NCBI GenBank assembly: GCA_964590705.1
Contig: CAZPZF010000002.1
Span: forward strand, 1 to 40,269
Source of the DNA: an uncultured Spirochaetales bacterium
GTDB taxonomy: Bacteria > Spirochaetota > Spirochaetia > CAZPZF01
DNA: 40,269 nucleotides
Direction of reading: 5' to 3'
In this document: piece after piece, positions 1 through 40,269 of the stretch
Layout: every line of letters starts with the position of its first letter
Numbering within the stretch: position 1 is the first letter of the stretch
Notes under the pieces: generated by a model
Told to the model about the DNA's origin: nothing
What the model saw: only the letters and a program-made list of their open reading frames with translations
The model's database searches: none
Program-made: the position numbers and the translations under genes

Positions 1-588
1 GGTCGTTTTCCAGGCGCAGTACCAGCCGCTGCCGCTCTCGAGCAGATCCCCCGCCTCCCATCCTGGTTCCGCGGTCTGAAGGGGGAAAGAAAAAGTCCGG
101 AGTCCGGGCTGATCCGGGGAAACCATGATCAGGGAGACCTTCGAGGGAGAGCCTTCCTGGGACAGAACGGTATCGTGATAGACCTGAACGAAACCCGTAC
201 CGCCCCTGCAGAAGACGCGCCCCAGGGTCATTCCAGCAAGGTGCCCTCGGTCATAGATCTGATTCGCTTCGAGAAAGTCGGGATGGTTCGCCTCGGCAAC
301 CAGGAATCCGTACCCGTTCACCGTCATATAGAGTTTCGATCCCATCTGCAGGAAACCGGAGATCCTCTCCTGAACGGTCCATGGCCTCATGGGGACGCGG
401 CAGTCGGATGGATCGGATATCGGGACAAGACGGCCCCGCTCAAGGACGAACCAGGAGATTCCCATATCGGTTCTCTCGGGTTGGGCGGCGGAACGGGGTT
501 CCCTGCCTCCGCACGAAGCGAGAAAGAGGAGAACGAGGGGCAATGGCAAAAAGAGCAACAAAAGAAAGGCAGGATGCCGTCGCCTCAT
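1..588 (-). CDS. hypothetical lipoprotein, N-terminal 196 codons (3' end lies beyond the left window edge)
   Basis: Absent from the ORF track because it is open at the window edge. My translation of the minus strand from the ATG at 588-586 gives MRRRHPAFLLLLFLPLPLVLLFLASCGGREPRS..., a signal peptide with lipobox L-A-S-C. The frame stays open to base 1. No family recognised. Confidence 0.55.
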   Translation of the reverse strand, partial: MRRRHPAFLLLLFLPLPLVLLFLASCGGREPRSAAQPERTDMGISWFVLERGRLVPISDPSDCRVPMRPWTVQERISGFLQMGSKLYMTVNGYGFLVAEANHPDFLEANQIYDRGHLAGMTLGRVFCRGGTGFVQVYHDTVLSQEGSPSKVSLIMVSPDQPGLRTFSFPLQTAEPGWEAGDLLESGSGWYCAWKTT

Positions 589-670
589 CGGGATACCCCC
601 TTTTGCATGCCACGTACGTACCGCCGGAGCGGCGCGGAAACCGCTTTCGTCATCCGGCCGACTGTGATCG

Positions 671-2098
671 TCAATAGGATTTCGCGAAAACGGCCCTGTA
701 CACGGCGTTTTTCCCGCAGATCGCGCAGGTTCCTTCGACACCGGTCTGGTCGAAGGGAAGGACTCGGATGGTGGCTTTCGTGTCATCCTTTACCTTCTGC
801 TCGCATGCGGCGCTTCCGCACCAGAGGGCTTCCGCGAAACCGCCCTCGCCCTCCAGGTACGCCCGCATCTCGTCCCATCCGGAAACGCGCCTGGTGTGTC
901 CGTTCCTAAAGTCCAGGGCGCGGTCGTAGAGAGACTTCTGTATGTCGGAGAGGAGCGTACGGACGGCATCGGCTCCCGACGTACGGGGCACAACGGTTTT
1001 TTCTCCCGTATCCCTGCGAACGAGGAGGATGTTACCCCCCTCCATGTCCCTGGGTCCGATCTCCACGCGCACGGGCACGCCCGCCAGCTCCCATTCGGAA
1101 AATTTCCAGCCGGGACTGTTGTTGTCGTCCTCGTCGATCGTCACCCTGAAGCGGGTCCGCAGCTCGTCGTAGACCGCGCGCGCGTACTCGAGGACCGCAC
1201 CCTTGTTCTGGTTCTTGAAGATCGGAATGATGACAGCCTCGATAGGTGCGAGTTTCGGGGGAATGACGAGCCCCTTGTCGTCGGAATGCGCCATAATGAG
1301 AGCGCCGATGAGCCGGGTCGAGACGCCCCACGACGTCGCCCACACATGCTCCAGGCCCCCCTCCCTGTTCTGGAACGTTACATCGAAGGCCTTCGCGAAA
1401 TTCTGGCCGAGGAAATGGGACGTTCCCGCCTGCAGGGCCTTGGTGTCCTGCATCATGGCCTCAATCGCATAGGTGGTGACCGCGCCCGCGAATTTCTCGG
1501 AATCGGACTTCCTTCCCGTCAGGACGGGGATGGCCATATATTCCTCCGCGAACCTCCGGTACACGTCGAGCATCTTCATCGCTTCCCGCTCCGCGTCCTC
1601 TGCCGTTTCGTGGGCGGTGTGCCCCTCCTGCCAGAGGAATTCCGTTGTCCGGAGGAACAGTCTGGTTCGCTTCTCCCAGCGGATGACATTGGCCCATTGG
1701 TTGATGAGGAGGGGGAGATCCCGGTAGGACTGGTTCCACTTCTTGTACATGCTCCAGATGATCGTCTCTGATGTTGGCCGAAGAACAAGAGGTTCTTCCA
1801 GTTCCTCTCCGCCCGCGTGCGTCACGACTGCCAATTCGGGAGAAAAGCCCTCCACATGCTCGGCCTCTTTCTTGATGAATCCTTCCGGAATAAGGAGGGG
1901 GAAATAGGCGTTCACGTGCCCCGTATCCTTGAACATCCCGTCGAGGACCTCCCTCATCCGTTCCCAGAGGGCGTATCCTCTCGGTCTGATGACCATGCAT
2001 CCCTTAACGGGAGCGTAATCCGCCAGTTTGCCTTGAATGACGATATCCACATACCACTGCGAATAGTTCTCTTTTCTCGGTGTTATTCGATCGGCCAT
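671..2098 (-). CDS. proS: prolyl-tRNA synthetase, archaeal/eukaryote-like class II type
   Basis: 475-aa ORF starting [46 protein letters not shown]. It has class II core motifs and no bacterial INS editing insertion. The C-terminus is Cys-rich ([10 protein letters not shown]...[18 protein letters not shown]), as in the short ProRS type. Confidence 0.93.
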
Positions 2099-2173
2099 GG
2101 TTCCTCTGAAGTCGATAGGATGAAGCCATAGTACCCGGAAGAGGATATCTTAGTAAAGAGAAAGAGAGGTATT

Positions 2174-2205
2174 CCGGACGAGCCGACCGAGAGTCGGTCG
2201 TCCGG
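2174..2205 (-). terminator. putative intrinsic terminator of the 2224-2913 gene
   Basis: GC-rich hairpin CCGGACGA(G)CCGAC-cgagag-GTCGGTCGTCCGG, 18 nt past the stop codon. On the minus strand a T-rich tail (AATACCTCTCTTTCTCTTT) follows. Confidence 0.45.
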
Positions 2206-2223
2206 TAAACGATCTCGACGGTC

Positions 2224-2913
2224 TTAGAACATCATCGATTCGATCATGAACCGAACGTTGTTCCCGCTCGTGTCGAGCTCGTCTCTCTCGACCACGAAGA
2301 TCAGGGATTTCTGGTCAGGGGTGACGATGATCTGGCGTATCCGATACCTGATCACGCCGGGCCGCTTGTACCCGGGATTCCCCACCACGAATTCCCTCTT
2401 CGATCCTTCCGCAGGACCCTGAATCGTCACTTTAATCGAGAAGGACGAGCTGATATTCTTTCCCTCTCCGGTGCTGCTCTGGACAAGAGAGACCGAATAC
2501 GACAGATTCGACTGGAAATCGCGGAATTCGAGGGTCTCCTTAGGCTCCTGTCCGTTGAGGAGGATATAGAGTGGGCGGCCCGTATTGAGATGGTCGATCT
2601 TGCATTTCGTCACCTCCGCGGAAGCGGACCTGAGCAGGGTGAACAGCGCGCCCATCCCATCATGGCCGGGGTAGGAGAGGGTCTCGAAGACATTCTTCTT
2701 CGCCCCGCCGGACACGAAGGCGTTTGCCTTCACGTCGACGATATAGGTTTCGGCATAGGGGTATGACTCCCTTTCCGTAAGTCCGTATTGAGCGAACATG
2801 AAGAATCGGGAATCCGCCGAAAAACCGAGATTCACGAATGTCGCTACATCGCCTGCCGATACAGTCGAAGCGAGAACGAATAGAAATGCCATGATCGAGA
2901 GAGATCTCTTCAT
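2224..2913 (-). CDS. secreted hypothetical protein, DUF2259-like (tentative)
   Basis: The ORF track gives 2224-3015. I prefer the internal ATG at 2913, which gives MKRSLSIMAFLFVLASTVSAGD, a clean signal peptide. The segment FVNLGFSADSRFFMFAQYGLTERESYPYAETYIVDV resembles the DUF2259 predicted-secreted family as I remember it. Confidence 0.65.
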   Translation of the reverse strand: MKRSLSIMAFLFVLASTVSAGDVATFVNLGFSADSRFFMFAQYGLTERESYPYAETYIVDVKANAFVSGGAKKNVFETLSYPGHDGMGALFTLLRSASAEVTKCKIDHLNTGRPLYILLNGQEPKETLEFRDFQSNLSYSVSLVQSSTGEGKNISSSFSIKVTIQGPAEGSKREFVVGNPGYKRPGVIRYRIRQIIVTPDQKSLIFVVERDELDTSGNNVRFMIESMMF

Positions 2914-2992
2914 ATATGGTACCTCTCTTTCAATATCGAACCTTTTTTTCGTTCCTGTAGAGGCATTTTTCAAAAAGGAGTAGTATTGCTGC

Positions 2993-3793
2993 ATGACATT
3001 GAAGCAGAGAAACATCCTGCTCGCCGGAGGTCTCGCGGTATCCGCGTTCCTGTTTATCCTCTTCTTGTATCAACTCATCGCGATCATGGGGGAACTGCCG
3101 CGGCCGGGAATCGTTTCGTTCTTCACGGACCGGGGTCCATCCGGCGCTCGACGCACTTTCCCGATATTCGGTGAAAGCCTCTACTCCGTTTCGGCGGGCT
3201 TCATCCTGTTCTTCTTCTTCAGAAAAACCAAGTCCGTGGAGATCTTCTTCTTCCTCCTCTTCGTTTTCTCCATCTCGTTCGAAGGGATGAAAATCGTCAT
3301 CGCCCGCATCTCCCTCAATAGCGGGTCGCCAGTTCTCGGCATGACAATCACCAGACTGATATACGGAGCCAGGATCTTCGGTACGGGATGCGTTCTCGCC
3401 TCCGGGCTGCATGTCCATATGGGGAAGTATCAGAAACTCGACTTCATCCTATACACCATCCTCCTGCTCGCCTTCACCTTCGCCTCTCTGATTCCGATAG
3501 ACGCGAGCGGTATCACGCCGGGGGGGCTCTTGCGTTCCAGCAGCCACTTCATCGTGACTGTACCGTGCCTGATCTCCGAATGCGGGGCGGTGTTAAGTTT
3601 CCTCATCTATGGGAGGGAGAGCAAGGCCAAGGAATACCAGATAATGGGGGCCGCGCTCGCCCTCGTGATAGCGGGAAGATTTCTCCTCACCCTGAACCTC
3701 GGAACTGTACCGTCCCTTTTCGGGCTCGCATCCCTCTCCACGGGAACGCTGCTTTTTGCGCTCGAGACGCACTCCGTCTATCTCTGGTTGTGA
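2993..3793 (+). CDS. polytopic membrane protein, unknown function
   Basis: 266-aa ORF with about 7-8 hydrophobic segments (LLAGGLAVSAFLFILFLYQLIAI, FILFFFF, IFFFLLFVFSISF, ILYTILLLAFTFASLI and others). Divergent from the 2224-2913 gene. No family recognised. Confidence 0.6.
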   Translation: MTLKQRNILLAGGLAVSAFLFILFLYQLIAIMGELPRPGIVSFFTDRGPSGARRTFPIFGESLYSVSAGFILFFFFRKTKSVEIFFFLLFVFSISFEGMKIVIARISLNSGSPVLGMTITRLIYGARIFGTGCVLASGLHVHMGKYQKLDFILYTILLLAFTFASLIPIDASGITPGGLLRSSSHFIVTVPCLISECGAVLSFLIYGRESKAKEYQIMGAALALVIAGRFLLTLNLGTVPSLFGLASLSTGTLLFALETHSVYLWL

Positions 3794-3841
3794 GGAATCG
3801 AGCTATTCGGGGTCAGGAGATCCGCGGTATATGAGCAGGGC

Positions 3842-4474
3842 TTAGATATATCCCAGCAACATAGACGCCGCCAGGCCGGTCCCTACGGGGACGACGATAT
3901 TGTCTACGTCTCCCGTGGGAAGGGCTTCGAGAAGGGTTGCCACAAACCCGATGGCCGCGGCGATCTCAAGAGAGCCGGTGAGCCTGAAGGAGACCCAGGT
4001 CACGACCACGAAACAGGCGAGGCTTCCCGCGAGGGTTTTTCCACCCGTGAAGGGAATGCGGACACGACCGAAGAGCTTGCCGATGATGCTCGAGAAGCTG
4101 TCCCCAAGGGCGAGGGCGAATATGGCAAGGGTCGCGGCTGGGTGGGGATACAGAAGCAACGCGATCATAGCGCCGATCCCGAGGGTGACAGGCCCTAAAA
4201 CGAAACGTCCCCTGTCCCGCTCGCGTGAAGCGGCCAGCGTGAGGCGGGAAATGACAGTACCTCCGCCTCCGGAAAGGCGGAAGTATTCGGAAAAACTATA
4301 GATGAGGATTCCGGATGCGAGTACGAACACCGTTACCGTCTTGCTGTAATAAGCAATAATGGGAACCAGCGCTACCAGCATATGAATTGATTTCCTGATC
4401 AGCTCGGTTTCTATCTCACGTCGACCGACCGTTTTTACAGGAAATCTCGGAATTGTCGTCGTTGTTCGTTCCAT
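3842..4474 (-). CDS. polyprenol/dolichol/phytol kinase-like protein (CTP-dependent kinase, CDP-diglyceride synthase superfamily)
   Basis: 210-aa membrane protein. Contains IRKSIHMLVALVPIIAYY and the motif GDSFSSIIGKLFGRVRIPFTGGKTLAGSLA, typical of the SEC59/DGK1/VTE5-type family. Confidence 0.75.
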   Translation of the reverse strand: MERTTTTIPRFPVKTVGRREIETELIRKSIHMLVALVPIIAYYSKTVTVFVLASGILIYSFSEYFRLSGGGGTVISRLTLAASRERDRGRFVLGPVTLGIGAMIALLLYPHPAATLAIFALALGDSFSSIIGKLFGRVRIPFTGGKTLAGSLACFVVVTWVSFRLTGSLEIAAAIGFVATLLEALPTGDVDNIVVPVGTGLAASMLLGYI

Positions 4475-4522
4475 ATTTCTTTAGTACACCGCTTCTGTTT
4501 AAGATATACTTCACCCTATTAT

Positions 4523-4539
4523 TGCAGAAAGCGTGCCAA
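4523..4539 (-). promoter_or_regulatory. sigma-54 (-24/-12) type promoter upstream of the 3842-4474 gene
   Basis: The minus strand of 4539-4523 reads TTGGCACGCTTTCTGCA, i.e. TGGCAC-N5-CTGCA, against the consensus TGGCAC-N5-TTGCA. The GG and GC elements have canonical spacing. The -12 GC lies about 50 nt upstream of the ATG at 4474, in an AT-rich 237-bp spacer. Confidence 0.5.
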
Positions 4540-4671
4540 CAGAAGCAGTTCGGTAACAAGGAAATAATTCCCGCAAAGATAAGCAGTTAAGAAACCATCT
4601 AATGTCGGATTTGAGTGTTTTTCCGTAAAGTATGATTAACTATACCTTTATTTTCACAATTCGCTATTATA

Positions 4672-4687
4672 CGTCCGGACACGGACG
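4672..4687 (-). terminator. weak hairpin downstream of the cheY / CoA-binding gene pair
   Basis: Perfect 6-bp stem CGTCCG-gaca-CGGACG, 25 nt past the stop at 4712. On the minus strand it is followed by A/T-rich sequence rather than a clean U-tract. Confidence 0.3.
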
Positions 4688-4711
4688 CTCTGTCAGACGG
4701 GATTGGCGAGT

Positions 4712-5080
4712 TCAGAACCTGCCGGAATTGAGCAGCACGAGCGTACAATTTTTGAGAACCGGTATTCCGGCCTCTGCGAGCCGTTTCTCCAGGCTCTCCG
4801 ATTCCGTTCCCGGGTTGAGAATCACCCTTTTCGGCTTGAGACCGACCATCTGGTCTGTCAGGGGAAGGGATCGTTCCGGAGCGAGGTAAACCGTAAGCGT
4901 ATCGACCGATTCCCGGATATCCGAAAGCGCGGAAAGAACGGGAACGCCGTCAAGAGAGCTCAATCCGGGATTGACGGGAATGACACGGTATCCGTGCTTC
5001 CGAAGAAGAGTGAACGCCTTGTTCGAGAATTTGTCCGGTTTATCGCTCGCGCCCAGCACGACGACTGTTTTCCCATTCAT
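4712..5080 (-). CDS. CoA-binding domain protein (YccU/YneT-like)
   Basis: MNGKTVVVLGASDKPDKFSNKAFTLLRKHGYRVIPVNPG...DTLTVYL matches the small CoA-binding family. I chose the ATG at 5080 because the longer ORF (to 5173) would overlap the cheY 3' end. Confidence 0.75.
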   Translation of the reverse strand: MNGKTVVVLGASDKPDKFSNKAFTLLRKHGYRVIPVNPGLSSLDGVPVLSALSDIRESVDTLTVYLAPERSLPLTDQMVGLKPKRVILNPGTESESLEKRLAEAGIPVLKNCTLVLLNSGRF

Positions 5081-5109
5081 GGCGGCTTCCCCGGATGCGT
5101 GTTCCTGCG

Positions 5110-5472
5110 TCATCCGCAGACCTTCTTGATGGCGGCCAGAAGCTTGTCTGTGCTGAAAGGCTTGACGATCCAACCGGTTGCTCCGGCGGCTCTGCCCTCT
5201 TCCATGACGCTCTTCTGGGACTCGGTCGTGAGAACGAGGATGGGGATGAACTTGTTCGCCGCGTTCTCTCTGACCTTCTTGATGAAACCGATTCCGTCAA
5301 GATTCGGCATGTTCACGTCGCTGATGATGAGATCGACGGGTCCGCTGGATAGTTTGTCGATGCCGTCCATCCCATCGCAGGCCTCAACCACCTCGAATTC
5401 GTTCTGCTCAAGAACGAATTTGATGCTCTGCCTGATTGCCTTGGAGTCGTCAACAACAAGTACCTTTTTCAT
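5110..5472 (-). CDS. cheY: single-domain CheY-like response regulator
   Basis: MKKVLVVDDSKAIRQSIKFVLEQ...DLIISDVNMPNLDGIGFIKKVR...ILVLTTE...GATGWIVKPF. It has the acidic pocket DD, the phospho-acceptor D, and the T and K residues. About 120 aa with no output domain. Confidence 0.8.
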   Translation of the reverse strand: MKKVLVVDDSKAIRQSIKFVLEQNEFEVVEACDGMDGIDKLSSGPVDLIISDVNMPNLDGIGFIKKVRENAANKFIPILVLTTESQKSVMEEGRAAGATGWIVKPFSTDKLLAAIKKVCG

Positions 5473-5557
5473 TCCGCTACCATACACCTAAGAGTGATCA
5501 TGAATCAATAATGATACACAATCCGATGTATTTCCAGTCCCCGCGATCTTTTTTTCG

Positions 5558-6547
5558 TCATGATATGACGGCGCATAACTCCTGGATAGAGGAGAAAGTC
5601 CGCAGCCGGACGATCGCCTTGTTCTGTATCTGGCGCACCCGTTCCCTCGTGATTCCGAGGATCTGCCCGATCTCCTCCAGGGTCAGAGGAGCCTGGCCGT
5701 TCAAACCGTACCTGTACTGGATGATCTGCTGTTCGCGTTCGGATAACAGGGAGAGCGCCTTCTCCAGGATCTCGTGTATGGTATGTTCAAAAACATCCTC
5801 GAAAGGGCCAGCGTATTCGTCGTTGCAGATGAGATCGGAAAGGCTGGTCACGTTTTCATCATCGACCGTCGTGTCGAGAGAGGCGGTTTCGCCGCTGAAA
5901 TCCATGACCCTGCTCACCTTCGCAGAAGGAAGATCCATGTATGTCGCGATCTCCGTGGTGCTTGGGTCACGTCCCAGCTCCTGGGTGAGGTACTTGGATA
6001 TGGAAAAACACTTCTTCATGGTGTTGAGGACGTGGATGGGGATCCTGATGGTCCTTCCCTTGTCGGCGAGGGCCTTGATGATGGCCTGCTGGATCCACCA
6101 GGTCCCATAGGTGGAGAACTTGCAGCCCTTGGTATAATCGAAGCGTTCCGCCGCCTCGATCAGTCCGATATTTCCCTCGTTGATGAGGTCGAGAAGGCCG
6201 AGGCCGCGATGCTGGTACCTCTTGGCGATGGAGACCACAAGGCGAAGGTTCGCGTTCACCATCCTGTTTCTTTCCCGCCCGAGGTTTGTCTCGGCCCTTG
6301 CTTTCCGCTCGCGGTATTCCCCGAAGCTGATCTTCTCAGCCTTATATTCAGCCTCGAGATCCAGCAGGTACCTCTTCCATGTCTGGATCGCCTTACCAAT
6401 CTCCATTTCCTCGTTTTTCTTGAGAAGGGGGTAACAGGAGATCTGCTTCAGATAGAGGGAGAGGGAATCCGCGTCTCCGGAAAACGACGCGTGTCCCGAG
6501 AGGTCCTGTTCCGTAAACCGTTCGGAAACCTTTCTACTGTTTTCCAT
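5558..6547 (-). CDS. sigma-70 family sigma factor (RpoD/RpoS-like, short)
   Basis: Region 1.2 is [21 protein letters not shown]. Region 2 is [57 protein letters not shown]. Region 4 is [15 protein letters not shown]...[28 protein letters not shown]. Confidence 0.85.
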
Positions 6548-6663
6548 ACCGTTTTACTCCTTGCCTTTCTCTTTCTTTCTGTCTGTACTATCAACCGGCA
6601 AGGAATGGGGAACAATCGGGGTTTCCTGACACTTTGCATAGGGTTTTCCCCTATATGGGGAAA

Positions 6664-8748
6664 TTACAATACAATCCGATGGAGGGGGCGAGGTACGGCG
6701 GCGAACGGGAGGGACGGTTTTCCATTGAGGAGATATTCGCCGGCGTCCGGGGTAACGACAAAGAGGACCGTTCCTTTCGGGGTTTTCTCGTGAAGGAGGA
6801 TATCAACGCGCCGGCCTGAAATGTCAACGCCGGCCGTCTCGGCTCCGGGAAACAGGCGATCCGATCCGGCCACGGCCGGTCCGTGTTCGGGGACGGAGAA
6901 GAGACAGCGGGAGGCAAAGGGCGGCAGAAAAACGAGACACCCTCCCGCGAGGATTCCCCCGTCCATAAACCAGTGTCCCTCGGGAAGGCGGACGGACCTG
7001 CCGTCCGAGGAGAGATTCGCGATACAGCGATAGAGGCCATTCCCGATCGAGAAATCGACGGAACAGAAACCTCGATCACACTCGACGCGGAGGATCCGTT
7101 TGGGTCTGACGGGAAACTGGGATTCGTAGAGCTTGCGGCATTCCGGGCCGTACTCAGCCGGATTGTCGGAGACGAGGAGCAGCCCCCCGAACAGCTGGTT
7201 TAGAAGGAAAAGTGTCTTTCTCTGCTCCAGAGAGAGTGCATGCCCCGTTTCACGAAGGATGGAGACATCGGGATCGTTCATGAATACCTTCCCTAAAAGG
7301 GGATGGCGGCCGATCGTGCTCGCCAGCGAATTGATCGTGGAGACCCGTTCGCGGTATCTCAGGAAGGAAAGCCGCCTGTCCTCCCATTTCAAGGCGACGT
7401 CCGAACCGATTCTGCAGTATTCGAAGCGCCCGAACGCGGACCCCAGAGGAACGCCGCAGCCGAGAATCGGGACGTCTCCCGCGGCCTCCCGCAGAAAGTC
7501 GACGGCCCTGGCCATGGCTCCGCCCCGGGTCTCGCGGCCGGAGTCGCCTAGCGCCGCGGCGTACAGGAAGTCGAGTTTCAGGAAACGGTATCCCCACTCC
7601 TCGACGATCGTGCGGAAAACATCCACCAAATAGCCTCTCACCTCTTTGTTTTCCAGATCGAGGGCATAGAAGAGTCCGCCCCAGTTGAACGGGTTGTTTC
7701 CAGCCTCGACGGGTTTACCGCCGCGGTCCCGCATGACCCAGTCCGGGTGCTCCCGCAACAGGATCGACCGACCCTCCGCCACTAAAGGAGCAAGCCAAAG
7801 CCCTGGAAGATATCCGGCGTCGGAGATCCGTCGGGCCAAGTCCTTCATTCCGCCCGGGAACTTCGAATTGACGACGAGCCAGTCGCCGACCGCGTTCTGC
7901 CATCCGTCGTCTATCTGGATCAAGTCTATGGGAAAGCCGCTTCCAGAGAATCCGTTGAGAGCGGCAACGACGTCATGTTCGGTGACTTTTTCATAGTGCC
8001 GATACCAGCTCGTCCAGCCCGTGAGGATCGCCCTTTCCTGCCGGGGGATGCCCAGATCCTGCCGGTAAGAGTCGAAAACCGTTTCGATCGTTCCCCGCCT
8101 CTCCACGAAGTCCAAACCACGGTAGGTTCCGTCTATCCGATGCCCGCCGCAGTCTCTTGAAACGGAAAGAGAACCCCGTCTCCCGTTCCATGTGAAGAGG
8201 GTGAAGCCCTCCCTTTCCCCAAGGGAACCGAAGAACCTGATCGTGTCCGTTTCGGCCCTGCGGAGGTAGGAGTGGGTATACGAATGAAAGACGCCGCGTC
8301 GCCGTGGGTACCGATGAAAGAAGGCGTCCCCCATCTTGGCCAACCGGTATTTCCCGCTCCAGTGAGAGAACAGGGGCCTCATCCCTCGCATGGCCTCCCC
8401 GGGGGAGAACTCACGCGAATCCGTCCATGATTGGTACCCGTTGGCAAAGAAGCGGAGATCCGCGCCGGTTTCGGGCTCCAGGACGATTTCAACCTCGCCG
8501 AGGATGAGCGGCTCGCCGGGTTCCAGAACGAGGGCCACTCTAACCCCCTCGCCCGCCGCGCGAGTCGAAAGAATCGCGGTCAGGGGCCCGTCCGAAAAAC
8601 GCCGGTCCGCGGCTGATACGGGAACAGACTCGGGCGCGAGTGCCGCCTCCCGAACAACCCCGCGCGCGGGCGGAGACGCGGAGAACCGGAGCTCCTTCCA
8701 GCTTCCGTCGCGGGAGCGTTCGGGTATGTAGCGTATCTTCCCTTTCAT
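6664..8748 (-). CDS. glycoside hydrolase family 36 alpha-galactosidase-like enzyme
   Basis: 694 aa with GWTSWY, DLIQIDDGWQ, GYLPGLWLAP, WGYRFLKLDFLY and FMNDPD motifs, characteristic of GH36 melibiase/raffinose-type enzymes. No signal peptide. Confidence 0.75.
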   Translation of the reverse strand: MKGKIRYIPERSRDGSWKELRFSASPPARGVVREAALAPESVPVSAADRRFSDGPLTAILSTRAAGEGVRVALVLEPGEPLILGEVEIVLEPETGADLRFFANGYQSWTDSREFSPGEAMRGMRPLFSHWSGKYRLAKMGDAFFHRYPRRRGVFHSYTHSYLRRAETDTIRFFGSLGEREGFTLFTWNGRRGSLSVSRDCGGHRIDGTYRGLDFVERRGTIETVFDSYRQDLGIPRQERAILTGWTSWYRHYEKVTEHDVVAALNGFSGSGFPIDLIQIDDGWQNAVGDWLVVNSKFPGGMKDLARRISDAGYLPGLWLAPLVAEGRSILLREHPDWVMRDRGGKPVEAGNNPFNWGGLFYALDLENKEVRGYLVDVFRTIVEEWGYRFLKLDFLYAAALGDSGRETRGGAMARAVDFLREAAGDVPILGCGVPLGSAFGRFEYCRIGSDVALKWEDRRLSFLRYRERVSTINSLASTIGRHPLLGKVFMNDPDVSILRETGHALSLEQRKTLFLLNQLFGGLLLVSDNPAEYGPECRKLYESQFPVRPKRILRVECDRGFCSVDFSIGNGLYRCIANLSSDGRSVRLPEGHWFMDGGILAGGCLVFLPPFASRCLFSVPEHGPAVAGSDRLFPGAETAGVDISGRRVDILLHEKTPKGTVLFVVTPDAGEYLLNGKPSLPFAAVPRPLHRIVL

Positions 8749-9758
8749 TGCAGTTTTTTCCGTACCTTTCTCGACGACTCTTTCCTCTGACGGCGCTCCT
8801 TCTCGAGGGCCGTAAGGCGTTCGTGCCTTCGCCGGCCGTATACGAGGAGATAGGCTCCCGCGGCCGTCATGAGAAGACAGAGGATCTGGCCCGTGGAGAT
8901 GTTGAGGAACGAAGAGAACAGGTGCGTCGCCTCCGGGTTCGGGCCAAGGGCGATGATGAAACCGAGATCTCGGTCAGGTTCGCGGAAATACTCGATAAAG
9001 AAACGGATGACCCCGTATCCGATGAGGTAGAAGCCGAAGACCTGGCCGTCGTATCGCTTCCTCTTCCTCACGACGAACCACAGGAACAGCCAGAGGACGA
9101 CGCCCTCGAACAGCGCCTCGTAGAGCTGAGAGGGATGCCGGGGAAGATTGACCCGGGAGCCAAGGGCGGCGATGTCCATTCCCGCCTGCTCCATGAAGCG
9201 AACGACCCACGGCTGGCTCTTCGGGAAGGATGGCGCAAGGGGAAAGCCCATGCCCCACGGCGCCGCGGTCACCCTGCCCCACAGCTCTCCGTTGATGAAA
9301 TTGCCGAGCCTGCCGAACGTGTAGCCGAGAGGGATGCCGGCAGCCGTGAGATCCGCCCATTGGAGGAAGGAATACTTCCGCTTCCGGCAGTAGAGGACCG
9401 CGGCGACCGCGGCGCCTATGGCCCCGCCATGGTACGACATGCCGGAAAGCCCAACCAACCGCATGTTCCGGTCAAAAGGCCAGAAGATCAACCATGGTTT
9501 CCTGAGGAAAGTTCCGCCCGGATCGTACAGGGTCGTGGCGAGCAGCCGCGCGCCCAGGATGAGGCCGAGGATGACCCAGAAGAAATAGTTCAACACGTCG
9601 TCCTGGGAATAGGGAAGCTTCCGCTCCCTGACCTGGAAACGAAGCAGGAGATAGGCAACGGCAAAGGCGAACAGATACATCAGGCCATACCAATGTACGG
9701 GGAGGCCGGGGATGATCGTCGGCGAAAGCCATGAGGGAAAGGAAACGAACGCGAGCAT
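8745..9758 (-). CDS. lgt: prolipoprotein diacylglyceryl transferase
   Basis: Contains IPGLPVHWYGLMYLFAFAVAYLL, SGMSYHGGAIGAAVA, FGRLGNFINGELWGR and HPSQLYEALFEG. Its TGA overlaps the ATG of the downstream gene in an ATGA at 8745-8748. Confidence 0.9.
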   Translation of the reverse strand: MLAFVSFPSWLSPTIIPGLPVHWYGLMYLFAFAVAYLLLRFQVRERKLPYSQDDVLNYFFWVILGLILGARLLATTLYDPGGTFLRKPWLIFWPFDRNMRLVGLSGMSYHGGAIGAAVAAVLYCRKRKYSFLQWADLTAAGIPLGYTFGRLGNFINGELWGRVTAAPWGMGFPLAPSFPKSQPWVVRFMEQAGMDIAALGSRVNLPRHPSQLYEALFEGVVLWLFLWFVVRKRKRYDGQVFGFYLIGYGVIRFFIEYFREPDRDLGFIIALGPNPEATHLFSSFLNISTGQILCLLMTAAGAYLLVYGRRRHERLTALEKERRQRKESSRKVRKKLQ

Positions 9759-9761
9759 GGC

Positions 9762-12716
9762 TCACTCCTTCTTGGTATCCAGGGGTTTTTCCTTGATATG
9801 GCCGGTTGCCTGATCGAAGTAGATGATCACCCCTTTCTTCTTCTCGGTCACCTCGAGAAACCGGCCGTGGGTCTCGAACAACACACCGGGATACAGGGTT
9901 CCGCGGACCTTCACCTCCGCGGGAAAATGCTCCTCGAAACGCTCCCGCAGTGTGAACAGCTGCAGGCTCCGCTTCTCCATGACCTTGAGATACTTCAACT
10001 TCTCCGCGCGGGCCTTCTCGAGGGATTCACGGAGTCCCTGCGATTCCAGCTTCTTCATCGTGAAATCGATCTTGCTCAGGGCGTCCTTGGCCTTCTGGAT
10101 CTCCTTTTCCTGAAGCTCGATCTGGTCCATAATGAGGTAGTCCTGGCCAAAGGAGACCTCCGTCTTCATCCCGGTTTCCGATCCGAGATTCATCACGGAC
10201 ATCCCCTTCCTGGCCCGGACCTTCCCGCCCACGAGGTTTCCCTTTTCCGATTCGAGTGAAACCTTACCGTTCGCCTTGATATTGCAGCGCAGACACGCGT
10301 TCTTCACGCGGACATCCCCGACGCAGAGAACGGTCGCCTGTTCCACGAACCCTGCGAGGATCTCCTTCTTAGCCCTGAGAACGCCCTTCCCCCCGCCCTT
10401 AACCCCCTGATTGATGATGATGGATCCCTCGGCGGAGAGAAGGGCGGAATCGGCGTTCTCGTTGATATGGATATCTCCGCCGGAGAGGACGTAGAATCCC
10501 GGAAGAACGCTTCCGTTGACCTGCACCGTTCCGGAAAACTTGATGTTCCCGCATTTGAGGTCGACATCGCCCTCCACCGTATGGATGTCCCGGATGTCGA
10601 CCAGATTGTTCGCGTAGACGAGCTCTCCGTTCTTTTTCGCGTAGAGAAGGATGTTCCCCTCCTCGTCCTGCTCCTGACGGAAATTGGGCCCGATGGTCAA
10701 GGTGATGGGGGGGGCTTGCCTGGCCGTGATCACCTTTCCGGTCACGTCCCATCCGTCCTCCGGTTTCATGTTCGGCGCGAGGATCCTGGCAACGGCGCTT
10801 CCTTCCTTGACGGACGTGATCTTGTCCTGATGCTTGTAATCGGCTTTCCCGCTCTTGTCGATGGTGACGCCGCTTCCTGAGGCGACGTTGATGAGGAATT
10901 CGACCTTGCTCGACCGCGCATCCCGTGGAGGACTCCCGTTCGCGATGACGACATCGCGCGCTTCCCCCTCCCGCTCCGCCGTCTCGAAGGCCTCGGACAG
11001 GGCCGCCTCGTCGAGCCCTTTTACGATCCCCTTGGCCTTGACCGCCGCGTCGACATCGCTCCGCGAGAGACGCCTGCCTGAACCGACGCTCCGAACGAGG
11101 CGCATGACCGCCTTCATGCGGTCCGCGGAGAGCTGGATATCGATCGTCGAATCCCGATGCGGCCTGACCCTGAAGAAATGGATATCGTCTTTTTTCTGAT
11201 AGTCAAGGATGCCGTCCGCGGCGGCAATGACGAGATCCTTATCCTCCTTCACATTCTCGAAAAGCCTGCGCTCCGGTTCGGTTCCGGGAATTCCCTCGAG
11301 GATCTTTCCAGTAACGTCGGTTCCAGGGTCACCCTTTGAAACCGGGCCGAGCTTGGCCAGGATCTGATCCTTGACCACGAGCGAGAAGGAAACATCCTCT
11401 GTCAGGGGAAATTCCTCCAGGGACTCGATCCCGTCCAACGGCGAAGGAGGGTTTTCCCGGAGGACGGAGAGAATTGCGTCCCTCTCCTTGTTGGCGAGAA
11501 AGACCACGTCAACGGTGAATTCTCTAGGGACGCCTTGGAGGGGCTGCTTTCCCTCGGCGAGGACGTATCCGGAAAGCTCGACCGAAGGGCCGCGGTAGAA
11601 TTCAAGGATGTCCCGCTTGATCTTCTCGAAATCGAGTCCCTTAAGCCCGGCCCCCCTGATGGCGGTTCCCACGTCCTTCAGGACGAGCGGTTTCCCCTTT
11701 CCCCTTCCCTTTCGGATCGAAAGAACAGCCTTCAGCCGATCCTCTGAAATCTCAATGGAAAAACCGCCGTCCTGATCGGGAGAGATCGGTTCTTTCCGAA
11801 GGGGCGTCCGGCGGGAAAGAGCTGCCGCGAGCAATTCCTCGATCCGTTCGGTTGGCAGAAGATGGTCAGCAGCGATGCCGGCGGCGGCAGCGGCTTCACA
11901 GATCTCCTTGCCCGTGGGGATTGGGACATCGGGGGATCCTGGATCGAAGTCGAGAAACGCCGTCAGTTTGTCCGCCGACGCGGTCACCGTGAAGGCATGG
12001 GAGGAAAGGGGAAGGATATCCACCCAATTGGCGCCCTTGCGGACAAGACCCGTGTACAGGGCCGTCAGTTCCCCTTTGCGCCGTTCGATTCCGGTTCCCG
12101 TGTGGAACGAGACGGGAGCCTTTGCAGGAGGGGGAATGGGCCGGCCGAAGACGCTCTTTCCCGCGCTCCCAGGCTTTCCTGGGAGGATGACCGCGATCCT
12201 TTCCCCCTGCTTCACGTATCCCGTCGAAAGGATCCGGGGATCCACATGGACCGGTTCCTCAATTTCCCGTTTTTCCGTGACGTATTCCTCTTCGGCCTTC
12301 TGCTGCTTGAAGAGGCCGCCGCCCTTCTTCTTCTGCTCACTCCTGGTTCGTACCGTCTCCACGCGTTTGATCGTGATGACCGGAGGACGGTTCTCGGCCA
12401 AGATCCTATCGATCTCGTCCCGGAGATTCGGCGGTACGGTAAGCGGTTCCCACTTGAAATCTTCGGAAGTCGGGTTCTCCGGGGGTAGCCCTCGTGCGAT
12501 TGCCGCGCTTCCTCCGCCCTTGGCCGCGAGCCCGGCCATGGCCTTCTCGATTCCCGCGGGATCGAACCCCTCGATCACGCCCCGGCTGAACAGAAGGCTG
12601 ACGACCTTTTCCGTATCCCATGCCTCACCCTTCTCCGAGGAGGCCGGAGAGTACCAGAGTTCCACGGATAAACCCGAGGGATCTATCCTGATGTCTACGG
12701 TGCCGATCAGTTTCAT
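9762..12716 (-). CDS. FapA (DUF342) family protein, unusually long with multiple N-terminal modules
   Basis: 984 aa. The C-terminal part (aa ~712-858) is a Gly-rich beta-solenoid (GDVDLKCGNIKFSGTVQVNGSV...GKVSLESEKGNLVGGKVRARKG). A coiled coil follows (DQIELQEKEIQKAKDALSKIDFTMKKLES...), as in DUF342/FapA. Upstream there are four FapA_N-like modules. Confidence 0.8.
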   Translation of the reverse strand: MKLIGTVDIRIDPSGLSVELWYSPASSEKGEAWDTEKVVSLLFSRGVIEGFDPAGIEKAMAGLAAKGGGSAAIARGLPPENPTSEDFKWEPLTVPPNLRDEIDRILAENRPPVITIKRVETVRTRSEQKKKGGGLFKQQKAEEEYVTEKREIEEPVHVDPRILSTGYVKQGERIAVILPGKPGSAGKSVFGRPIPPPAKAPVSFHTGTGIERRKGELTALYTGLVRKGANWVDILPLSSHAFTVTASADKLTAFLDFDPGSPDVPIPTGKEICEAAAAAGIAADHLLPTERIEELLAAALSRRTPLRKEPISPDQDGGFSIEISEDRLKAVLSIRKGRGKGKPLVLKDVGTAIRGAGLKGLDFEKIKRDILEFYRGPSVELSGYVLAEGKQPLQGVPREFTVDVVFLANKERDAILSVLRENPPSPLDGIESLEEFPLTEDVSFSLVVKDQILAKLGPVSKGDPGTDVTGKILEGIPGTEPERRLFENVKEDKDLVIAAADGILDYQKKDDIHFFRVRPHRDSTIDIQLSADRMKAVMRLVRSVGSGRRLSRSDVDAAVKAKGIVKGLDEAALSEAFETAEREGEARDVVIANGSPPRDARSSKVEFLINVASGSGVTIDKSGKADYKHQDKITSVKEGSAVARILAPNMKPEDGWDVTGKVITARQAPPITLTIGPNFRQEQDEEGNILLYAKKNGELVYANNLVDIRDIHTVEGDVDLKCGNIKFSGTVQVNGSVLPGFYVLSGGDIHINENADSALLSAEGSIIINQGVKGGGKGVLRAKKEILAGFVEQATVLCVGDVRVKNACLRCNIKANGKVSLESEKGNLVGGKVRARKGMSVMNLGSETGMKTEVSFGQDYLIMDQIELQEKEIQKAKDALSKIDFTMKKLESQGLRESLEKARAEKLKYLKVMEKRSLQLFTLRERFEEHFPAEVKVRGTLYPGVLFETHGRFLEVTEKKKGVIIYFDQATGHIKEKPLDTKKE

Positions 12717-12718
12717 GG

Positions 12719-13864
12719 TTACTGTATCTTGAATCCCTCGTTGAACGCCCTGACCAGCCTGGACTTGAGAAGCTGGTTCTCCTTCTTCAGGGTCGATATC
12801 TCGTACTGCTGTGTCTTAATGGTCTCTATTAGATCCCCCCTGGTCAGCGCGCCGCTCTGTAGAAGCGCTTCCACGTCCTGCACCTTGGACTCGAAATCGA
12901 TATCCGCCTCCATCTCCGCGGTCTGGAAACTCTCCTCGACCTGGTCCATGTCGAGGAAGCCCGCGGTTTCCTCTGGCTGCTGGATCAGCTTGTCCGCTAT
13001 CCGGTAGATCGCCTGGGAGAGGACCGCCTGCGGCTTGTAGACGATGATGGGAAGGCGTGAAGAAAGGGCGATATCCTGGAAGTGGTCACGGTAGATGATC
13101 CCGAGATGCTCCACGTCCACATCGAGGTACTCCTTGCAGGAACGTCTGATCTTGGCCGCCTTCTGGGCGTCCGCGGGGTCGTCGAGGAGGTTGAGGATTA
13201 GCTGCGGGTGGAACCCGAAGATTTTCTTCCGGTATTCATCGTACCCTGCCGGATCCTTTTCCTTGATCGCGGCAAGGATCCGGGGAACATACACCTTCTG
13301 CAGGCCCGTGCCTTCCCTGCGCAGCGCCTCCAGGTATTCATACGCGGGGCCATTCTTCTTCAGGGAAGAGGAGAGGATCCGGAAGACCGCGTTCTTGAGA
13401 AAGAGGTACGCGTTCAGCGTCGCGGTGAGGGTTGGCGCGGTGACGATGATGCCCTGGCCTGACGTGAGAAAGCAGTCCATGACCATGTTCCCCGAGCCCG
13501 CGCCCAGATCCATAATGAGGTAGTCCGCCTTAATTTCGAGCAGATTGCGGACCAGCGAGTTTTTCAGAGAGGCTCGGACCGAGGCCATGCCCGGGATCTC
13601 GGCGTCTCCGGGGATGAAGCGCAGCCCGCTGTATTCGGTTTCGACCACGATCTCATCGAGCGTCTCCCCATGGTTTGAAAGATAGGTTCCGATCCCCTTC
13701 TGGACGCCGGAGATTCCGAGCAGGAGGTGGAGATTGGAGGCGCCGAGATCCATGTCCACGAGAAGGACTTCCTTTCCGGCCTGGGAAAGGGCGACGGCAA
13801 GATTGGCCGCGACCAGGGATTTCCCGACACCGCCTTTGCCGCTCGCAATCGGAAGAACCTGCAT
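12719..13864 (-). CDS. MinD/ParA/FlhG-class P-loop ATPase with C-terminal extension
   Basis: MQVLPIASGKGGVGKSLVAANLAVALSQAGKEVLLVDMDLGASNLHLLLG contains the deviant Walker A KGGVGKS. Walker B is DYLIMDLGAG. About 95 extra acidic/coiled-coil residues follow at the C-terminus. Confidence 0.85.
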   Translation of the reverse strand: MQVLPIASGKGGVGKSLVAANLAVALSQAGKEVLLVDMDLGASNLHLLLGISGVQKGIGTYLSNHGETLDEIVVETEYSGLRFIPGDAEIPGMASVRASLKNSLVRNLLEIKADYLIMDLGAGSGNMVMDCFLTSGQGIIVTAPTLTATLNAYLFLKNAVFRILSSSLKKNGPAYEYLEALRREGTGLQKVYVPRILAAIKEKDPAGYDEYRKKIFGFHPQLILNLLDDPADAQKAAKIRRSCKEYLDVDVEHLGIIYRDHFQDIALSSRLPIIVYKPQAVLSQAIYRIADKLIQQPEETAGFLDMDQVEESFQTAEMEADIDFESKVQDVEALLQSGALTRGDLIETIKTQQYEISTLKKENQLLKSRLVRAFNEGFKIQ

Positions 13865-13867
13865 GGA

Positions 13868-14350
13868 TTATTCCTCCTCGACTTTCGTTTCCGCGAAATC
13901 GGGAAGCCTTTCGGGTTCCTCGACTCGGGGCTTCGATCTTCGACGTTCCCCACGCAGATACGCGGCGAGGAGCGCGAGAAAGAGAAGATCGATGAGGACG
14001 AGAACGACGGAAAGAACGGCTGCGGGATCCTGCAGGGAAAAGAGGAACGGGGAGACCGAGAACGTATCGTTCCCCAGCCTGAAGAGGATGTACATGATCC
14101 CCGAAAGGGAGGAGAGGGCTTTTGCCAGGATCAGGATGATCGCGGCCGTCGGCCGGAACTGGGGAAGGAAACCGCAGCAGAAGAAAAGGCCCGCGCAGAC
14201 GATCTGCGCCGACCCGAACCAGAGAAGCAGAAAGGACCTTGTCACTTCCACTTCGGTCCACAGGATCGACAGGAGGAGAAGATACATAGAGGAGAACCTG
14301 ATGAGCTCCCAGACACCCCCGGAGGCGAAAAAAATCTTCTGTCGATCCAT
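13868..14350 (-). CDS. small membrane protein (about 4 TM) with acidic tail, unknown function
   Basis: 160-aa ORF, first gene of the minus-strand operon. Hydrophobic segments include MYLLLLSILW, LLLWFGSAQIVCAGLFFCCGF, AAIILILAKALSSLSGIMYILF and AAVLSVVLVLIDLLFLALLAAYL. The tail is EEPERLPDFAETKVEEE. Confidence 0.55.
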   Translation of the reverse strand: MDRQKIFFASGGVWELIRFSSMYLLLLSILWTEVEVTRSFLLLWFGSAQIVCAGLFFCCGFLPQFRPTAAIILILAKALSSLSGIMYILFRLGNDTFSVSPFLFSLQDPAAVLSVVLVLIDLLFLALLAAYLRGERRRSKPRVEEPERLPDFAETKVEEE

Positions 14351-14358
14351 ATGGAAGA

Positions 14359-14387
14359 AGTGTACGAAAGCGGATCATTCAGGTCAA
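14359..14387 (-). promoter_or_regulatory. sigma-70-like promoter of the membrane protein / ATPase / FapA operon
   Basis: The minus strand reads TTGACC-N17-TACACT, followed by only 8 nt (tcttccat) before the ATG at 14350. No Shine-Dalgarno sequence lies between them. Confidence 0.4.
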
Positions 14388-14446
14388 GGGCAGGTCTTTT
14401 CGGTAGAATAATCGGGACATTCGTAGTACCATAGAGTATACGATGA

Positions 14447-15877
14447 ATGGAGCCCGAAGAGATGAAGTCTAACAGATCCTATTGGATGATAAGCACGGGG
14501 ATCATCGTCCTCGTGTTCGCGCTCGTCGCCTCGACCCCGCTGCTCCTCGCTCAGCCGGGAACGAACCAGAGCGATACGTACATCGATGTCCTTGCCCAGA
14601 TATTCCGCTACGTGCAGAAGAACTACGTCGAAGAGGTCGACCCTCAGGTCATCTTCGAGGGAGCGGCGACAGGACTCGTGGAGAGCCTCGAGGATCCCTA
14701 CTCCTACTACCTCACGGCCTCGGATATGGTGGACATGGGGGACACGACCCAGGGGAACTTCGGGGGCGTCGGCCTATACATCTCCAAGTACGTGGAGTTC
14801 GACCCCACGGTTCCGGAATCTCGGTACCCCTACATCTATGTCGTCTCGCCCATCGAGGGAACCCCCGCGTACAAGGCGGGGATCCACGCGGGAGACTACA
14901 TCCTGAAGATAGAGGGTGAATCCACTGAGGCGATCTCCAGCGACGAAGCCGCCAACCGGCTCAGGGGAGTCCCGGGAACCAAAGTGACCGTAACGATTCT
15001 CCGTGGAAAAGACTTCACCTTCGACCTTACCCTGGAACGGGCGATCATCGAGATTCCGACGGTCAGGTACGGCATGATCGGTTCGGACATCGGCTACCTC
15101 AGGATCATCCAGTTCACCCCCTTTACAGTGGACCGCGTCAGAGAGGCGGTTTCGGAGATGAACCGCGGAAAAGGGATGGCCGGGCTCGTCATCGACGTCA
15201 GGAGCAACCCCGGCGGGCTGCTCAACTCCGTGGTCCGGGTAGCCGATTTCTTCCTCGACGAGGGGATCATCGTGGGAACAAAATCCCGGATCGCCTCGGA
15301 AAACGAGGAATTCACGGCAAAACCTTCAACCATCATTCCGATGCGTACGCCTATCGTCGTCCTCATCGACCGCGGGTCAGCTTCCGCCGCGGAGATTCTT
15401 GCGGGCGCGCTCAAGGATTCCCGGCGCGCGGTCGTCATCGGGGAGACCTCGTTCGGAAAGGGGTCCGTTCAGAACGTCATCCCCCTTCCGAGCGGCGGAG
15501 GACTCCGGCTCACCACGTCCCGGTACTACACGCCATCGGGTACCTTCATCGACAAGATCGGGGTGACGCCGAACATCCCCGTATCCGAACCGGAACTCAC
15601 GGAAGAGGAACAGAAAGCGCTGAAAAAGCTCCTGGAGGAGAACCTCGTCGTCACCTTCGTGGCCGACCATCCCGCGATGGAAAACGGGCAGATCGATCGC
15701 TTCGTGCGGGATCTGATCTCGGACGGCTTCACCCTCGCCCCGAGGATCCTGAAGAGGCTCGTTCGGAACGAGTACTATCGGAAGATGGATTCACCACCCA
15801 TCTATGATCTCGAATTCGATCTGGCGCTCCAGGAAGCGCTGCGGGTTCTTGGGGCGGATTCTTCGGGACAGCGGTAA
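14447..15877 (+). CDS. S41 family carboxy-terminal processing peptidase (Ctp/Prc-like)
   Basis: N-terminal TM/signal anchor and a PDZ region (GIHAGDYILKIEGEST). The S41 core is LVIDVRSNPGGLL...VVLIDRGSASAAEILAGALKD...GETSFGKGSVQ. Confidence 0.9.
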   Translation: MEPEEMKSNRSYWMISTGIIVLVFALVASTPLLLAQPGTNQSDTYIDVLAQIFRYVQKNYVEEVDPQVIFEGAATGLVESLEDPYSYYLTASDMVDMGDTTQGNFGGVGLYISKYVEFDPTVPESRYPYIYVVSPIEGTPAYKAGIHAGDYILKIEGESTEAISSDEAANRLRGVPGTKVTVTILRGKDFTFDLTLERAIIEIPTVRYGMIGSDIGYLRIIQFTPFTVDRVREAVSEMNRGKGMAGLVIDVRSNPGGLLNSVVRVADFFLDEGIIVGTKSRIASENEEFTAKPSTIIPMRTPIVVLIDRGSASAAEILAGALKDSRRAVVIGETSFGKGSVQNVIPLPSGGGLRLTTSRYYTPSGTFIDKIGVTPNIPVSEPELTEEEQKALKKLLEENLVVTFVADHPAMENGQIDRFVRDLISDGFTLAPRILKRLVRNEYYRKMDSPPIYDLEFDLALQEALRVLGADSSGQR

Positions 15878-15886
15878 AGACACACG

Positions 15887-16645
15887 ATGAAGCAGTTCCT
15901 CCTTCCCGAATCCTCCGCCGAAAAACCGGTTCTCGAGCTGGGAGGCAGCGATTTCCACTACCTCGCGCGCGTGCGGAGATTCCGCGCGGGCGCCGTCTTT
16001 CCCGGCATGGACCGGAACGGCAGACGGTACAGCGTCAGGATACGCGAGGTCCGTGTCGATACTCTCCTCGTCGAGGCCACTCCCGTGGAATCGGAGCCGG
16101 ATCAGGAATCTGAACCCGCTTCGCTCCTCAGCCTCTATCAGTGCGTTCCAAAGGGAAACAGGATGGATCTGATCATCCGGCAGGCGACGGAGGCAGGCAT
16201 TCGGGTCATCGTCCCGGTGATCAGCCGATACGTCGTTCCGTCCCCCGGGGAGCAGAAAAGGGAACGATGGAACAGGATAGCGCGGGAAGCCCTTCAACAG
16301 AGCGGAAACGCCGTGCCGCCGTCAATCGGCGATCCGATCCCCCTGGAGAAGATTCCGTCCATCGGCGGCTCGGAGCGCGGGCTTTTTTTTCATCAATCTC
16401 CCCTTGAAAACAAACCGCTCCATCGCTATCTTTCTGGAGATGTATCCGGAGTTGCGATAGTAATCGGCCCAGAGGGGGGATTTCCCGAATCAGAGATCAG
16501 ATTCCTCGCGGAATCCGGCTACTCCCCGGTTATTCTGGGGCCATCAATCCTACGAACGGAAACGGCCGCGCTCTACGCGATCGCTGCCGTGCAGATCGTG
16601 CTTGCGGAGAGAAAAACGTGGGTTCTCAGAAATTCCAAGGGGTAA
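15887..16645 (+). CDS. rsmE: 16S rRNA (uracil1498-N3)-methyltransferase
   Basis: Contains HYLARVRRFRAG, LYQCVPKGNRMDLIIRQATEAG, RWNRIAREALQQSG, VIGPEGGF...E and LGPSILRTETAAL. This is the RsmE/SPOUT signature. Confidence 0.85.
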   Translation: MKQFLLPESSAEKPVLELGGSDFHYLARVRRFRAGAVFPGMDRNGRRYSVRIREVRVDTLLVEATPVESEPDQESEPASLLSLYQCVPKGNRMDLIIRQATEAGIRVIVPVISRYVVPSPGEQKRERWNRIAREALQQSGNAVPPSIGDPIPLEKIPSIGGSERGLFFHQSPLENKPLHRYLSGDVSGVAIVIGPEGGFPESEIRFLAESGYSPVILGPSILRTETAALYAIAAVQIVLAERKTWVLRNSKG

Positions 16646-17373
16646 AAAGGATCCATCTTCTGGATATCCCTATCGACATCTTCGATCCCGATGACCTTCC
16701 GAATATCGTACGCGCGATGCTCGCGGACGGCGAGAAGCATCAGATCGTTCTTCTGGACATCTGGGGCTTCATGACCGCGCGGTATCGCGACTCCGCTTCG
16801 AGCACGCTACACGAGGCGTCTCTGGTCCTCCCCATCTCCAAGCTGCTTCTCGAAGCAGCGCATTTCCTGCATCACGAGATACGCTACCGGCCCATGCCCT
16901 TCGAGTTTATCATCCGGCTCCTCGGCATCATCGAAAATCAGGGGCAGACTCTCTACCTGATCGGCTCCCGCCCCGTGCGGCTGCACACCATCGCCGGGAA
17001 CCTGCGGGCGTCTTTTCCCGCTATCCGGATCGTCGGCAGATACGCCGGATACTACAGGAGGGATCAAGAGCAGGACGTCAAGACAGCCATTAAGAAGGCG
17101 GCCCCGGCGCTCCTCCTCGCGGGACACGGGCTTCCCGGAAAGGACCGCTGGCTCTTTGAAAACAAGAGACACTTCGCGCCTGGCATCTATCTGTGGAACG
17201 GCCGCTGCATGGACATATTCTCGGGAAAAAGAAAGAAACCGTCCAAAAAAACGTGGGAAGCGGGAACATACTGGATACCCGACCTGTTCAGGCACCCGTG
17301 GAGGATCCTGCGGTCCTTCGTATACCTTTTCTACTATCTGCTGCTGGTCATCGAAAGACTCCGGAAACGCTGA
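16618..17373 (+). CDS. WecB/TagA/CpsF family glycosyltransferase (divergent)
   Basis: IHLLDIPIDIFDPDDLPNIV...HQIVLLD...ASLVLP...LYLIGSRP...FPAIRIVGRYAGYY...APALLLAGHGLPGKDRWL follows the TagA family pattern. Apparent GTG start overlapping the rsmE 3' end by 28 nt. Confidence 0.65.
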   Translation: MGSQKFQGVKRIHLLDIPIDIFDPDDLPNIVRAMLADGEKHQIVLLDIWGFMTARYRDSASSTLHEASLVLPISKLLLEAAHFLHHEIRYRPMPFEFIIRLLGIIENQGQTLYLIGSRPVRLHTIAGNLRASFPAIRIVGRYAGYYRRDQEQDVKTAIKKAAPALLLAGHGLPGKDRWLFENKRHFAPGIYLWNGRCMDIFSGKRKKPSKKTWEAGTYWIPDLFRHPWRILRSFVYLFYYLLLVIERLRKR

Positions 17374-17814
17374 CTAGAGCTTGAGGTACTCGTACACTTC
17401 CTTGAGCTTGTCCTCCATCCTCCGAGTGATCGATCTGCCTACCCATACCTGCGGGAATGTGAACAGGAGGAGGAACCCGATGATATCGGTTATAAAGCCG
17501 GGAGTGATCAAAAGCAGGCTTCCGACCAGCGCCCCGGCAAGACGGACGAACTCGTCTCCCGGGTAACAGCCTTCGGCGACACGTGCCTTGATCTGTTCGG
17601 TCATCCGCCTCACCTTACGAACCGAGACGATGAAGCCGAAAAGCCCCGCACCGGCCGTAAGCGCGAGGACGAGATACGTCCCCCACCGTTGACCCAGATA
17701 GAGAAGAAGCGCGAGTTCCCCGATGGGGACGAGGGAATAGAGGAGGAGAAGAAGCATCCCTTTTATTAGAGACCGAGAGTCGAAAAGCCGAAGGATCGAA
17801 CGTATCTCTATCAT
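17374..17814 (-). CDS. fxsA: FxsA family membrane protein
   Basis: LLLLLYSLVPIGELALLLYLGQRWGTYLVLALTAGAGLFGFIV...LAGALVGSLLLITPGFITDIIGFLLLF is the FxsA pattern. Start chosen at the ATG at 17814 (MIEIRS...), because the longer ORF N-terminus (to 18027) looks non-coding. Confidence 0.7.
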   Translation of the reverse strand: MIEIRSILRLFDSRSLIKGMLLLLLYSLVPIGELALLLYLGQRWGTYLVLALTAGAGLFGFIVSVRKVRRMTEQIKARVAEGCYPGDEFVRLAGALVGSLLLITPGFITDIIGFLLLFTFPQVWVGRSITRRMEDKLKEVYEYLKL

Positions 17815-18066
17815 TCCTCCATGGTAGCACATCTCCCCCTTTTGATACAGAGAAAAGGCTTCTTCGGCCGCCCCGCCCTCAGCATGTTTCGAACCGTGCC
17901 CCAAAGCGAGTTTTGGGAAAAATTCATTCATTATTCGCCCAATTTCCTTTCCGTTCCCCTTACCTGTGATTGCATAACCAGGCGCGGTGATTGTATAAAT
18001 ACGCAGGATTTTCAAAACAATGCGCATAAAACAGTTCTATAACAATGAGTAAAATGGAGCGCTGCA

Positions 18067-19239
18067 ATGCCTCGAATCCTGATAACGGGTTGCCCATGGC
18101 AGCAGGCAGAACCGATCGTTGCGCTTCTTCATGACGACTACGTGATCAGACATCGGGAGACTCCTGGCCTCGAACAAGACATCGATCCTCTGGGAGACGC
18201 GGACAAGCCGGACGCGGTCATCCTCGTCTGCAGCGATTATCATGACCGTCCCCTTTCCGATGGCGAGGCATCGTTCATCGTCGGCCTGGGCGAACGGGGG
18301 ATCCCTCTCATCCTCGTGACGGGGAACAGCCGGTTACAGAGTCTCCCGCCTTCCGAGCCTTGGAGGGACCAGAACGCCTCACGATGGATTTCGGAAACAG
18401 TTCCTCTCTACGAGGGATTGCGCGGGATCAACGACTCTGTCAGGCGAGCGATCCTCAAGGGAGCGGCCGGATCTCATGAATCGAAACCGCACCTTCAGGA
18501 TCCCGGCGGCCCCCTTCTCGGAACGAGCAAGGCGATCCGGGAGGTGAACTCCCTCATCATCAAATACGCAGCGAGCAACTTTCCCCTCCTCATCTACGGG
18601 GAAACGGGAACGGGAAAGGAACTCGCCGCCCGTTCGGTGCATCGTTTCTCCAAAAGGGGCAACCGGAGCTTCGTGGCTAGGAACTGCGCCGCGATTCCCT
18701 TGCCCCTCATTGAAACCGAACTCTTCGGAAGTGAACGCGGCGCCTATACGGACGCGATCTCCAGACCGGGCTGCTTTCAGCTGGCGGACAAGGGAAGCCT
18801 TTTCCTCGACGAGATAGGAGACCTTCTACCGACCGGGCAGGCGAAGCTGCTCCGTGCAATAGAGGCGCACGAGATATTGCCGGTCGGCGGAGTTCGAACC
18901 GTTCCGGTGGATGTTCGGATCATATCTGCCACGAACAGAAACCTGAAAAGAGATATGAAGAACCGCCGCTTCAGATCGGACCTCTACTACCGGATCAACA
19001 CCCTTCAGTTATTCATGCCCGCGCTTCGGGAGAGGAAGGAGGACATCCCCCTGCTTCTTGAAGCCTTCCTGCGGGAAGAGGGAGAAACCCGCGGGATCGA
19101 CAGGCCGGCCATGGAGAAACTGCTCGACTATGACTGGCCTGGAAACGTGCGGGAACTCCTCAGCGTAGTCAAACGTGCCTTGGTTTTTTCGCATCGGGAA
19201 ACGATATCCGACGAAGATATCCTCTTCGACCGGGAATAA
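18067..19239 (+). CDS. sigma-54-interaction-domain AAA+ activator with a pseudo-receiver N-terminus and no C-terminal HTH
   Basis: Walker A is YGETGTGKE and Walker B is LFLDEIGDL. The family signature DLYYRIN...PALRERKEDIPLL...WPGNVRELLSV is present. The protein ends about 20 aa after the AAA+ lid (no Fis-type HTH). The loop motif reads GAYTDA (18739-18756) instead of GAFTGA. Confidence 0.85.
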   Translation: MPRILITGCPWQQAEPIVALLHDDYVIRHRETPGLEQDIDPLGDADKPDAVILVCSDYHDRPLSDGEASFIVGLGERGIPLILVTGNSRLQSLPPSEPWRDQNASRWISETVPLYEGLRGINDSVRRAILKGAAGSHESKPHLQDPGGPLLGTSKAIREVNSLIIKYAASNFPLLIYGETGTGKELAARSVHRFSKRGNRSFVARNCAAIPLPLIETELFGSERGAYTDAISRPGCFQLADKGSLFLDEIGDLLPTGQAKLLRAIEAHEILPVGGVRTVPVDVRIISATNRNLKRDMKNRRFRSDLYYRINTLQLFMPALRERKEDIPLLLEAFLREEGETRGIDRPAMEKLLDYDWPGNVRELLSVVKRALVFSHRETISDEDILFDRE

Positions 19240-19249
19240 TCCCGTATGG

Positions 19250-19744
19250 CTAAATGAGTATCCGGATAAATTTGCCCTCAATTACGGGAACAATGGAGCC
19301 ATCGGCCATGGTTCTGAATTCGGCGAGCCGTCCTACTACCAGGACACGGGAATGGAGCGTCAGCTCTGTTTCGGAGCGTCTCCTGCTCCTCCTGGCCGGA
19401 ATGAGCGAAGCGAATTCATCGCCGGAAAACCGAACGATGCAGCGGTACATCCTCACGTCTTCGAGGCCGACCCATTCCCCCTGGATCACCTCGATCTCGC
19501 CGATAAAAGCCTCCCCTTCTCCGCTCAGCACTTCACGCGAGGTTACCGAGCCGTCGATGATGATGAATCTGTCGGTATCCGCCTGATCCTGGTTTCCCCT
19601 GGCTATGAGAAGGTTCAGATCGCGCAGGGTCATGGAGAAATTGACCACCCCGAGAAAATCGTTGACCGATGCCGCGGATACCGCCGCTCCCACGGAAACG
19701 AGAAAAACCGCGCATAGAAAGGAAAGAAGAATACTTTTCTTCAT
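19250..19744 (-). CDS. secreted hypothetical protein
   Basis: MKKSILLSFLCAVFLVSVGAAVSAAS is a signal peptide. A GGAGAGGA Shine-Dalgarno sequence lies 8 nt upstream. No family recognised. Confidence 0.6.
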   Translation of the reverse strand: MKKSILLSFLCAVFLVSVGAAVSAASVNDFLGVVNFSMTLRDLNLLIARGNQDQADTDRFIIIDGSVTSREVLSGEGEAFIGEIEVIQGEWVGLEDVRMYRCIVRFSGDEFASLIPARRSRRRSETELTLHSRVLVVGRLAEFRTMADGSIVPVIEGKFIRILI

Positions 19745-19776
19745 ACTGTCATCCTCTCCTGGCCCAAGATACCGTC

Positions 19777-19805
19777 AGTATAGCAAAAATGCGGCCGTTT
19801 GTCTC
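19777..19805 (-). promoter_or_regulatory. sigma-70-like promoter for the 19250-19744 gene
   Basis: The minus strand reads GAGACA-N17-TATACT, with TGC immediately before the -10 hexamer (extended -10-like). It lies about 32 nt upstream of the ATG. Confidence 0.35.
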
Positions 19806-19872
19806 TGGAATCTCCGCTTCGCGCCGCGGGGTTTCTCGGAAAATTCCTCTTGATAAAAGAGCGTACCGCTGA

Positions 19873-19930
19873 TAGACTTAATCCCGAATCTGATTTCCCG
19901 TATTCTATAGGGATTAATATAGTAAGTCTA
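19873..19930. repeat. nested inverted repeat in a divergent intergenic region
   Basis: TAGACTTA-ATCCC (19873-19885) pairs with GGGAT (19910-19914) and TAAGTCTA (19923-19930). The right arm carries an 8-nt insert. AT-rich context between two divergent promoters. Confidence 0.4.
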
Positions 19931-20048
19931 TATCCGTTTATTCCGACAATAAAAAGGATTGGCACAAGGAGCCCGTTTTTCAACGCGGCTCCGCTTTTAG
20001 GACGATACGAGGAGATTTCAGGTCTTGCAGGTATACACAGCCACTCAT

Positions 20049-20077
20049 TTGACAAAGGAATTATTGATTACTAAGAT
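20049..20077 (+). promoter_or_regulatory. sigma-70-like promoter of the STAS / YbjN-like / pspA operon
   Basis: Perfect -35 TTGACA (20049-20054), a 17-nt spacer, and -10 TAAGAT (20072-20077). About 40 nt upstream of the ATG at 20117. Confidence 0.45.
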
Positions 20078-20116
20078 AGATACAGGCGAATCCCGTGGTC
20101 AATGCAAAGAGGTCCC

Positions 20117-20668
20117 ATGAGTAACAACGATATAGTACCTGGATTTGACGAGGAAAAAGACGACAGCCTTAAAATCCGCCTGCAACGGATCGATACCGTC
20201 GAAGGGTGTCTCGTTCTCTATCTGACCGGCTATATAGACACGTACAATTCGAATTTCTTCCAGAAACGGGTGACCAAGGCTACGGAAGCGGGCTATATCA
20301 GGTTGATCTTTAACTGTGCGGGGCTCAACTATGTGTCGAGTACGGGAATCGGCTCTTTCACCGCTTTCCTAAAAGCGGTCAAGCCCCGCGGAGGAGACCT
20401 CGTTCTTCTCGAGATACAACCGAAAGTATATGAAGTATTCCAGTTGCTGGGATTCTCCCAATTCTTCAACATCAAGGACAACCTGAACGAAGCGGTGGAT
20501 TTCTTCGGTTCCGGAGGCAAGGCCGGAGTCGCCGATATCTTCCCCAAGATCTTCCAATGCCCAATCTGCTCTAAAAAACTGAAGGCGATCAAGGCCGGCC
20601 GGTTCCGCTGCTCAGAGTGCAAGACCATCCTCGCCATCGACAACTCCGGACAGGTTTTCCTAGGTTGA
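20117..20668 (+). CDS. STAS-domain (anti-sigma-factor-antagonist-like) protein fused to a C-terminal zinc ribbon
   Basis: STAS core is LVLYLTGYIDTYNSNFF...IRLIFNCAGLNYVSSTGIGSF...DLVLLEIQPKVYEVFQLLGFSQFF. The C-terminus has CPICSKK-x13-CSECK (CxxC...CxxC). Start taken at MSNNDIV, which has an AAAGAGG Shine-Dalgarno sequence. Confidence 0.8.
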   Translation: MSNNDIVPGFDEEKDDSLKIRLQRIDTVEGCLVLYLTGYIDTYNSNFFQKRVTKATEAGYIRLIFNCAGLNYVSSTGIGSFTAFLKAVKPRGGDLVLLEIQPKVYEVFQLLGFSQFFNIKDNLNEAVDFFGSGGKAGVADIFPKIFQCPICSKKLKAIKAGRFRCSECKTILAIDNSGQVFLG

Positions 20669-20702
20669 CCCCAGAACAGCTGCAGATATTCGGGAGGCGT
20701 CC

Positions 20703-21089
20703 ATGAAATCCAGGGAAAAGATAGAAGGATATCTCATCAACCTGGGCATCACGTTCGAGGAGATAGGTCCTGCGAGCTGGCTCATCAACGATGACGAAAA
20801 AGGCCTTGAACGGGTAATCGTCATCGTCGAAGACCCCCTGGTCATGTTCCGGGTGAAGGTCATGGACCTACCGGCCAAGCGGACCGCGGAATTCATGGAG
20901 AAGCTTCTCCGCCTCAACGCATCCGACCTCGTGCACGGCGCATATGCCTTGGACGAGGACGGCAGCGTTCTGCTTGTAGACACACTGCAGGCCACCACGC
21001 TGGATATCGAGGAATTCCAGGCTTCCCTGGACGCCATAGGCCTCGCATTAGCGCAGCATTATCCCATTCTGTCCGCCTATCGGGAATGA
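20703..21089 (+). CDS. YbjN-like / T3SS-chaperone-like small cytoplasmic protein (tentative)
   Basis: 128 aa. The pattern IEGYLINLGITFEEIGPASWLI...VIVIVEDPLVMFRVKVMDLP...EFMEKLLRLNASDLVHGAYALDEDGSVLLVDTL resembles the YbjN sensory-transduction-regulator fold family. A GGGAGG Shine-Dalgarno sequence is present. Confidence 0.5.
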   Translation: MKSREKIEGYLINLGITFEEIGPASWLINDDEKGLERVIVIVEDPLVMFRVKVMDLPAKRTAEFMEKLLRLNASDLVHGAYALDEDGSVLLVDTLQATTLDIEEFQASLDAIGLALAQHYPILSAYRE

Positions 21090-21125
21090 AGGGTCGGACA
21101 CGGTGAAGAAGAGAGGGAGTTGACT

Positions 21126-21815
21126 ATGGGTTTGTTCGACCGTTTCAAACGCGTTGTAAAATCGAACCTCAACGACATGATCAGCAAAGCTGAAAACCCG
21201 GAAAAGATGCTCAACCAGCTGATCATCGACATGAACGAACAGCTGATAGAGGCCAAGAAGAGTGTGGCATCGGCCATCGCTGACGAGAAGAAGCTGGAAC
21301 GCCAGATGAACGAGCAGCTGAACCAGGCGGAGGAATGGGAACGCAAGGCGGTGCTTGCTCTCAGGGCCGAAAAGGAGGACCTGGCCAAGGAAGCCCTTGT
21401 GAGGAAACAGGACTTCGAGGCCATGGCGACCCAGTACAAGACTCAGTGGGAAGCGCAGCACGCTTCCGTCGAGAAACTCAAAGTCGCGCTCCGTCAGCTG
21501 CAGCAGAAAATAGAAGAAGCGCAGAGGAAGAAAAACCTCCTGGTGGCGCGCGCGAAACGCGCCGACGCCCAGAAGAAGATACAGCAGACCATGGGAAGCT
21601 TCAGCGACACATCCGCGTTCGAGGCTTTCGACCGCATGGCCGCGAAGGTCGAAAAGATCGAAGCTGAAGTGGAAGCCATGCAGGAGATCGAGGGAGCAAC
21701 GATGCAGGACGACCTGGAGAGCAGGTTCAAGGCCCTCGAATCCTCGGGCAAGACCGCGGATCTATTGCTGGAGGATCTGAAAAAGAGACTCCAGGATGAG
21801 TCTTCGCACAACTAA
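21126..21815 (+). CDS. pspA: PspA/IM30/Vipp1 family protein (phage shock protein A)
   Basis: MGLFDRFKRVVKSNLNDMISKAENPEKMLNQLIIDMNEQLIEAKKSVASAIADEKKLERQ... is the canonical PspA N-terminus and coiled coil. A GAGGGAG Shine-Dalgarno sequence lies 8 nt upstream of the ATG at 21126. Confidence 0.9.
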   Translation: MGLFDRFKRVVKSNLNDMISKAENPEKMLNQLIIDMNEQLIEAKKSVASAIADEKKLERQMNEQLNQAEEWERKAVLALRAEKEDLAKEALVRKQDFEAMATQYKTQWEAQHASVEKLKVALRQLQQKIEEAQRKKNLLVARAKRADAQKKIQQTMGSFSDTSAFEAFDRMAAKVEKIEAEVEAMQEIEGATMQDDLESRFKALESSGKTADLLLEDLKKRLQDESSHN

Positions 21816-22521
21816 GGCGGCCATATCCCGCGCGGGTACACCCTCATATCCCCTCAGGCTCAACTGTTTCGGTTTCAACGAAAACGCGACCGCCCGTTAC
21901 GTGAAGAGTCTTTCCAGGGAAAGAACCTTCACCGTTTCATTCTCTTCTGCGCCTGAGGATCCCCTCGCCGTCGATCTCTACCTTGCCCCGTCATCGGCGG
22001 TTAGGGAAGGAAAGCTTCCCGAATCCCTGCTGCGCAGGGAATCTCCTCCCCTCTTCCTTTCGGGTCCGTCGGCCGACCTCCGGAGTGCGTTCCTCATCGG
22101 CTGCGCCGATTTTCTGAAGGAGCCGTGGTCCACAGACGAGCTTATCGCGCGAGCGGAGCGGGCGCTTCGCTATTACCGGTTCCCGGGGATACCCGAGGCG
22201 GTCCGGTTTACGGGCTCGGCGCTCTATTGCGGAATCGGGCAGATTCCCCTGACACCGCACGAAACCCTCATCCTCAGGACCCTCCTCAGGTTCAACGGGG
22301 AACCCGTATCACGGGAGACCCTGTTCATTCTTACGGGAAAAAACGCGGAAGCGGGATCAGGCCGGGGAAAACCAGGCAGATCCGCGGATGTCCATATCGC
22401 GGCGCTCCGAAGGAAGCTCTCCCCCCTCTTTCCGGAGGGGACGGTTCCGATCGGTACGGCTAGGGGACTCGGATACTACATCGAGCCGGGACGCGCGGGC
22501 AGGGCGCCCGATTCCCCATAG
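21796..22521 (+). CDS. OmpR/PhoB-type winged-helix regulator with a degenerate (pseudo-)receiver N-terminus
   Basis: The C-terminal region LTPHETLILRTLLRFNGEPVSRETLF...VHIAALRRKL...IGTARGLGYYIE is the Trans_reg_C pattern. The N-terminal ~120 aa is receiver-sized but lacks the DD pocket and a clear phospho-acceptor. Overlaps pspA by 20 nt. Confidence 0.65.
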   Translation: MSLRTTKAAISRAGTPSYPLRLNCFGFNENATARYVKSLSRERTFTVSFSSAPEDPLAVDLYLAPSSAVREGKLPESLLRRESPPLFLSGPSADLRSAFLIGCADFLKEPWSTDELIARAERALRYYRFPGIPEAVRFTGSALYCGIGQIPLTPHETLILRTLLRFNGEPVSRETLFILTGKNAEAGSGRGKPGRSADVHIAALRRKLSPLFPEGTVPIGTARGLGYYIEPGRAGRAPDSP

Positions 22522-22526
22522 GCAGC

Positions 22527-22558
22527 CCTGTGGATTTCTGTGTATATCCTGTGGATAA
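22527..22558 (+). promoter_or_regulatory. direct repeats CCTGTGGAT x2 (21-bp phasing); the second is a perfect DnaA-box 9-mer TGTGGATAA
   Basis: CCTGTGGAT occurs at 22527-22535 and 22548-22556. TGTGGATAA (reverse complement of TTATCCACA) is at 22550-22558. A third perfect copy lies at 22774-22782. The repeats start 6 nt after the stop of the winged-helix regulator gene. Confidence 0.4.
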
Positions 22559-22790
22559 TCAACAATGTCAATGCGAAAAATACAGATCGGGAAACAAAAT
22601 ATCGCTATTTTACAGGCTAAGGGTATTAACCGATGTTAAGTAGAAACGATTAACTCCTTATCTTGTAAGGTTTTATCTTACACAACCACTCGAACGACTT
22701 CTCAGTCGGAGCAATAAATACCGAAGAAAACGCATATTTCCGTGGGGATGATCGAGGGTTTTTTCAGTCAAATTGTGGATAACTTGTGCA

Positions 22791-23105
22791 TCATTCGACA
22801 ATTACGGCAGTTCCGTAGACCATAAGTTCCGCCGCGCTCTGCATCACGCTCGTTGTGGTAAAGCGGAGGCCCACCACTGCGTTCGCGCCCAGAATTTCAG
22901 CCTCTTCCATCAGGCGGTCCAGCGCCTGCTCCCTCGATTCGGCCATGAGTTTGGTATAATCGGTGATCTCCCCGCCCACCATGTTTTTGAATCCGGCCAT
23001 GATGTCCCTGCCGATATTCCTGGCCCGGATGGTGTTCCCCTTCACGAGCCCGAGCACCTTCGTAATGTTCTTTCCCGGTACCGTATCCGTGGTCACAAGG
23101 ATCAT
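22791..23105 (-). CDS. YbjQ/UPF0145 family protein (putative heavy-metal-binding domain)
   Basis: MILVTTDTVPGKNITKVLGLVKGNTIRARNIGRDIMAGFKNMVGGEI..YTKLMAESREQALDRLMEEAEILGANAVVGLRF is the near-canonical YbjQ pattern. Confidence 0.85.
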   Translation of the reverse strand: MILVTTDTVPGKNITKVLGLVKGNTIRARNIGRDIMAGFKNMVGGEITDYTKLMAESREQALDRLMEEAEILGANAVVGLRFTTTSVMQSAAELMVYGTAVIVE

Positions 23106-23536
23106 TTCATCACCTCTCTGTAACGGTCGCTCTTCCGCTCCCTCATTCTATCAGCGATCGTTACGCCGAGCAAGACGAGCACACCCGCCGCTATTCCGGC
23201 AAAGAGGAGGACCGCAGCGAGGTCCTGTTTCTCCGTCTTGAGGAAGGAAATCACCGCGTACACGACGAGGAGGACGTACGATCCGATGAAAGCGATCTTT
23301 CCGAACAAGGAGAAACCCCTTCGCACACGGTTCTTTTCCAGATCCTCAAACCACTCCCTCCTGGGCCCGGGGAAAGCGACTCCCCTGAGTTCCCGTTTGA
23401 CGGTCAGAAGGTCGATATAGGCCTTCCGGCACGCGTAGCAGCTCTCGATGTGGGAAAGGGTCGCCTCGATCTCCTCCTCCGGCAGTTCGGAGTCGATCAG
23501 CGCCTGCACCTTGAGCCTGGCTTCTTCGCAATTCAT
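23102..23536 (-). CDS. zinc-binding (ZAS, zf-HC2) anti-sigma factor with 2 TM segments and no sizeable extracytoplasmic domain
   Basis: MNCEEARLKVQALIDSELPEEEIEATLSHIESCYACRKAY carries the H-x3-C-x2-C motif. TM segments are IAFIGSYVLLVVYAVISFL and AAVLLFAGIAAGVLVLLGVTIA. ATGA overlaps on both sides. Confidence 0.8.
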   Translation of the reverse strand: MNCEEARLKVQALIDSELPEEEIEATLSHIESCYACRKAYIDLLTVKRELRGVAFPGPRREWFEDLEKNRVRRGFSLFGKIAFIGSYVLLVVYAVISFLKTEKQDLAAVLLFAGIAAGVLVLLGVTIADRMRERKSDRYREVMK

Positions 23537-24129
23537 CCTCTGTCCTCCTCCATTCCCTTCCGGAGCGGATATTCATCGGTCATCGACCGTCCTTCTTCTC
23601 CACCGGAAGCGGCGAGAATCGTCTTCAGGTGCATCCTGGCGTGGTACAGCCGCGACATGACCGTTCCTATGGGAATGTCCAGGATCTCGGCAATCTCCGC
23701 ATACCCGCAGCCGTCGAATTCCTTGAGGACCAGGATCTCCCGATGCGACGGTGAAAGCCGCCTCATGGCTCTGCGTACCGCCTGGGTTCTCTCCTCTCGG
23801 TCAAGAGCCTCTGAGGGCCCGAACCCCGCCGCCGGTACCAGATCGAAATCCGCCTCCGCGGTCGTCTCCCGGTTCCGTTTCTCTATCCGGTTGAGCGATA
23901 AATTCCTGGCGATCTGGTACAGCCACGGGAAAACCGGCCGGTCAGCCTTAAAACGCTCTATGGCCAGAAAGGCCTTCATGAAGGTCTCCTGGGCGACATC
24001 AGCCGCGTCATCCGTGTTGCGGAGAAAGGAGTAGGCAACGTTGTAGATCCGCCGGGAGTAGAGGGAAACGAGACTGCCGAAGGCCTTCCTGTCTCCCCCC
24101 TGGGCCGCGATGATGATGGCGCTCTCCAT
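23533..24129 (-). CDS. ECF (group 4) sigma-70 family sigma factor
   Basis: Region 2 is FGSLVSLYSRRIYNVAYSFLRNTDDAADVAQETFMKAF...FPWLYQIARN. Region 4 is LSPSHREILVLKEFDGCGYAEIAEILDIPIGTVMSRLYHAR. Confidence 0.9.
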   Translation of the reverse strand: MESAIIIAAQGGDRKAFGSLVSLYSRRIYNVAYSFLRNTDDAADVAQETFMKAFLAIERFKADRPVFPWLYQIARNLSLNRIEKRNRETTAEADFDLVPAAGFGPSEALDREERTQAVRRAMRRLSPSHREILVLKEFDGCGYAEIAEILDIPIGTVMSRLYHARMHLKTILAASGGEEGRSMTDEYPLRKGMEEDRG

Positions 24130-24280
24130 AGGTATCCAGTATACAACGGCGGCGGGAGTTTATTCATGGTACGTGTTACGAAGATTGTAAAACGTCCGGA
24201 GACGGAAGGCCACGTCAGGAACCGGCGGAAAATGGCAGGACTGCCATGGCGAGAAGGCCAAAGGAGGACCGGCGCGCACC

Positions 24281-24315
24281 CAAAAGCAAAAGAGCCGCCC
24301 CGGAGGGCGGCTCTT
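24281..24315 (-). terminator. rho-independent terminator of the NHL lipoprotein gene
   Basis: Perfect 10-bp GC-rich stem AGAGCCGCCC-cgga-GGGCGGCTCT. On the minus strand it is followed by TTTTGCTTTTGGG. It lies about 25 nt past the stop at 24338. Confidence 0.7.
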
Positions 24316-24337
24316 CGATTCGGAAATGCTTTTTACA

Positions 24338-26935
24338 TTACTCGATCTTCCTTATGACATGGTTGCTGTAGTCGCAGACATAGAGGTTTTCGCCGTCGGT
24401 CGTGATCCCCTCGGGATTGTTGAAATACGCCGCGGTTCCGGTACCGTCCGCCCAGTCGCCAACCGTGTCCGCGCCCGCGATGGTATCGACCTCCCGGGAC
24501 GATATCTCGATGCTGCGTACCGTGTGGCTTCCGTTGGTATCGGTCACGTAGAGATACTCGCCGTCGCAGGTGATCATGTAGGGTCCCCTGAACCGGGCCG
24601 TCGTTCCCACGCCATCCGCGTGGGAGCTGGTTCCCTTGAGTCCGGCAAGGGTGCTCACCTCACCGGTCGAAAGGTCGACGGTCCTGATCGCGTAGTTGAC
24701 ACTGTCGCACACGTAGAGGAACAGCCCGTCCGTGGTGATTCCTTGGGGAGTGTTGAACTGGGCCTCAAGCCCGTCCCTGCTATCGGTGGTTCCCGCGATG
24801 CCCACCATACCCGCTATCGTGGTCACCTCCTGCGTGGCAAGGCTGATCTTCCGCACGATGTGGCTGGCGTCGGTCACATAGAGAAAAGCGCCGTCAGAGG
24901 TGATGCCGCGGGGAGAGTTGAACCTGGCCTCGCCGATCCCGTCCGCGCTTCCGGCTACCCCGGCCACGCCGGAGAAGGTTGAAACCTCCCAGGAATCGAT
25001 CTCGATTTTCCGGATGGTTTGGTTGCCGGTATCGCACACATACAGGGCGTCTCCCGCGATGGTTATGCCCGTGGGGGAGGAGAACCGGGCGGACGTGCCT
25101 GTGCCGTCGGTCGATCCGGAGGAGTTCGGCGCGCCCGAGATGGTCGTCACCGCTCCTGTGGCCGGATCGATCCTGCGGATCGTATGCCAGTGGTCAGTGG
25201 CGTAGAGATAGGTGCCGTCGGTCGTCATGCCGACAGGTACCTGGAGAAGGGCGCCGACGCCCGTACCGTTGCCGAACAGGTGTTCCCCGTGCGAGCCGGC
25301 AAAGGTGGTCGTCGCCTTGGTGGAGGTGTTCACCTTGCGGATCGCCGAGTTGTTCCGATCGACCACGTACAGGGTCGTACCGGAAATGGCCAGCCCTGAG
25401 GGTTCGTTGAACCGGGCAGCGGCGGCGGATCCGTCCGCGAAACCCGCGCCCAGGGAACCGGTCAGGGTGGTCACGGTGTAGGGCGACGTGGTGGTCATGG
25501 TCCTGATGGCGTCGTTCCCCGTTTCCACGATGTAGAGGGTGGTTCCGGAGAGGATGAGGTCGAAGGGATAGTTGAAACTGGCGCTTGTGCCTGCGGCGTC
25601 AATACGGGTCCTGTCATTGTACACGCCCGCGCGGGTCGTGACAGCGCCGGTGGCTATGACCACCTCGCGGATCGTGGAGGCGGAGTGGTCGGCGACCCAG
25701 AGAACCGTTCCGTCGGTGGCCAATCCCATGGGTTGGTCGAATTGACCGACACCCGCCGCGCCGTCAGTGGAACCCGGGCTGTCCGTGATACCGGCGAGGG
25801 TGGTCACCGCGAAGGTGCCGGTGAGGGTTATCTTCCGGATGAGGTGATTGTTCTGGTCCGCGACGAAGAGAGAGGCGGGAGAGCCAGTCACATATGCCAG
25901 TCCGTTCGGATTGTCGAAGCTCGCCAGGGTGCCTACCGCTTCGTTGCCGTTGCCGGTTGTGTTGGCGGTGCCCGCTATCAGATCCACGGTGTCAGCCGTG
26001 AGGCCGATCCGCGCGATCGTGTGACTACCAATACAGCTCACGTAGAGGTAGTCGGTCCCGTCCGTCGCCAAGCCAACGGGGCTGTTGAACTGAGCCGCGT
26101 CCCGGGTGGTGCCGTTCGTGCAGCCAGCGGTCCCGCTGCCCGCGAAAGTCGTCGCCTCTCCGGTCGACGTGTTGAGGCGGCGGATCCGGTGGTTGTTCGT
26201 ATCGGCTATATAGAGGTAGGTGCCGATGAGCACCGCGCGCTGGGGGTAGTTGAACAGGGCGCCCACGCCGGTCCCGTCGAAATGGTGGTTCCCAATTTCC
26301 GCGGAGCCGCAGAGGGTCGTCACGGTACCGCTCAGGGTGAGGGCACCCTCCTGGATGGAGCCGCCCGGATTCTGCGGAAGGAATTCAGCTGTCACCACCT
26401 TGTTCCCGTCCATGGTGAGGGTCTTGGGATTGGTGCTTCCCGTGGCGTCCCCGCTCCAACCGCTGAAGGCGTACCCGGAGGCGGGCGTCGCGGTCAGCGA
26501 TACCGAGCTGCCGCTCGCGTACGACGCGGAAACAGGGGAAACCGCGACGGTTCCGCTGTCGACCGGCGAGACGTTCACGGTCAGGCTGTAGGTGGCTGCT
26601 GGGATCTCCGTAAAGGTGGCCGTTACCGCCTTGTCCGCCGTCATTTCAACCGCGATCATTCCATAGCTGCCCCCGGCCGCGACATCGTCCACGGTCCAAG
26701 AGGAGAAAGAATATCCCTCGGCGGGCACCGCCGCGAGGATGACCGTCTCTCCCTCCTCGTATGTCGAGGTCTCGGAGGCGGCCGGTACCGCTGTCACCGT
26801 TCCCGCGGCTTCCGGGGTCACGGTCACCGTCAACATGTAGGTCACCGGCGGTTCCGGTTCGGGACAGCCCTGAACGAGGAATGCCGCGATGGCCGCCATG
26901 AGGATCGAAACAATCCGCAAGGTTCCGCTTTTCAT
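24338..26935 (-). CDS. large lipoprotein: two InlB-B-repeat-like Ig domains plus 12 NHL repeats (two predicted 6-bladed beta-propellers)
   Basis: Start taken at MKSGTLRIVSILMAAIAAFLVQGC (lipobox LVQGC; AGGAGAG Shine-Dalgarno sequence upstream of the ATG at 26935). Two units resemble YxLTVxVxPxxxGTV...GYxFSxW. I count twelve repeats of the form F(N/D)xPxG(L/I)xxDGxxLYVxDxxNHxIRKI. Confidence 0.85.
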   Translation of the reverse strand: MKSGTLRIVSILMAAIAAFLVQGCPEPEPPVTYMLTVTVTPEAAGTVTAVPAASETSTYEEGETVILAAVPAEGYSFSSWTVDDVAAGGSYGMIAVEMTADKAVTATFTEIPAATYSLTVNVSPVDSGTVAVSPVSASYASGSSVSLTATPASGYAFSGWSGDATGSTNPKTLTMDGNKVVTAEFLPQNPGGSIQEGALTLSGTVTTLCGSAEIGNHHFDGTGVGALFNYPQRAVLIGTYLYIADTNNHRIRRLNTSTGEATTFAGSGTAGCTNGTTRDAAQFNSPVGLATDGTDYLYVSCIGSHTIARIGLTADTVDLIAGTANTTGNGNEAVGTLASFDNPNGLAYVTGSPASLFVADQNNHLIRKITLTGTFAVTTLAGITDSPGSTDGAAGVGQFDQPMGLATDGTVLWVADHSASTIREVVIATGAVTTRAGVYNDRTRIDAAGTSASFNYPFDLILSGTTLYIVETGNDAIRTMTTTSPYTVTTLTGSLGAGFADGSAAAARFNEPSGLAISGTTLYVVDRNNSAIRKVNTSTKATTTFAGSHGEHLFGNGTGVGALLQVPVGMTTDGTYLYATDHWHTIRRIDPATGAVTTISGAPNSSGSTDGTGTSARFSSPTGITIAGDALYVCDTGNQTIRKIEIDSWEVSTFSGVAGVAGSADGIGEARFNSPRGITSDGAFLYVTDASHIVRKISLATQEVTTIAGMVGIAGTTDSRDGLEAQFNTPQGITTDGLFLYVCDSVNYAIRTVDLSTGEVSTLAGLKGTSSHADGVGTTARFRGPYMITCDGEYLYVTDTNGSHTVRSIEISSREVDTIAGADTVGDWADGTGTAAYFNNPEGITTDGENLYVCDYSNHVIRKIE

Positions 26936-27168
26936 TTTTACTCTCCTTGTCAAATCTCTGAGGCGTATATGGTTTGAAAAGGGGCCGTCGTTCCGAAGGC
27001 GGCCGCTCCGGGTTTTCTATGACAGATTCCATGCCAAGAGAGCGAAAGAGAACGTATTCACCAAGCAGAATATTTCTTTACCAGATATAAAATTGCTGGC
27101 GAGCTGACAGAAAGGGAATACAGCGCTTCCAAACCCGTCGGAAAACAGAGGCGGATCCATCTCTGATC

Positions 27169-27183
27169 GCGACATCGTGTCGC
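27169..27183. promoter_or_regulatory. 15-bp palindrome upstream of the sensor kinase gene
   Basis: GCGACA-tcg-TGTCGC, about 65 bp upstream of the ATG at 27247, in the divergent spacer. Confidence 0.25.
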
Positions 27184-27246
27184 TAAATGCGATAAAAAGC
27201 GTAAAAAGCCCTGTTTTCCTGCGGCCCGTGGTACATTACCAGTACC

Positions 27247-29301
27247 ATGCGAACCGGAACGCGCGGGCTCCTTATCCTGTGCCTCCTCTGCCTCTCCCTG
27301 CTCTGTGGGGGCGCGGATCTCCGGGCGGACAGCGGCCGGGAAGCCGAACCTTCACAACCGAGCTCTTCGGCCGCGGTATCCGAGGCCGGGCACGCCATGG
27401 ATCGGATGCTCCTCCTCGCGGACCGCGAGGGATCATATTCCCTGACGCCCTCGTTCCTATACCTGGAGGATCCATCCGGCGCCATAACCCTCGCGGAGGC
27501 GGTCGCAGCCGCCGAAGCCGGAGGCTTTACCGCCCCGCCGGAGGGGAAACCGTCCTTCGGTTACACCGGATCCGCCTACTGGGTCAGGTTCACAGCGGTA
27601 AACGGAACAGCGGACCAGGGATCGTGGATACTCCGGATAAACTACTCGTGGTTCCGGTCCGTTCGGCTCTATGCTCCCACCGCTGATGCGGGTTCCACGG
27701 CAGCAGCGGGCGCTGATACCGGATACACGATGCGGGAGACCGGGTATCGTATGCCGGTCTCCACCCGAGACATCAAGGCGAGGCAGTTCCTCTTCGACCT
27801 CTACATCCCGCCGGGAGAATCCAGAACCTATTACCTCCGTTTCTCGACAACGGACCTCATGATCCTGGACATGACCCTGTCATCATCCAGGGCATACCTT
27901 GCCGAGGACCATGAAAGCCAACTCTGGTACGGGATCTTCTTCGGGATACTCCTCATCATGGTTCTCTTCAACCTGTTGTTGTTTATCTTCCTCAAGGAAA
28001 AGAGCTACCTCTATTTTTCCTTGTTCATCTTCTTCGCCGTCGTCCACCTCCTGCAGGAGTCGTGTCTCTTCTACGAGTACCTTCACGCGCTTCCCGATTG
28101 GCTGAAATTCGAGCGGTATTTCATCTATCAGAGTGCCATGGTCTTTTTCGGAATCCTCTTCACCGTGAGCTTCCTCGATATTCGCCGGAAAATGCCGCTT
28201 ATCCACACGATCTGCGTCATCCTTGGAGCGTTCTGCGTGGCCACAATCCCGATGAACATCCTCCTCACCGACGCCATCCTCGAAGCGTTCTCCATGGCGC
28301 TCTGGATCACCGCGATCGCTGTCTCCATTCTCGCGGCCGCCATCACCATGGCCAGAAAAACAGGCTCGGCCCTCTTCTTCGCCGTCGGGTGGGGGCCATT
28401 CATCGTCGGAACCGTGCTCGCCGCGACGATCAATTCCGATTCGGTACTCATGTCACCCCATGACTTCGTGGACAGATACGGTCAGCTGGCGGGGATCTCC
28501 CTCTCCGCCCTCCTCTTCTCCGCCGCGCTCGCGGACCGGTACCGCGGCATCCGCAGGGAAAAGGAGATCGCCGCCGAGGTGAACCTCCGCCAGAAGGAGT
28601 TCTTCATCAACCTCGCCCATGAGACGAAAACACCGCTCACCCTCATCAGGAACTACCTGGACGAATACATTTCCGCTCACGGGACGACGCGGGAGCTCGC
28701 GGTGATCAAAGGCAACATCGACAAGCTGCTACAGGACATGGTCAACTTCTTCGACCTGCAGCGTCTCAGCATGGGTAAGGGGATATCGGGAGAATCGGTT
28801 GTCGTGAATCTTTCCGCGTATCTGCGGGAAAAACAGGATATTGCCGCCCAAACGGCTCGGATCAGCGGTCTTTCCCTGGCAGGAGACATACAGCCCGGGC
28901 TCCACGTACACGCGGATCCCCTTGCCCTCGAACGGATCGTGAACAACCTCCTGGAAAACGCCTTCAAATACAACCCTTCGGGCGGGCATGTCTCCCTCAC
29001 GCTTTCAGCGGGCTGTAAAAACGCCCGGCTGACCGTCACGGACGACGGTCCGGGGATACCGGAGGACAAGCTGGAGACGATCTTCGTCCCCTACTACCAG
29101 GTATCGGGCAAGAAGAAGAACATCCAGGGAATCGGCCTGGGTCTCGTGATCGCACGCGGTGCTGCGTGGGAGATGGGGGGGACATCCACGCGGCGAACAA
29201 CAGGGACGGCGGCTGCTCGTTCGTCGTTACCCTACCATTGCATCAGATCTCCCCAAGCGAACAAGCCCTCGAGATCAACCGTAAGGAGATGCGCCCGCTG
29301 A
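27247..29301 (+). CDS. 7TMR-DISM sensor histidine kinase; last ~40 codons of this ORF are out of frame (frameshift at the G7 tract 29175-29181)
   Basis: Signal peptide, then a 7TMR-DISMED2-like ectodomain (FGYTGSAYWVRFTAVN), 7 TM segments, H-box NLAHETKTPLTLI, N-box NNLLENAFKYN and G boxes DDGPGIP / GIGLGLVIARG. After ...AAWEMGG the reading becomes nonsense (TSTRRTTGTAAARSS...). Confidence 0.8.
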   Translation: MRTGTRGLLILCLLCLSLLCGGADLRADSGREAEPSQPSSSAAVSEAGHAMDRMLLLADREGSYSLTPSFLYLEDPSGAITLAEAVAAAEAGGFTAPPEGKPSFGYTGSAYWVRFTAVNGTADQGSWILRINYSWFRSVRLYAPTADAGSTAAAGADTGYTMRETGYRMPVSTRDIKARQFLFDLYIPPGESRTYYLRFSTTDLMILDMTLSSSRAYLAEDHESQLWYGIFFGILLIMVLFNLLLFIFLKEKSYLYFSLFIFFAVVHLLQESCLFYEYLHALPDWLKFERYFIYQSAMVFFGILFTVSFLDIRRKMPLIHTICVILGAFCVATIPMNILLTDAILEAFSMALWITAIAVSILAAAITMARKTGSALFFAVGWGPFIVGTVLAATINSDSVLMSPHDFVDRYGQLAGISLSALLFSAALADRYRGIRREKEIAAEVNLRQKEFFINLAHETKTPLTLIRNYLDEYISAHGTTRELAVIKGNIDKLLQDMVNFFDLQRLSMGKGISGESVVVNLSAYLREKQDIAAQTARISGLSLAGDIQPGLHVHADPLALERIVNNLLENAFKYNPSGGHVSLTLSAGCKNARLTVTDDGPGIPEDKLETIFVPYYQVSGKKKNIQGIGLGLVIARGAAWEMGGTSTRRTTGTAAARSSLPYHCIRSPQANKPSRSTVRRCAR

Positions 29302-30473
29302 CTGGACGTACAGCTGTGATTCCGGCAGCGGCTCCCGCCGCGCCCGGGAAGCAGGAGGAGGCGGCCGCGGACGGCTTCGCGGCCCAGGGCGCGGAACCCC
29401 TGAGCGTTCTCGTGGTCGAGGACAATCGGGATCTTCTCGAACTCCTGTGCCTGAAACTTGGCCGGTCATTCCTGGTCCACGCCGCGGCCAACGGAATCGA
29501 GGCTCTTCGCGTTCTGGAGAGCATAGCGCCTCCTGACGCGATCGTCTCGGATCTGATGATGGACGGAATGGACGGCATGGAGCTCTTCGACAAGTTGCGC
29601 GAGAACAAACGCTACAACGCCATCCCGTTCCTCTTCGTGACGGCCCGAAACGACGAAGGAGAGCGGGCGGCCAGCCTGGAAAAAGGGGAGATCGATTTCA
29701 TCTACAAGCCCTTCTCGATGGACGAGCTCCAGTCCAAGATAGAAGCCCTCCTCCGATACGGAGAGGCGAGAAGGAAGATCAACGAACGGGAAAAGGCGTC
29801 GGCGCTCGGCATGGCCCTTGGGGGGATCGCGCACGAAATATTCAATCCCCTGAGCGGGATAAGCGCTCCACTCTCGGCTTTGAAGAAGATCTTCTTCACG
29901 GCGGACAGGCCGCCGGGCTTCGAGATGAAAGCCGAGAAACACTTCCGCTTCATCGACGAAAACATCCTGCGTATCGAGAACGCGGTTACCGTCATGAAGA
30001 CCCTCGCCTCCGACCGCCAGTTCGACGAGGTTCCTCTCCCGATCGGGGAGATCGTTTCACGAGCGGCCGCCTCGGCGGGACTTTCCGAAGACGGCCCGGT
30101 CAGGCTCGTGACCCGGGTCGAAAAGGGAACGGAGATCCTGGGCGACCGGGAGGGGATCTATCAGGTGATGAGAAACCTTCTGGCCAACGCGCTTGACGCG
30201 ATTCCCGCGGAAGGGACCATAACAGTCGTGGTCGAAAACCATGACGGAAACGTCGTCATGACTGTTTCGGACACGGGCAGGGGAATCGGAAAGGGAGAGC
30301 TCGATCTGATCTTCGAGCCGTTTTATACGACCAAAGAGGGAAAGAGGGGAATGGGAATGGGATTGTTCATCGTGCGACAGCTGTGCCTGAAGATGTCCTG
30401 GAACATCTCGGTCGAATCGATGGAGGGGACGGGAACGGTGTTCACCATCAGCCAAAAGAGGACACTTGCATGA
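29166..30473 (+). CDS. frame-shifted continuation: end of HATPase 1, then a receiver domain and a second HisKA-HATPase kinase module
   Basis: This frame begins GDGGDIHAANNRDGGCSFVVTLPL (the missing HATPase_c end). REC follows (LVVEDNRDLLELL...IVSDLMMDGMDGMELF...FLFVTA...IYKPF). Next is H-box LGGIAHEIFNPL. Last come NLLANALDA / SDTGRGI / GMGMGLFIV. The TGA overlaps the next ATG. Confidence 0.8.
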   Translation: MGDGGDIHAANNRDGGCSFVVTLPLHQISPSEQALEINRKEMRPLTGRTAVIPAAAPAAPGKQEEAAADGFAAQGAEPLSVLVVEDNRDLLELLCLKLGRSFLVHAAANGIEALRVLESIAPPDAIVSDLMMDGMDGMELFDKLRENKRYNAIPFLFVTARNDEGERAASLEKGEIDFIYKPFSMDELQSKIEALLRYGEARRKINEREKASALGMALGGIAHEIFNPLSGISAPLSALKKIFFTADRPPGFEMKAEKHFRFIDENILRIENAVTVMKTLASDRQFDEVPLPIGEIVSRAAASAGLSEDGPVRLVTRVEKGTEILGDREGIYQVMRNLLANALDAIPAEGTITVVVENHDGNVVMTVSDTGRGIGKGELDLIFEPFYTTKEGKRGMGMGLFIVRQLCLKMSWNISVESMEGTGTVFTISQKRTLA

Positions 30474-31861
30474 ATGATTTCAACATCATGATCGTTGACG
30501 ACGAAGAAGCCATCCTGGAGGGAATCAAAGACACCCTGACGGAGTATCCGATCCGCACCTTCCGCAGTTCCCGCGCCGCGGAAACCGCGCTGGATTCCTC
30601 CTTCTACGACATCATCGTCGCCGACTACAAGATGCCGGATCTCTCCGGACTCGACTTCTTCATCAGGGCGAAGCAGAAGCGGGCGTACGATTACGGCATC
30701 CTCCTCACCGCGTACGCGGACAAGGAACTGCTGCGAACCTTCCTGAACCAGAACCTCATCCACAAGGTCGTCGAGAAACCCCTGCAGATAGACTATCTCA
30801 GATCCGTCCTGAACGAGGGGGTTTCCCACTGCTTACGGAGGAAACAGGACGAGCGGGAACTTCGGGAGCTTCAGGAGCGCTACGAGTCGATGCTTAAGAC
30901 GACCTGGTTCCTCAACGATCGGCTGATCGGAGCGGACAGGGGCCTCAAGGAGGTCGTGGGCAAGGCCGCGCAGATGGCCGCGACCACGGAGAACGTCCTC
31001 ATCACGGGAGAAACGGGAACCGGAAAAGAGGTCTTTGCCCGGGCGATCCATTCGATGGGGCCACGAAAGGACCAACCCTTCGTGAAAATAAACTGCGGGG
31101 CTATTCCGGAGACCCTGATCGAAGACGAGCTCTTCGGCCACATCAAGGGGGCCTATTCGGGAGCCTACACGGATAAACCCGGAAGAATCGAACTGGCGGA
31201 AAAGGGAACCCTCTTCCTCGACGAGATCGGCGAGCTCAAACCGGAACTCCAGACCCGCCTCCTCCAGGTGGTCCAGGAAAAACGGATCGAACGTATCGGA
31301 AGCACAAAGGCCACCCCTGTGGATTTCCGCCTCCTCAGCGCGACGAATCAGGATATCGAAACCATGCTTCGCACACGGAGGCTTCGTGAGGATCTCTATT
31401 ATAGGATCGCCACGTTCCATATCCATATTCCCCCGCTTCGGGAGCGGAAGAAGGACATTCCTCTTCTCATCGACTACCTCCTGGGCAAGTACCGGGATGA
31501 GTTCGGCAGAAAGGAGATCACCATGACCCAGGACGCGCTGGAAAAGATGCTCCTCTACGAATGGCCGGGCAACATCCGCGAGCTCGAGAGCGTGCTGAAG
31601 CGTGCCGTCAGCCTCCTCGACCGCACGAAGAGCGTGATAACGGAAAAGGATATCGTTCCCCTCGTCGTCACGGACAGAAGCGCGGAAGGGAACGATCCCT
31701 TCGAATGGGTCCTGGACGAGGTGCTCAGAACCGGTCAGGGCATCAAGGAGATCGAGAACCGGATCCTCCGGGGGCTCCTTTCCCGTTTCAACGGAAAAGT
31801 CTACGAGGCGTCACGGGCCACAGGGATCCCGAAGGACCGCTTCTACCGAAAAGTGAAATAG
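30470..31861 (+). CDS. NtrC-family sigma-54-dependent response regulator (REC-AAA+-Fis HTH)
   Basis: REC is MIVDDEEAIL...IIVADYKMPDLSG...VVEKP. AAA+ has GETGTGKE, LFLDEIGEL and WPGNIRELESV. The loop motif is GAYSGA (31148-31165). The C-terminal HTH is NGKVYEASRATGIPKDRFYRKVK. Confidence 0.9.
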   Translation: MNDFNIMIVDDEEAILEGIKDTLTEYPIRTFRSSRAAETALDSSFYDIIVADYKMPDLSGLDFFIRAKQKRAYDYGILLTAYADKELLRTFLNQNLIHKVVEKPLQIDYLRSVLNEGVSHCLRRKQDERELRELQERYESMLKTTWFLNDRLIGADRGLKEVVGKAAQMAATTENVLITGETGTGKEVFARAIHSMGPRKDQPFVKINCGAIPETLIEDELFGHIKGAYSGAYTDKPGRIELAEKGTLFLDEIGELKPELQTRLLQVVQEKRIERIGSTKATPVDFRLLSATNQDIETMLRTRRLREDLYYRIATFHIHIPPLRERKKDIPLLIDYLLGKYRDEFGRKEITMTQDALEKMLLYEWPGNIRELESVLKRAVSLLDRTKSVITEKDIVPLVVTDRSAEGNDPFEWVLDEVLRTGQGIKEIENRILRGLLSRFNGKVYEASRATGIPKDRFYRKVK

Positions 31862-31945
31862 GCGGGCAGCTCCCCGCCGGGAAGCGCAGCCCGGCCCGTC
31901 ATCGGGATATTCGCGCGGTTGCATTACGATACCGGCCGTGATACC

Positions 31946-32917
31946 ATGGAACCGGTGAAGAAATACATCCTGTTTATCGCGCGCATGGTCCTGACCGCCG
32001 TTGTACTCTCGGCGGTCATTACCGCCGTCATCGCCACGGTACTCTGGAGCCTCTCCCACAACCCCGCGTTCAGGGGTACGGGACCCACGTTCCTCGAGCT
32101 TGTCCCTCGGGCAGCGAAAACCGCGGCTCCATTTTCCGTCTTTCTCGCCGTCTTTCTCCTCTCCTATCTGACCTATCGAAAACTAAGGATCGTCCATTTC
32201 ATGTTGGCTCTTGTCCTCTCGTTCGCGATGGTAGGAGGATCGGTCATCGGCTTGACCTATCTGAAAACCGAAACGATCGAGAGCGGGCGGCACGCCGAAC
32301 CCTTCATCGGAACCTACATCCATCGGCTGGAGGGGAAAACCCTCTATATTGAATCCTCGGAGGGAAACGAGCTCAGGAGCGTCGTCGTGATCGACAGCGG
32401 CACCGAGGGGAAACGCTTCTCCTTCCAGCCTCGCGGAACGGTGGACCCCGGCGCCGGGGAGATCCGTTTTCCGGACGGCACGGTCGTTCCCGTCGAACCT
32501 GAAAACCCCCTGTTTTCACCATTGTTCACCGCACCACCGAGGGTATCCGCCCTCCTGGAAGATATCGGCTACCTCTCCCGCTCCCTGCACGAGACCTGGA
32601 CGGAATCCTTCTTCCTCTTCTGTCTGTACGCGGGATCCCTGTGCCTGTTCTGCGTGAGCTGTTCCCTCTTCTCCGCCATCACGAACTGGCCGATCGTCAA
32701 CCTGATCCTGATCCTCTGCTCGGCCCGGTTCTTCGTCTTTCTTCCCCGCTTCCTCTCCGGAGGCATGGCAAAGGCAATGTCGAAAACCCTGACCGGGGCC
32801 GAGCCCGGCACCACGCTCCTCGCCTCGATCTTCATCATCCTCTCGGTCCTTCTCATAGGATGGGATCTCCTGTTCGTGAACAAGGGCAGGGGCAGGAAGG
32901 AGAAAACCGATGGCTGA
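31946..32917 (+). CDS. membrane protein with 3 TM + soluble domain + 3 TM topology (LptF/LptG-like topology; speculative)
   Basis: Hydrophobic segments flank a ~110-aa beta-rich central segment (FIGTYIHRLEGKTLYIESSEGNELRSVVVIDSG...IRFPDGTVVPVEP). ATG at 31946 preferred over the TTG at 31919. I see no clear sequence motif, so the family call rests on topology only. Confidence 0.6.
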   Translation: MEPVKKYILFIARMVLTAVVLSAVITAVIATVLWSLSHNPAFRGTGPTFLELVPRAAKTAAPFSVFLAVFLLSYLTYRKLRIVHFMLALVLSFAMVGGSVIGLTYLKTETIESGRHAEPFIGTYIHRLEGKTLYIESSEGNELRSVVVIDSGTEGKRFSFQPRGTVDPGAGEIRFPDGTVVPVEPENPLFSPLFTAPPRVSALLEDIGYLSRSLHETWTESFFLFCLYAGSLCLFCVSCSLFSAITNWPIVNLILILCSARFFVFLPRFLSGGMAKAMSKTLTGAEPGTTLLASIFIILSVLLIGWDLLFVNKGRGRKEKTDG

Positions 32918-34619
32918 GCGGAAAGCGCAGGGAATGGCCAGGCTGACTCTGTACACATTCCTCGTCACCCTGGTCCTTGCCCTCCTTTTCTTCCTTCTCA
33001 GGGTCGTTCTCGGCTTTCCGGCAAAAGCGGTCCTCGACATCTTCTACACAAAGTGGATCTTCCTCACCACGATCGGTGACTGCATCGAGGCGATCATCCC
33101 CCTCTCGATGTCAGCGGTCCTTCTCAGCTTCTCCCTCTTCGGAATGGAACGACTCGAGAGATCCGGAAAGACCTCTTTTTACCGTTTCATCGGCTCCGTC
33201 CTCGTCCTCTTCCTCGTCCTCACCCTCGTCTACGCAATCCTCCAGGAAGGGGTGCGGCCCATCGTATACTCCTCCAAGGAGGGTATCCTCTACATCACGG
33301 AAAGGGCTCGGGATTATCTCTCGAAGGCCGATCATGCGGCGGAAGAGGGGAACTTCCAGGAAGCGGTGGAAAACCTCGAGCTTTACCTGGAGCTGGATCC
33401 GGAAAACGAGGAGCTGCGCCAACAGCTCTTGACCTTCCAGAGTCGGATACGCCCCCCGGCCGAGCAGGAGCGGGCAGACGACGGACCCGGTTCCCGCTAT
33501 CTCCTGTCAGACCTCACTCCGGCTGAGCTCATCGAAAAGGCGCGGCAATTCATGGAAAGAGGGGACTACTACTCGGCGCATTACTACGCCACCATGGCCT
33601 ACGGCCTCGATAAAACCTACGAGGAGGCCAAGAGGATCGCGTCCTCGGCATGGGAGAGGATAGAAGCGGTGGAACCCAGCTCCGCCGATTCCCAGACCTA
33701 CGACCTGTACCAACGGAAGAAGAAGGCCTACAAAGCCCTTCAAGAGGATCGGTACATCGAGGCGTACTACCTCTTTAAGGATCTGGCGGCGGAGTACGCT
33801 CGGGATCCAGACATCCGGAAATACATGGCCATCGCGGAACAGCGCGCAATGGGCGTCTCCTTTTTCCTGGACGAAGCGCGGAAGGCTCTCACCCTGGCGG
33901 GAACCAGGAACATCCTCTTCCTGAACCGGAGAACAGACACCGAACGCGAGATCATTTTCATCGACAAGTTCGTAACGGTCCGTGAAGGCGCCTTTGCCCG
34001 GGGCATCGAGGCCATCGGCTTCACTCCGGATGGGACGGTCCTCTACCACCTGACGGCTGAATACGGGAAAATAATCAATTCAGCGCTCGTCATGCAGTGC
34101 ATCCATAGAGAGGACAATAGCATTCGGTTCGTTCCCGAATACATCTCTGGCCAGAGAAAGGGGATGGAGCGCTTTACCATACCTCTCCAACCGCAGGCGG
34201 AGCAGCTTCCCGGTTTCTCGCTCTCCCCGGACACGCTGCGGACGATCAACCTCCCCCGCCTCTGGGAGAACGGAAAAAGCCTCATCACCTACGGTTACCG
34301 AGCCGAATCGCTCTACCAGGAGATCCTCCTGCGCCTGCTCCTCCCCTTCACATTCCTCCTCGCGAATCTCTACATGGCTGCGCTCGGGTGGAGACTACGG
34401 CTTCGATACGGGAGGCTGCGGATCCTCCCGTTCATCCTGGTTCCGCTTCTCCCCCTCCTCTCAGCGGCGGTCCTCTCCCTGTATCTCCACGGAATCAAAG
34501 TCCTCCTCGGATTCCTCCTCGTGTCCGCGGGTTTCTGGGCAGCCGCGGGCATCATGCTCGGTTTCCAGATCCTCCTCTTCCTCTCCCTCATGTCCCTTGC
34601 CGGACAGACCACAGAATGA
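32910..34619 (+). CDS. membrane protein, 3 TM + large TPR-containing soluble domain + 3 TM
   Basis: GGAAGGAG Shine-Dalgarno sequence. Overlaps the upstream gene by 8 nt. The central region has TPR-like helices (AEEGNFQEAVENLELYLELDPENEELRQQL; ERGDYYSAHYYATMAYGLDKTYEEAK). The C-terminal TM trio is FTFLLANLYMAALGW / LPFILVPLLPLLSAAVL / FLLVSAGFWAAAGIMLGFQILLFL. Confidence 0.65.
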   Translation: MAERKAQGMARLTLYTFLVTLVLALLFFLLRVVLGFPAKAVLDIFYTKWIFLTTIGDCIEAIIPLSMSAVLLSFSLFGMERLERSGKTSFYRFIGSVLVLFLVLTLVYAILQEGVRPIVYSSKEGILYITERARDYLSKADHAAEEGNFQEAVENLELYLELDPENEELRQQLLTFQSRIRPPAEQERADDGPGSRYLLSDLTPAELIEKARQFMERGDYYSAHYYATMAYGLDKTYEEAKRIASSAWERIEAVEPSSADSQTYDLYQRKKKAYKALQEDRYIEAYYLFKDLAAEYARDPDIRKYMAIAEQRAMGVSFFLDEARKALTLAGTRNILFLNRRTDTEREIIFIDKFVTVREGAFARGIEAIGFTPDGTVLYHLTAEYGKIINSALVMQCIHREDNSIRFVPEYISGQRKGMERFTIPLQPQAEQLPGFSLSPDTLRTINLPRLWENGKSLITYGYRAESLYQEILLRLLLPFTFLLANLYMAALGWRLRLRYGRLRILPFILVPLLPLLSAAVLSLYLHGIKVLLGFLLVSAGFWAAAGIMLGFQILLFLSLMSLAGQTTE

Positions 34620-35437
34620 TCGGAAAGATCCTGAAACGGCTCGATCCCTGGGCGGGAAAACTGACGGGGGCGGCTCTCGGGCTCGTTTCAGGTCTCGGGG
34701 TGGTGGGGATGGTCTTCGGGGCTGTCCTGGGGCACATCGCCGACACGGTCCGCGGTGAATATCGGCAGCAGAAGGCCCTTGCCAGGTATTTTCTCTCTCC
34801 CAAGACCGAACGGGACTCGTTGTCCGCGGACATGAGGAAGACCGGCTTCACCTTCCTCGTCGCTCTCTGGATCCGCGATTGCGAAGGTTCCGTCTCGAAA
34901 ATCGATCGCGCCGAGGCGGCCGAATGGGCGGCGCGGTACCACGGCATCGGCCAGAGACAGCGCCACGTCTTCCTGGGCGCGGTCGGCAGAGTCATGGACA
35001 GTGGAAACCCGGATATTCCGGCGCTATCTGCCGATTTCGCCCTCGACTCCACGGCGGAGGAAAGGCTTGCATTCCTCGGTTCGCTCCTTGACTGTATAAA
35101 GGATTCCCTCACGGAGCGGAGACGCGGCATGTTCAGGGAGATCTGTTTTTCGATGGGATTTTCGGAGGAGGCGCTGCGGGATCTCGCACGGAAGCACGGC
35201 CGTGCGCGGCCGGAGGACTACCGGCTTCTGGGAGTGACGGAGGATTCGGCGAACGACGAAATAAGGACCGTATACCGGAAACTTGCCAGCCAGTTCCACC
35301 CGGACATCACGGCGGGGCTCTCTTCCGGACAGCGAAACGCGGCGAACGAGGCCTTCATCAGGATAACCGAAGCGTACAAACGGATCGTCGCGGACCGCGA
35401 GTTCCGCGCGTCCGATTCGGAGACTCCTTTAAGCTGA
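34616..35437 (+). CDS. DjlA-like membrane-anchored J-domain co-chaperone
   Basis: N-terminal Gly-rich TM segment is LTGAALGLVSGLGVVGMVFGAVLG. The C-terminal J domain is EDYRLLGVTEDSANDEIRTVYRKLASQFHPD...AFIRITEAYKRI, with the HPD motif. ATGA overlap with the upstream gene (34616-34619). Confidence 0.8.
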   Translation: MIGKILKRLDPWAGKLTGAALGLVSGLGVVGMVFGAVLGHIADTVRGEYRQQKALARYFLSPKTERDSLSADMRKTGFTFLVALWIRDCEGSVSKIDRAEAAEWAARYHGIGQRQRHVFLGAVGRVMDSGNPDIPALSADFALDSTAEERLAFLGSLLDCIKDSLTERRRGMFREICFSMGFSEEALRDLARKHGRARPEDYRLLGVTEDSANDEIRTVYRKLASQFHPDITAGLSSGQRNAANEAFIRITEAYKRIVADREFRASDSETPLS

Positions 35438-35453
35438 GCCGGACAACCGGCTC
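35436..35453. terminator. short hairpin between convergent genes (possible bidirectional terminator)
   Basis: GAGCCGG-acaa-CCGGCTC spans the 14-nt gap between the djlA-like stop and the murA stop. There is no U-tract, so this is weak. Confidence 0.25.
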
Positions 35454-36735
35454 AAACGTCCTCCTCCCTCCGTATCCGCGCGCCGAGAGAGAGGAGCCTT
35501 TCGGAGATATTCTCGTACCCCCGCTCGATCTGGTAGACATTCTGGATGACACTTTCACCCTCCGCGCAGAGGGCGGCGAGCACCATGGCCATCCCCGCCC
35601 TGACGTCGGGAGAAACAAGATCCGCGCCCCGCAGCCTGGCCGGCCCGGAGATCACCGCTCGGTGGGGGTCGCATAGGATGATGCGGGCACCCATTCCGAT
35701 GAGCTTATCGACGAAGAACATGCGGGACTCGAACATCTTCTCGTGGATGAGCACTGTCCCCTCGACCTGCGTCGCCACGACGGTGATGATGCTCGTGAGG
35801 TCGGCGGGGAACCCCGGCCAAGGAGAGTCGTCAATCGATGGGATCATTCCGCCTAGTTCGGGCTGGACCCTGAGTTCCTGGCCTTTGGGAATGTGGATCG
35901 ATGAACCATCCGTGTCCCAATGGATCCCAAGTTTGCCGAACGCGATCTTCACCATGCGCAGGTTCTGGGGACCCGCGTTCTCTATGGTAAGCTCGCCCCG
36001 GGTCACCGCGGCAAGGCCGATGAACGAGCCGACCTCCATGTAATCCGGACCTATCCGGTAGTCGCACCCGCCGAGCTGTGGCACCCCCTCGATGGAGAGG
36101 ATGTTGGAGCCGATGCCAGATACCCGAGCACCCATGGCGTTGAGCATCCGGCAGAGATCCTGCACGTGCGGCTCGGACGCGGCGTTGTTGATAAGGGTTT
36201 TCCCCTCCGCGAGAACCGAGGCCATGATGGCGTTTTCCGTGGCCGTAACCGAAGCTTCGTCGAGAAAAAGATCCGCGCCGACCAGCTTGTTCGCGGAGAG
36301 GCGGTACATCCCGTCCACCTCTATCCTGGCGCCGAGTTCGGTAAAGGCGAGAAAATGGGTATCCAGCCTCCGGCGCCCGATGATGTCTCCGCCTGGGGGG
36401 GGCAGGACGACCCTGCCGGTCCTGGCGAGGAGGGGGCCGGCGAAGAGGATGGATGCCCGGATCGCCTTTGCGTGCCGCGAAGGGATTTCCGACGAAGGAA
36501 TGTCTTTCGCGACAATCCGATATTCTCCGTGACCGATCCGGGTTATCTCGGCGCCGAGTTCGGCGAGAACGCCGCACATCACGCCGACATCCTCGATGTC
36601 CGGAATATTGCGCAGGATCACCGGCTCGTCGGTGAGCAGCGCCGCGGCGAGGCAGGGCAGGGCCGCAGTCTGGTTTCCGCGCGGCCGTATAGATCCTTTG
36701 ATGGGAAAATTCCCCTCGATGACGTACTTGCTCAT
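35452..36735 (-). CDS. murA: UDP-N-acetylglucosamine 1-carboxyvinyltransferase
   Basis: 427 aa. Contains [52 protein letters not shown] and HRAVISGP, the EPSP-synthase-fold MurA pattern. Confidence 0.93.
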
Positions 36736-36804
36736 GAAAACACCATATCAGAGAATCGCTCTTTTCGCCAGAAGATACCGGGGCTTCAACCGCGCAGATG
36801 TGGT

Positions 36805-38202
36805 TCAGTGGGGATCAAAACGGTACTGCCGTTTTCCGAATGGGTTCGCGGCGAGGACGACTCGGAGAGAATAGAGGTAGTCTCCCTTCTCTTGGGTCGA
36901 GAAACGCGCGGAAAGCGGAACGATGGCAGGCAGGCCCTTTCCAATGTTGAATGGATTCTCGAACAACACGGGAAAAAACACCTCCGAGGGAGGTTGCGAG
37001 GGCATAAAGGGGGCTTCGAACGGAGCCCCTTCGGGAACCCCGGTCAACGTGAAGCATCTCATGGCGATGGTAAAATAAGAATCCCCCTTTCTCCTGAAGT
37101 CAGCCACCGCTTGCGGATCCATGGCGGTAGCGCAGAAGGCCTCCCATTCTCCCTCTACGAGAAGGCGCGAACAGGTATCCAAAAAACGGTTGAGACTGCG
37201 GACGATGTTCACGGACCTGTTTTCCGTGAAGCTCCCTCGGTTCCAGCGATACCAGGTCAGATAGGTCTCGTACCCCGTTCCCTCCTCGAAGCCCTGCCGG
37301 GGAACCACGATATCGAGCACGGAGTCTCCATCTATGTCATCGAAAATCGGGGGGCCCGCCGAAGAATCGTGAATGGAAAGGCGGGAAGGAGCCGTTGTTC
37401 CGGAGAACGCGACGATATCCCGCTCCGTGCCCTCCTGATCCATAAAAAGCAGCTCCGCGCAGATGACACGCTCCTCTCCCTGGATGAGGCCGAAGGTACG
37501 AAACGACTGGAGGGAGAATCTCCTGCCCAGCGGAACGACGATCGGTTTCCCCATCCCCTGATCGGTCTGGGGAAAGAAAAGGACCGAAACGCCGAAGGAT
37601 ACAGGATCGTTTCCGAACACCCTTTTATAGGAAGAGAGGTAGCCGAGATCCGCCGTGCCGGGAACCTCCGTTTCGATGAGAACCAGGACCGCCTCCGGGT
37701 ATCCGTCTCCCGCGGTATCATGGAGAAACAGAAGGGGTTTCCCCCTTCCCGAAAGGATCTCTGTTTTCTCTCCGGCGTATCTTTCCGCGAACCGAACGAT
37801 CTCGCTTCGCGAAAGCGGCGGTTTCCTTGCCGGCGCTGGCGGCTCCGCGGCCGCCCGCGTTTCGCCCTCCGTTCCCGACGCGGCTGCGGCCGCGCTTGCG
37901 GACGTTCCGCCGGCTTCGCCCGCAGCCGCCTCTACTGCCATGCTGATGGCCGCCTCCTCTTCGGCCCCCGCGCCGATCGCCGCAGGGAGGGTTCCCGCGG
38001 AGTCTTCTCCCGACAACGGCAATTCTCCGCCGGATCGTTGATCATTTGCTGAAGGCTGCACGTAATCAGAGACCGCAGAAACCTCTGATGCGGCCGAGGG
38101 AAGGACCGTTTCAGAAAGACCGACGTCGAGCCCTTCCGGCTTCATCGAGCGGCAGGATAGGATGAGTACGCACAGCGTCAATGCTGTTCCCCATCGATAC
38201 AC
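36805..38202 (-). CDS. hypothetical lipoprotein with an Ala-rich low-complexity linker
   Basis: The ORF track begins at a TTG (38277). I prefer the GTG at 38202, which gives MYRWGTALTLCVLILSC (lipobox LILSC) with GGAG 9 nt upstream. An Ala/Glu/Gly-rich linker (AAIGAGAEEEAAISMAVEAAAGEAGGTSASAAAAASG) follows, then a globular part with a DIDGDSVLDIVV (FG-GAP/VCBS-like) motif. Confidence 0.6.
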   Translation of the reverse strand: MYRWGTALTLCVLILSCRSMKPEGLDVGLSETVLPSAASEVSAVSDYVQPSANDQRSGGELPLSGEDSAGTLPAAIGAGAEEEAAISMAVEAAAGEAGGTSASAAAAASGTEGETRAAAEPPAPARKPPLSRSEIVRFAERYAGEKTEILSGRGKPLLFLHDTAGDGYPEAVLVLIETEVPGTADLGYLSSYKRVFGNDPVSFGVSVLFFPQTDQGMGKPIVVPLGRRFSLQSFRTFGLIQGEERVICAELLFMDQEGTERDIVAFSGTTAPSRLSIHDSSAGPPIFDDIDGDSVLDIVVPRQGFEEGTGYETYLTWYRWNRGSFTENRSVNIVRSLNRFLDTCSRLLVEGEWEAFCATAMDPQAVADFRRKGDSYFTIAMRCFTLTGVPEGAPFEAPFMPSQPPSEVFFPVLFENPFNIGKGLPAIVPLSARFSTQEKGDYLYSLRVVLAANPFGKRQYRFDPH

Positions 38203-38351
38203 GAATACACTCCATGAAAATCCGATGCTCGCTTTTATAGTACCAGTGAAAAAAGTGCCCTGTCGAGCGTTTTTCAAGAGCTTGTATAAAACCGCCGTTT
38301 CTGAAAGAATCTGCTATCCTCTTAAGGACAACCTGACTCAAGGCGGAACCA

Positions 38352-39749
38352 ATGAAAGTGATGAAATTCGGCGGCAGCTCTGTCGCAGACGCGCAGAGGA
38401 TAGCCGTTGTGGCGGAAATTGCACTGAAGGAGCGGAAAAAGACACCGATCGTTCTCGTTCTTTCCGCCATGAAGGGGAACACGGACGCGCTCATCGCCTG
38501 CGCGAGGCAGGCGGAGCAGGGAGACTCCGCCTATAAAAAGCGGATCGAGGCCCTTCTTTCGAAACACGCGGAGGCCGCGCAAAGCTTGCTCGCCGATCCG
38601 GACGAACTGAAAGCCGCGAGGGCGGAGATCGACGAGATGTTCCGCGAGCTTGAAAGCATCCTCCATGGAATCGAACTCGTCCGAGAATGCTCGGCCCGGA
38701 GTCTGGACCTCGTGATGAGCTTCGGCGAACGGCTGAACTGCAAGCTCATGACCCGATACCTCAACGCGTCCGGCCATACCGCCGAGTACATAGACACCAG
38801 AGAGGTCATCGTGACTGACGATGCCTACGGAGCCGCCGCGGTTGACTATCCCCTGACATATGAGAGGCTGGGCAAACGGATCGCGGCCTGCGGAGGAATC
38901 CCCGTGGTAACGGGGTTTATCGCCGCGACCCCAGAAGGCATCACAACCACACTGGGCAGGAACGGCTCGGACTTCACCGCGTCGATCGTGGGGGCCGCGA
39001 TCAACGCGGAACTCATCGAGATCTGGACAGACGTCGATGGAGTCCTCAGCGCCGACCCCCGGCTGGTTCCCGACGCCTTCGTCATTCCGGAGGTGAGCGT
39101 GGAGGAGGCGATGGAGCTCTCCTACTTCGGCGCAAAGGTCATCCATCCCTACACGATGATCCCGGCGGTCGAAAAGAGGATCCCCATCCTCATTAAAAAC
39201 ACGATGAATCCATCAGCTCCAGGAACATGGATCGTCGAGAAGGTGAAGCCGCACGACCGCGAGATCACCGGTATCGCCTCCGTATCCAATGCGGCCATCA
39301 TCAACGTGGAGGGGGGCGGCATGATGGGCGTTCCCGGCATCGCCTCCAAGGTCTTCTCGGCGCTCGCCCGCGTGCGGACCAACGTCATCATGATCTCCCA
39401 GGCATCGTCAGAGCACAGCATCTGCCTGGTCCTGAAGGAGGAGGAGTCCGAACGGGCCCGTCAGAGCCTCCTCGAGGCCTTGGCTTACGAGATCTCAGCC
39501 AAGCTCATCCAGAGCGTTGAGATCAGGAGAAACCTGGAGATCATCGCGGTGATCGGGGAGAACATGCAGGGAACGCCCGGCCTCGCGGGGAGGGTTTTCA
39601 GCGCCCTCGGTGACGCGGGGATCAACGTCCTCGCCATCGCCCAGGGATCCTCCGAGCTGAACATCTCGCTGGTCATCGAAAGCGCCGACACATCGAGGGC
39701 GCTCAACGCCATCCACAAGGCGTTCCTGAACGGAAAGAGGCGGCCATGA
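38352..39749 (+). CDS. lysC: aspartate kinase (monofunctional, with C-terminal ACT domains)
   Basis: MKVMKFGGSSVADAQRI...VLVLSAMKGNTDAL...GGIPVVTGFIA...TLGRNGSDFTAS...IWTDVDGVLSADPR...ELSYFGAKVIHP. Two ACT-like segments follow (ISQASSEHSICLVL; IAQGSSELNISLVI). Confidence 0.9.
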   Translation: MKVMKFGGSSVADAQRIAVVAEIALKERKKTPIVLVLSAMKGNTDALIACARQAEQGDSAYKKRIEALLSKHAEAAQSLLADPDELKAARAEIDEMFRELESILHGIELVRECSARSLDLVMSFGERLNCKLMTRYLNASGHTAEYIDTREVIVTDDAYGAAAVDYPLTYERLGKRIAACGGIPVVTGFIAATPEGITTTLGRNGSDFTASIVGAAINAELIEIWTDVDGVLSADPRLVPDAFVIPEVSVEEAMELSYFGAKVIHPYTMIPAVEKRIPILIKNTMNPSAPGTWIVEKVKPHDREITGIASVSNAAIINVEGGGMMGVPGIASKVFSALARVRTNVIMISQASSEHSICLVLKEEESERARQSLLEALAYEISAKLIQSVEIRRNLEIIAVIGENMQGTPGLAGRVFSALGDAGINVLAIAQGSSELNISLVIESADTSRALNAIHKAFLNGKRRP

Positions 39750-40269
39750 AATTCAGGAGTACGCGGGGAAAGGCAAAACCTGTATCGTTCAAGGAAGCGC
39801 TGTTCCAGGGGCTCGCCACGGACGGAGGGCTCTACCTCCCCGAGACGACCCCGAAACTCTCCGCCATCTTCGACCGCTTCTCCCCGGAAACCCAGTTCAC
39901 CGAGATCGCGGGTGCGGTGACCGAGGCTCTCCTCTCCCCCGAAATCAACGGGGAAGAGGCACGGCGGATCTGCTCACGGGCGTTCCCCTTCTCCCCCGCG
40001 ATCTCGGAGGGGAAAAACGGAATCGGGATCCTGGAGCTCTACCACGGCCCTTCCTGCGCCTTCAAGGACTTCGGAGCCTCGTTCCTCGCCTCCTCCATGG
40101 AGTTTTTCCTCGAGCGGGAAGGGGGACGGTCGATCATTCTCACCGCTACCTCCGGCGATACCGGAAGCGCGGTCGCGTACGCCTTCAGGGGAAAGAGGAA
40201 CATCGACGTCGTCATCCTCTACCCCCAGGGCCGCGTGCGCCCCCTCCAGGAAAAACAACTCCCGCCGGG
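39746..40269 (+). CDS. thrC: threonine synthase, N-terminal 174 codons (runs off the right edge)
   Basis: Absent from the ORF track (open at the edge). My translation from the ATG at 39746 gives MKFRSTRGKAKPVSFKEALFQGLATDGGLYLPE...ILELYHGPSCAFKDFGASF...ILTATSGDTGSAVAYAF...VVILYPQGRVRPLQEKQL, the ThrC pattern including the PLP lysine in AFKD. ATGA overlap with lysC. Confidence 0.85.
   Translation, partial: MKFRSTRGKAKPVSFKEALFQGLATDGGLYLPETTPKLSAIFDRFSPETQFTEIAGAVTEALLSPEINGEEARRICSRAFPFSPAISEGKNGIGILELYHGPSCAFKDFGASFLASSMEFFLEREGGRSIILTATSGDTGSAVAYAFRGKRNIDVVILYPQGRVRPLQEKQLPP

Follow-up and report, generated by a model that had tools for sequence, protein, structure and literature searches.

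An uncharacterised operon conserved across spirochaetes encodes a small membrane protein, a FlhG/MinD-family ATPase and, as an optional part, a giant DUF342 protein

Introduction

FlhG and FleN are MinD-like ATPases which control flagellar number and placement, and in FlhG the helix that activates FlhF resides in the N-terminal extension. ParA/MinD ATPases are also found coupled to large self-associating scaffolds, as in Myxococcus PomXYZ and in bactofilin-PadC-ParA, where bactofilin is a beta-helical polymer and the nucleoid serves as the matrix of the ATPases. With respect to the DUF342 family, published accounts describe FapA of Vibrio vulnificus as a client recruited to the pole by HubP, which recruits FlhF and FlhG too (PMC12918733; PMC6877527). 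The size of Vibrio FapA is ~60 kDa (PMC6877527), which would correspond to one FapA_N module only.

Here we describe a locus within a window of 40,269 nucleotides (the whole stretch of DNA that was analysed) from an uncultured Spirochaetales bacterium. The initial annotation of this window knew of no functional description of a DUF342/MinD-like pairing, and, judged by titles and a single passage, none of the six papers returned by a whole-word full-text search for 'DUF342' deals with one. The operon is uncharacterised and conserved across spirochaetes, and the giant DUF342 protein is an optional part of it.

Results

Gene organization

Three minus-strand genes had been annotated as separated by 3 and 2 nt, and both coordinates and spacing proved exact: a transmembrane (TM) gene at 14350-13868, the ATPase gene at 13864-12719 and the DUF342 gene at 12716-9762. 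As lgt starts 3 nt 3' of the DUF342 gene and is itself overlapped by 4 nt by a GH36-like gene, the packed string consists of five genes and not three.

14447..15877, plus strand: ctp (S41 C-terminal processing protease), divergent, a conserved neighbour
14359..14387, minus strand: candidate sigma-70-like promoter TTGACC-17-TACACT, matching at 9/12 positions
13868..14350, minus strand: polytopic membrane protein of only 160 aa, with 3-4 TM segments
12719..13864, minus strand: FlhG/MinD-family deviant-Walker-A ATPase, 381 aa (Pfam ParA/CbiA/AAA_31)
9762..12716, minus strand: giant cytoplasmic FapA/DUF342 protein, 984 aa (FapA_N and FapA exceed the gathering score)
8745..9758, minus strand: lgt (prolipoprotein diacylglyceryl transferase; TIGR00544, 266 bits versus a cut-off of 119)
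6664..8748, minus strand: GH36/melibiase-like gene, given as context, overlapping the lgt stop by 4 nt

The Shine-Dalgarno sequences of the string, in which the gaps are 3, 2 and 3 nt, are embedded within the preceding genes; that of lgt (AAGGAG) lies within the 3' end of the DUF342 gene. No Shine-Dalgarno sequence was found before the ATG of the TM gene at 14350. The single promoter-like element previously assigned to the string is present and stops 9 nt short of this ATG, but such sites are no commoner here than in shuffled sequence (2 found versus 1.7 expected), so that the evidence for a promoter is weak; the site may yield a leaderless-like transcript, or else be spurious. On the other side of the locus ctp is followed by rsmE and then by a wecG-family gene, and a GH36/melibiase-like gene is also found downstream in some related loci. 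Flagellar or division genes, which the initial annotation had not seen nearby, were found nowhere in the 40-kb window.

Conservation across Spirochaetia

A gene-neighbourhood census covered 80 species-level Spirochaetia genomes, with 81 loci assessable for the TM ORF and 75 species-level loci for downstream gene order. A hydrophobic ORF abutted or overlapped the ATPase start in 74 of the 81 (gap -29 to +27 nt), and in nearly all loci the two either overlapped or stood no more than a few nt apart. The DUF342 gene lay directly downstream of the ATPase gene in 53/75 loci, encoding either a long form of ~980 aa or a short form of ~725 aa, while the ATPase gene ran straight into lgt in 16/75 and was followed by neither in 6/75. 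The operon is without DUF342 in 22/75 loci and in Borrelia; apart from Borrelia, it is absent from a group of Treponema of the termite gut and from one further lineage. lgt was the downstream neighbour in 63/75 loci, and divergent ctp was located upstream in 46/63. The ATPase and DUF342 genes remain adjacent far beyond close relatives, down to 54% identity of the ATPase and ~30% of the DUF342 protein. Adjacency alone is no proof of contact, since lgt is packed equally tightly yet is an improbable binding partner. One locus contained the TM gene and DUF342 with the ATPase gene missing, and no MinD-like neighbour was found beside five other DUF342 paralogues sampled. The constant partner of the ATPase is the small membrane protein, then lgt and the divergent ctp, and not the DUF342 protein.

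In Borrelia burgdorferi the order is divergent ctp (BB_0359), BB_0360 (141 aa, hypothetical), a 3-nt gap, BB_0361 (380 aa, annotated 'ATP-binding protein', PF01656), ~1 kb, and BB_0363. Judging by synteny, Pfam family and protein length alone, BB_0360 and BB_0361 are very probably the orthologous core pair. The order of ctp, small protein and ~380-aa ATPase is like that in the window, whereas the operon has no DUF342 gene; the only listed DUF342 protein of Borrelia, BB_0267, is encoded elsewhere in the genome. Retention of ctp, BB_0360 and BB_0361 in Borrelia indicates that the core pair is old. Transposon insertions are on record in bb0360 and bb0361, indicating that each is non-essential in culture. 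We take bb0269, in the flagellar operon, to be the flhG of Borrelia.

Small membrane protein

The 160-aa product, earlier described as a small 4-TM protein, indeed contains 3-4 hydrophobic segments, and no family was found for it in Pfam or NCBIfam. Conserved motifs are WE..R near the N-terminus, GK, and an aspartate within the final TM segment. The cytoplasmic tail of the protein reads RGERRRSK...LPDFAETKVEEE, and the terminal EEE codons of the tail double as the Shine-Dalgarno sequence of the ATPase gene. Tail class follows DUF342 class: the long form is accompanied by acidic tails (LPDFxETxVEEE / DIExVE), and the short form, which is without module 1 (see below), by RxRxLC[KTE] tails. This correlation is confounded by phylogeny.

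FlhG/MinD-family ATPase and its C-terminal extension

The ATPase, which is ~380 aa long throughout the 80 genomes, consists of a MinD-like core (residues 1-295) with a helical insertion at ~165-216, followed by a family-specific extension.

13817..13843, minus strand: deviant Walker A SGKGGVGKS, residues 8-16 (invariant columns, 20 sequences)
12722..12979, minus strand: family-specific C-terminal extension, residues 296-381 (~86 aa), conserved in alignment

The deviant Walker A motif was thus confirmed, and the signature Lys10, the P-loop Lys15, Asp37, Asp39 and the DLGAG switch II (119-123) were invariant in the 20 sequences. The best structural matches of the predicted fold were FlhG 4rz2/4rz3 (E 3e-15, TM 0.8-0.88, 23% identity) and FleN, then MinD, and many members of the family carry the JGI label 'FlhG'. 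The data support placement in the FlhG/FleN/MinD clade and support the view that the ATPase is an orthologue of neither FlhG nor MinD. The initial annotation had considered that it might be a clear orthologue of one of these; it lacks the FlhG N-terminal extension, and the NCBIfam MinD models gave 64.7 and 92.3 bits, far under their cut-offs of 212.9 and 201.75.

The acidic C-terminal extension noted earlier is real and conserved. An acidic segment and the conserved motif LLxSGALTxGDLIETIKxQQYEI belong to it, as do a heptad-like helix and, at the end, the amphipathic segment (K/R)LVKAxxxGF. The description of its end as possibly amphipathic holds: for the final 11-mer, (K/R)L(V/L)KAxxxGF, the hydrophobic moment is 0.5-0.9. 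Two long helices (306-336 and 342-375) were predicted at low confidence (pLDDT 50-59), and profile searches matched coiled-coil families only (DivIC, ZapB), all sub-threshold. The extension was 55-57% identical to the copy in the window whether the adjacent DUF342 was long, short or absent.

Giant DUF342 protein

Pfam assigned FapA_N (5 stretches, E 6e-71) and FapA (E 1e-60) to the 984-aa protein, for which a sequence search found no PDB relative. In the AF2 model (mean pLDDT 85) three FapA_N modules are predicted to lead into a beta-solenoid, which is followed by a helical hairpin and then by a beta cap.

12009..12716, minus strand: FapA_N-like module 1, residues 1-236 (AF2; internal repeat matches 7-90 and 166-216)
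11157..12008, minus strand: extra head (~242-310) and FapA_N-like module 2 (~318-520) (AF2; repeats 320-404, E 1e-13, and 446-508)
10587..11156, minus strand: canonical FapA_N module 3, residues 521-710 (best Pfam stretch 525-704, profile positions 1-178; repeat search)
10149..10586, minus strand: Gly-rich beta-solenoid, residues 711-856 (AF2, pLDDT 90-96)
9783..10139, minus strand: helical hairpin, residues 860-927, then C-terminal beta domain, residues 934-978 (AF2)

In module 1 an alpha/beta head is predicted, together with a long beta hairpin and with a beta sub-domain that bears a PGxxGxxVxG loop; the short (~725-aa) orthologues, whose alignment begins at residue ~237, are without this module. 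Conservation within the protein is highest in the beta-solenoid. The solenoid is followed by a helical hairpin, much as the initial annotation had read it, but this does not end the protein, since the beta domain lies beyond. The hairpin segment matched designed or natural coiled coils only.

The solenoid was also compared with the MinC C-terminal domain, the initial annotation having proposed a MinCD-like module. Nothing significant was obtained: Foldseek gave E 0.3-3 and TM 0.28-0.34, Pfam MinC_C scored 12 bits versus a cut-off of 33, and hhalign gave 2.7% probability over 26 columns. Homology of the solenoid to MinC is not supported, and the MinCD-like proposal was left without significant support.

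Discussion

The operon is plausibly a new cell-positioning module and not a copy of MinCD. We give an even chance to its being a spirochaete-specific, membrane-tethered module of the FlhG/MinD family with the DUF342 protein as an accessory client. The fixed core would be a translationally coupled 4-TM inner-membrane protein and the 380-aa ATPase. By analogy with FlhG and MinD, ATP binding would close a sandwich dimer via the signature lysine, and the dimer would be held at the cytoplasmic face of the inner membrane by the terminal amphipathic helix, the 4-TM protein, or both. Client proteins would be recruited by the dimer surface and released upon ATP hydrolysis, and we infer that the DUF342 protein, which would contact the ATPase, is the same-operon client in most Spirochaetia. 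Its three FapA_N modules could bind partners and its solenoid and helical hairpin could self-associate, so that it may be an accessory scaffold or effector placed or released by the ATPase and not a MinC-type inhibitor. Analogy to FlhG/FleN and the polar FapA of Vibrio would make the cellular target subpolar or polar organisation, e.g. pole identity or the periplasmic flagella; as an alternative, the steady association with lgt and ctp would point to envelope or lipoprotein biogenesis.

This reading is favoured by the 3, 2 and 3-nt packing, by the TM-ATPase junction in 74/81 loci and DUF342 in 53/75 despite ~30% identity, and by the invariant K10, K15, D37, D39 and DLGAG with FlhG/FleN as top structural matches. 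The conserved extension with its amphipathic end, the TM tail that tracks DUF342 class, the core pair in Borrelia and the role of V. vulnificus FapA as a HubP client (PMC12918733; PMC6877527) argue in the same direction. It is weakened by the loci without DUF342 (22/75 and Borrelia), in which the ATPase including its extension is equally conserved, by the locus with the TM gene and DUF342 but no ATPase gene, by the phylogenetic confounding of the tail correlation, and by bb0360 and bb0361 being non-essential in culture.

Alternatively, the TM protein and ATPase alone would form a unit serving envelope or lipoprotein biogenesis with lgt and ctp, for example by controlling Lgt or a membrane complex in space or time, and DUF342 would be an unrelated gene gained or lost at a permissive site of the operon. 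The TM-ATPase pair (74/81) and the order ATPase-(x)-lgt (63/75) are the most conserved features, the ATPase runs straight into lgt in Borrelia and the termite-gut Treponema group, and the extension is conserved irrespective of DUF342. We nevertheless consider this explanation unlikely, as DUF342 is held in the same slot in 53/75 loci despite 30% identity, with a form that tracks the TM tail. lgt is not obligatory either, given six loci with the TM-ATPase pair and no adjacent lgt, and we know of no MinD-family ATPase which acts on Lgt. Conserved order might also reflect inertia of an old housekeeping operon in a clade of stable synteny, with no shared function; rsmE, wecG, ctp, lgt and the GH36 gene are syntenic though functionally heterogeneous. 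Against this stand the tight TM-ATPase junction, which overlaps or spans at most a few nt in almost every locus, and the recurrence of small membrane proteins paired with MinD-family ATPases as a functional pattern, and we regard inertia as quite improbable.

A further possibility is that the operon is itself the system which sets flagellar number and placement, with the ATPase as FlhG and the DUF342 protein as the FapA orthologue. In favour are the JGI label, FlhG and FleN as best structural matches and the flagellar role of the only DUF342 protein known to have been studied (PMC12918733; PMC6877527). The P-loop of the ATPase begins at residue 8, so that the 15-32-residue N-terminal extension of FlhG/FleN is absent; flhF, flhA and fliA were found neither in the window nor in 80 related loci; and Borrelia has BB_0361 besides its flagellar-operon flhG, with BB_0267 located elsewhere. 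These points make the flagellar explanation very improbable. A division-site system of the MinCD type, with the solenoid taking the part of the MinC C-terminal beta-helix and inhibiting FtsZ, is disfavoured and highly improbable. Both proteins contain a beta-helix, the ATPase is MinD-like, and MinC chains 1hf2 and 4v02_D were among the weak Foldseek matches alongside the 12-bit MinC_C score in Pfam; every MinC signal, however, was under significance, the MinC N-terminal domain was not detected, there is no minE, and the ATPase is far under the MinD model cut-offs.

Comparison with known systems

With FlhG (YlxH) and FleN (4rz2, 4rz3, 5j1j, 8p53) the ATPase shares the deviant Walker A, the signature lysine and its best-matching MinD-like fold, and the C-terminal amphipathic end is a plausible further likeness. 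In contrast to those chains, in which 15-32 residues precede the P-loop, it has no such N-terminal extension, is only 21-24% identical, carries the extra 86-aa helical extension and the insertion at ~165-216, and is never beside flhF, being coupled to the 4-TM protein, DUF342 and lgt. In the Min system, too, an ATP-switch ATPase from this superfamily is accompanied by a beta-helix-containing partner. It differs in that the MinD models reach only 65-92 bits versus cut-offs of 202-213 and minE is missing here, while the DUF342 partner exceeds MinC four- to fivefold in size, with FapA_N modules and a solenoid without detectable homology. FapA of V. vulnificus and V. cholerae (VCA1085) is likewise cytoplasmic, with HubP as the landmark that brings in FlhG and FlhF as well, and shares Pfam FapA_N and FapA with the DUF342 protein, which has three modules and an extra head in 984 aa, no PTS or HubP context, and an operon link to an ATPase that the five other sampled DUF342 loci lack. 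As for PomXYZ and bactofilin-PadC-ParA, the working mode would be alike although the partners are not homologous, and the ATPase described here, unlike those nucleoid-matrix ATPases, looks membrane-directed.

Organization of the Operon

The ATPase gene lies in a run of closely packed genes on the minus strand. The three genes described in the initial annotation were recovered in the ORF table with gaps of exactly 3 and 2 nt:

14350-13868, minus strand: TM gene, 160-aa ORF, without any Pfam family
13864-12719, minus strand: ATPase gene, 381-aa ORF, Pfam ParA/CbiA/AAA_31
12716-9762, minus strand: DUF342 gene, 984-aa ORF, Pfam FapA_N and FapA

Two further genes overlooked at that stage continue the run. 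The lgt gene starts 3 nt past the DUF342 stop (TIGR00544, 266 bits against a cut-off of 119), and the lgt stop lies in a 4-nt overlap with a GH36/melibiase-like gene. At each junction a Shine-Dalgarno-like sequence is located within the upstream gene. The TM gene closes with the codons GAG GAG GAA TAA (encoding 'EEE*'; 13865-13880 of the window), which provide the GGAGG Shine-Dalgarno of the ATPase ATG, so that a constraint on the nucleotides may explain in part why the acidic end of the TM protein is conserved. The promoter-like element assigned to these genes is present at 14387-14359, but such sites were not enriched over shuffled sequences (2 found, 1.7 expected). It is the sole promoter-like site of 14350-14387 and stops 9 nt before the TM ATG, with no Shine-Dalgarno there; this could mean either a leaderless operon mRNA or a match that arose by chance.

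In agreement with the initial annotation, no flagellar gene (flhF included) and no division gene was found within the 40-kb window. The remaining genes encode or comprise proS, a sigma-70-family factor, ctp, rsmE, a wecG-family gene, fxsA, sigma-54 activators, STAS, PspA, histidine kinases and aroA. Those at 17374-22521 (fxsA, a sigma-54 activator, a STAS protein, PspA/IM30 and an OmpR-type C-terminal-domain protein) form a set that is syntenic in a related locus from another genome (L003) and has the appearance of a conserved Psp-like module for membrane stress. An 871-aa protein with Flg_new/InlB B-repeats and NHL repeats, probably surface-located or secreted, is encoded at 24338-26953 on the minus strand, where the GC content of the window peaks (0.60-0.64 at 24-27 kb). 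Four long ORFs antisense or out of frame to lgt, the DUF342 gene and the TM gene, at 8640-9734 (+), 11875-12732 (+), 13653-14378 (-) and 13727-14434 (+), are stop-poor alternative frames typical of DNA of about 59% GC.

Family, Fold and Relatives of the ATPase

The deviant Walker A motif SGKGGVGKS was confirmed at residues 8-16. Together with the signature lysine and the switch I and switch II aspartates it places the protein in the MinD/ParA superfamily (SIMIBI deviant-Walker-A ATPases), and Pfam ParA, CbiA and AAA_31 all scored above their cut-offs. In an alignment of 20 family members K10, K15, D37, D39 and D119-LGAG were invariant. The family is uniform, comprising at least 120 clusters at 57% identity or more, nearly all of 376-385 aa. 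Named members are all from Spirochaetia and are often auto-labelled 'FlhG' by JGI, with the nearest named relatives in Sediminispirochaeta and Marispirochaeta (61-64% identity).

The AlphaFold2 model (pLDDT 76) shows a MinD fold that reaches about residue 295 and includes a helical insertion (about 165-216), and the C-terminal extension is modelled as two long helices, 306-336 and 342-375, at pLDDT 50-59. Conserved motifs of the extension in the same 20-member alignment were AEMEAEIDFE..., LLxSGALTxGDLIETIKxQQYEI, LKKEN and (K/R)LVKAxxxGF. The last of these, an 11-mer at the terminus previously described as possibly amphipathic, is clearly so by hydrophobic moment (0.5-0.9, compared with 0.32-0.38 for MinD membrane-targeting sequences). 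It continues the long helix at pLDDT below 60, so that a membrane-targeting role of this end is no more than plausible.

Two other functions suggested by individual matches were rejected. The top Pfam name, 'NUBPL', would imply an Fe-S carrier of the Mrp/NBP35 type; the protein has no CxxC, only two isolated cysteines (C131 and C243), and carrier models scored low (NF041136, 55 bits against 450; ApbC, 41 against 348). With respect to anti-phage defence, the sole PADLOC match was a 35-residue P-loop stretch to PDC-M28B (27.7 bits), and the TM and DUF342 proteins gave no match.

An exhaustive profile search with the ATPase set apart an orthologous group that scored at least 340 bits. Another group, MinD-like ATPases of about 375-385 aa (P0191-P0194 and others), scored 215-307 bits and matched most of the extension as well. 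One member of this group, at 8001-9128 of locus L093, is divergent from its neighbours at 2154-7918, which are a 903-aa protein, cfpA (Treponema cytoplasmic filament, CfpA_C) and a TP_0747_N gene; another adjoins an unrelated large protein. This suggests that spirochaetes use several such ATPase paralogues, each with its own cytoskeletal partner. A large set of 300-350-aa proteins has the ATPase core without the extension, which is also missing from ATPase-TPR fusions of 690-785 aa (205-255 bits; P0209-P0211, P0215, P0226, P0239 and P0255). In locus L096 one such fusion (6001-8169) is preceded by a second TPR protein. A Rosetta-stone fusion of ATPase and DUF342 was also sought among these relatives; those of 690-785 aa carry the long TPR domain, not DUF342, and no such fusion was seen.

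Architecture of the DUF342 Protein

Membership of the FapA/DUF342 family was clear, with FapA_N (PF20250) at 237.8 bits against a cut-off of 27 and the FapA beta-solenoid (PF03961) at 205.7 against 31. On the 984-aa protein Pfam matched FapA_N in five stretches (E 6e-71) and the FapA solenoid at E 1e-60. The AlphaFold2 model was confident (mean pLDDT 85). Profile self-searches resolved three FapA_N-like modules (7-90 with 166-216, 320-404 with 446-508, and 524-710), in each of which an alpha/beta head precedes a beta sub-domain that carries a PGxxGxDVxG loop, and an extra head at about 242-310. The previously noted order of Gly-rich solenoid and coiled coil was borne out, with a solenoid at 711-856 (pLDDT 90-96) and a helical hairpin at 860-927, beyond which lies a beta cap (934-978). 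Whereas a canonical FapA/DUF342 protein combines a single FapA_N with a solenoid and a coiled coil in about 450-650 aa, the window protein has three modules and the extra head, and its orthologues of about 725 aa have two modules. On module count and size the window protein is therefore an architectural variant of the family. No PDB relative was found by sequence, and none was significant by fold.

Conservation of the Arrangement in Spirochaetia

Species-representative genomes were scanned with the ATPase alignment. At least 600 stretches matched, 585 of them encoding a relative, and the best 80 loci were used, their six-frame ORFs being searched with the window proteins. All 80 were from Spirochaetia (Spirochaetaceae, Sediminispirochaeta, Marispirochaeta, Treponemataceae including T. 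primitia, Rectinemataceae and others), with a full-length ATPase at 54-64% identity.

Gene arrangement around the ATPase among the best 80 loci
Hydrophobic 130-190-aa ORF abutting or overlapping the ATPase start: 74/81
DUF342 directly downstream of the ATPase: 53/75 (lgt next in 47 of the 53)
ATPase directly into lgt, without DUF342: 16/75 (termite-gut Treponema group and one other lineage)
Neither DUF342 nor lgt adjoining the ATPase: 6/75
Divergent ctp upstream: 46/63

Restriction of the ATPase-DUF342 adjacency to close relatives had been named in the initial annotation as grounds for rejecting the proposed system. Among these loci the adjacency extends well past close relatives and is not universal. 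The DUF342 ORFs were either long (about 960-1060 aa) or short (about 710-765 aa), the short form being without residues 1-236 of the long form; a few ORFs of about 850-890 aa probably reflect over-extended or split ORF calls. At 4288-10371 of L085, a long-read contig, the TM gene and lgt are kept, as is DUF342 in frameshifted form, and the ATPase slot is occupied by two unrelated genes, a DUF1573 Ig-like gene and a 250-aa gene, in an assembly of doubtful quality with several frameshifts (ctp, DUF342 and lgt are split).

Among the matches listed, searches based on DUF342 gave 8 proteins with the full-length query and 50 with the solenoid alone, mostly fragments of one orthologous group. No MinD-like neighbour was present at the five more distant DUF342 loci inspected, one of which lies amid flgM, flgN, flgK and fliW and one just ahead of an MreB/FtsA-like gene. 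In L091 (1918-5847) a 612-aa DUF342 paralogue, P0128, is followed 63 nt on by a 675-aa MreB/FtsA-like protein, a possible further DUF342-cytoskeleton pairing; in the sister contig L090, fliS is about 2.3 kb upstream.

A counterpart was seen in Borrelia burgdorferi B31. In a Tn-seq supplement, the chromosomal region 366964-371034 is listed with BB_0359 (carboxyl-terminal protease, minus strand), BB_0360 (hypothetical, 141 aa), BB_0361 (380 aa, PF01656, starting 3 nt past BB_0360) and, as the next gene in the list 1 kb beyond BB_0361, BB_0363; transposon insertions are on record in bb0360 and bb0361, and BB_0267 is the sole DUF342 protein listed (PMC5333916). From these entries BB_0359-BB_0361 mirrors the window core minus DUF342, and the insertions recorded there imply that neither bb0360 nor bb0361 is essential in culture. 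We take the 1-kb interval before BB_0363 to be lgt (BB_0362), and the BB_0267 gene presumably lies just beyond the flagellar flhF-flhG region of Borrelia.

Relationship between the Three Proteins

The initial annotation had proposed a MinCD-like system, in which the ATPase would act as MinD and the solenoid as a counterpart of MinC. The deviant Walker A motif and the beta-helix are the features that recall such a pair. As a MinD, however, the ATPase fell far below the cut-offs (TIGR01968, 64.7 bits against 212.9; TIGR01969, 92.3 against 201.75; PRK10818, 39.5 against 508), and BLASTP with E. coli MinD aligned just 49 residues around the P-loop. Four comparisons of the DUF342 protein with MinC stayed below significance: Foldseek with the full-length multi-domain model, which lowers sensitivity (1hf2, E 0.32, TM 0.28-0.34; 4v02_D, E 2); Pfam with the solenoid fragment at E up to 10 (MinC_C, E 0.19, 12.2 bits against 33.2); a profile search of PDB sequences, from which MinC was absent; and hhalign against E. 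coli MinC (probability 2.7%, one 26-residue rung). With matches at noise level the analogy extends at most to both containing a beta-helix. No minC, minE or other division gene was found in the window or in the flanks of the 80 related loci, these being screened with eight window genes only and giving ctp, the TM gene, DUF342 and lgt as neighbours. A MinCD-like system is thus very improbable. A true FlhG/FapA pair would fit the Foldseek ranking of the ATPase model, in which FlhG (4rz2/4rz3, E 3e-15, TM 0.80-0.88) came ahead of FleN and then MinD. In the FlhG and FleN PDB chains 32 and 15 residues, respectively, precede the aligned P-loop region (alignment from residues 33 and 16), whereas the window ATPase starts just 7 residues before the P-loop, as do 20/20 family members. 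The N-terminal extension of FlhG carries the FlhF-activating helix (DQAxxLR motif), and a protein that begins right at the P-loop region is without it. This pairing, too, is hardly to be expected.

A further alternative is that the TM protein and the ATPase form a unit to which the DUF342 protein is unrelated. The operon slot of DUF342 is kept even though this protein has diverged to 31-56% identity where the ATPase shows 55-72%, and the TM tail tracks the DUF342 class: long-form loci have acidic tails (LPDFxETxVEEE or DIExVE), short-form loci have RxRxLC[KTE], and the tails vary where DUF342 is absent; both observations count for a link. Against it, the tail correlation follows clades and the tail is part-constrained by the downstream Shine-Dalgarno, lgt is packed just as tightly as DUF342, and the five distant DUF342 loci lack the ATPase neighbour. 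Nor does conservation of the ATPase follow the presence of a long, short or no adjacent DUF342, either in the core (60, 58 and 56.5% identity) or in the extension (55.5, 55.8 and 57.0%). On balance we consider an unrelated DUF342 protein unlikely, while the chance that all three proteins act as one module appears about even.

Discussion

In the best-supported reading, the ATPase belongs to the FlhG/MinD family of ATP switches as a membrane-directed member specific to spirochaetes, the co-translated 4-TM protein is its obligate partner, and the multi-module FapA protein is an accessory, operon-encoded client in most lineages. By analogy with the family, the ATPase would dimerise on ATP, the dimer would dock at the membrane and recruit the client, and ATP hydrolysis would drive client release. 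With respect to the target, linkage to lgt and ctp points to the envelope, while resemblance to FlhG/FleN and the behaviour of Vibrio FapA would, by analogy, point to polar or flagellar organisation. FapA function (polar localisation, flagellation) has been described only for Vibrio, where FapA is a HubP-recruited polar factor (PMC12918733, PMC6877527).

A more far-reaching reading, which we hold to be distinctly doubtful, is a third, hitherto unstudied branch of MinD/FlhG-type spatial regulators, in which a TM receptor/activator and a FapA effector set the position or spacing of a structure in spirochaete cells. Here the dedicated polytopic membrane protein would replace MinE or a simple membrane-targeting helix as receptor/activator, and the multi-module FapA solenoid protein would be a self-associating effector. 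Examples along the very long cells would be subpolar flagellar motors, the sites of future division or the identity of the poles. How spirochaetes place subpolar flagellar motors and division sites is only partly understood; to our knowledge Borrelia is reported to be without MinCDE, and we know of no Min system described for the Lyme or syphilis spirochaetes.

The ATPase/membrane-protein pair is widely conserved and uncharacterised, and in most Spirochaetia, free-living or host-associated, it is accompanied by a giant partner of the FapA family. What was vaguely annotated as a 'ylxH-like ATP-binding protein' thus becomes a testable module, for which Borrelia bb0360 and bb0361 insertions are on record. 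Even if the genes are unrelated neighbours, the public 'FlhG' labels on these proteins are corrected. In a limited full-text search of the DUF342 literature, which leaves room for prior work, no pairing of a MinD-like ATPase with DUF342 was found. Compared with known systems, the component types, a MinD-family ATPase and a FapA-family protein, are already known, and what appears undescribed is the ATPase-TM-DUF342 combination, the ATPase extension, the dedicated TM partner and the triple-module FapA architecture. If the module is real, it would provide a second, genetically linked context for the DUF342/FapA family, otherwise studied in Vibrio only.

Follow-up and report, generated by a model that had tools for sequence, protein, structure and literature searches.

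All domains of life have proteins of the PspA/IM30/ESCRT-III kind, which protect membranes and remodel them. To our knowledge, their control is understood for a few model lineages only: proteobacteria, where it involves PspF, firmicutes, with LiaRS, and actinobacteria, with ClgR. The stretch of DNA analysed here, 40,269 nucleotides of a contig from an uncultured Spirochaetales bacterium (hereafter the window), carries a pspA gene in a short operon with genes for a STAS protein, a small chaperone-like protein and a DNA-binding regulator; a sequence-only reading had taken these four genes for a self-contained sensing and effector module. This raises the question of whether the flanking genes do belong with PspA, and of how such a system would be controlled.

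Operon Organization and Promoter

A check of the open reading frames gave four co-directional genes on the + strand, encoding, in this order, a STAS protein with a zinc ribbon, a CesT/Tir-type chaperone, PspA and an OmpR-type regulator. The first two genes are separated by 34 nt (20669-20702) and the next two by 36 nt (21090-21125, up to the ATG at 21126), while pspA and the regulator gene share 20 nt (21796-21815, read directly from the sequence). Upstream, on the same strand, lies a sigma-70-type promoter, TTGACA-N17-TAAGAT (20049..20077), fitting the consensus at 10 of 12 positions; the genes, promoter, spacers and overlap described in the sequence-only reading are thus all confirmed. The consensus for the family is ATTTGACAAA ... 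TAATAT, and of 62 distinct upstream regions from orthologous loci, 60 keep the promoter (a perfect TTGACA in 54, a 17-nt spacer in 48); in shuffled sequences, it turned up 5 times on average and never more than 10 times. A promoter so close to the consensus points to expression that is high and constitutive rather than induced by stress.

No operator was found near the operon promoter, the orthologous upstream regions carrying information at the −35 and −10 elements only. A 9-mer, TATACACAG, at 20033-20041 was considered as an operator for the regulator and rejected, being a two-mismatch match without conservation. As there is no conserved operator beyond the promoter elements, autoregulation by the regulator is unsupported. 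We identified neither a sensor domain nor a stress-responsive operator, and the sensing half of the proposed module is to be taken as conjecture.

A pspF-type promoter had been said to be lacking, which holds true for the promoter itself: TGGCAC-N5-TTGC is absent from 19745-20101 at up to two mismatches, and no sigma-54 promoter is conserved upstream of the STAS, OB-fold or activator genes in 86 loci. Matches within the activator genes were discarded as coding sequence for the receiver beta3 strand. A sigma-54 activator gene is nevertheless present at 18067-19239. The absence of pspBC and of a liaI-like gene is borne out, with no PspB/PspC domain and no liaI-like gene among the window ORFs scanned (those of the locus, and those of at least 140 aa elsewhere) and no LiaI, LiaF, Toastrack or LiaRS domain in the window.

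The CesT/Tir-PspA Pair

The small protein encoded at 20703..21089 (+) had been described as YbjN-like; it matches YbjN (PF10722, E = 3e-6), but far less well than CesT_Tir_1 (PF22550, E = 4e-26), with a further match to CesT (PF05932, 5e-4), and is better regarded as a CesT/Tir-type small chaperone-like protein. A PDB sequence search with its family gave nothing significant. It has 597 homologues, of which the few with a source name are all from Spirochaetes, and in every one of the 86 loci anchored on it (86/86) its gene lies directly 5′ of pspA on the same strand; among the STAS-anchored loci whose downstream sequence reaches far enough, most show this same-strand adjacency too. In termite-gut Treponema, the pair stands alone.

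PspA (21126..21815, +) is a PspA/IM30 family protein, its PF04012 match (E = 2e-54) covering 220 of 220 profile positions. The ORF tool lets PspA begin at the TTG at 21120, which is not its true start; ATG 21126 was used. The protein falls under the cutoffs of the proteobacterial equivalog models (160 bits vs. 243 for TIGR02977; 101 vs. 336 for NF007974), as well as under that for LiaH (NF045984, 83 bits vs. 380); on these profile scores, it is a member of the Pfam family but not an equivalog of proteobacterial PspA.

With a CesT/Tir protein beside PspA, in conserved adjacency and co-orientation, the locus belongs with the CesT/Tir-PspA dyads, which Ravi et al. (bioRxiv 10.1101/2020.09.24.301986) regard as a conserved core, either free-standing or part of larger operons, with a chaperone-like partner role proposed for CesT/Tir; the dyad being already published, the pairing is not new here. 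In the passages of that survey on dyad operons, the CesT/Tir gene is, like here, immediately 5′ of pspA on the same strand, and zinc-ribbon proteins are counted among the PspA partners, as at this locus; further members of the larger operons are Band-7/flotillin, an AAA+ ATPase with beta-propeller, polyamine enzymes or TPM proteins. “STAS” and “anti-sigma” have 0 occurrences each in its main text, and its passages describe no pseudo-receiver regulator or sigma-54 activator devoid of a DNA-binding domain, though one has to keep in mind that the survey left out transcription factors.

The STAS-Zinc-Ribbon Protein

The first gene of the operon (20117..20668, +) encodes a STAS homologue of the SpoIIAA/RsbV-type anti-sigma antagonists (PF01740, TIGR00377) with a C-terminal four-Cys zinc ribbon. 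The ORF tool places its start at 20102; since the orthologues begin with MSNND, the start is probably the ATG at 20117 (183 aa), and AGAGG sits just upstream of it. Scored as 20102-20668, the protein matches PF01740 with E = 4e-23 and TIGR00377 with 62.8 bits (cutoff 53.45). SpoIIAA and RsbV are its closest solved relatives; in the alignment with SpoIIAA (1auz), Ser80 corresponds to SpoIIAA Ser58. This serine is invariant (69/69 orthologues), and each zinc-ribbon Cys is present in 67 of the 69. The partner-switching character attributed to this protein is therefore sound: it has both the STAS fold and the conserved phosphorylatable Ser/Thr of the SpoIIAA/RsbV family.

Such relatives, together with the invariant phospho-serine, invite a classical explanation, in which the STAS protein would antagonise the anti-sigma kinase of an alternative sigma factor, while PspA, the CesT-like protein and the regulator would merely share its promoter. 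Indeed, a convergent operon for an ECF sigma factor, an anti-sigma factor and YbjQ lies just downstream in the window, as it does in about 15 loci. This operon is, however, missing from most loci, and its anti-sigma factor is of the zf-HC2 membrane type, not a STAS-binding kinase; moreover, neither the 40-kb window nor the conserved neighbourhoods of 10 kb contain an RsbW/SpoIIAB-type anti-sigma kinase or a PP2C phosphatase. We consider classical partner switching unlikely.

The Pseudo-Receiver Regulator

The last gene (21796..22521, +) encodes an OmpR/PhoB-family regulator made up of a pseudo-receiver and a winged helix. The winged helix matches PF00486 (Trans_reg_C, E = 2e-9 at aa 149-228); the regulator has no Response_reg Pfam match, and NCBIfam alignments begin at about aa 85-100. 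Receiver homology comes from a profile of the regulator family, which matches many OmpR/PhoB structures with E down to 4e-22, extends over profile positions 6-209 against full-length DrrB (1p2f, E = 4e-21) and aligns with the alpha4-beta5-alpha5 region of many other structures of this family. Conservation within the pseudo-receiver is highest at the alpha4-beta5-alpha5 face. The acceptor position is occupied by Pro in 59 of 69 orthologues and by Asp in a single one, the Thr position by Gly in 68/69 and the Lys position by Glu/Asp in 64/69; the copy in the window is also without the acidic pair (FNEN there). The regulator thus has the winged helix and the receiver homology of OmpR/PhoB proteins without their phosphorylation site, in agreement with the receiver lacking a phospho-acceptor pocket read earlier from the sequence, and the loss of the acceptor Asp, the Thr and the Lys makes it an atypical, phosphorylation-independent member of the family.

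A word-indexed homologue search for the regulator gave just two proteins, as the family evolves fast; with two usable sequences and a low pLDDT (51 overall, below 50 for residues 1-126), the AF2 model is unusable. ChxR and HP1043/HsrA are known atypical, phosphorylation-independent OmpR/PhoB regulators. Likened to them by features alone, the regulator shares a receiver fold without phospho-acceptor chemistry, a conserved alpha4-beta5-alpha5 dimer face and an intact winged helix; unlike them, it is fixed in a PspA operon.

Conserved Neighbouring Genes

Two genes upstream of the operon, 18067..19239 (+) encodes a sigma-54 activator consisting of a degenerate receiver and an AAA+ domain (PF00158, 8e-58), without a C-terminal DNA-binding domain. 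No HTH Pfam match was found in this protein, and the tail after GNVRE is about 25 aa long (median 25 aa in the orthologues), versus 92 aa in the second activator of the window. The sigma-54 contact loop of the window copy is GAYTDA, and 55 of 57 orthologues fit GA[FY]T[GD]A; the activator therefore has the AAA+ domain and GAFTGA-type loop of bacterial enhancer-binding proteins but not their C-terminal HTH. Its receiver is canonical in the orthologues, whereas neither the acidic pair nor the Lys remains in the window copy. On the PspF model TIGR02974, it scores 205 bits versus a cutoff of 444. FlgR of Helicobacter and CtcC of Chlamydia are sigma-54 activators without a DNA-binding domain and are not known to be linked to PspA; like the activator here, they combine receiver and AAA+ domains and end shortly past the sensor II/lid region, whereas the window copy has also lost receiver active-site residues.

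Divergent from the operon, a gene found in most loci (19250..19744, −) encodes a secreted OB-fold protein of unassigned function, with no Pfam or NCBIfam match and nothing significant in a PDB sequence search. Its AF2 model (pLDDT 88.5) shows an N-terminal hydrophobic helix and a five-strand barrel, for which the top Foldseek matches are SSB/PriB OB folds (E about 1e-5). A frequent neighbour is an inner-membrane protein of the FxsA family (17374..18027, −; PF04186, 3e-21 at aa 96-202), whose true start is probably near 17814, as the orthologues have about 150 aa; its gene stays in the neighbourhood even when moved (L104, L144). Farther upstream are syntenic housekeeping genes for a CtpB-like protease, RsmE and WecG. 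With the activator, the secreted OB-fold protein and FxsA as conserved neighbours, the module is not self-contained, and this part of the original proposal has to be given up.

Gene Order across Spirochaetota

The four-gene order was found again in most of 166 related loci, which dispels the concern that it could be peculiar to one genome; every named related locus belongs to Spirochaetota. Among the 80 loci with enough flank, about 57 have the activator, OB-fold, STAS, CesT, PspA and regulator genes exactly as in the window. In a subclade (L019, L021, L024, L029, L030, L037, L059, L060), STAS is lost and activator-CesT-PspA-regulator form one co-directional string; other rearranged variants read STAS-PspA-regulator or STAS-regulator. 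In six loci (L088, L104, L133, L144, L151, L157), STAS directly adjoins the regulator, with no room for genes between, and the activator and OB-fold gene are kept upstream. The linkage has come through four or more different rearrangements and holds down to 28-38% protein identity for the fast-evolving members; through several independent rearrangements, the genes for STAS, regulator, activator and OB-fold protein, often with FxsA, remain together.

As all the named loci share one phylum, part of this conservation could be inherited synteny; the extreme view would deny that the flanking regulators have anything to do with PspA functionally, the upstream genes for the CtpB-like protease, RsmE and WecG being syntenic too. 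We hold this to be very improbable, given a linkage that outlasts so many rearrangements and persists at such low identity, between genes that are co-directional, tightly spaced, overlapping and under one conserved promoter.

STAS and the regulator, being found adjacent without CesT-PspA, are not simply PspA accessories; from gene order, they resemble a regulatory cassette in which the PspA pair is usually lodged. One may go further and see in STAS, regulator, activator and OB-fold protein an independent signalling cassette mainly unrelated to PspA, with CesT-PspA as co-expressed, inserted cargo. The six loci with STAS next to the regulator, still preceded by activator and OB-fold genes, agree with this, as do the solitary pairs of termite-gut Treponema and the median identities across loci (84% for STAS vs. 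64% for PspA and 58% for the CesT-like protein), which suggest constraints beyond a PspA accessory role. Yet the great majority of loci hold CesT-PspA exactly between STAS and regulator, the STAS-less subclade still has activator and regulator flanking CesT-PspA, and the pspA and regulator genes overlap; an independent cassette is a possibility to be kept in mind, to which we give a minority weight.

Repeat Clusters 3′ of the Operon

Just 3′ of the regulator gene lies a proximal cluster of 11-bp direct repeats resembling DnaA boxes (TTATCCACAGG ATATACACAGA AATCCACAGGG; 22531..22566, −) and, about 222 bp from it across a spacer of 38% GC, a distal cluster (TGCACAAG TTATCCACA; 22774..22790, −). 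These clusters may or may not be part of the PspA system. A replication origin was rejected, as the GC skew does not switch at 22.5 kb and the genes on either side point towards the site; so was a small RNA or small protein between the clusters, the folding z-scores being −0.06 and −0.31, the interior poorly conserved and the ORFs short and unremarkable. The window has no Rfam match, tRNA or tmRNA. In only 7 of 57 distinct sequences, a sigma-54-like motif stands beside the repeats; it resembles a third repeat in degenerate form.

This motif bears on another reading, a split enhancer-binding protein analogous to PspF, in which the activator, devoid of a DNA-binding domain, and the regulator, devoid of a working receiver, would pair via their receiver-type domains, the winged helix providing the DNA binding, and PspA, with CesT, would inhibit the AAA+ domain as in PspF. 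Both genes are present in 77 loci and both absent in 8, with the regulator only in 8 and the activator only in 1 (after correction for three loci, which brought the first count from 74 to 77 and the regulator-only count from 11 to 8); thus, they mostly co-occur or are co-absent, and in eight loci they flank CesT-PspA in one operon. The conserved alpha4-beta5-alpha5 face and the retained sigma-54 contact loop would also fit. Against this stand the regulator-only loci and the lack of a conserved −24/−12 promoter near the locus, the 3′ motif being found in 7/57 sequences. PspF Trp56 is needed for PspA docking in E. coli, and the position aligned with what we take to be this residue of E. coli PspF is replaced, by Gly in the window activator and by Arg in the family consensus. 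We find a split PspF analogue quite improbable, and a more elaborate form, with assembly or ATPase activity gated by both PspA-CesT and the STAS-zinc-ribbon protein and in which the conserved 11-bp TTATCCACA-type repeat clusters could be winged-helix sites, highly doubtful; if true, spirochaetes would have a route of their own, independent of PspF, by which the state of the membrane reaches sigma-54 transcription.

Comparison with Known Systems

Feedback models are established for PspA-PspF and PspA-ClgR, and PspA has been reported to bind ClgR. In PspF-PspABC, as here, the effector PspA comes with a sigma-54 AAA+ activator gene in the neighbourhood (a conserved one in our loci), and a feedback of PspA on its own regulator would be a plausible further parallel; however, the promoter is of sigma-54 type there and of sigma-70 type here, and PspF has an HTH and no receiver, whereas the activator here has a receiver and no helix-turn-helix. 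The ClgR-PspA-PspM-PspN system of Actinobacteria also encodes a DNA-binding regulator in the pspA operon, but ClgR is a Cro-like HTH protein encoded first, whereas the regulator here is an OmpR-type pseudo-receiver protein encoded last, with no PspM/PspN. In LiaIH-LiaGFSR of Firmicutes, a receiver-containing DNA-binding regulator controls the PspA homologue, and here one is encoded in the operon; LiaR is phosphorylatable and paired with the kinase LiaS, whereas the regulator here has a dead receiver and no kinase gene next to its own. The composition of the ClgR operon and the PspF system are outlined in the survey cited above (bioRxiv 10.1101/2020.09.24.301986); judged on its main text, control of PspA by flanking regulators such as those found here would be a way not described before.

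Proposed Role of the Locus

The reading that we favour, with a confidence slightly better than even, is a Spirochaetia-specific Psp-type module, in which the known CesT/Tir-PspA pair is nested in a lineage-specific regulatory cassette. PspA would be the membrane-binding effector, and a CesT-like dimer would hold or deliver PspA or a PspA partner. The regulator, which presumably cannot be phosphorylated and is best conserved at its alpha4-beta5-alpha5 face, is most likely a constitutive dimer with its activity set by protein contact; by analogy with PspA-PspF and PspA-ClgR, PspA would be the prime candidate for this contact, and translational coupling would fix the PspA:regulator ratio. Very strongly conserved and with its phospho-serine intact, the STAS protein is the likely input switch, its kinase and phosphatase presumably being encoded elsewhere, while promoters at other places in the genome would probably receive the output through the sigma-54 activator. 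The contacts thus proposed among PspA, CesT-like protein, regulator and activator are deduced from sequence comparison. The cassette may also serve other targets, since STAS-regulator pairs occur without CesT-PspA. Several observations go against the module: besides the near-consensus promoter, the lack of an operator and the restriction of the named loci to one phylum, the neighbourhood has no conserved sigma-54 promoter, the activator receiver is degenerate in this genome, and the 40-kb window has no kinase or phosphatase for the STAS protein.

The work being comparative only, its value lies in a well-defined hypothesis rather than in a demonstrated mechanism. The locus represents a fourth regulatory context for PspA, widespread in uncultured Spirochaetia and their cultured relatives, in which the published CesT/Tir-PspA pair can sit inside a dedicated signalling cassette, and it offers as candidates a near-invariant STAS-zinc-ribbon protein, a dead-receiver regulator, a sigma-54 activator without a DNA-binding domain and a periplasmic OB-fold protein.

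Organization of the Operon and Its Promoter

Four genes on the + strand make up the operon, and the ORFs were found exactly where the sequence-only reading, which proposed a non-canonical Psp-type envelope-stress operon, had placed them. In the first (20102–20668), a STAS domain (PF01740 at E = 4e-23; 62.8 bits, for a cutoff of 53.45, with TIGR00377, the anti-sigma antagonist superfamily) precedes weak zinc-ribbon matches; the start of this gene is most likely the ATG at 20117 (183 aa), since the orthologues begin with MSNND. It is followed by the gene of a CesT_Tir_1 protein (20703–21089; PF22550, 4e-26, far better than the 3e-6 obtained with YbjN, so that the earlier label “YbjN-like” is not borne out), by pspA (21126–21815; PF04012, 2e-54, over the full profile length), and by a regulator gene (21796–22521) whose product carries Trans_reg_C at residues 149–228 and gave no Response_reg match in the domain profile search.

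A promoter, TTGACA-N17-TAAGAT, lies ahead of the STAS gene at 20049–20077, the intergenic spacers measure 34 and 36 nt, and the end of pspA shares 20 nt with the start of the regulator gene; all of these features, read earlier by eye, are indeed found in the window sequence. No strong terminator-like site was found on the + strand between the four genes, the sole operon-internal one being a weak 5-bp stem within the regulator gene, with another at the regulator stop codon. The promoter is kept in 60 of 62 distinct orthologous upstream regions (about 5 in shuffled-sequence controls, with a maximum of 10); 54 of the regions have an exact TTGACA and 48 a spacer of 17 nt, and the family consensus is ATTTGACAAA ... 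TAATAT. Across these regions, we found no information outside the promoter elements, conserved operator included.

Conservation of the Locus and Its Neighborhood

We detected 597 homologues of the CesT-like protein, and the few that come with a source name are all from Spirochaetes; contigs with homologues at 64–78% identity show the same gene order, upstream genes included. When one genome per species was scanned, about 540 relatives were obtained, the best 80 loci being all from Spirochaetota, Treponema primitia among them, and a further 80 loci were taken from a metagenome scan with the STAS protein as seed. All loci were re-annotated with profiles built from the window's own proteins. The window order, i.e., sigma-54 activator (+), secreted protein (−), STAS, CesT, PspA, and regulator, recurs in about 57 of the 80 loci with enough flank, which answers the question of neighborhood conservation raised by the sequence-only reading. 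Median identity to the window is by far the highest for STAS (84%), followed by PspA (64%), CesT (58%), the activator (38%), the secreted protein (32%), and the regulator (28%).

The activator gene, two genes upstream of the operon (18067–19239, +; PF00158, 8e-58), codes for a protein with a receiver-type domain at its N-terminus that lacks any DNA-binding domain: beyond the GNVRE motif there are about 25 residues, versus 92 in the window's second, complete activator, and every orthologue likewise lacks a DNA-binding domain. The sigma-54 contact loop is retained as GA[FY]T[GD]A, often GAFTDA or GAYTDA rather than GAFTGA. Most orthologues have a canonical phospho-receiver; the window copy is degenerate, with GCP in place of the acidic pair DDD and Glu in place of Lys. 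Between the activator and the operon, 19250–19744 (−) encodes a secreted 164-aa protein with no family match, for which a confident model (pLDDT 88.5) shows a signal-type hydrophobic helix at the N-terminus and, after it, an OB-fold barrel. This gene has its own conserved sigma-70-type promoter (CTTGACC-N17-TAnnAT type), divergent from the operon, and an FxsA gene lies upstream of the activator. In L167, a related locus from a Salinispira pacifica-labelled assembly that has at least the STAS, OB-fold, and activator genes, an inserted short-chain dehydrogenase gene (939–1667) sits between the OB-fold and STAS genes, and the same insertion is seen upstream in the related loci L031, L038, L039, L044, and others.

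In line with the earlier reading that PspA here lacks its classical partners, PspB, PspC, and LiaI were not found among the window ORFs scanned, and neither was Toastrack; nor was a conserved sigma-54 promoter found anywhere in the neighborhood, in the window or in the related loci. RsbW-type kinase and PP2C phosphatase were not found in the window either.

Rearranged loci show which genes travel together. In eight of them, which lack both STAS and the OB-fold gene, the activator, 44% identical to window-type activators versus 33% to the window's paralogue, stands directly ahead of CesT-PspA-regulator; five others have STAS-PspA-regulator and no CesT. Termite-gut Treponema keep CesT-PspA alone, and T. 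primitia STAS-CesT-PspA. Activator and regulator are jointly present or jointly absent in most loci. FxsA can switch place and strand yet remains nearby, being found after the regulator gene in related locus L104 (5268–5714) and co-directional, upstream of the activator, in L144 (1650–2090); this retention hints that the membrane protein is part of the same system. The operon is, thus, hardly the self-contained module first supposed, as the activator, the OB-fold gene, and often FxsA stay linked to it through rearrangements. In six loci without CesT and PspA, STAS abuts the regulator gene, the activator and OB-fold gene remaining upstream. Such STAS-regulator pairs without PspA, together with the near-consensus promoter and the lack of a conserved operator, count against a simple stress-induced autoregulated operon.

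Repeat Clusters Downstream of the Regulator Gene

Right after the regulator stop codon, three 11-bp direct repeats, TTATCCACAGG ATATACACAGA AATCCACAGGG, form a proximal cluster on the minus strand (22531–22566); a distal cluster, TGCACAAG TTATCCACA (22774–22790, −), lies beside the stop of the convergent YbjQ gene. The clusters contain perfect DnaA-box 9-mers (TTATCCACA), and the spacer of about 220 bp between them has 38% GC versus 58% for the window. Within the 300 nt that follow the regulator gene, TTATCCAC is present in 59 of 106 distinct loci, about 17 times as often as in the background, and the boxes take up two fixed minus-strand offsets about 220–225 nt apart; the clusters are at the same position in related loci L001, L003, L005, L009, L012, L018, L062, L088, and about 50 others. 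The locus comparison found no conservation of the interior, and the element is lineage-restricted, as several subclades carry the regulator and lack the repeats. A DnaA-box cluster and a binding site (operator) of the OmpR-type regulator are the candidate readings. A replication origin is ruled out by the absence of a GC-skew switch and by gene orientation, and an RNA gene is opposed by the lack of any Rfam match or stable RNA fold.

Other Genes in the Window

The PspA operon faces a convergent YbjQ/zf-HC2 anti-sigma/ECF sigma operon (22791–24129, −); about 15 related loci have this trio after the regulator gene, but it is missing from most. Next to it, 24338–26953 (−) encodes a likely surface protein of 871 aa, in which InlB B-repeat-like domains are combined with many NHL repeats, and 27247–31861 holds a second signaling cluster with a 7TMR-DISM histidine kinase, a hybrid receiver-kinase, and the complete receiver-AAA+ sigma-54 activator (GAYSGA in its loop). 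The ECF operon, the NHL-repeat protein, and this cluster appear to have been inserted together beside the PspA operon. In related loci L003 and L005, the regulator gene is directly followed by relatives of window genes 31919–35437 (an unknown protein, a 570-aa protein, and a DnaJ-domain protein). A flagellar-type cluster (−) encodes a sigma-70-family factor with regions 2–4, a FapA protein of 984 aa that contains four FapA_N repeats, and a ParA/MinD-like ATPase (5558–6547, 9762–12716, 12719–13864).

STAS Protein and Pseudo-Receiver Regulator

In alignment, STAS Ser80 falls on the phosphorylated Ser58 of SpoIIAA. This serine is invariant; the zinc-ribbon Cys, four in all, are each kept in 67 of 69 distinct orthologues.

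The regulator-family profile matches OmpR/PhoB response regulators in the PDB, with a whole-length alignment to DrrB (1p2f, E = 4e-21). The phospho-site is lost: the acceptor position is Pro in 59/69 sequences, the Thr position Gly in 68/69, and the Lys position Glu or Asp in 64/69; the acidic pair is also absent from the window's regulator. Since the domain is homologous to receivers and its phosphorylation residues are gone, the term “pseudo-receiver” proposed from sequence is correct. Its best conserved part is the alpha4-beta5-alpha5 stretch (AFL.GC.DYL+EPW..EEL..R). The AlphaFold model, for which two sequences were used, was of too low a quality to be informative.

Comparison with Known Psp Systems

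We used the most complete Psp survey (Ravi et al., bioRxiv 10.1101/2020.09.24.301986) as the standard of comparison. [quoted passage not shown] By their defining tests, the window locus is neither a classical PspF-PspABC system nor a Lia system; it belongs with the CesT/Tir-PspA dyads and includes an atypical OmpR/PhoB regulator, and is therefore classed as a variant of a known system type.

Proposed System

The simplest and most likely reading is a composite, with the CesT/Tir-PspA effector pair nested in a Spirochaetia-specific regulatory cassette that would comprise the STAS-zinc-ribbon protein, the pseudo-receiver regulator, the sigma-54 activator devoid of a DNA-binding domain, the periplasmic OB-fold protein, and often FxsA. 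The comparison establishes the gene layout, its conservation, and the loss of the phosphorylation residues. In the mechanism that we infer, the chaperone-like CesT/Tir protein would handle PspA; STAS, with its intact phospho-serine, would likely be the input switch; the regulator would be governed by protein contact rather than by phosphorylation; and the activator would relay the output to sigma-54 promoters in other parts of the genome. The obvious candidate for contact with the regulator is PspA: in other lineages, PspF and ClgR are under its control, and here the pspA and regulator genes are probably translationally coupled.

The sequence-only reading, thus, holds for what it observed and for part of its interpretation (pseudo-receiver and conserved order, not the YbjN-like protein or the self-contained module). 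The locus, of moderate interest, elaborates a known PspA-chaperone pair in a lineage-specific and well-conserved way, with regulators that are unusual and testable.
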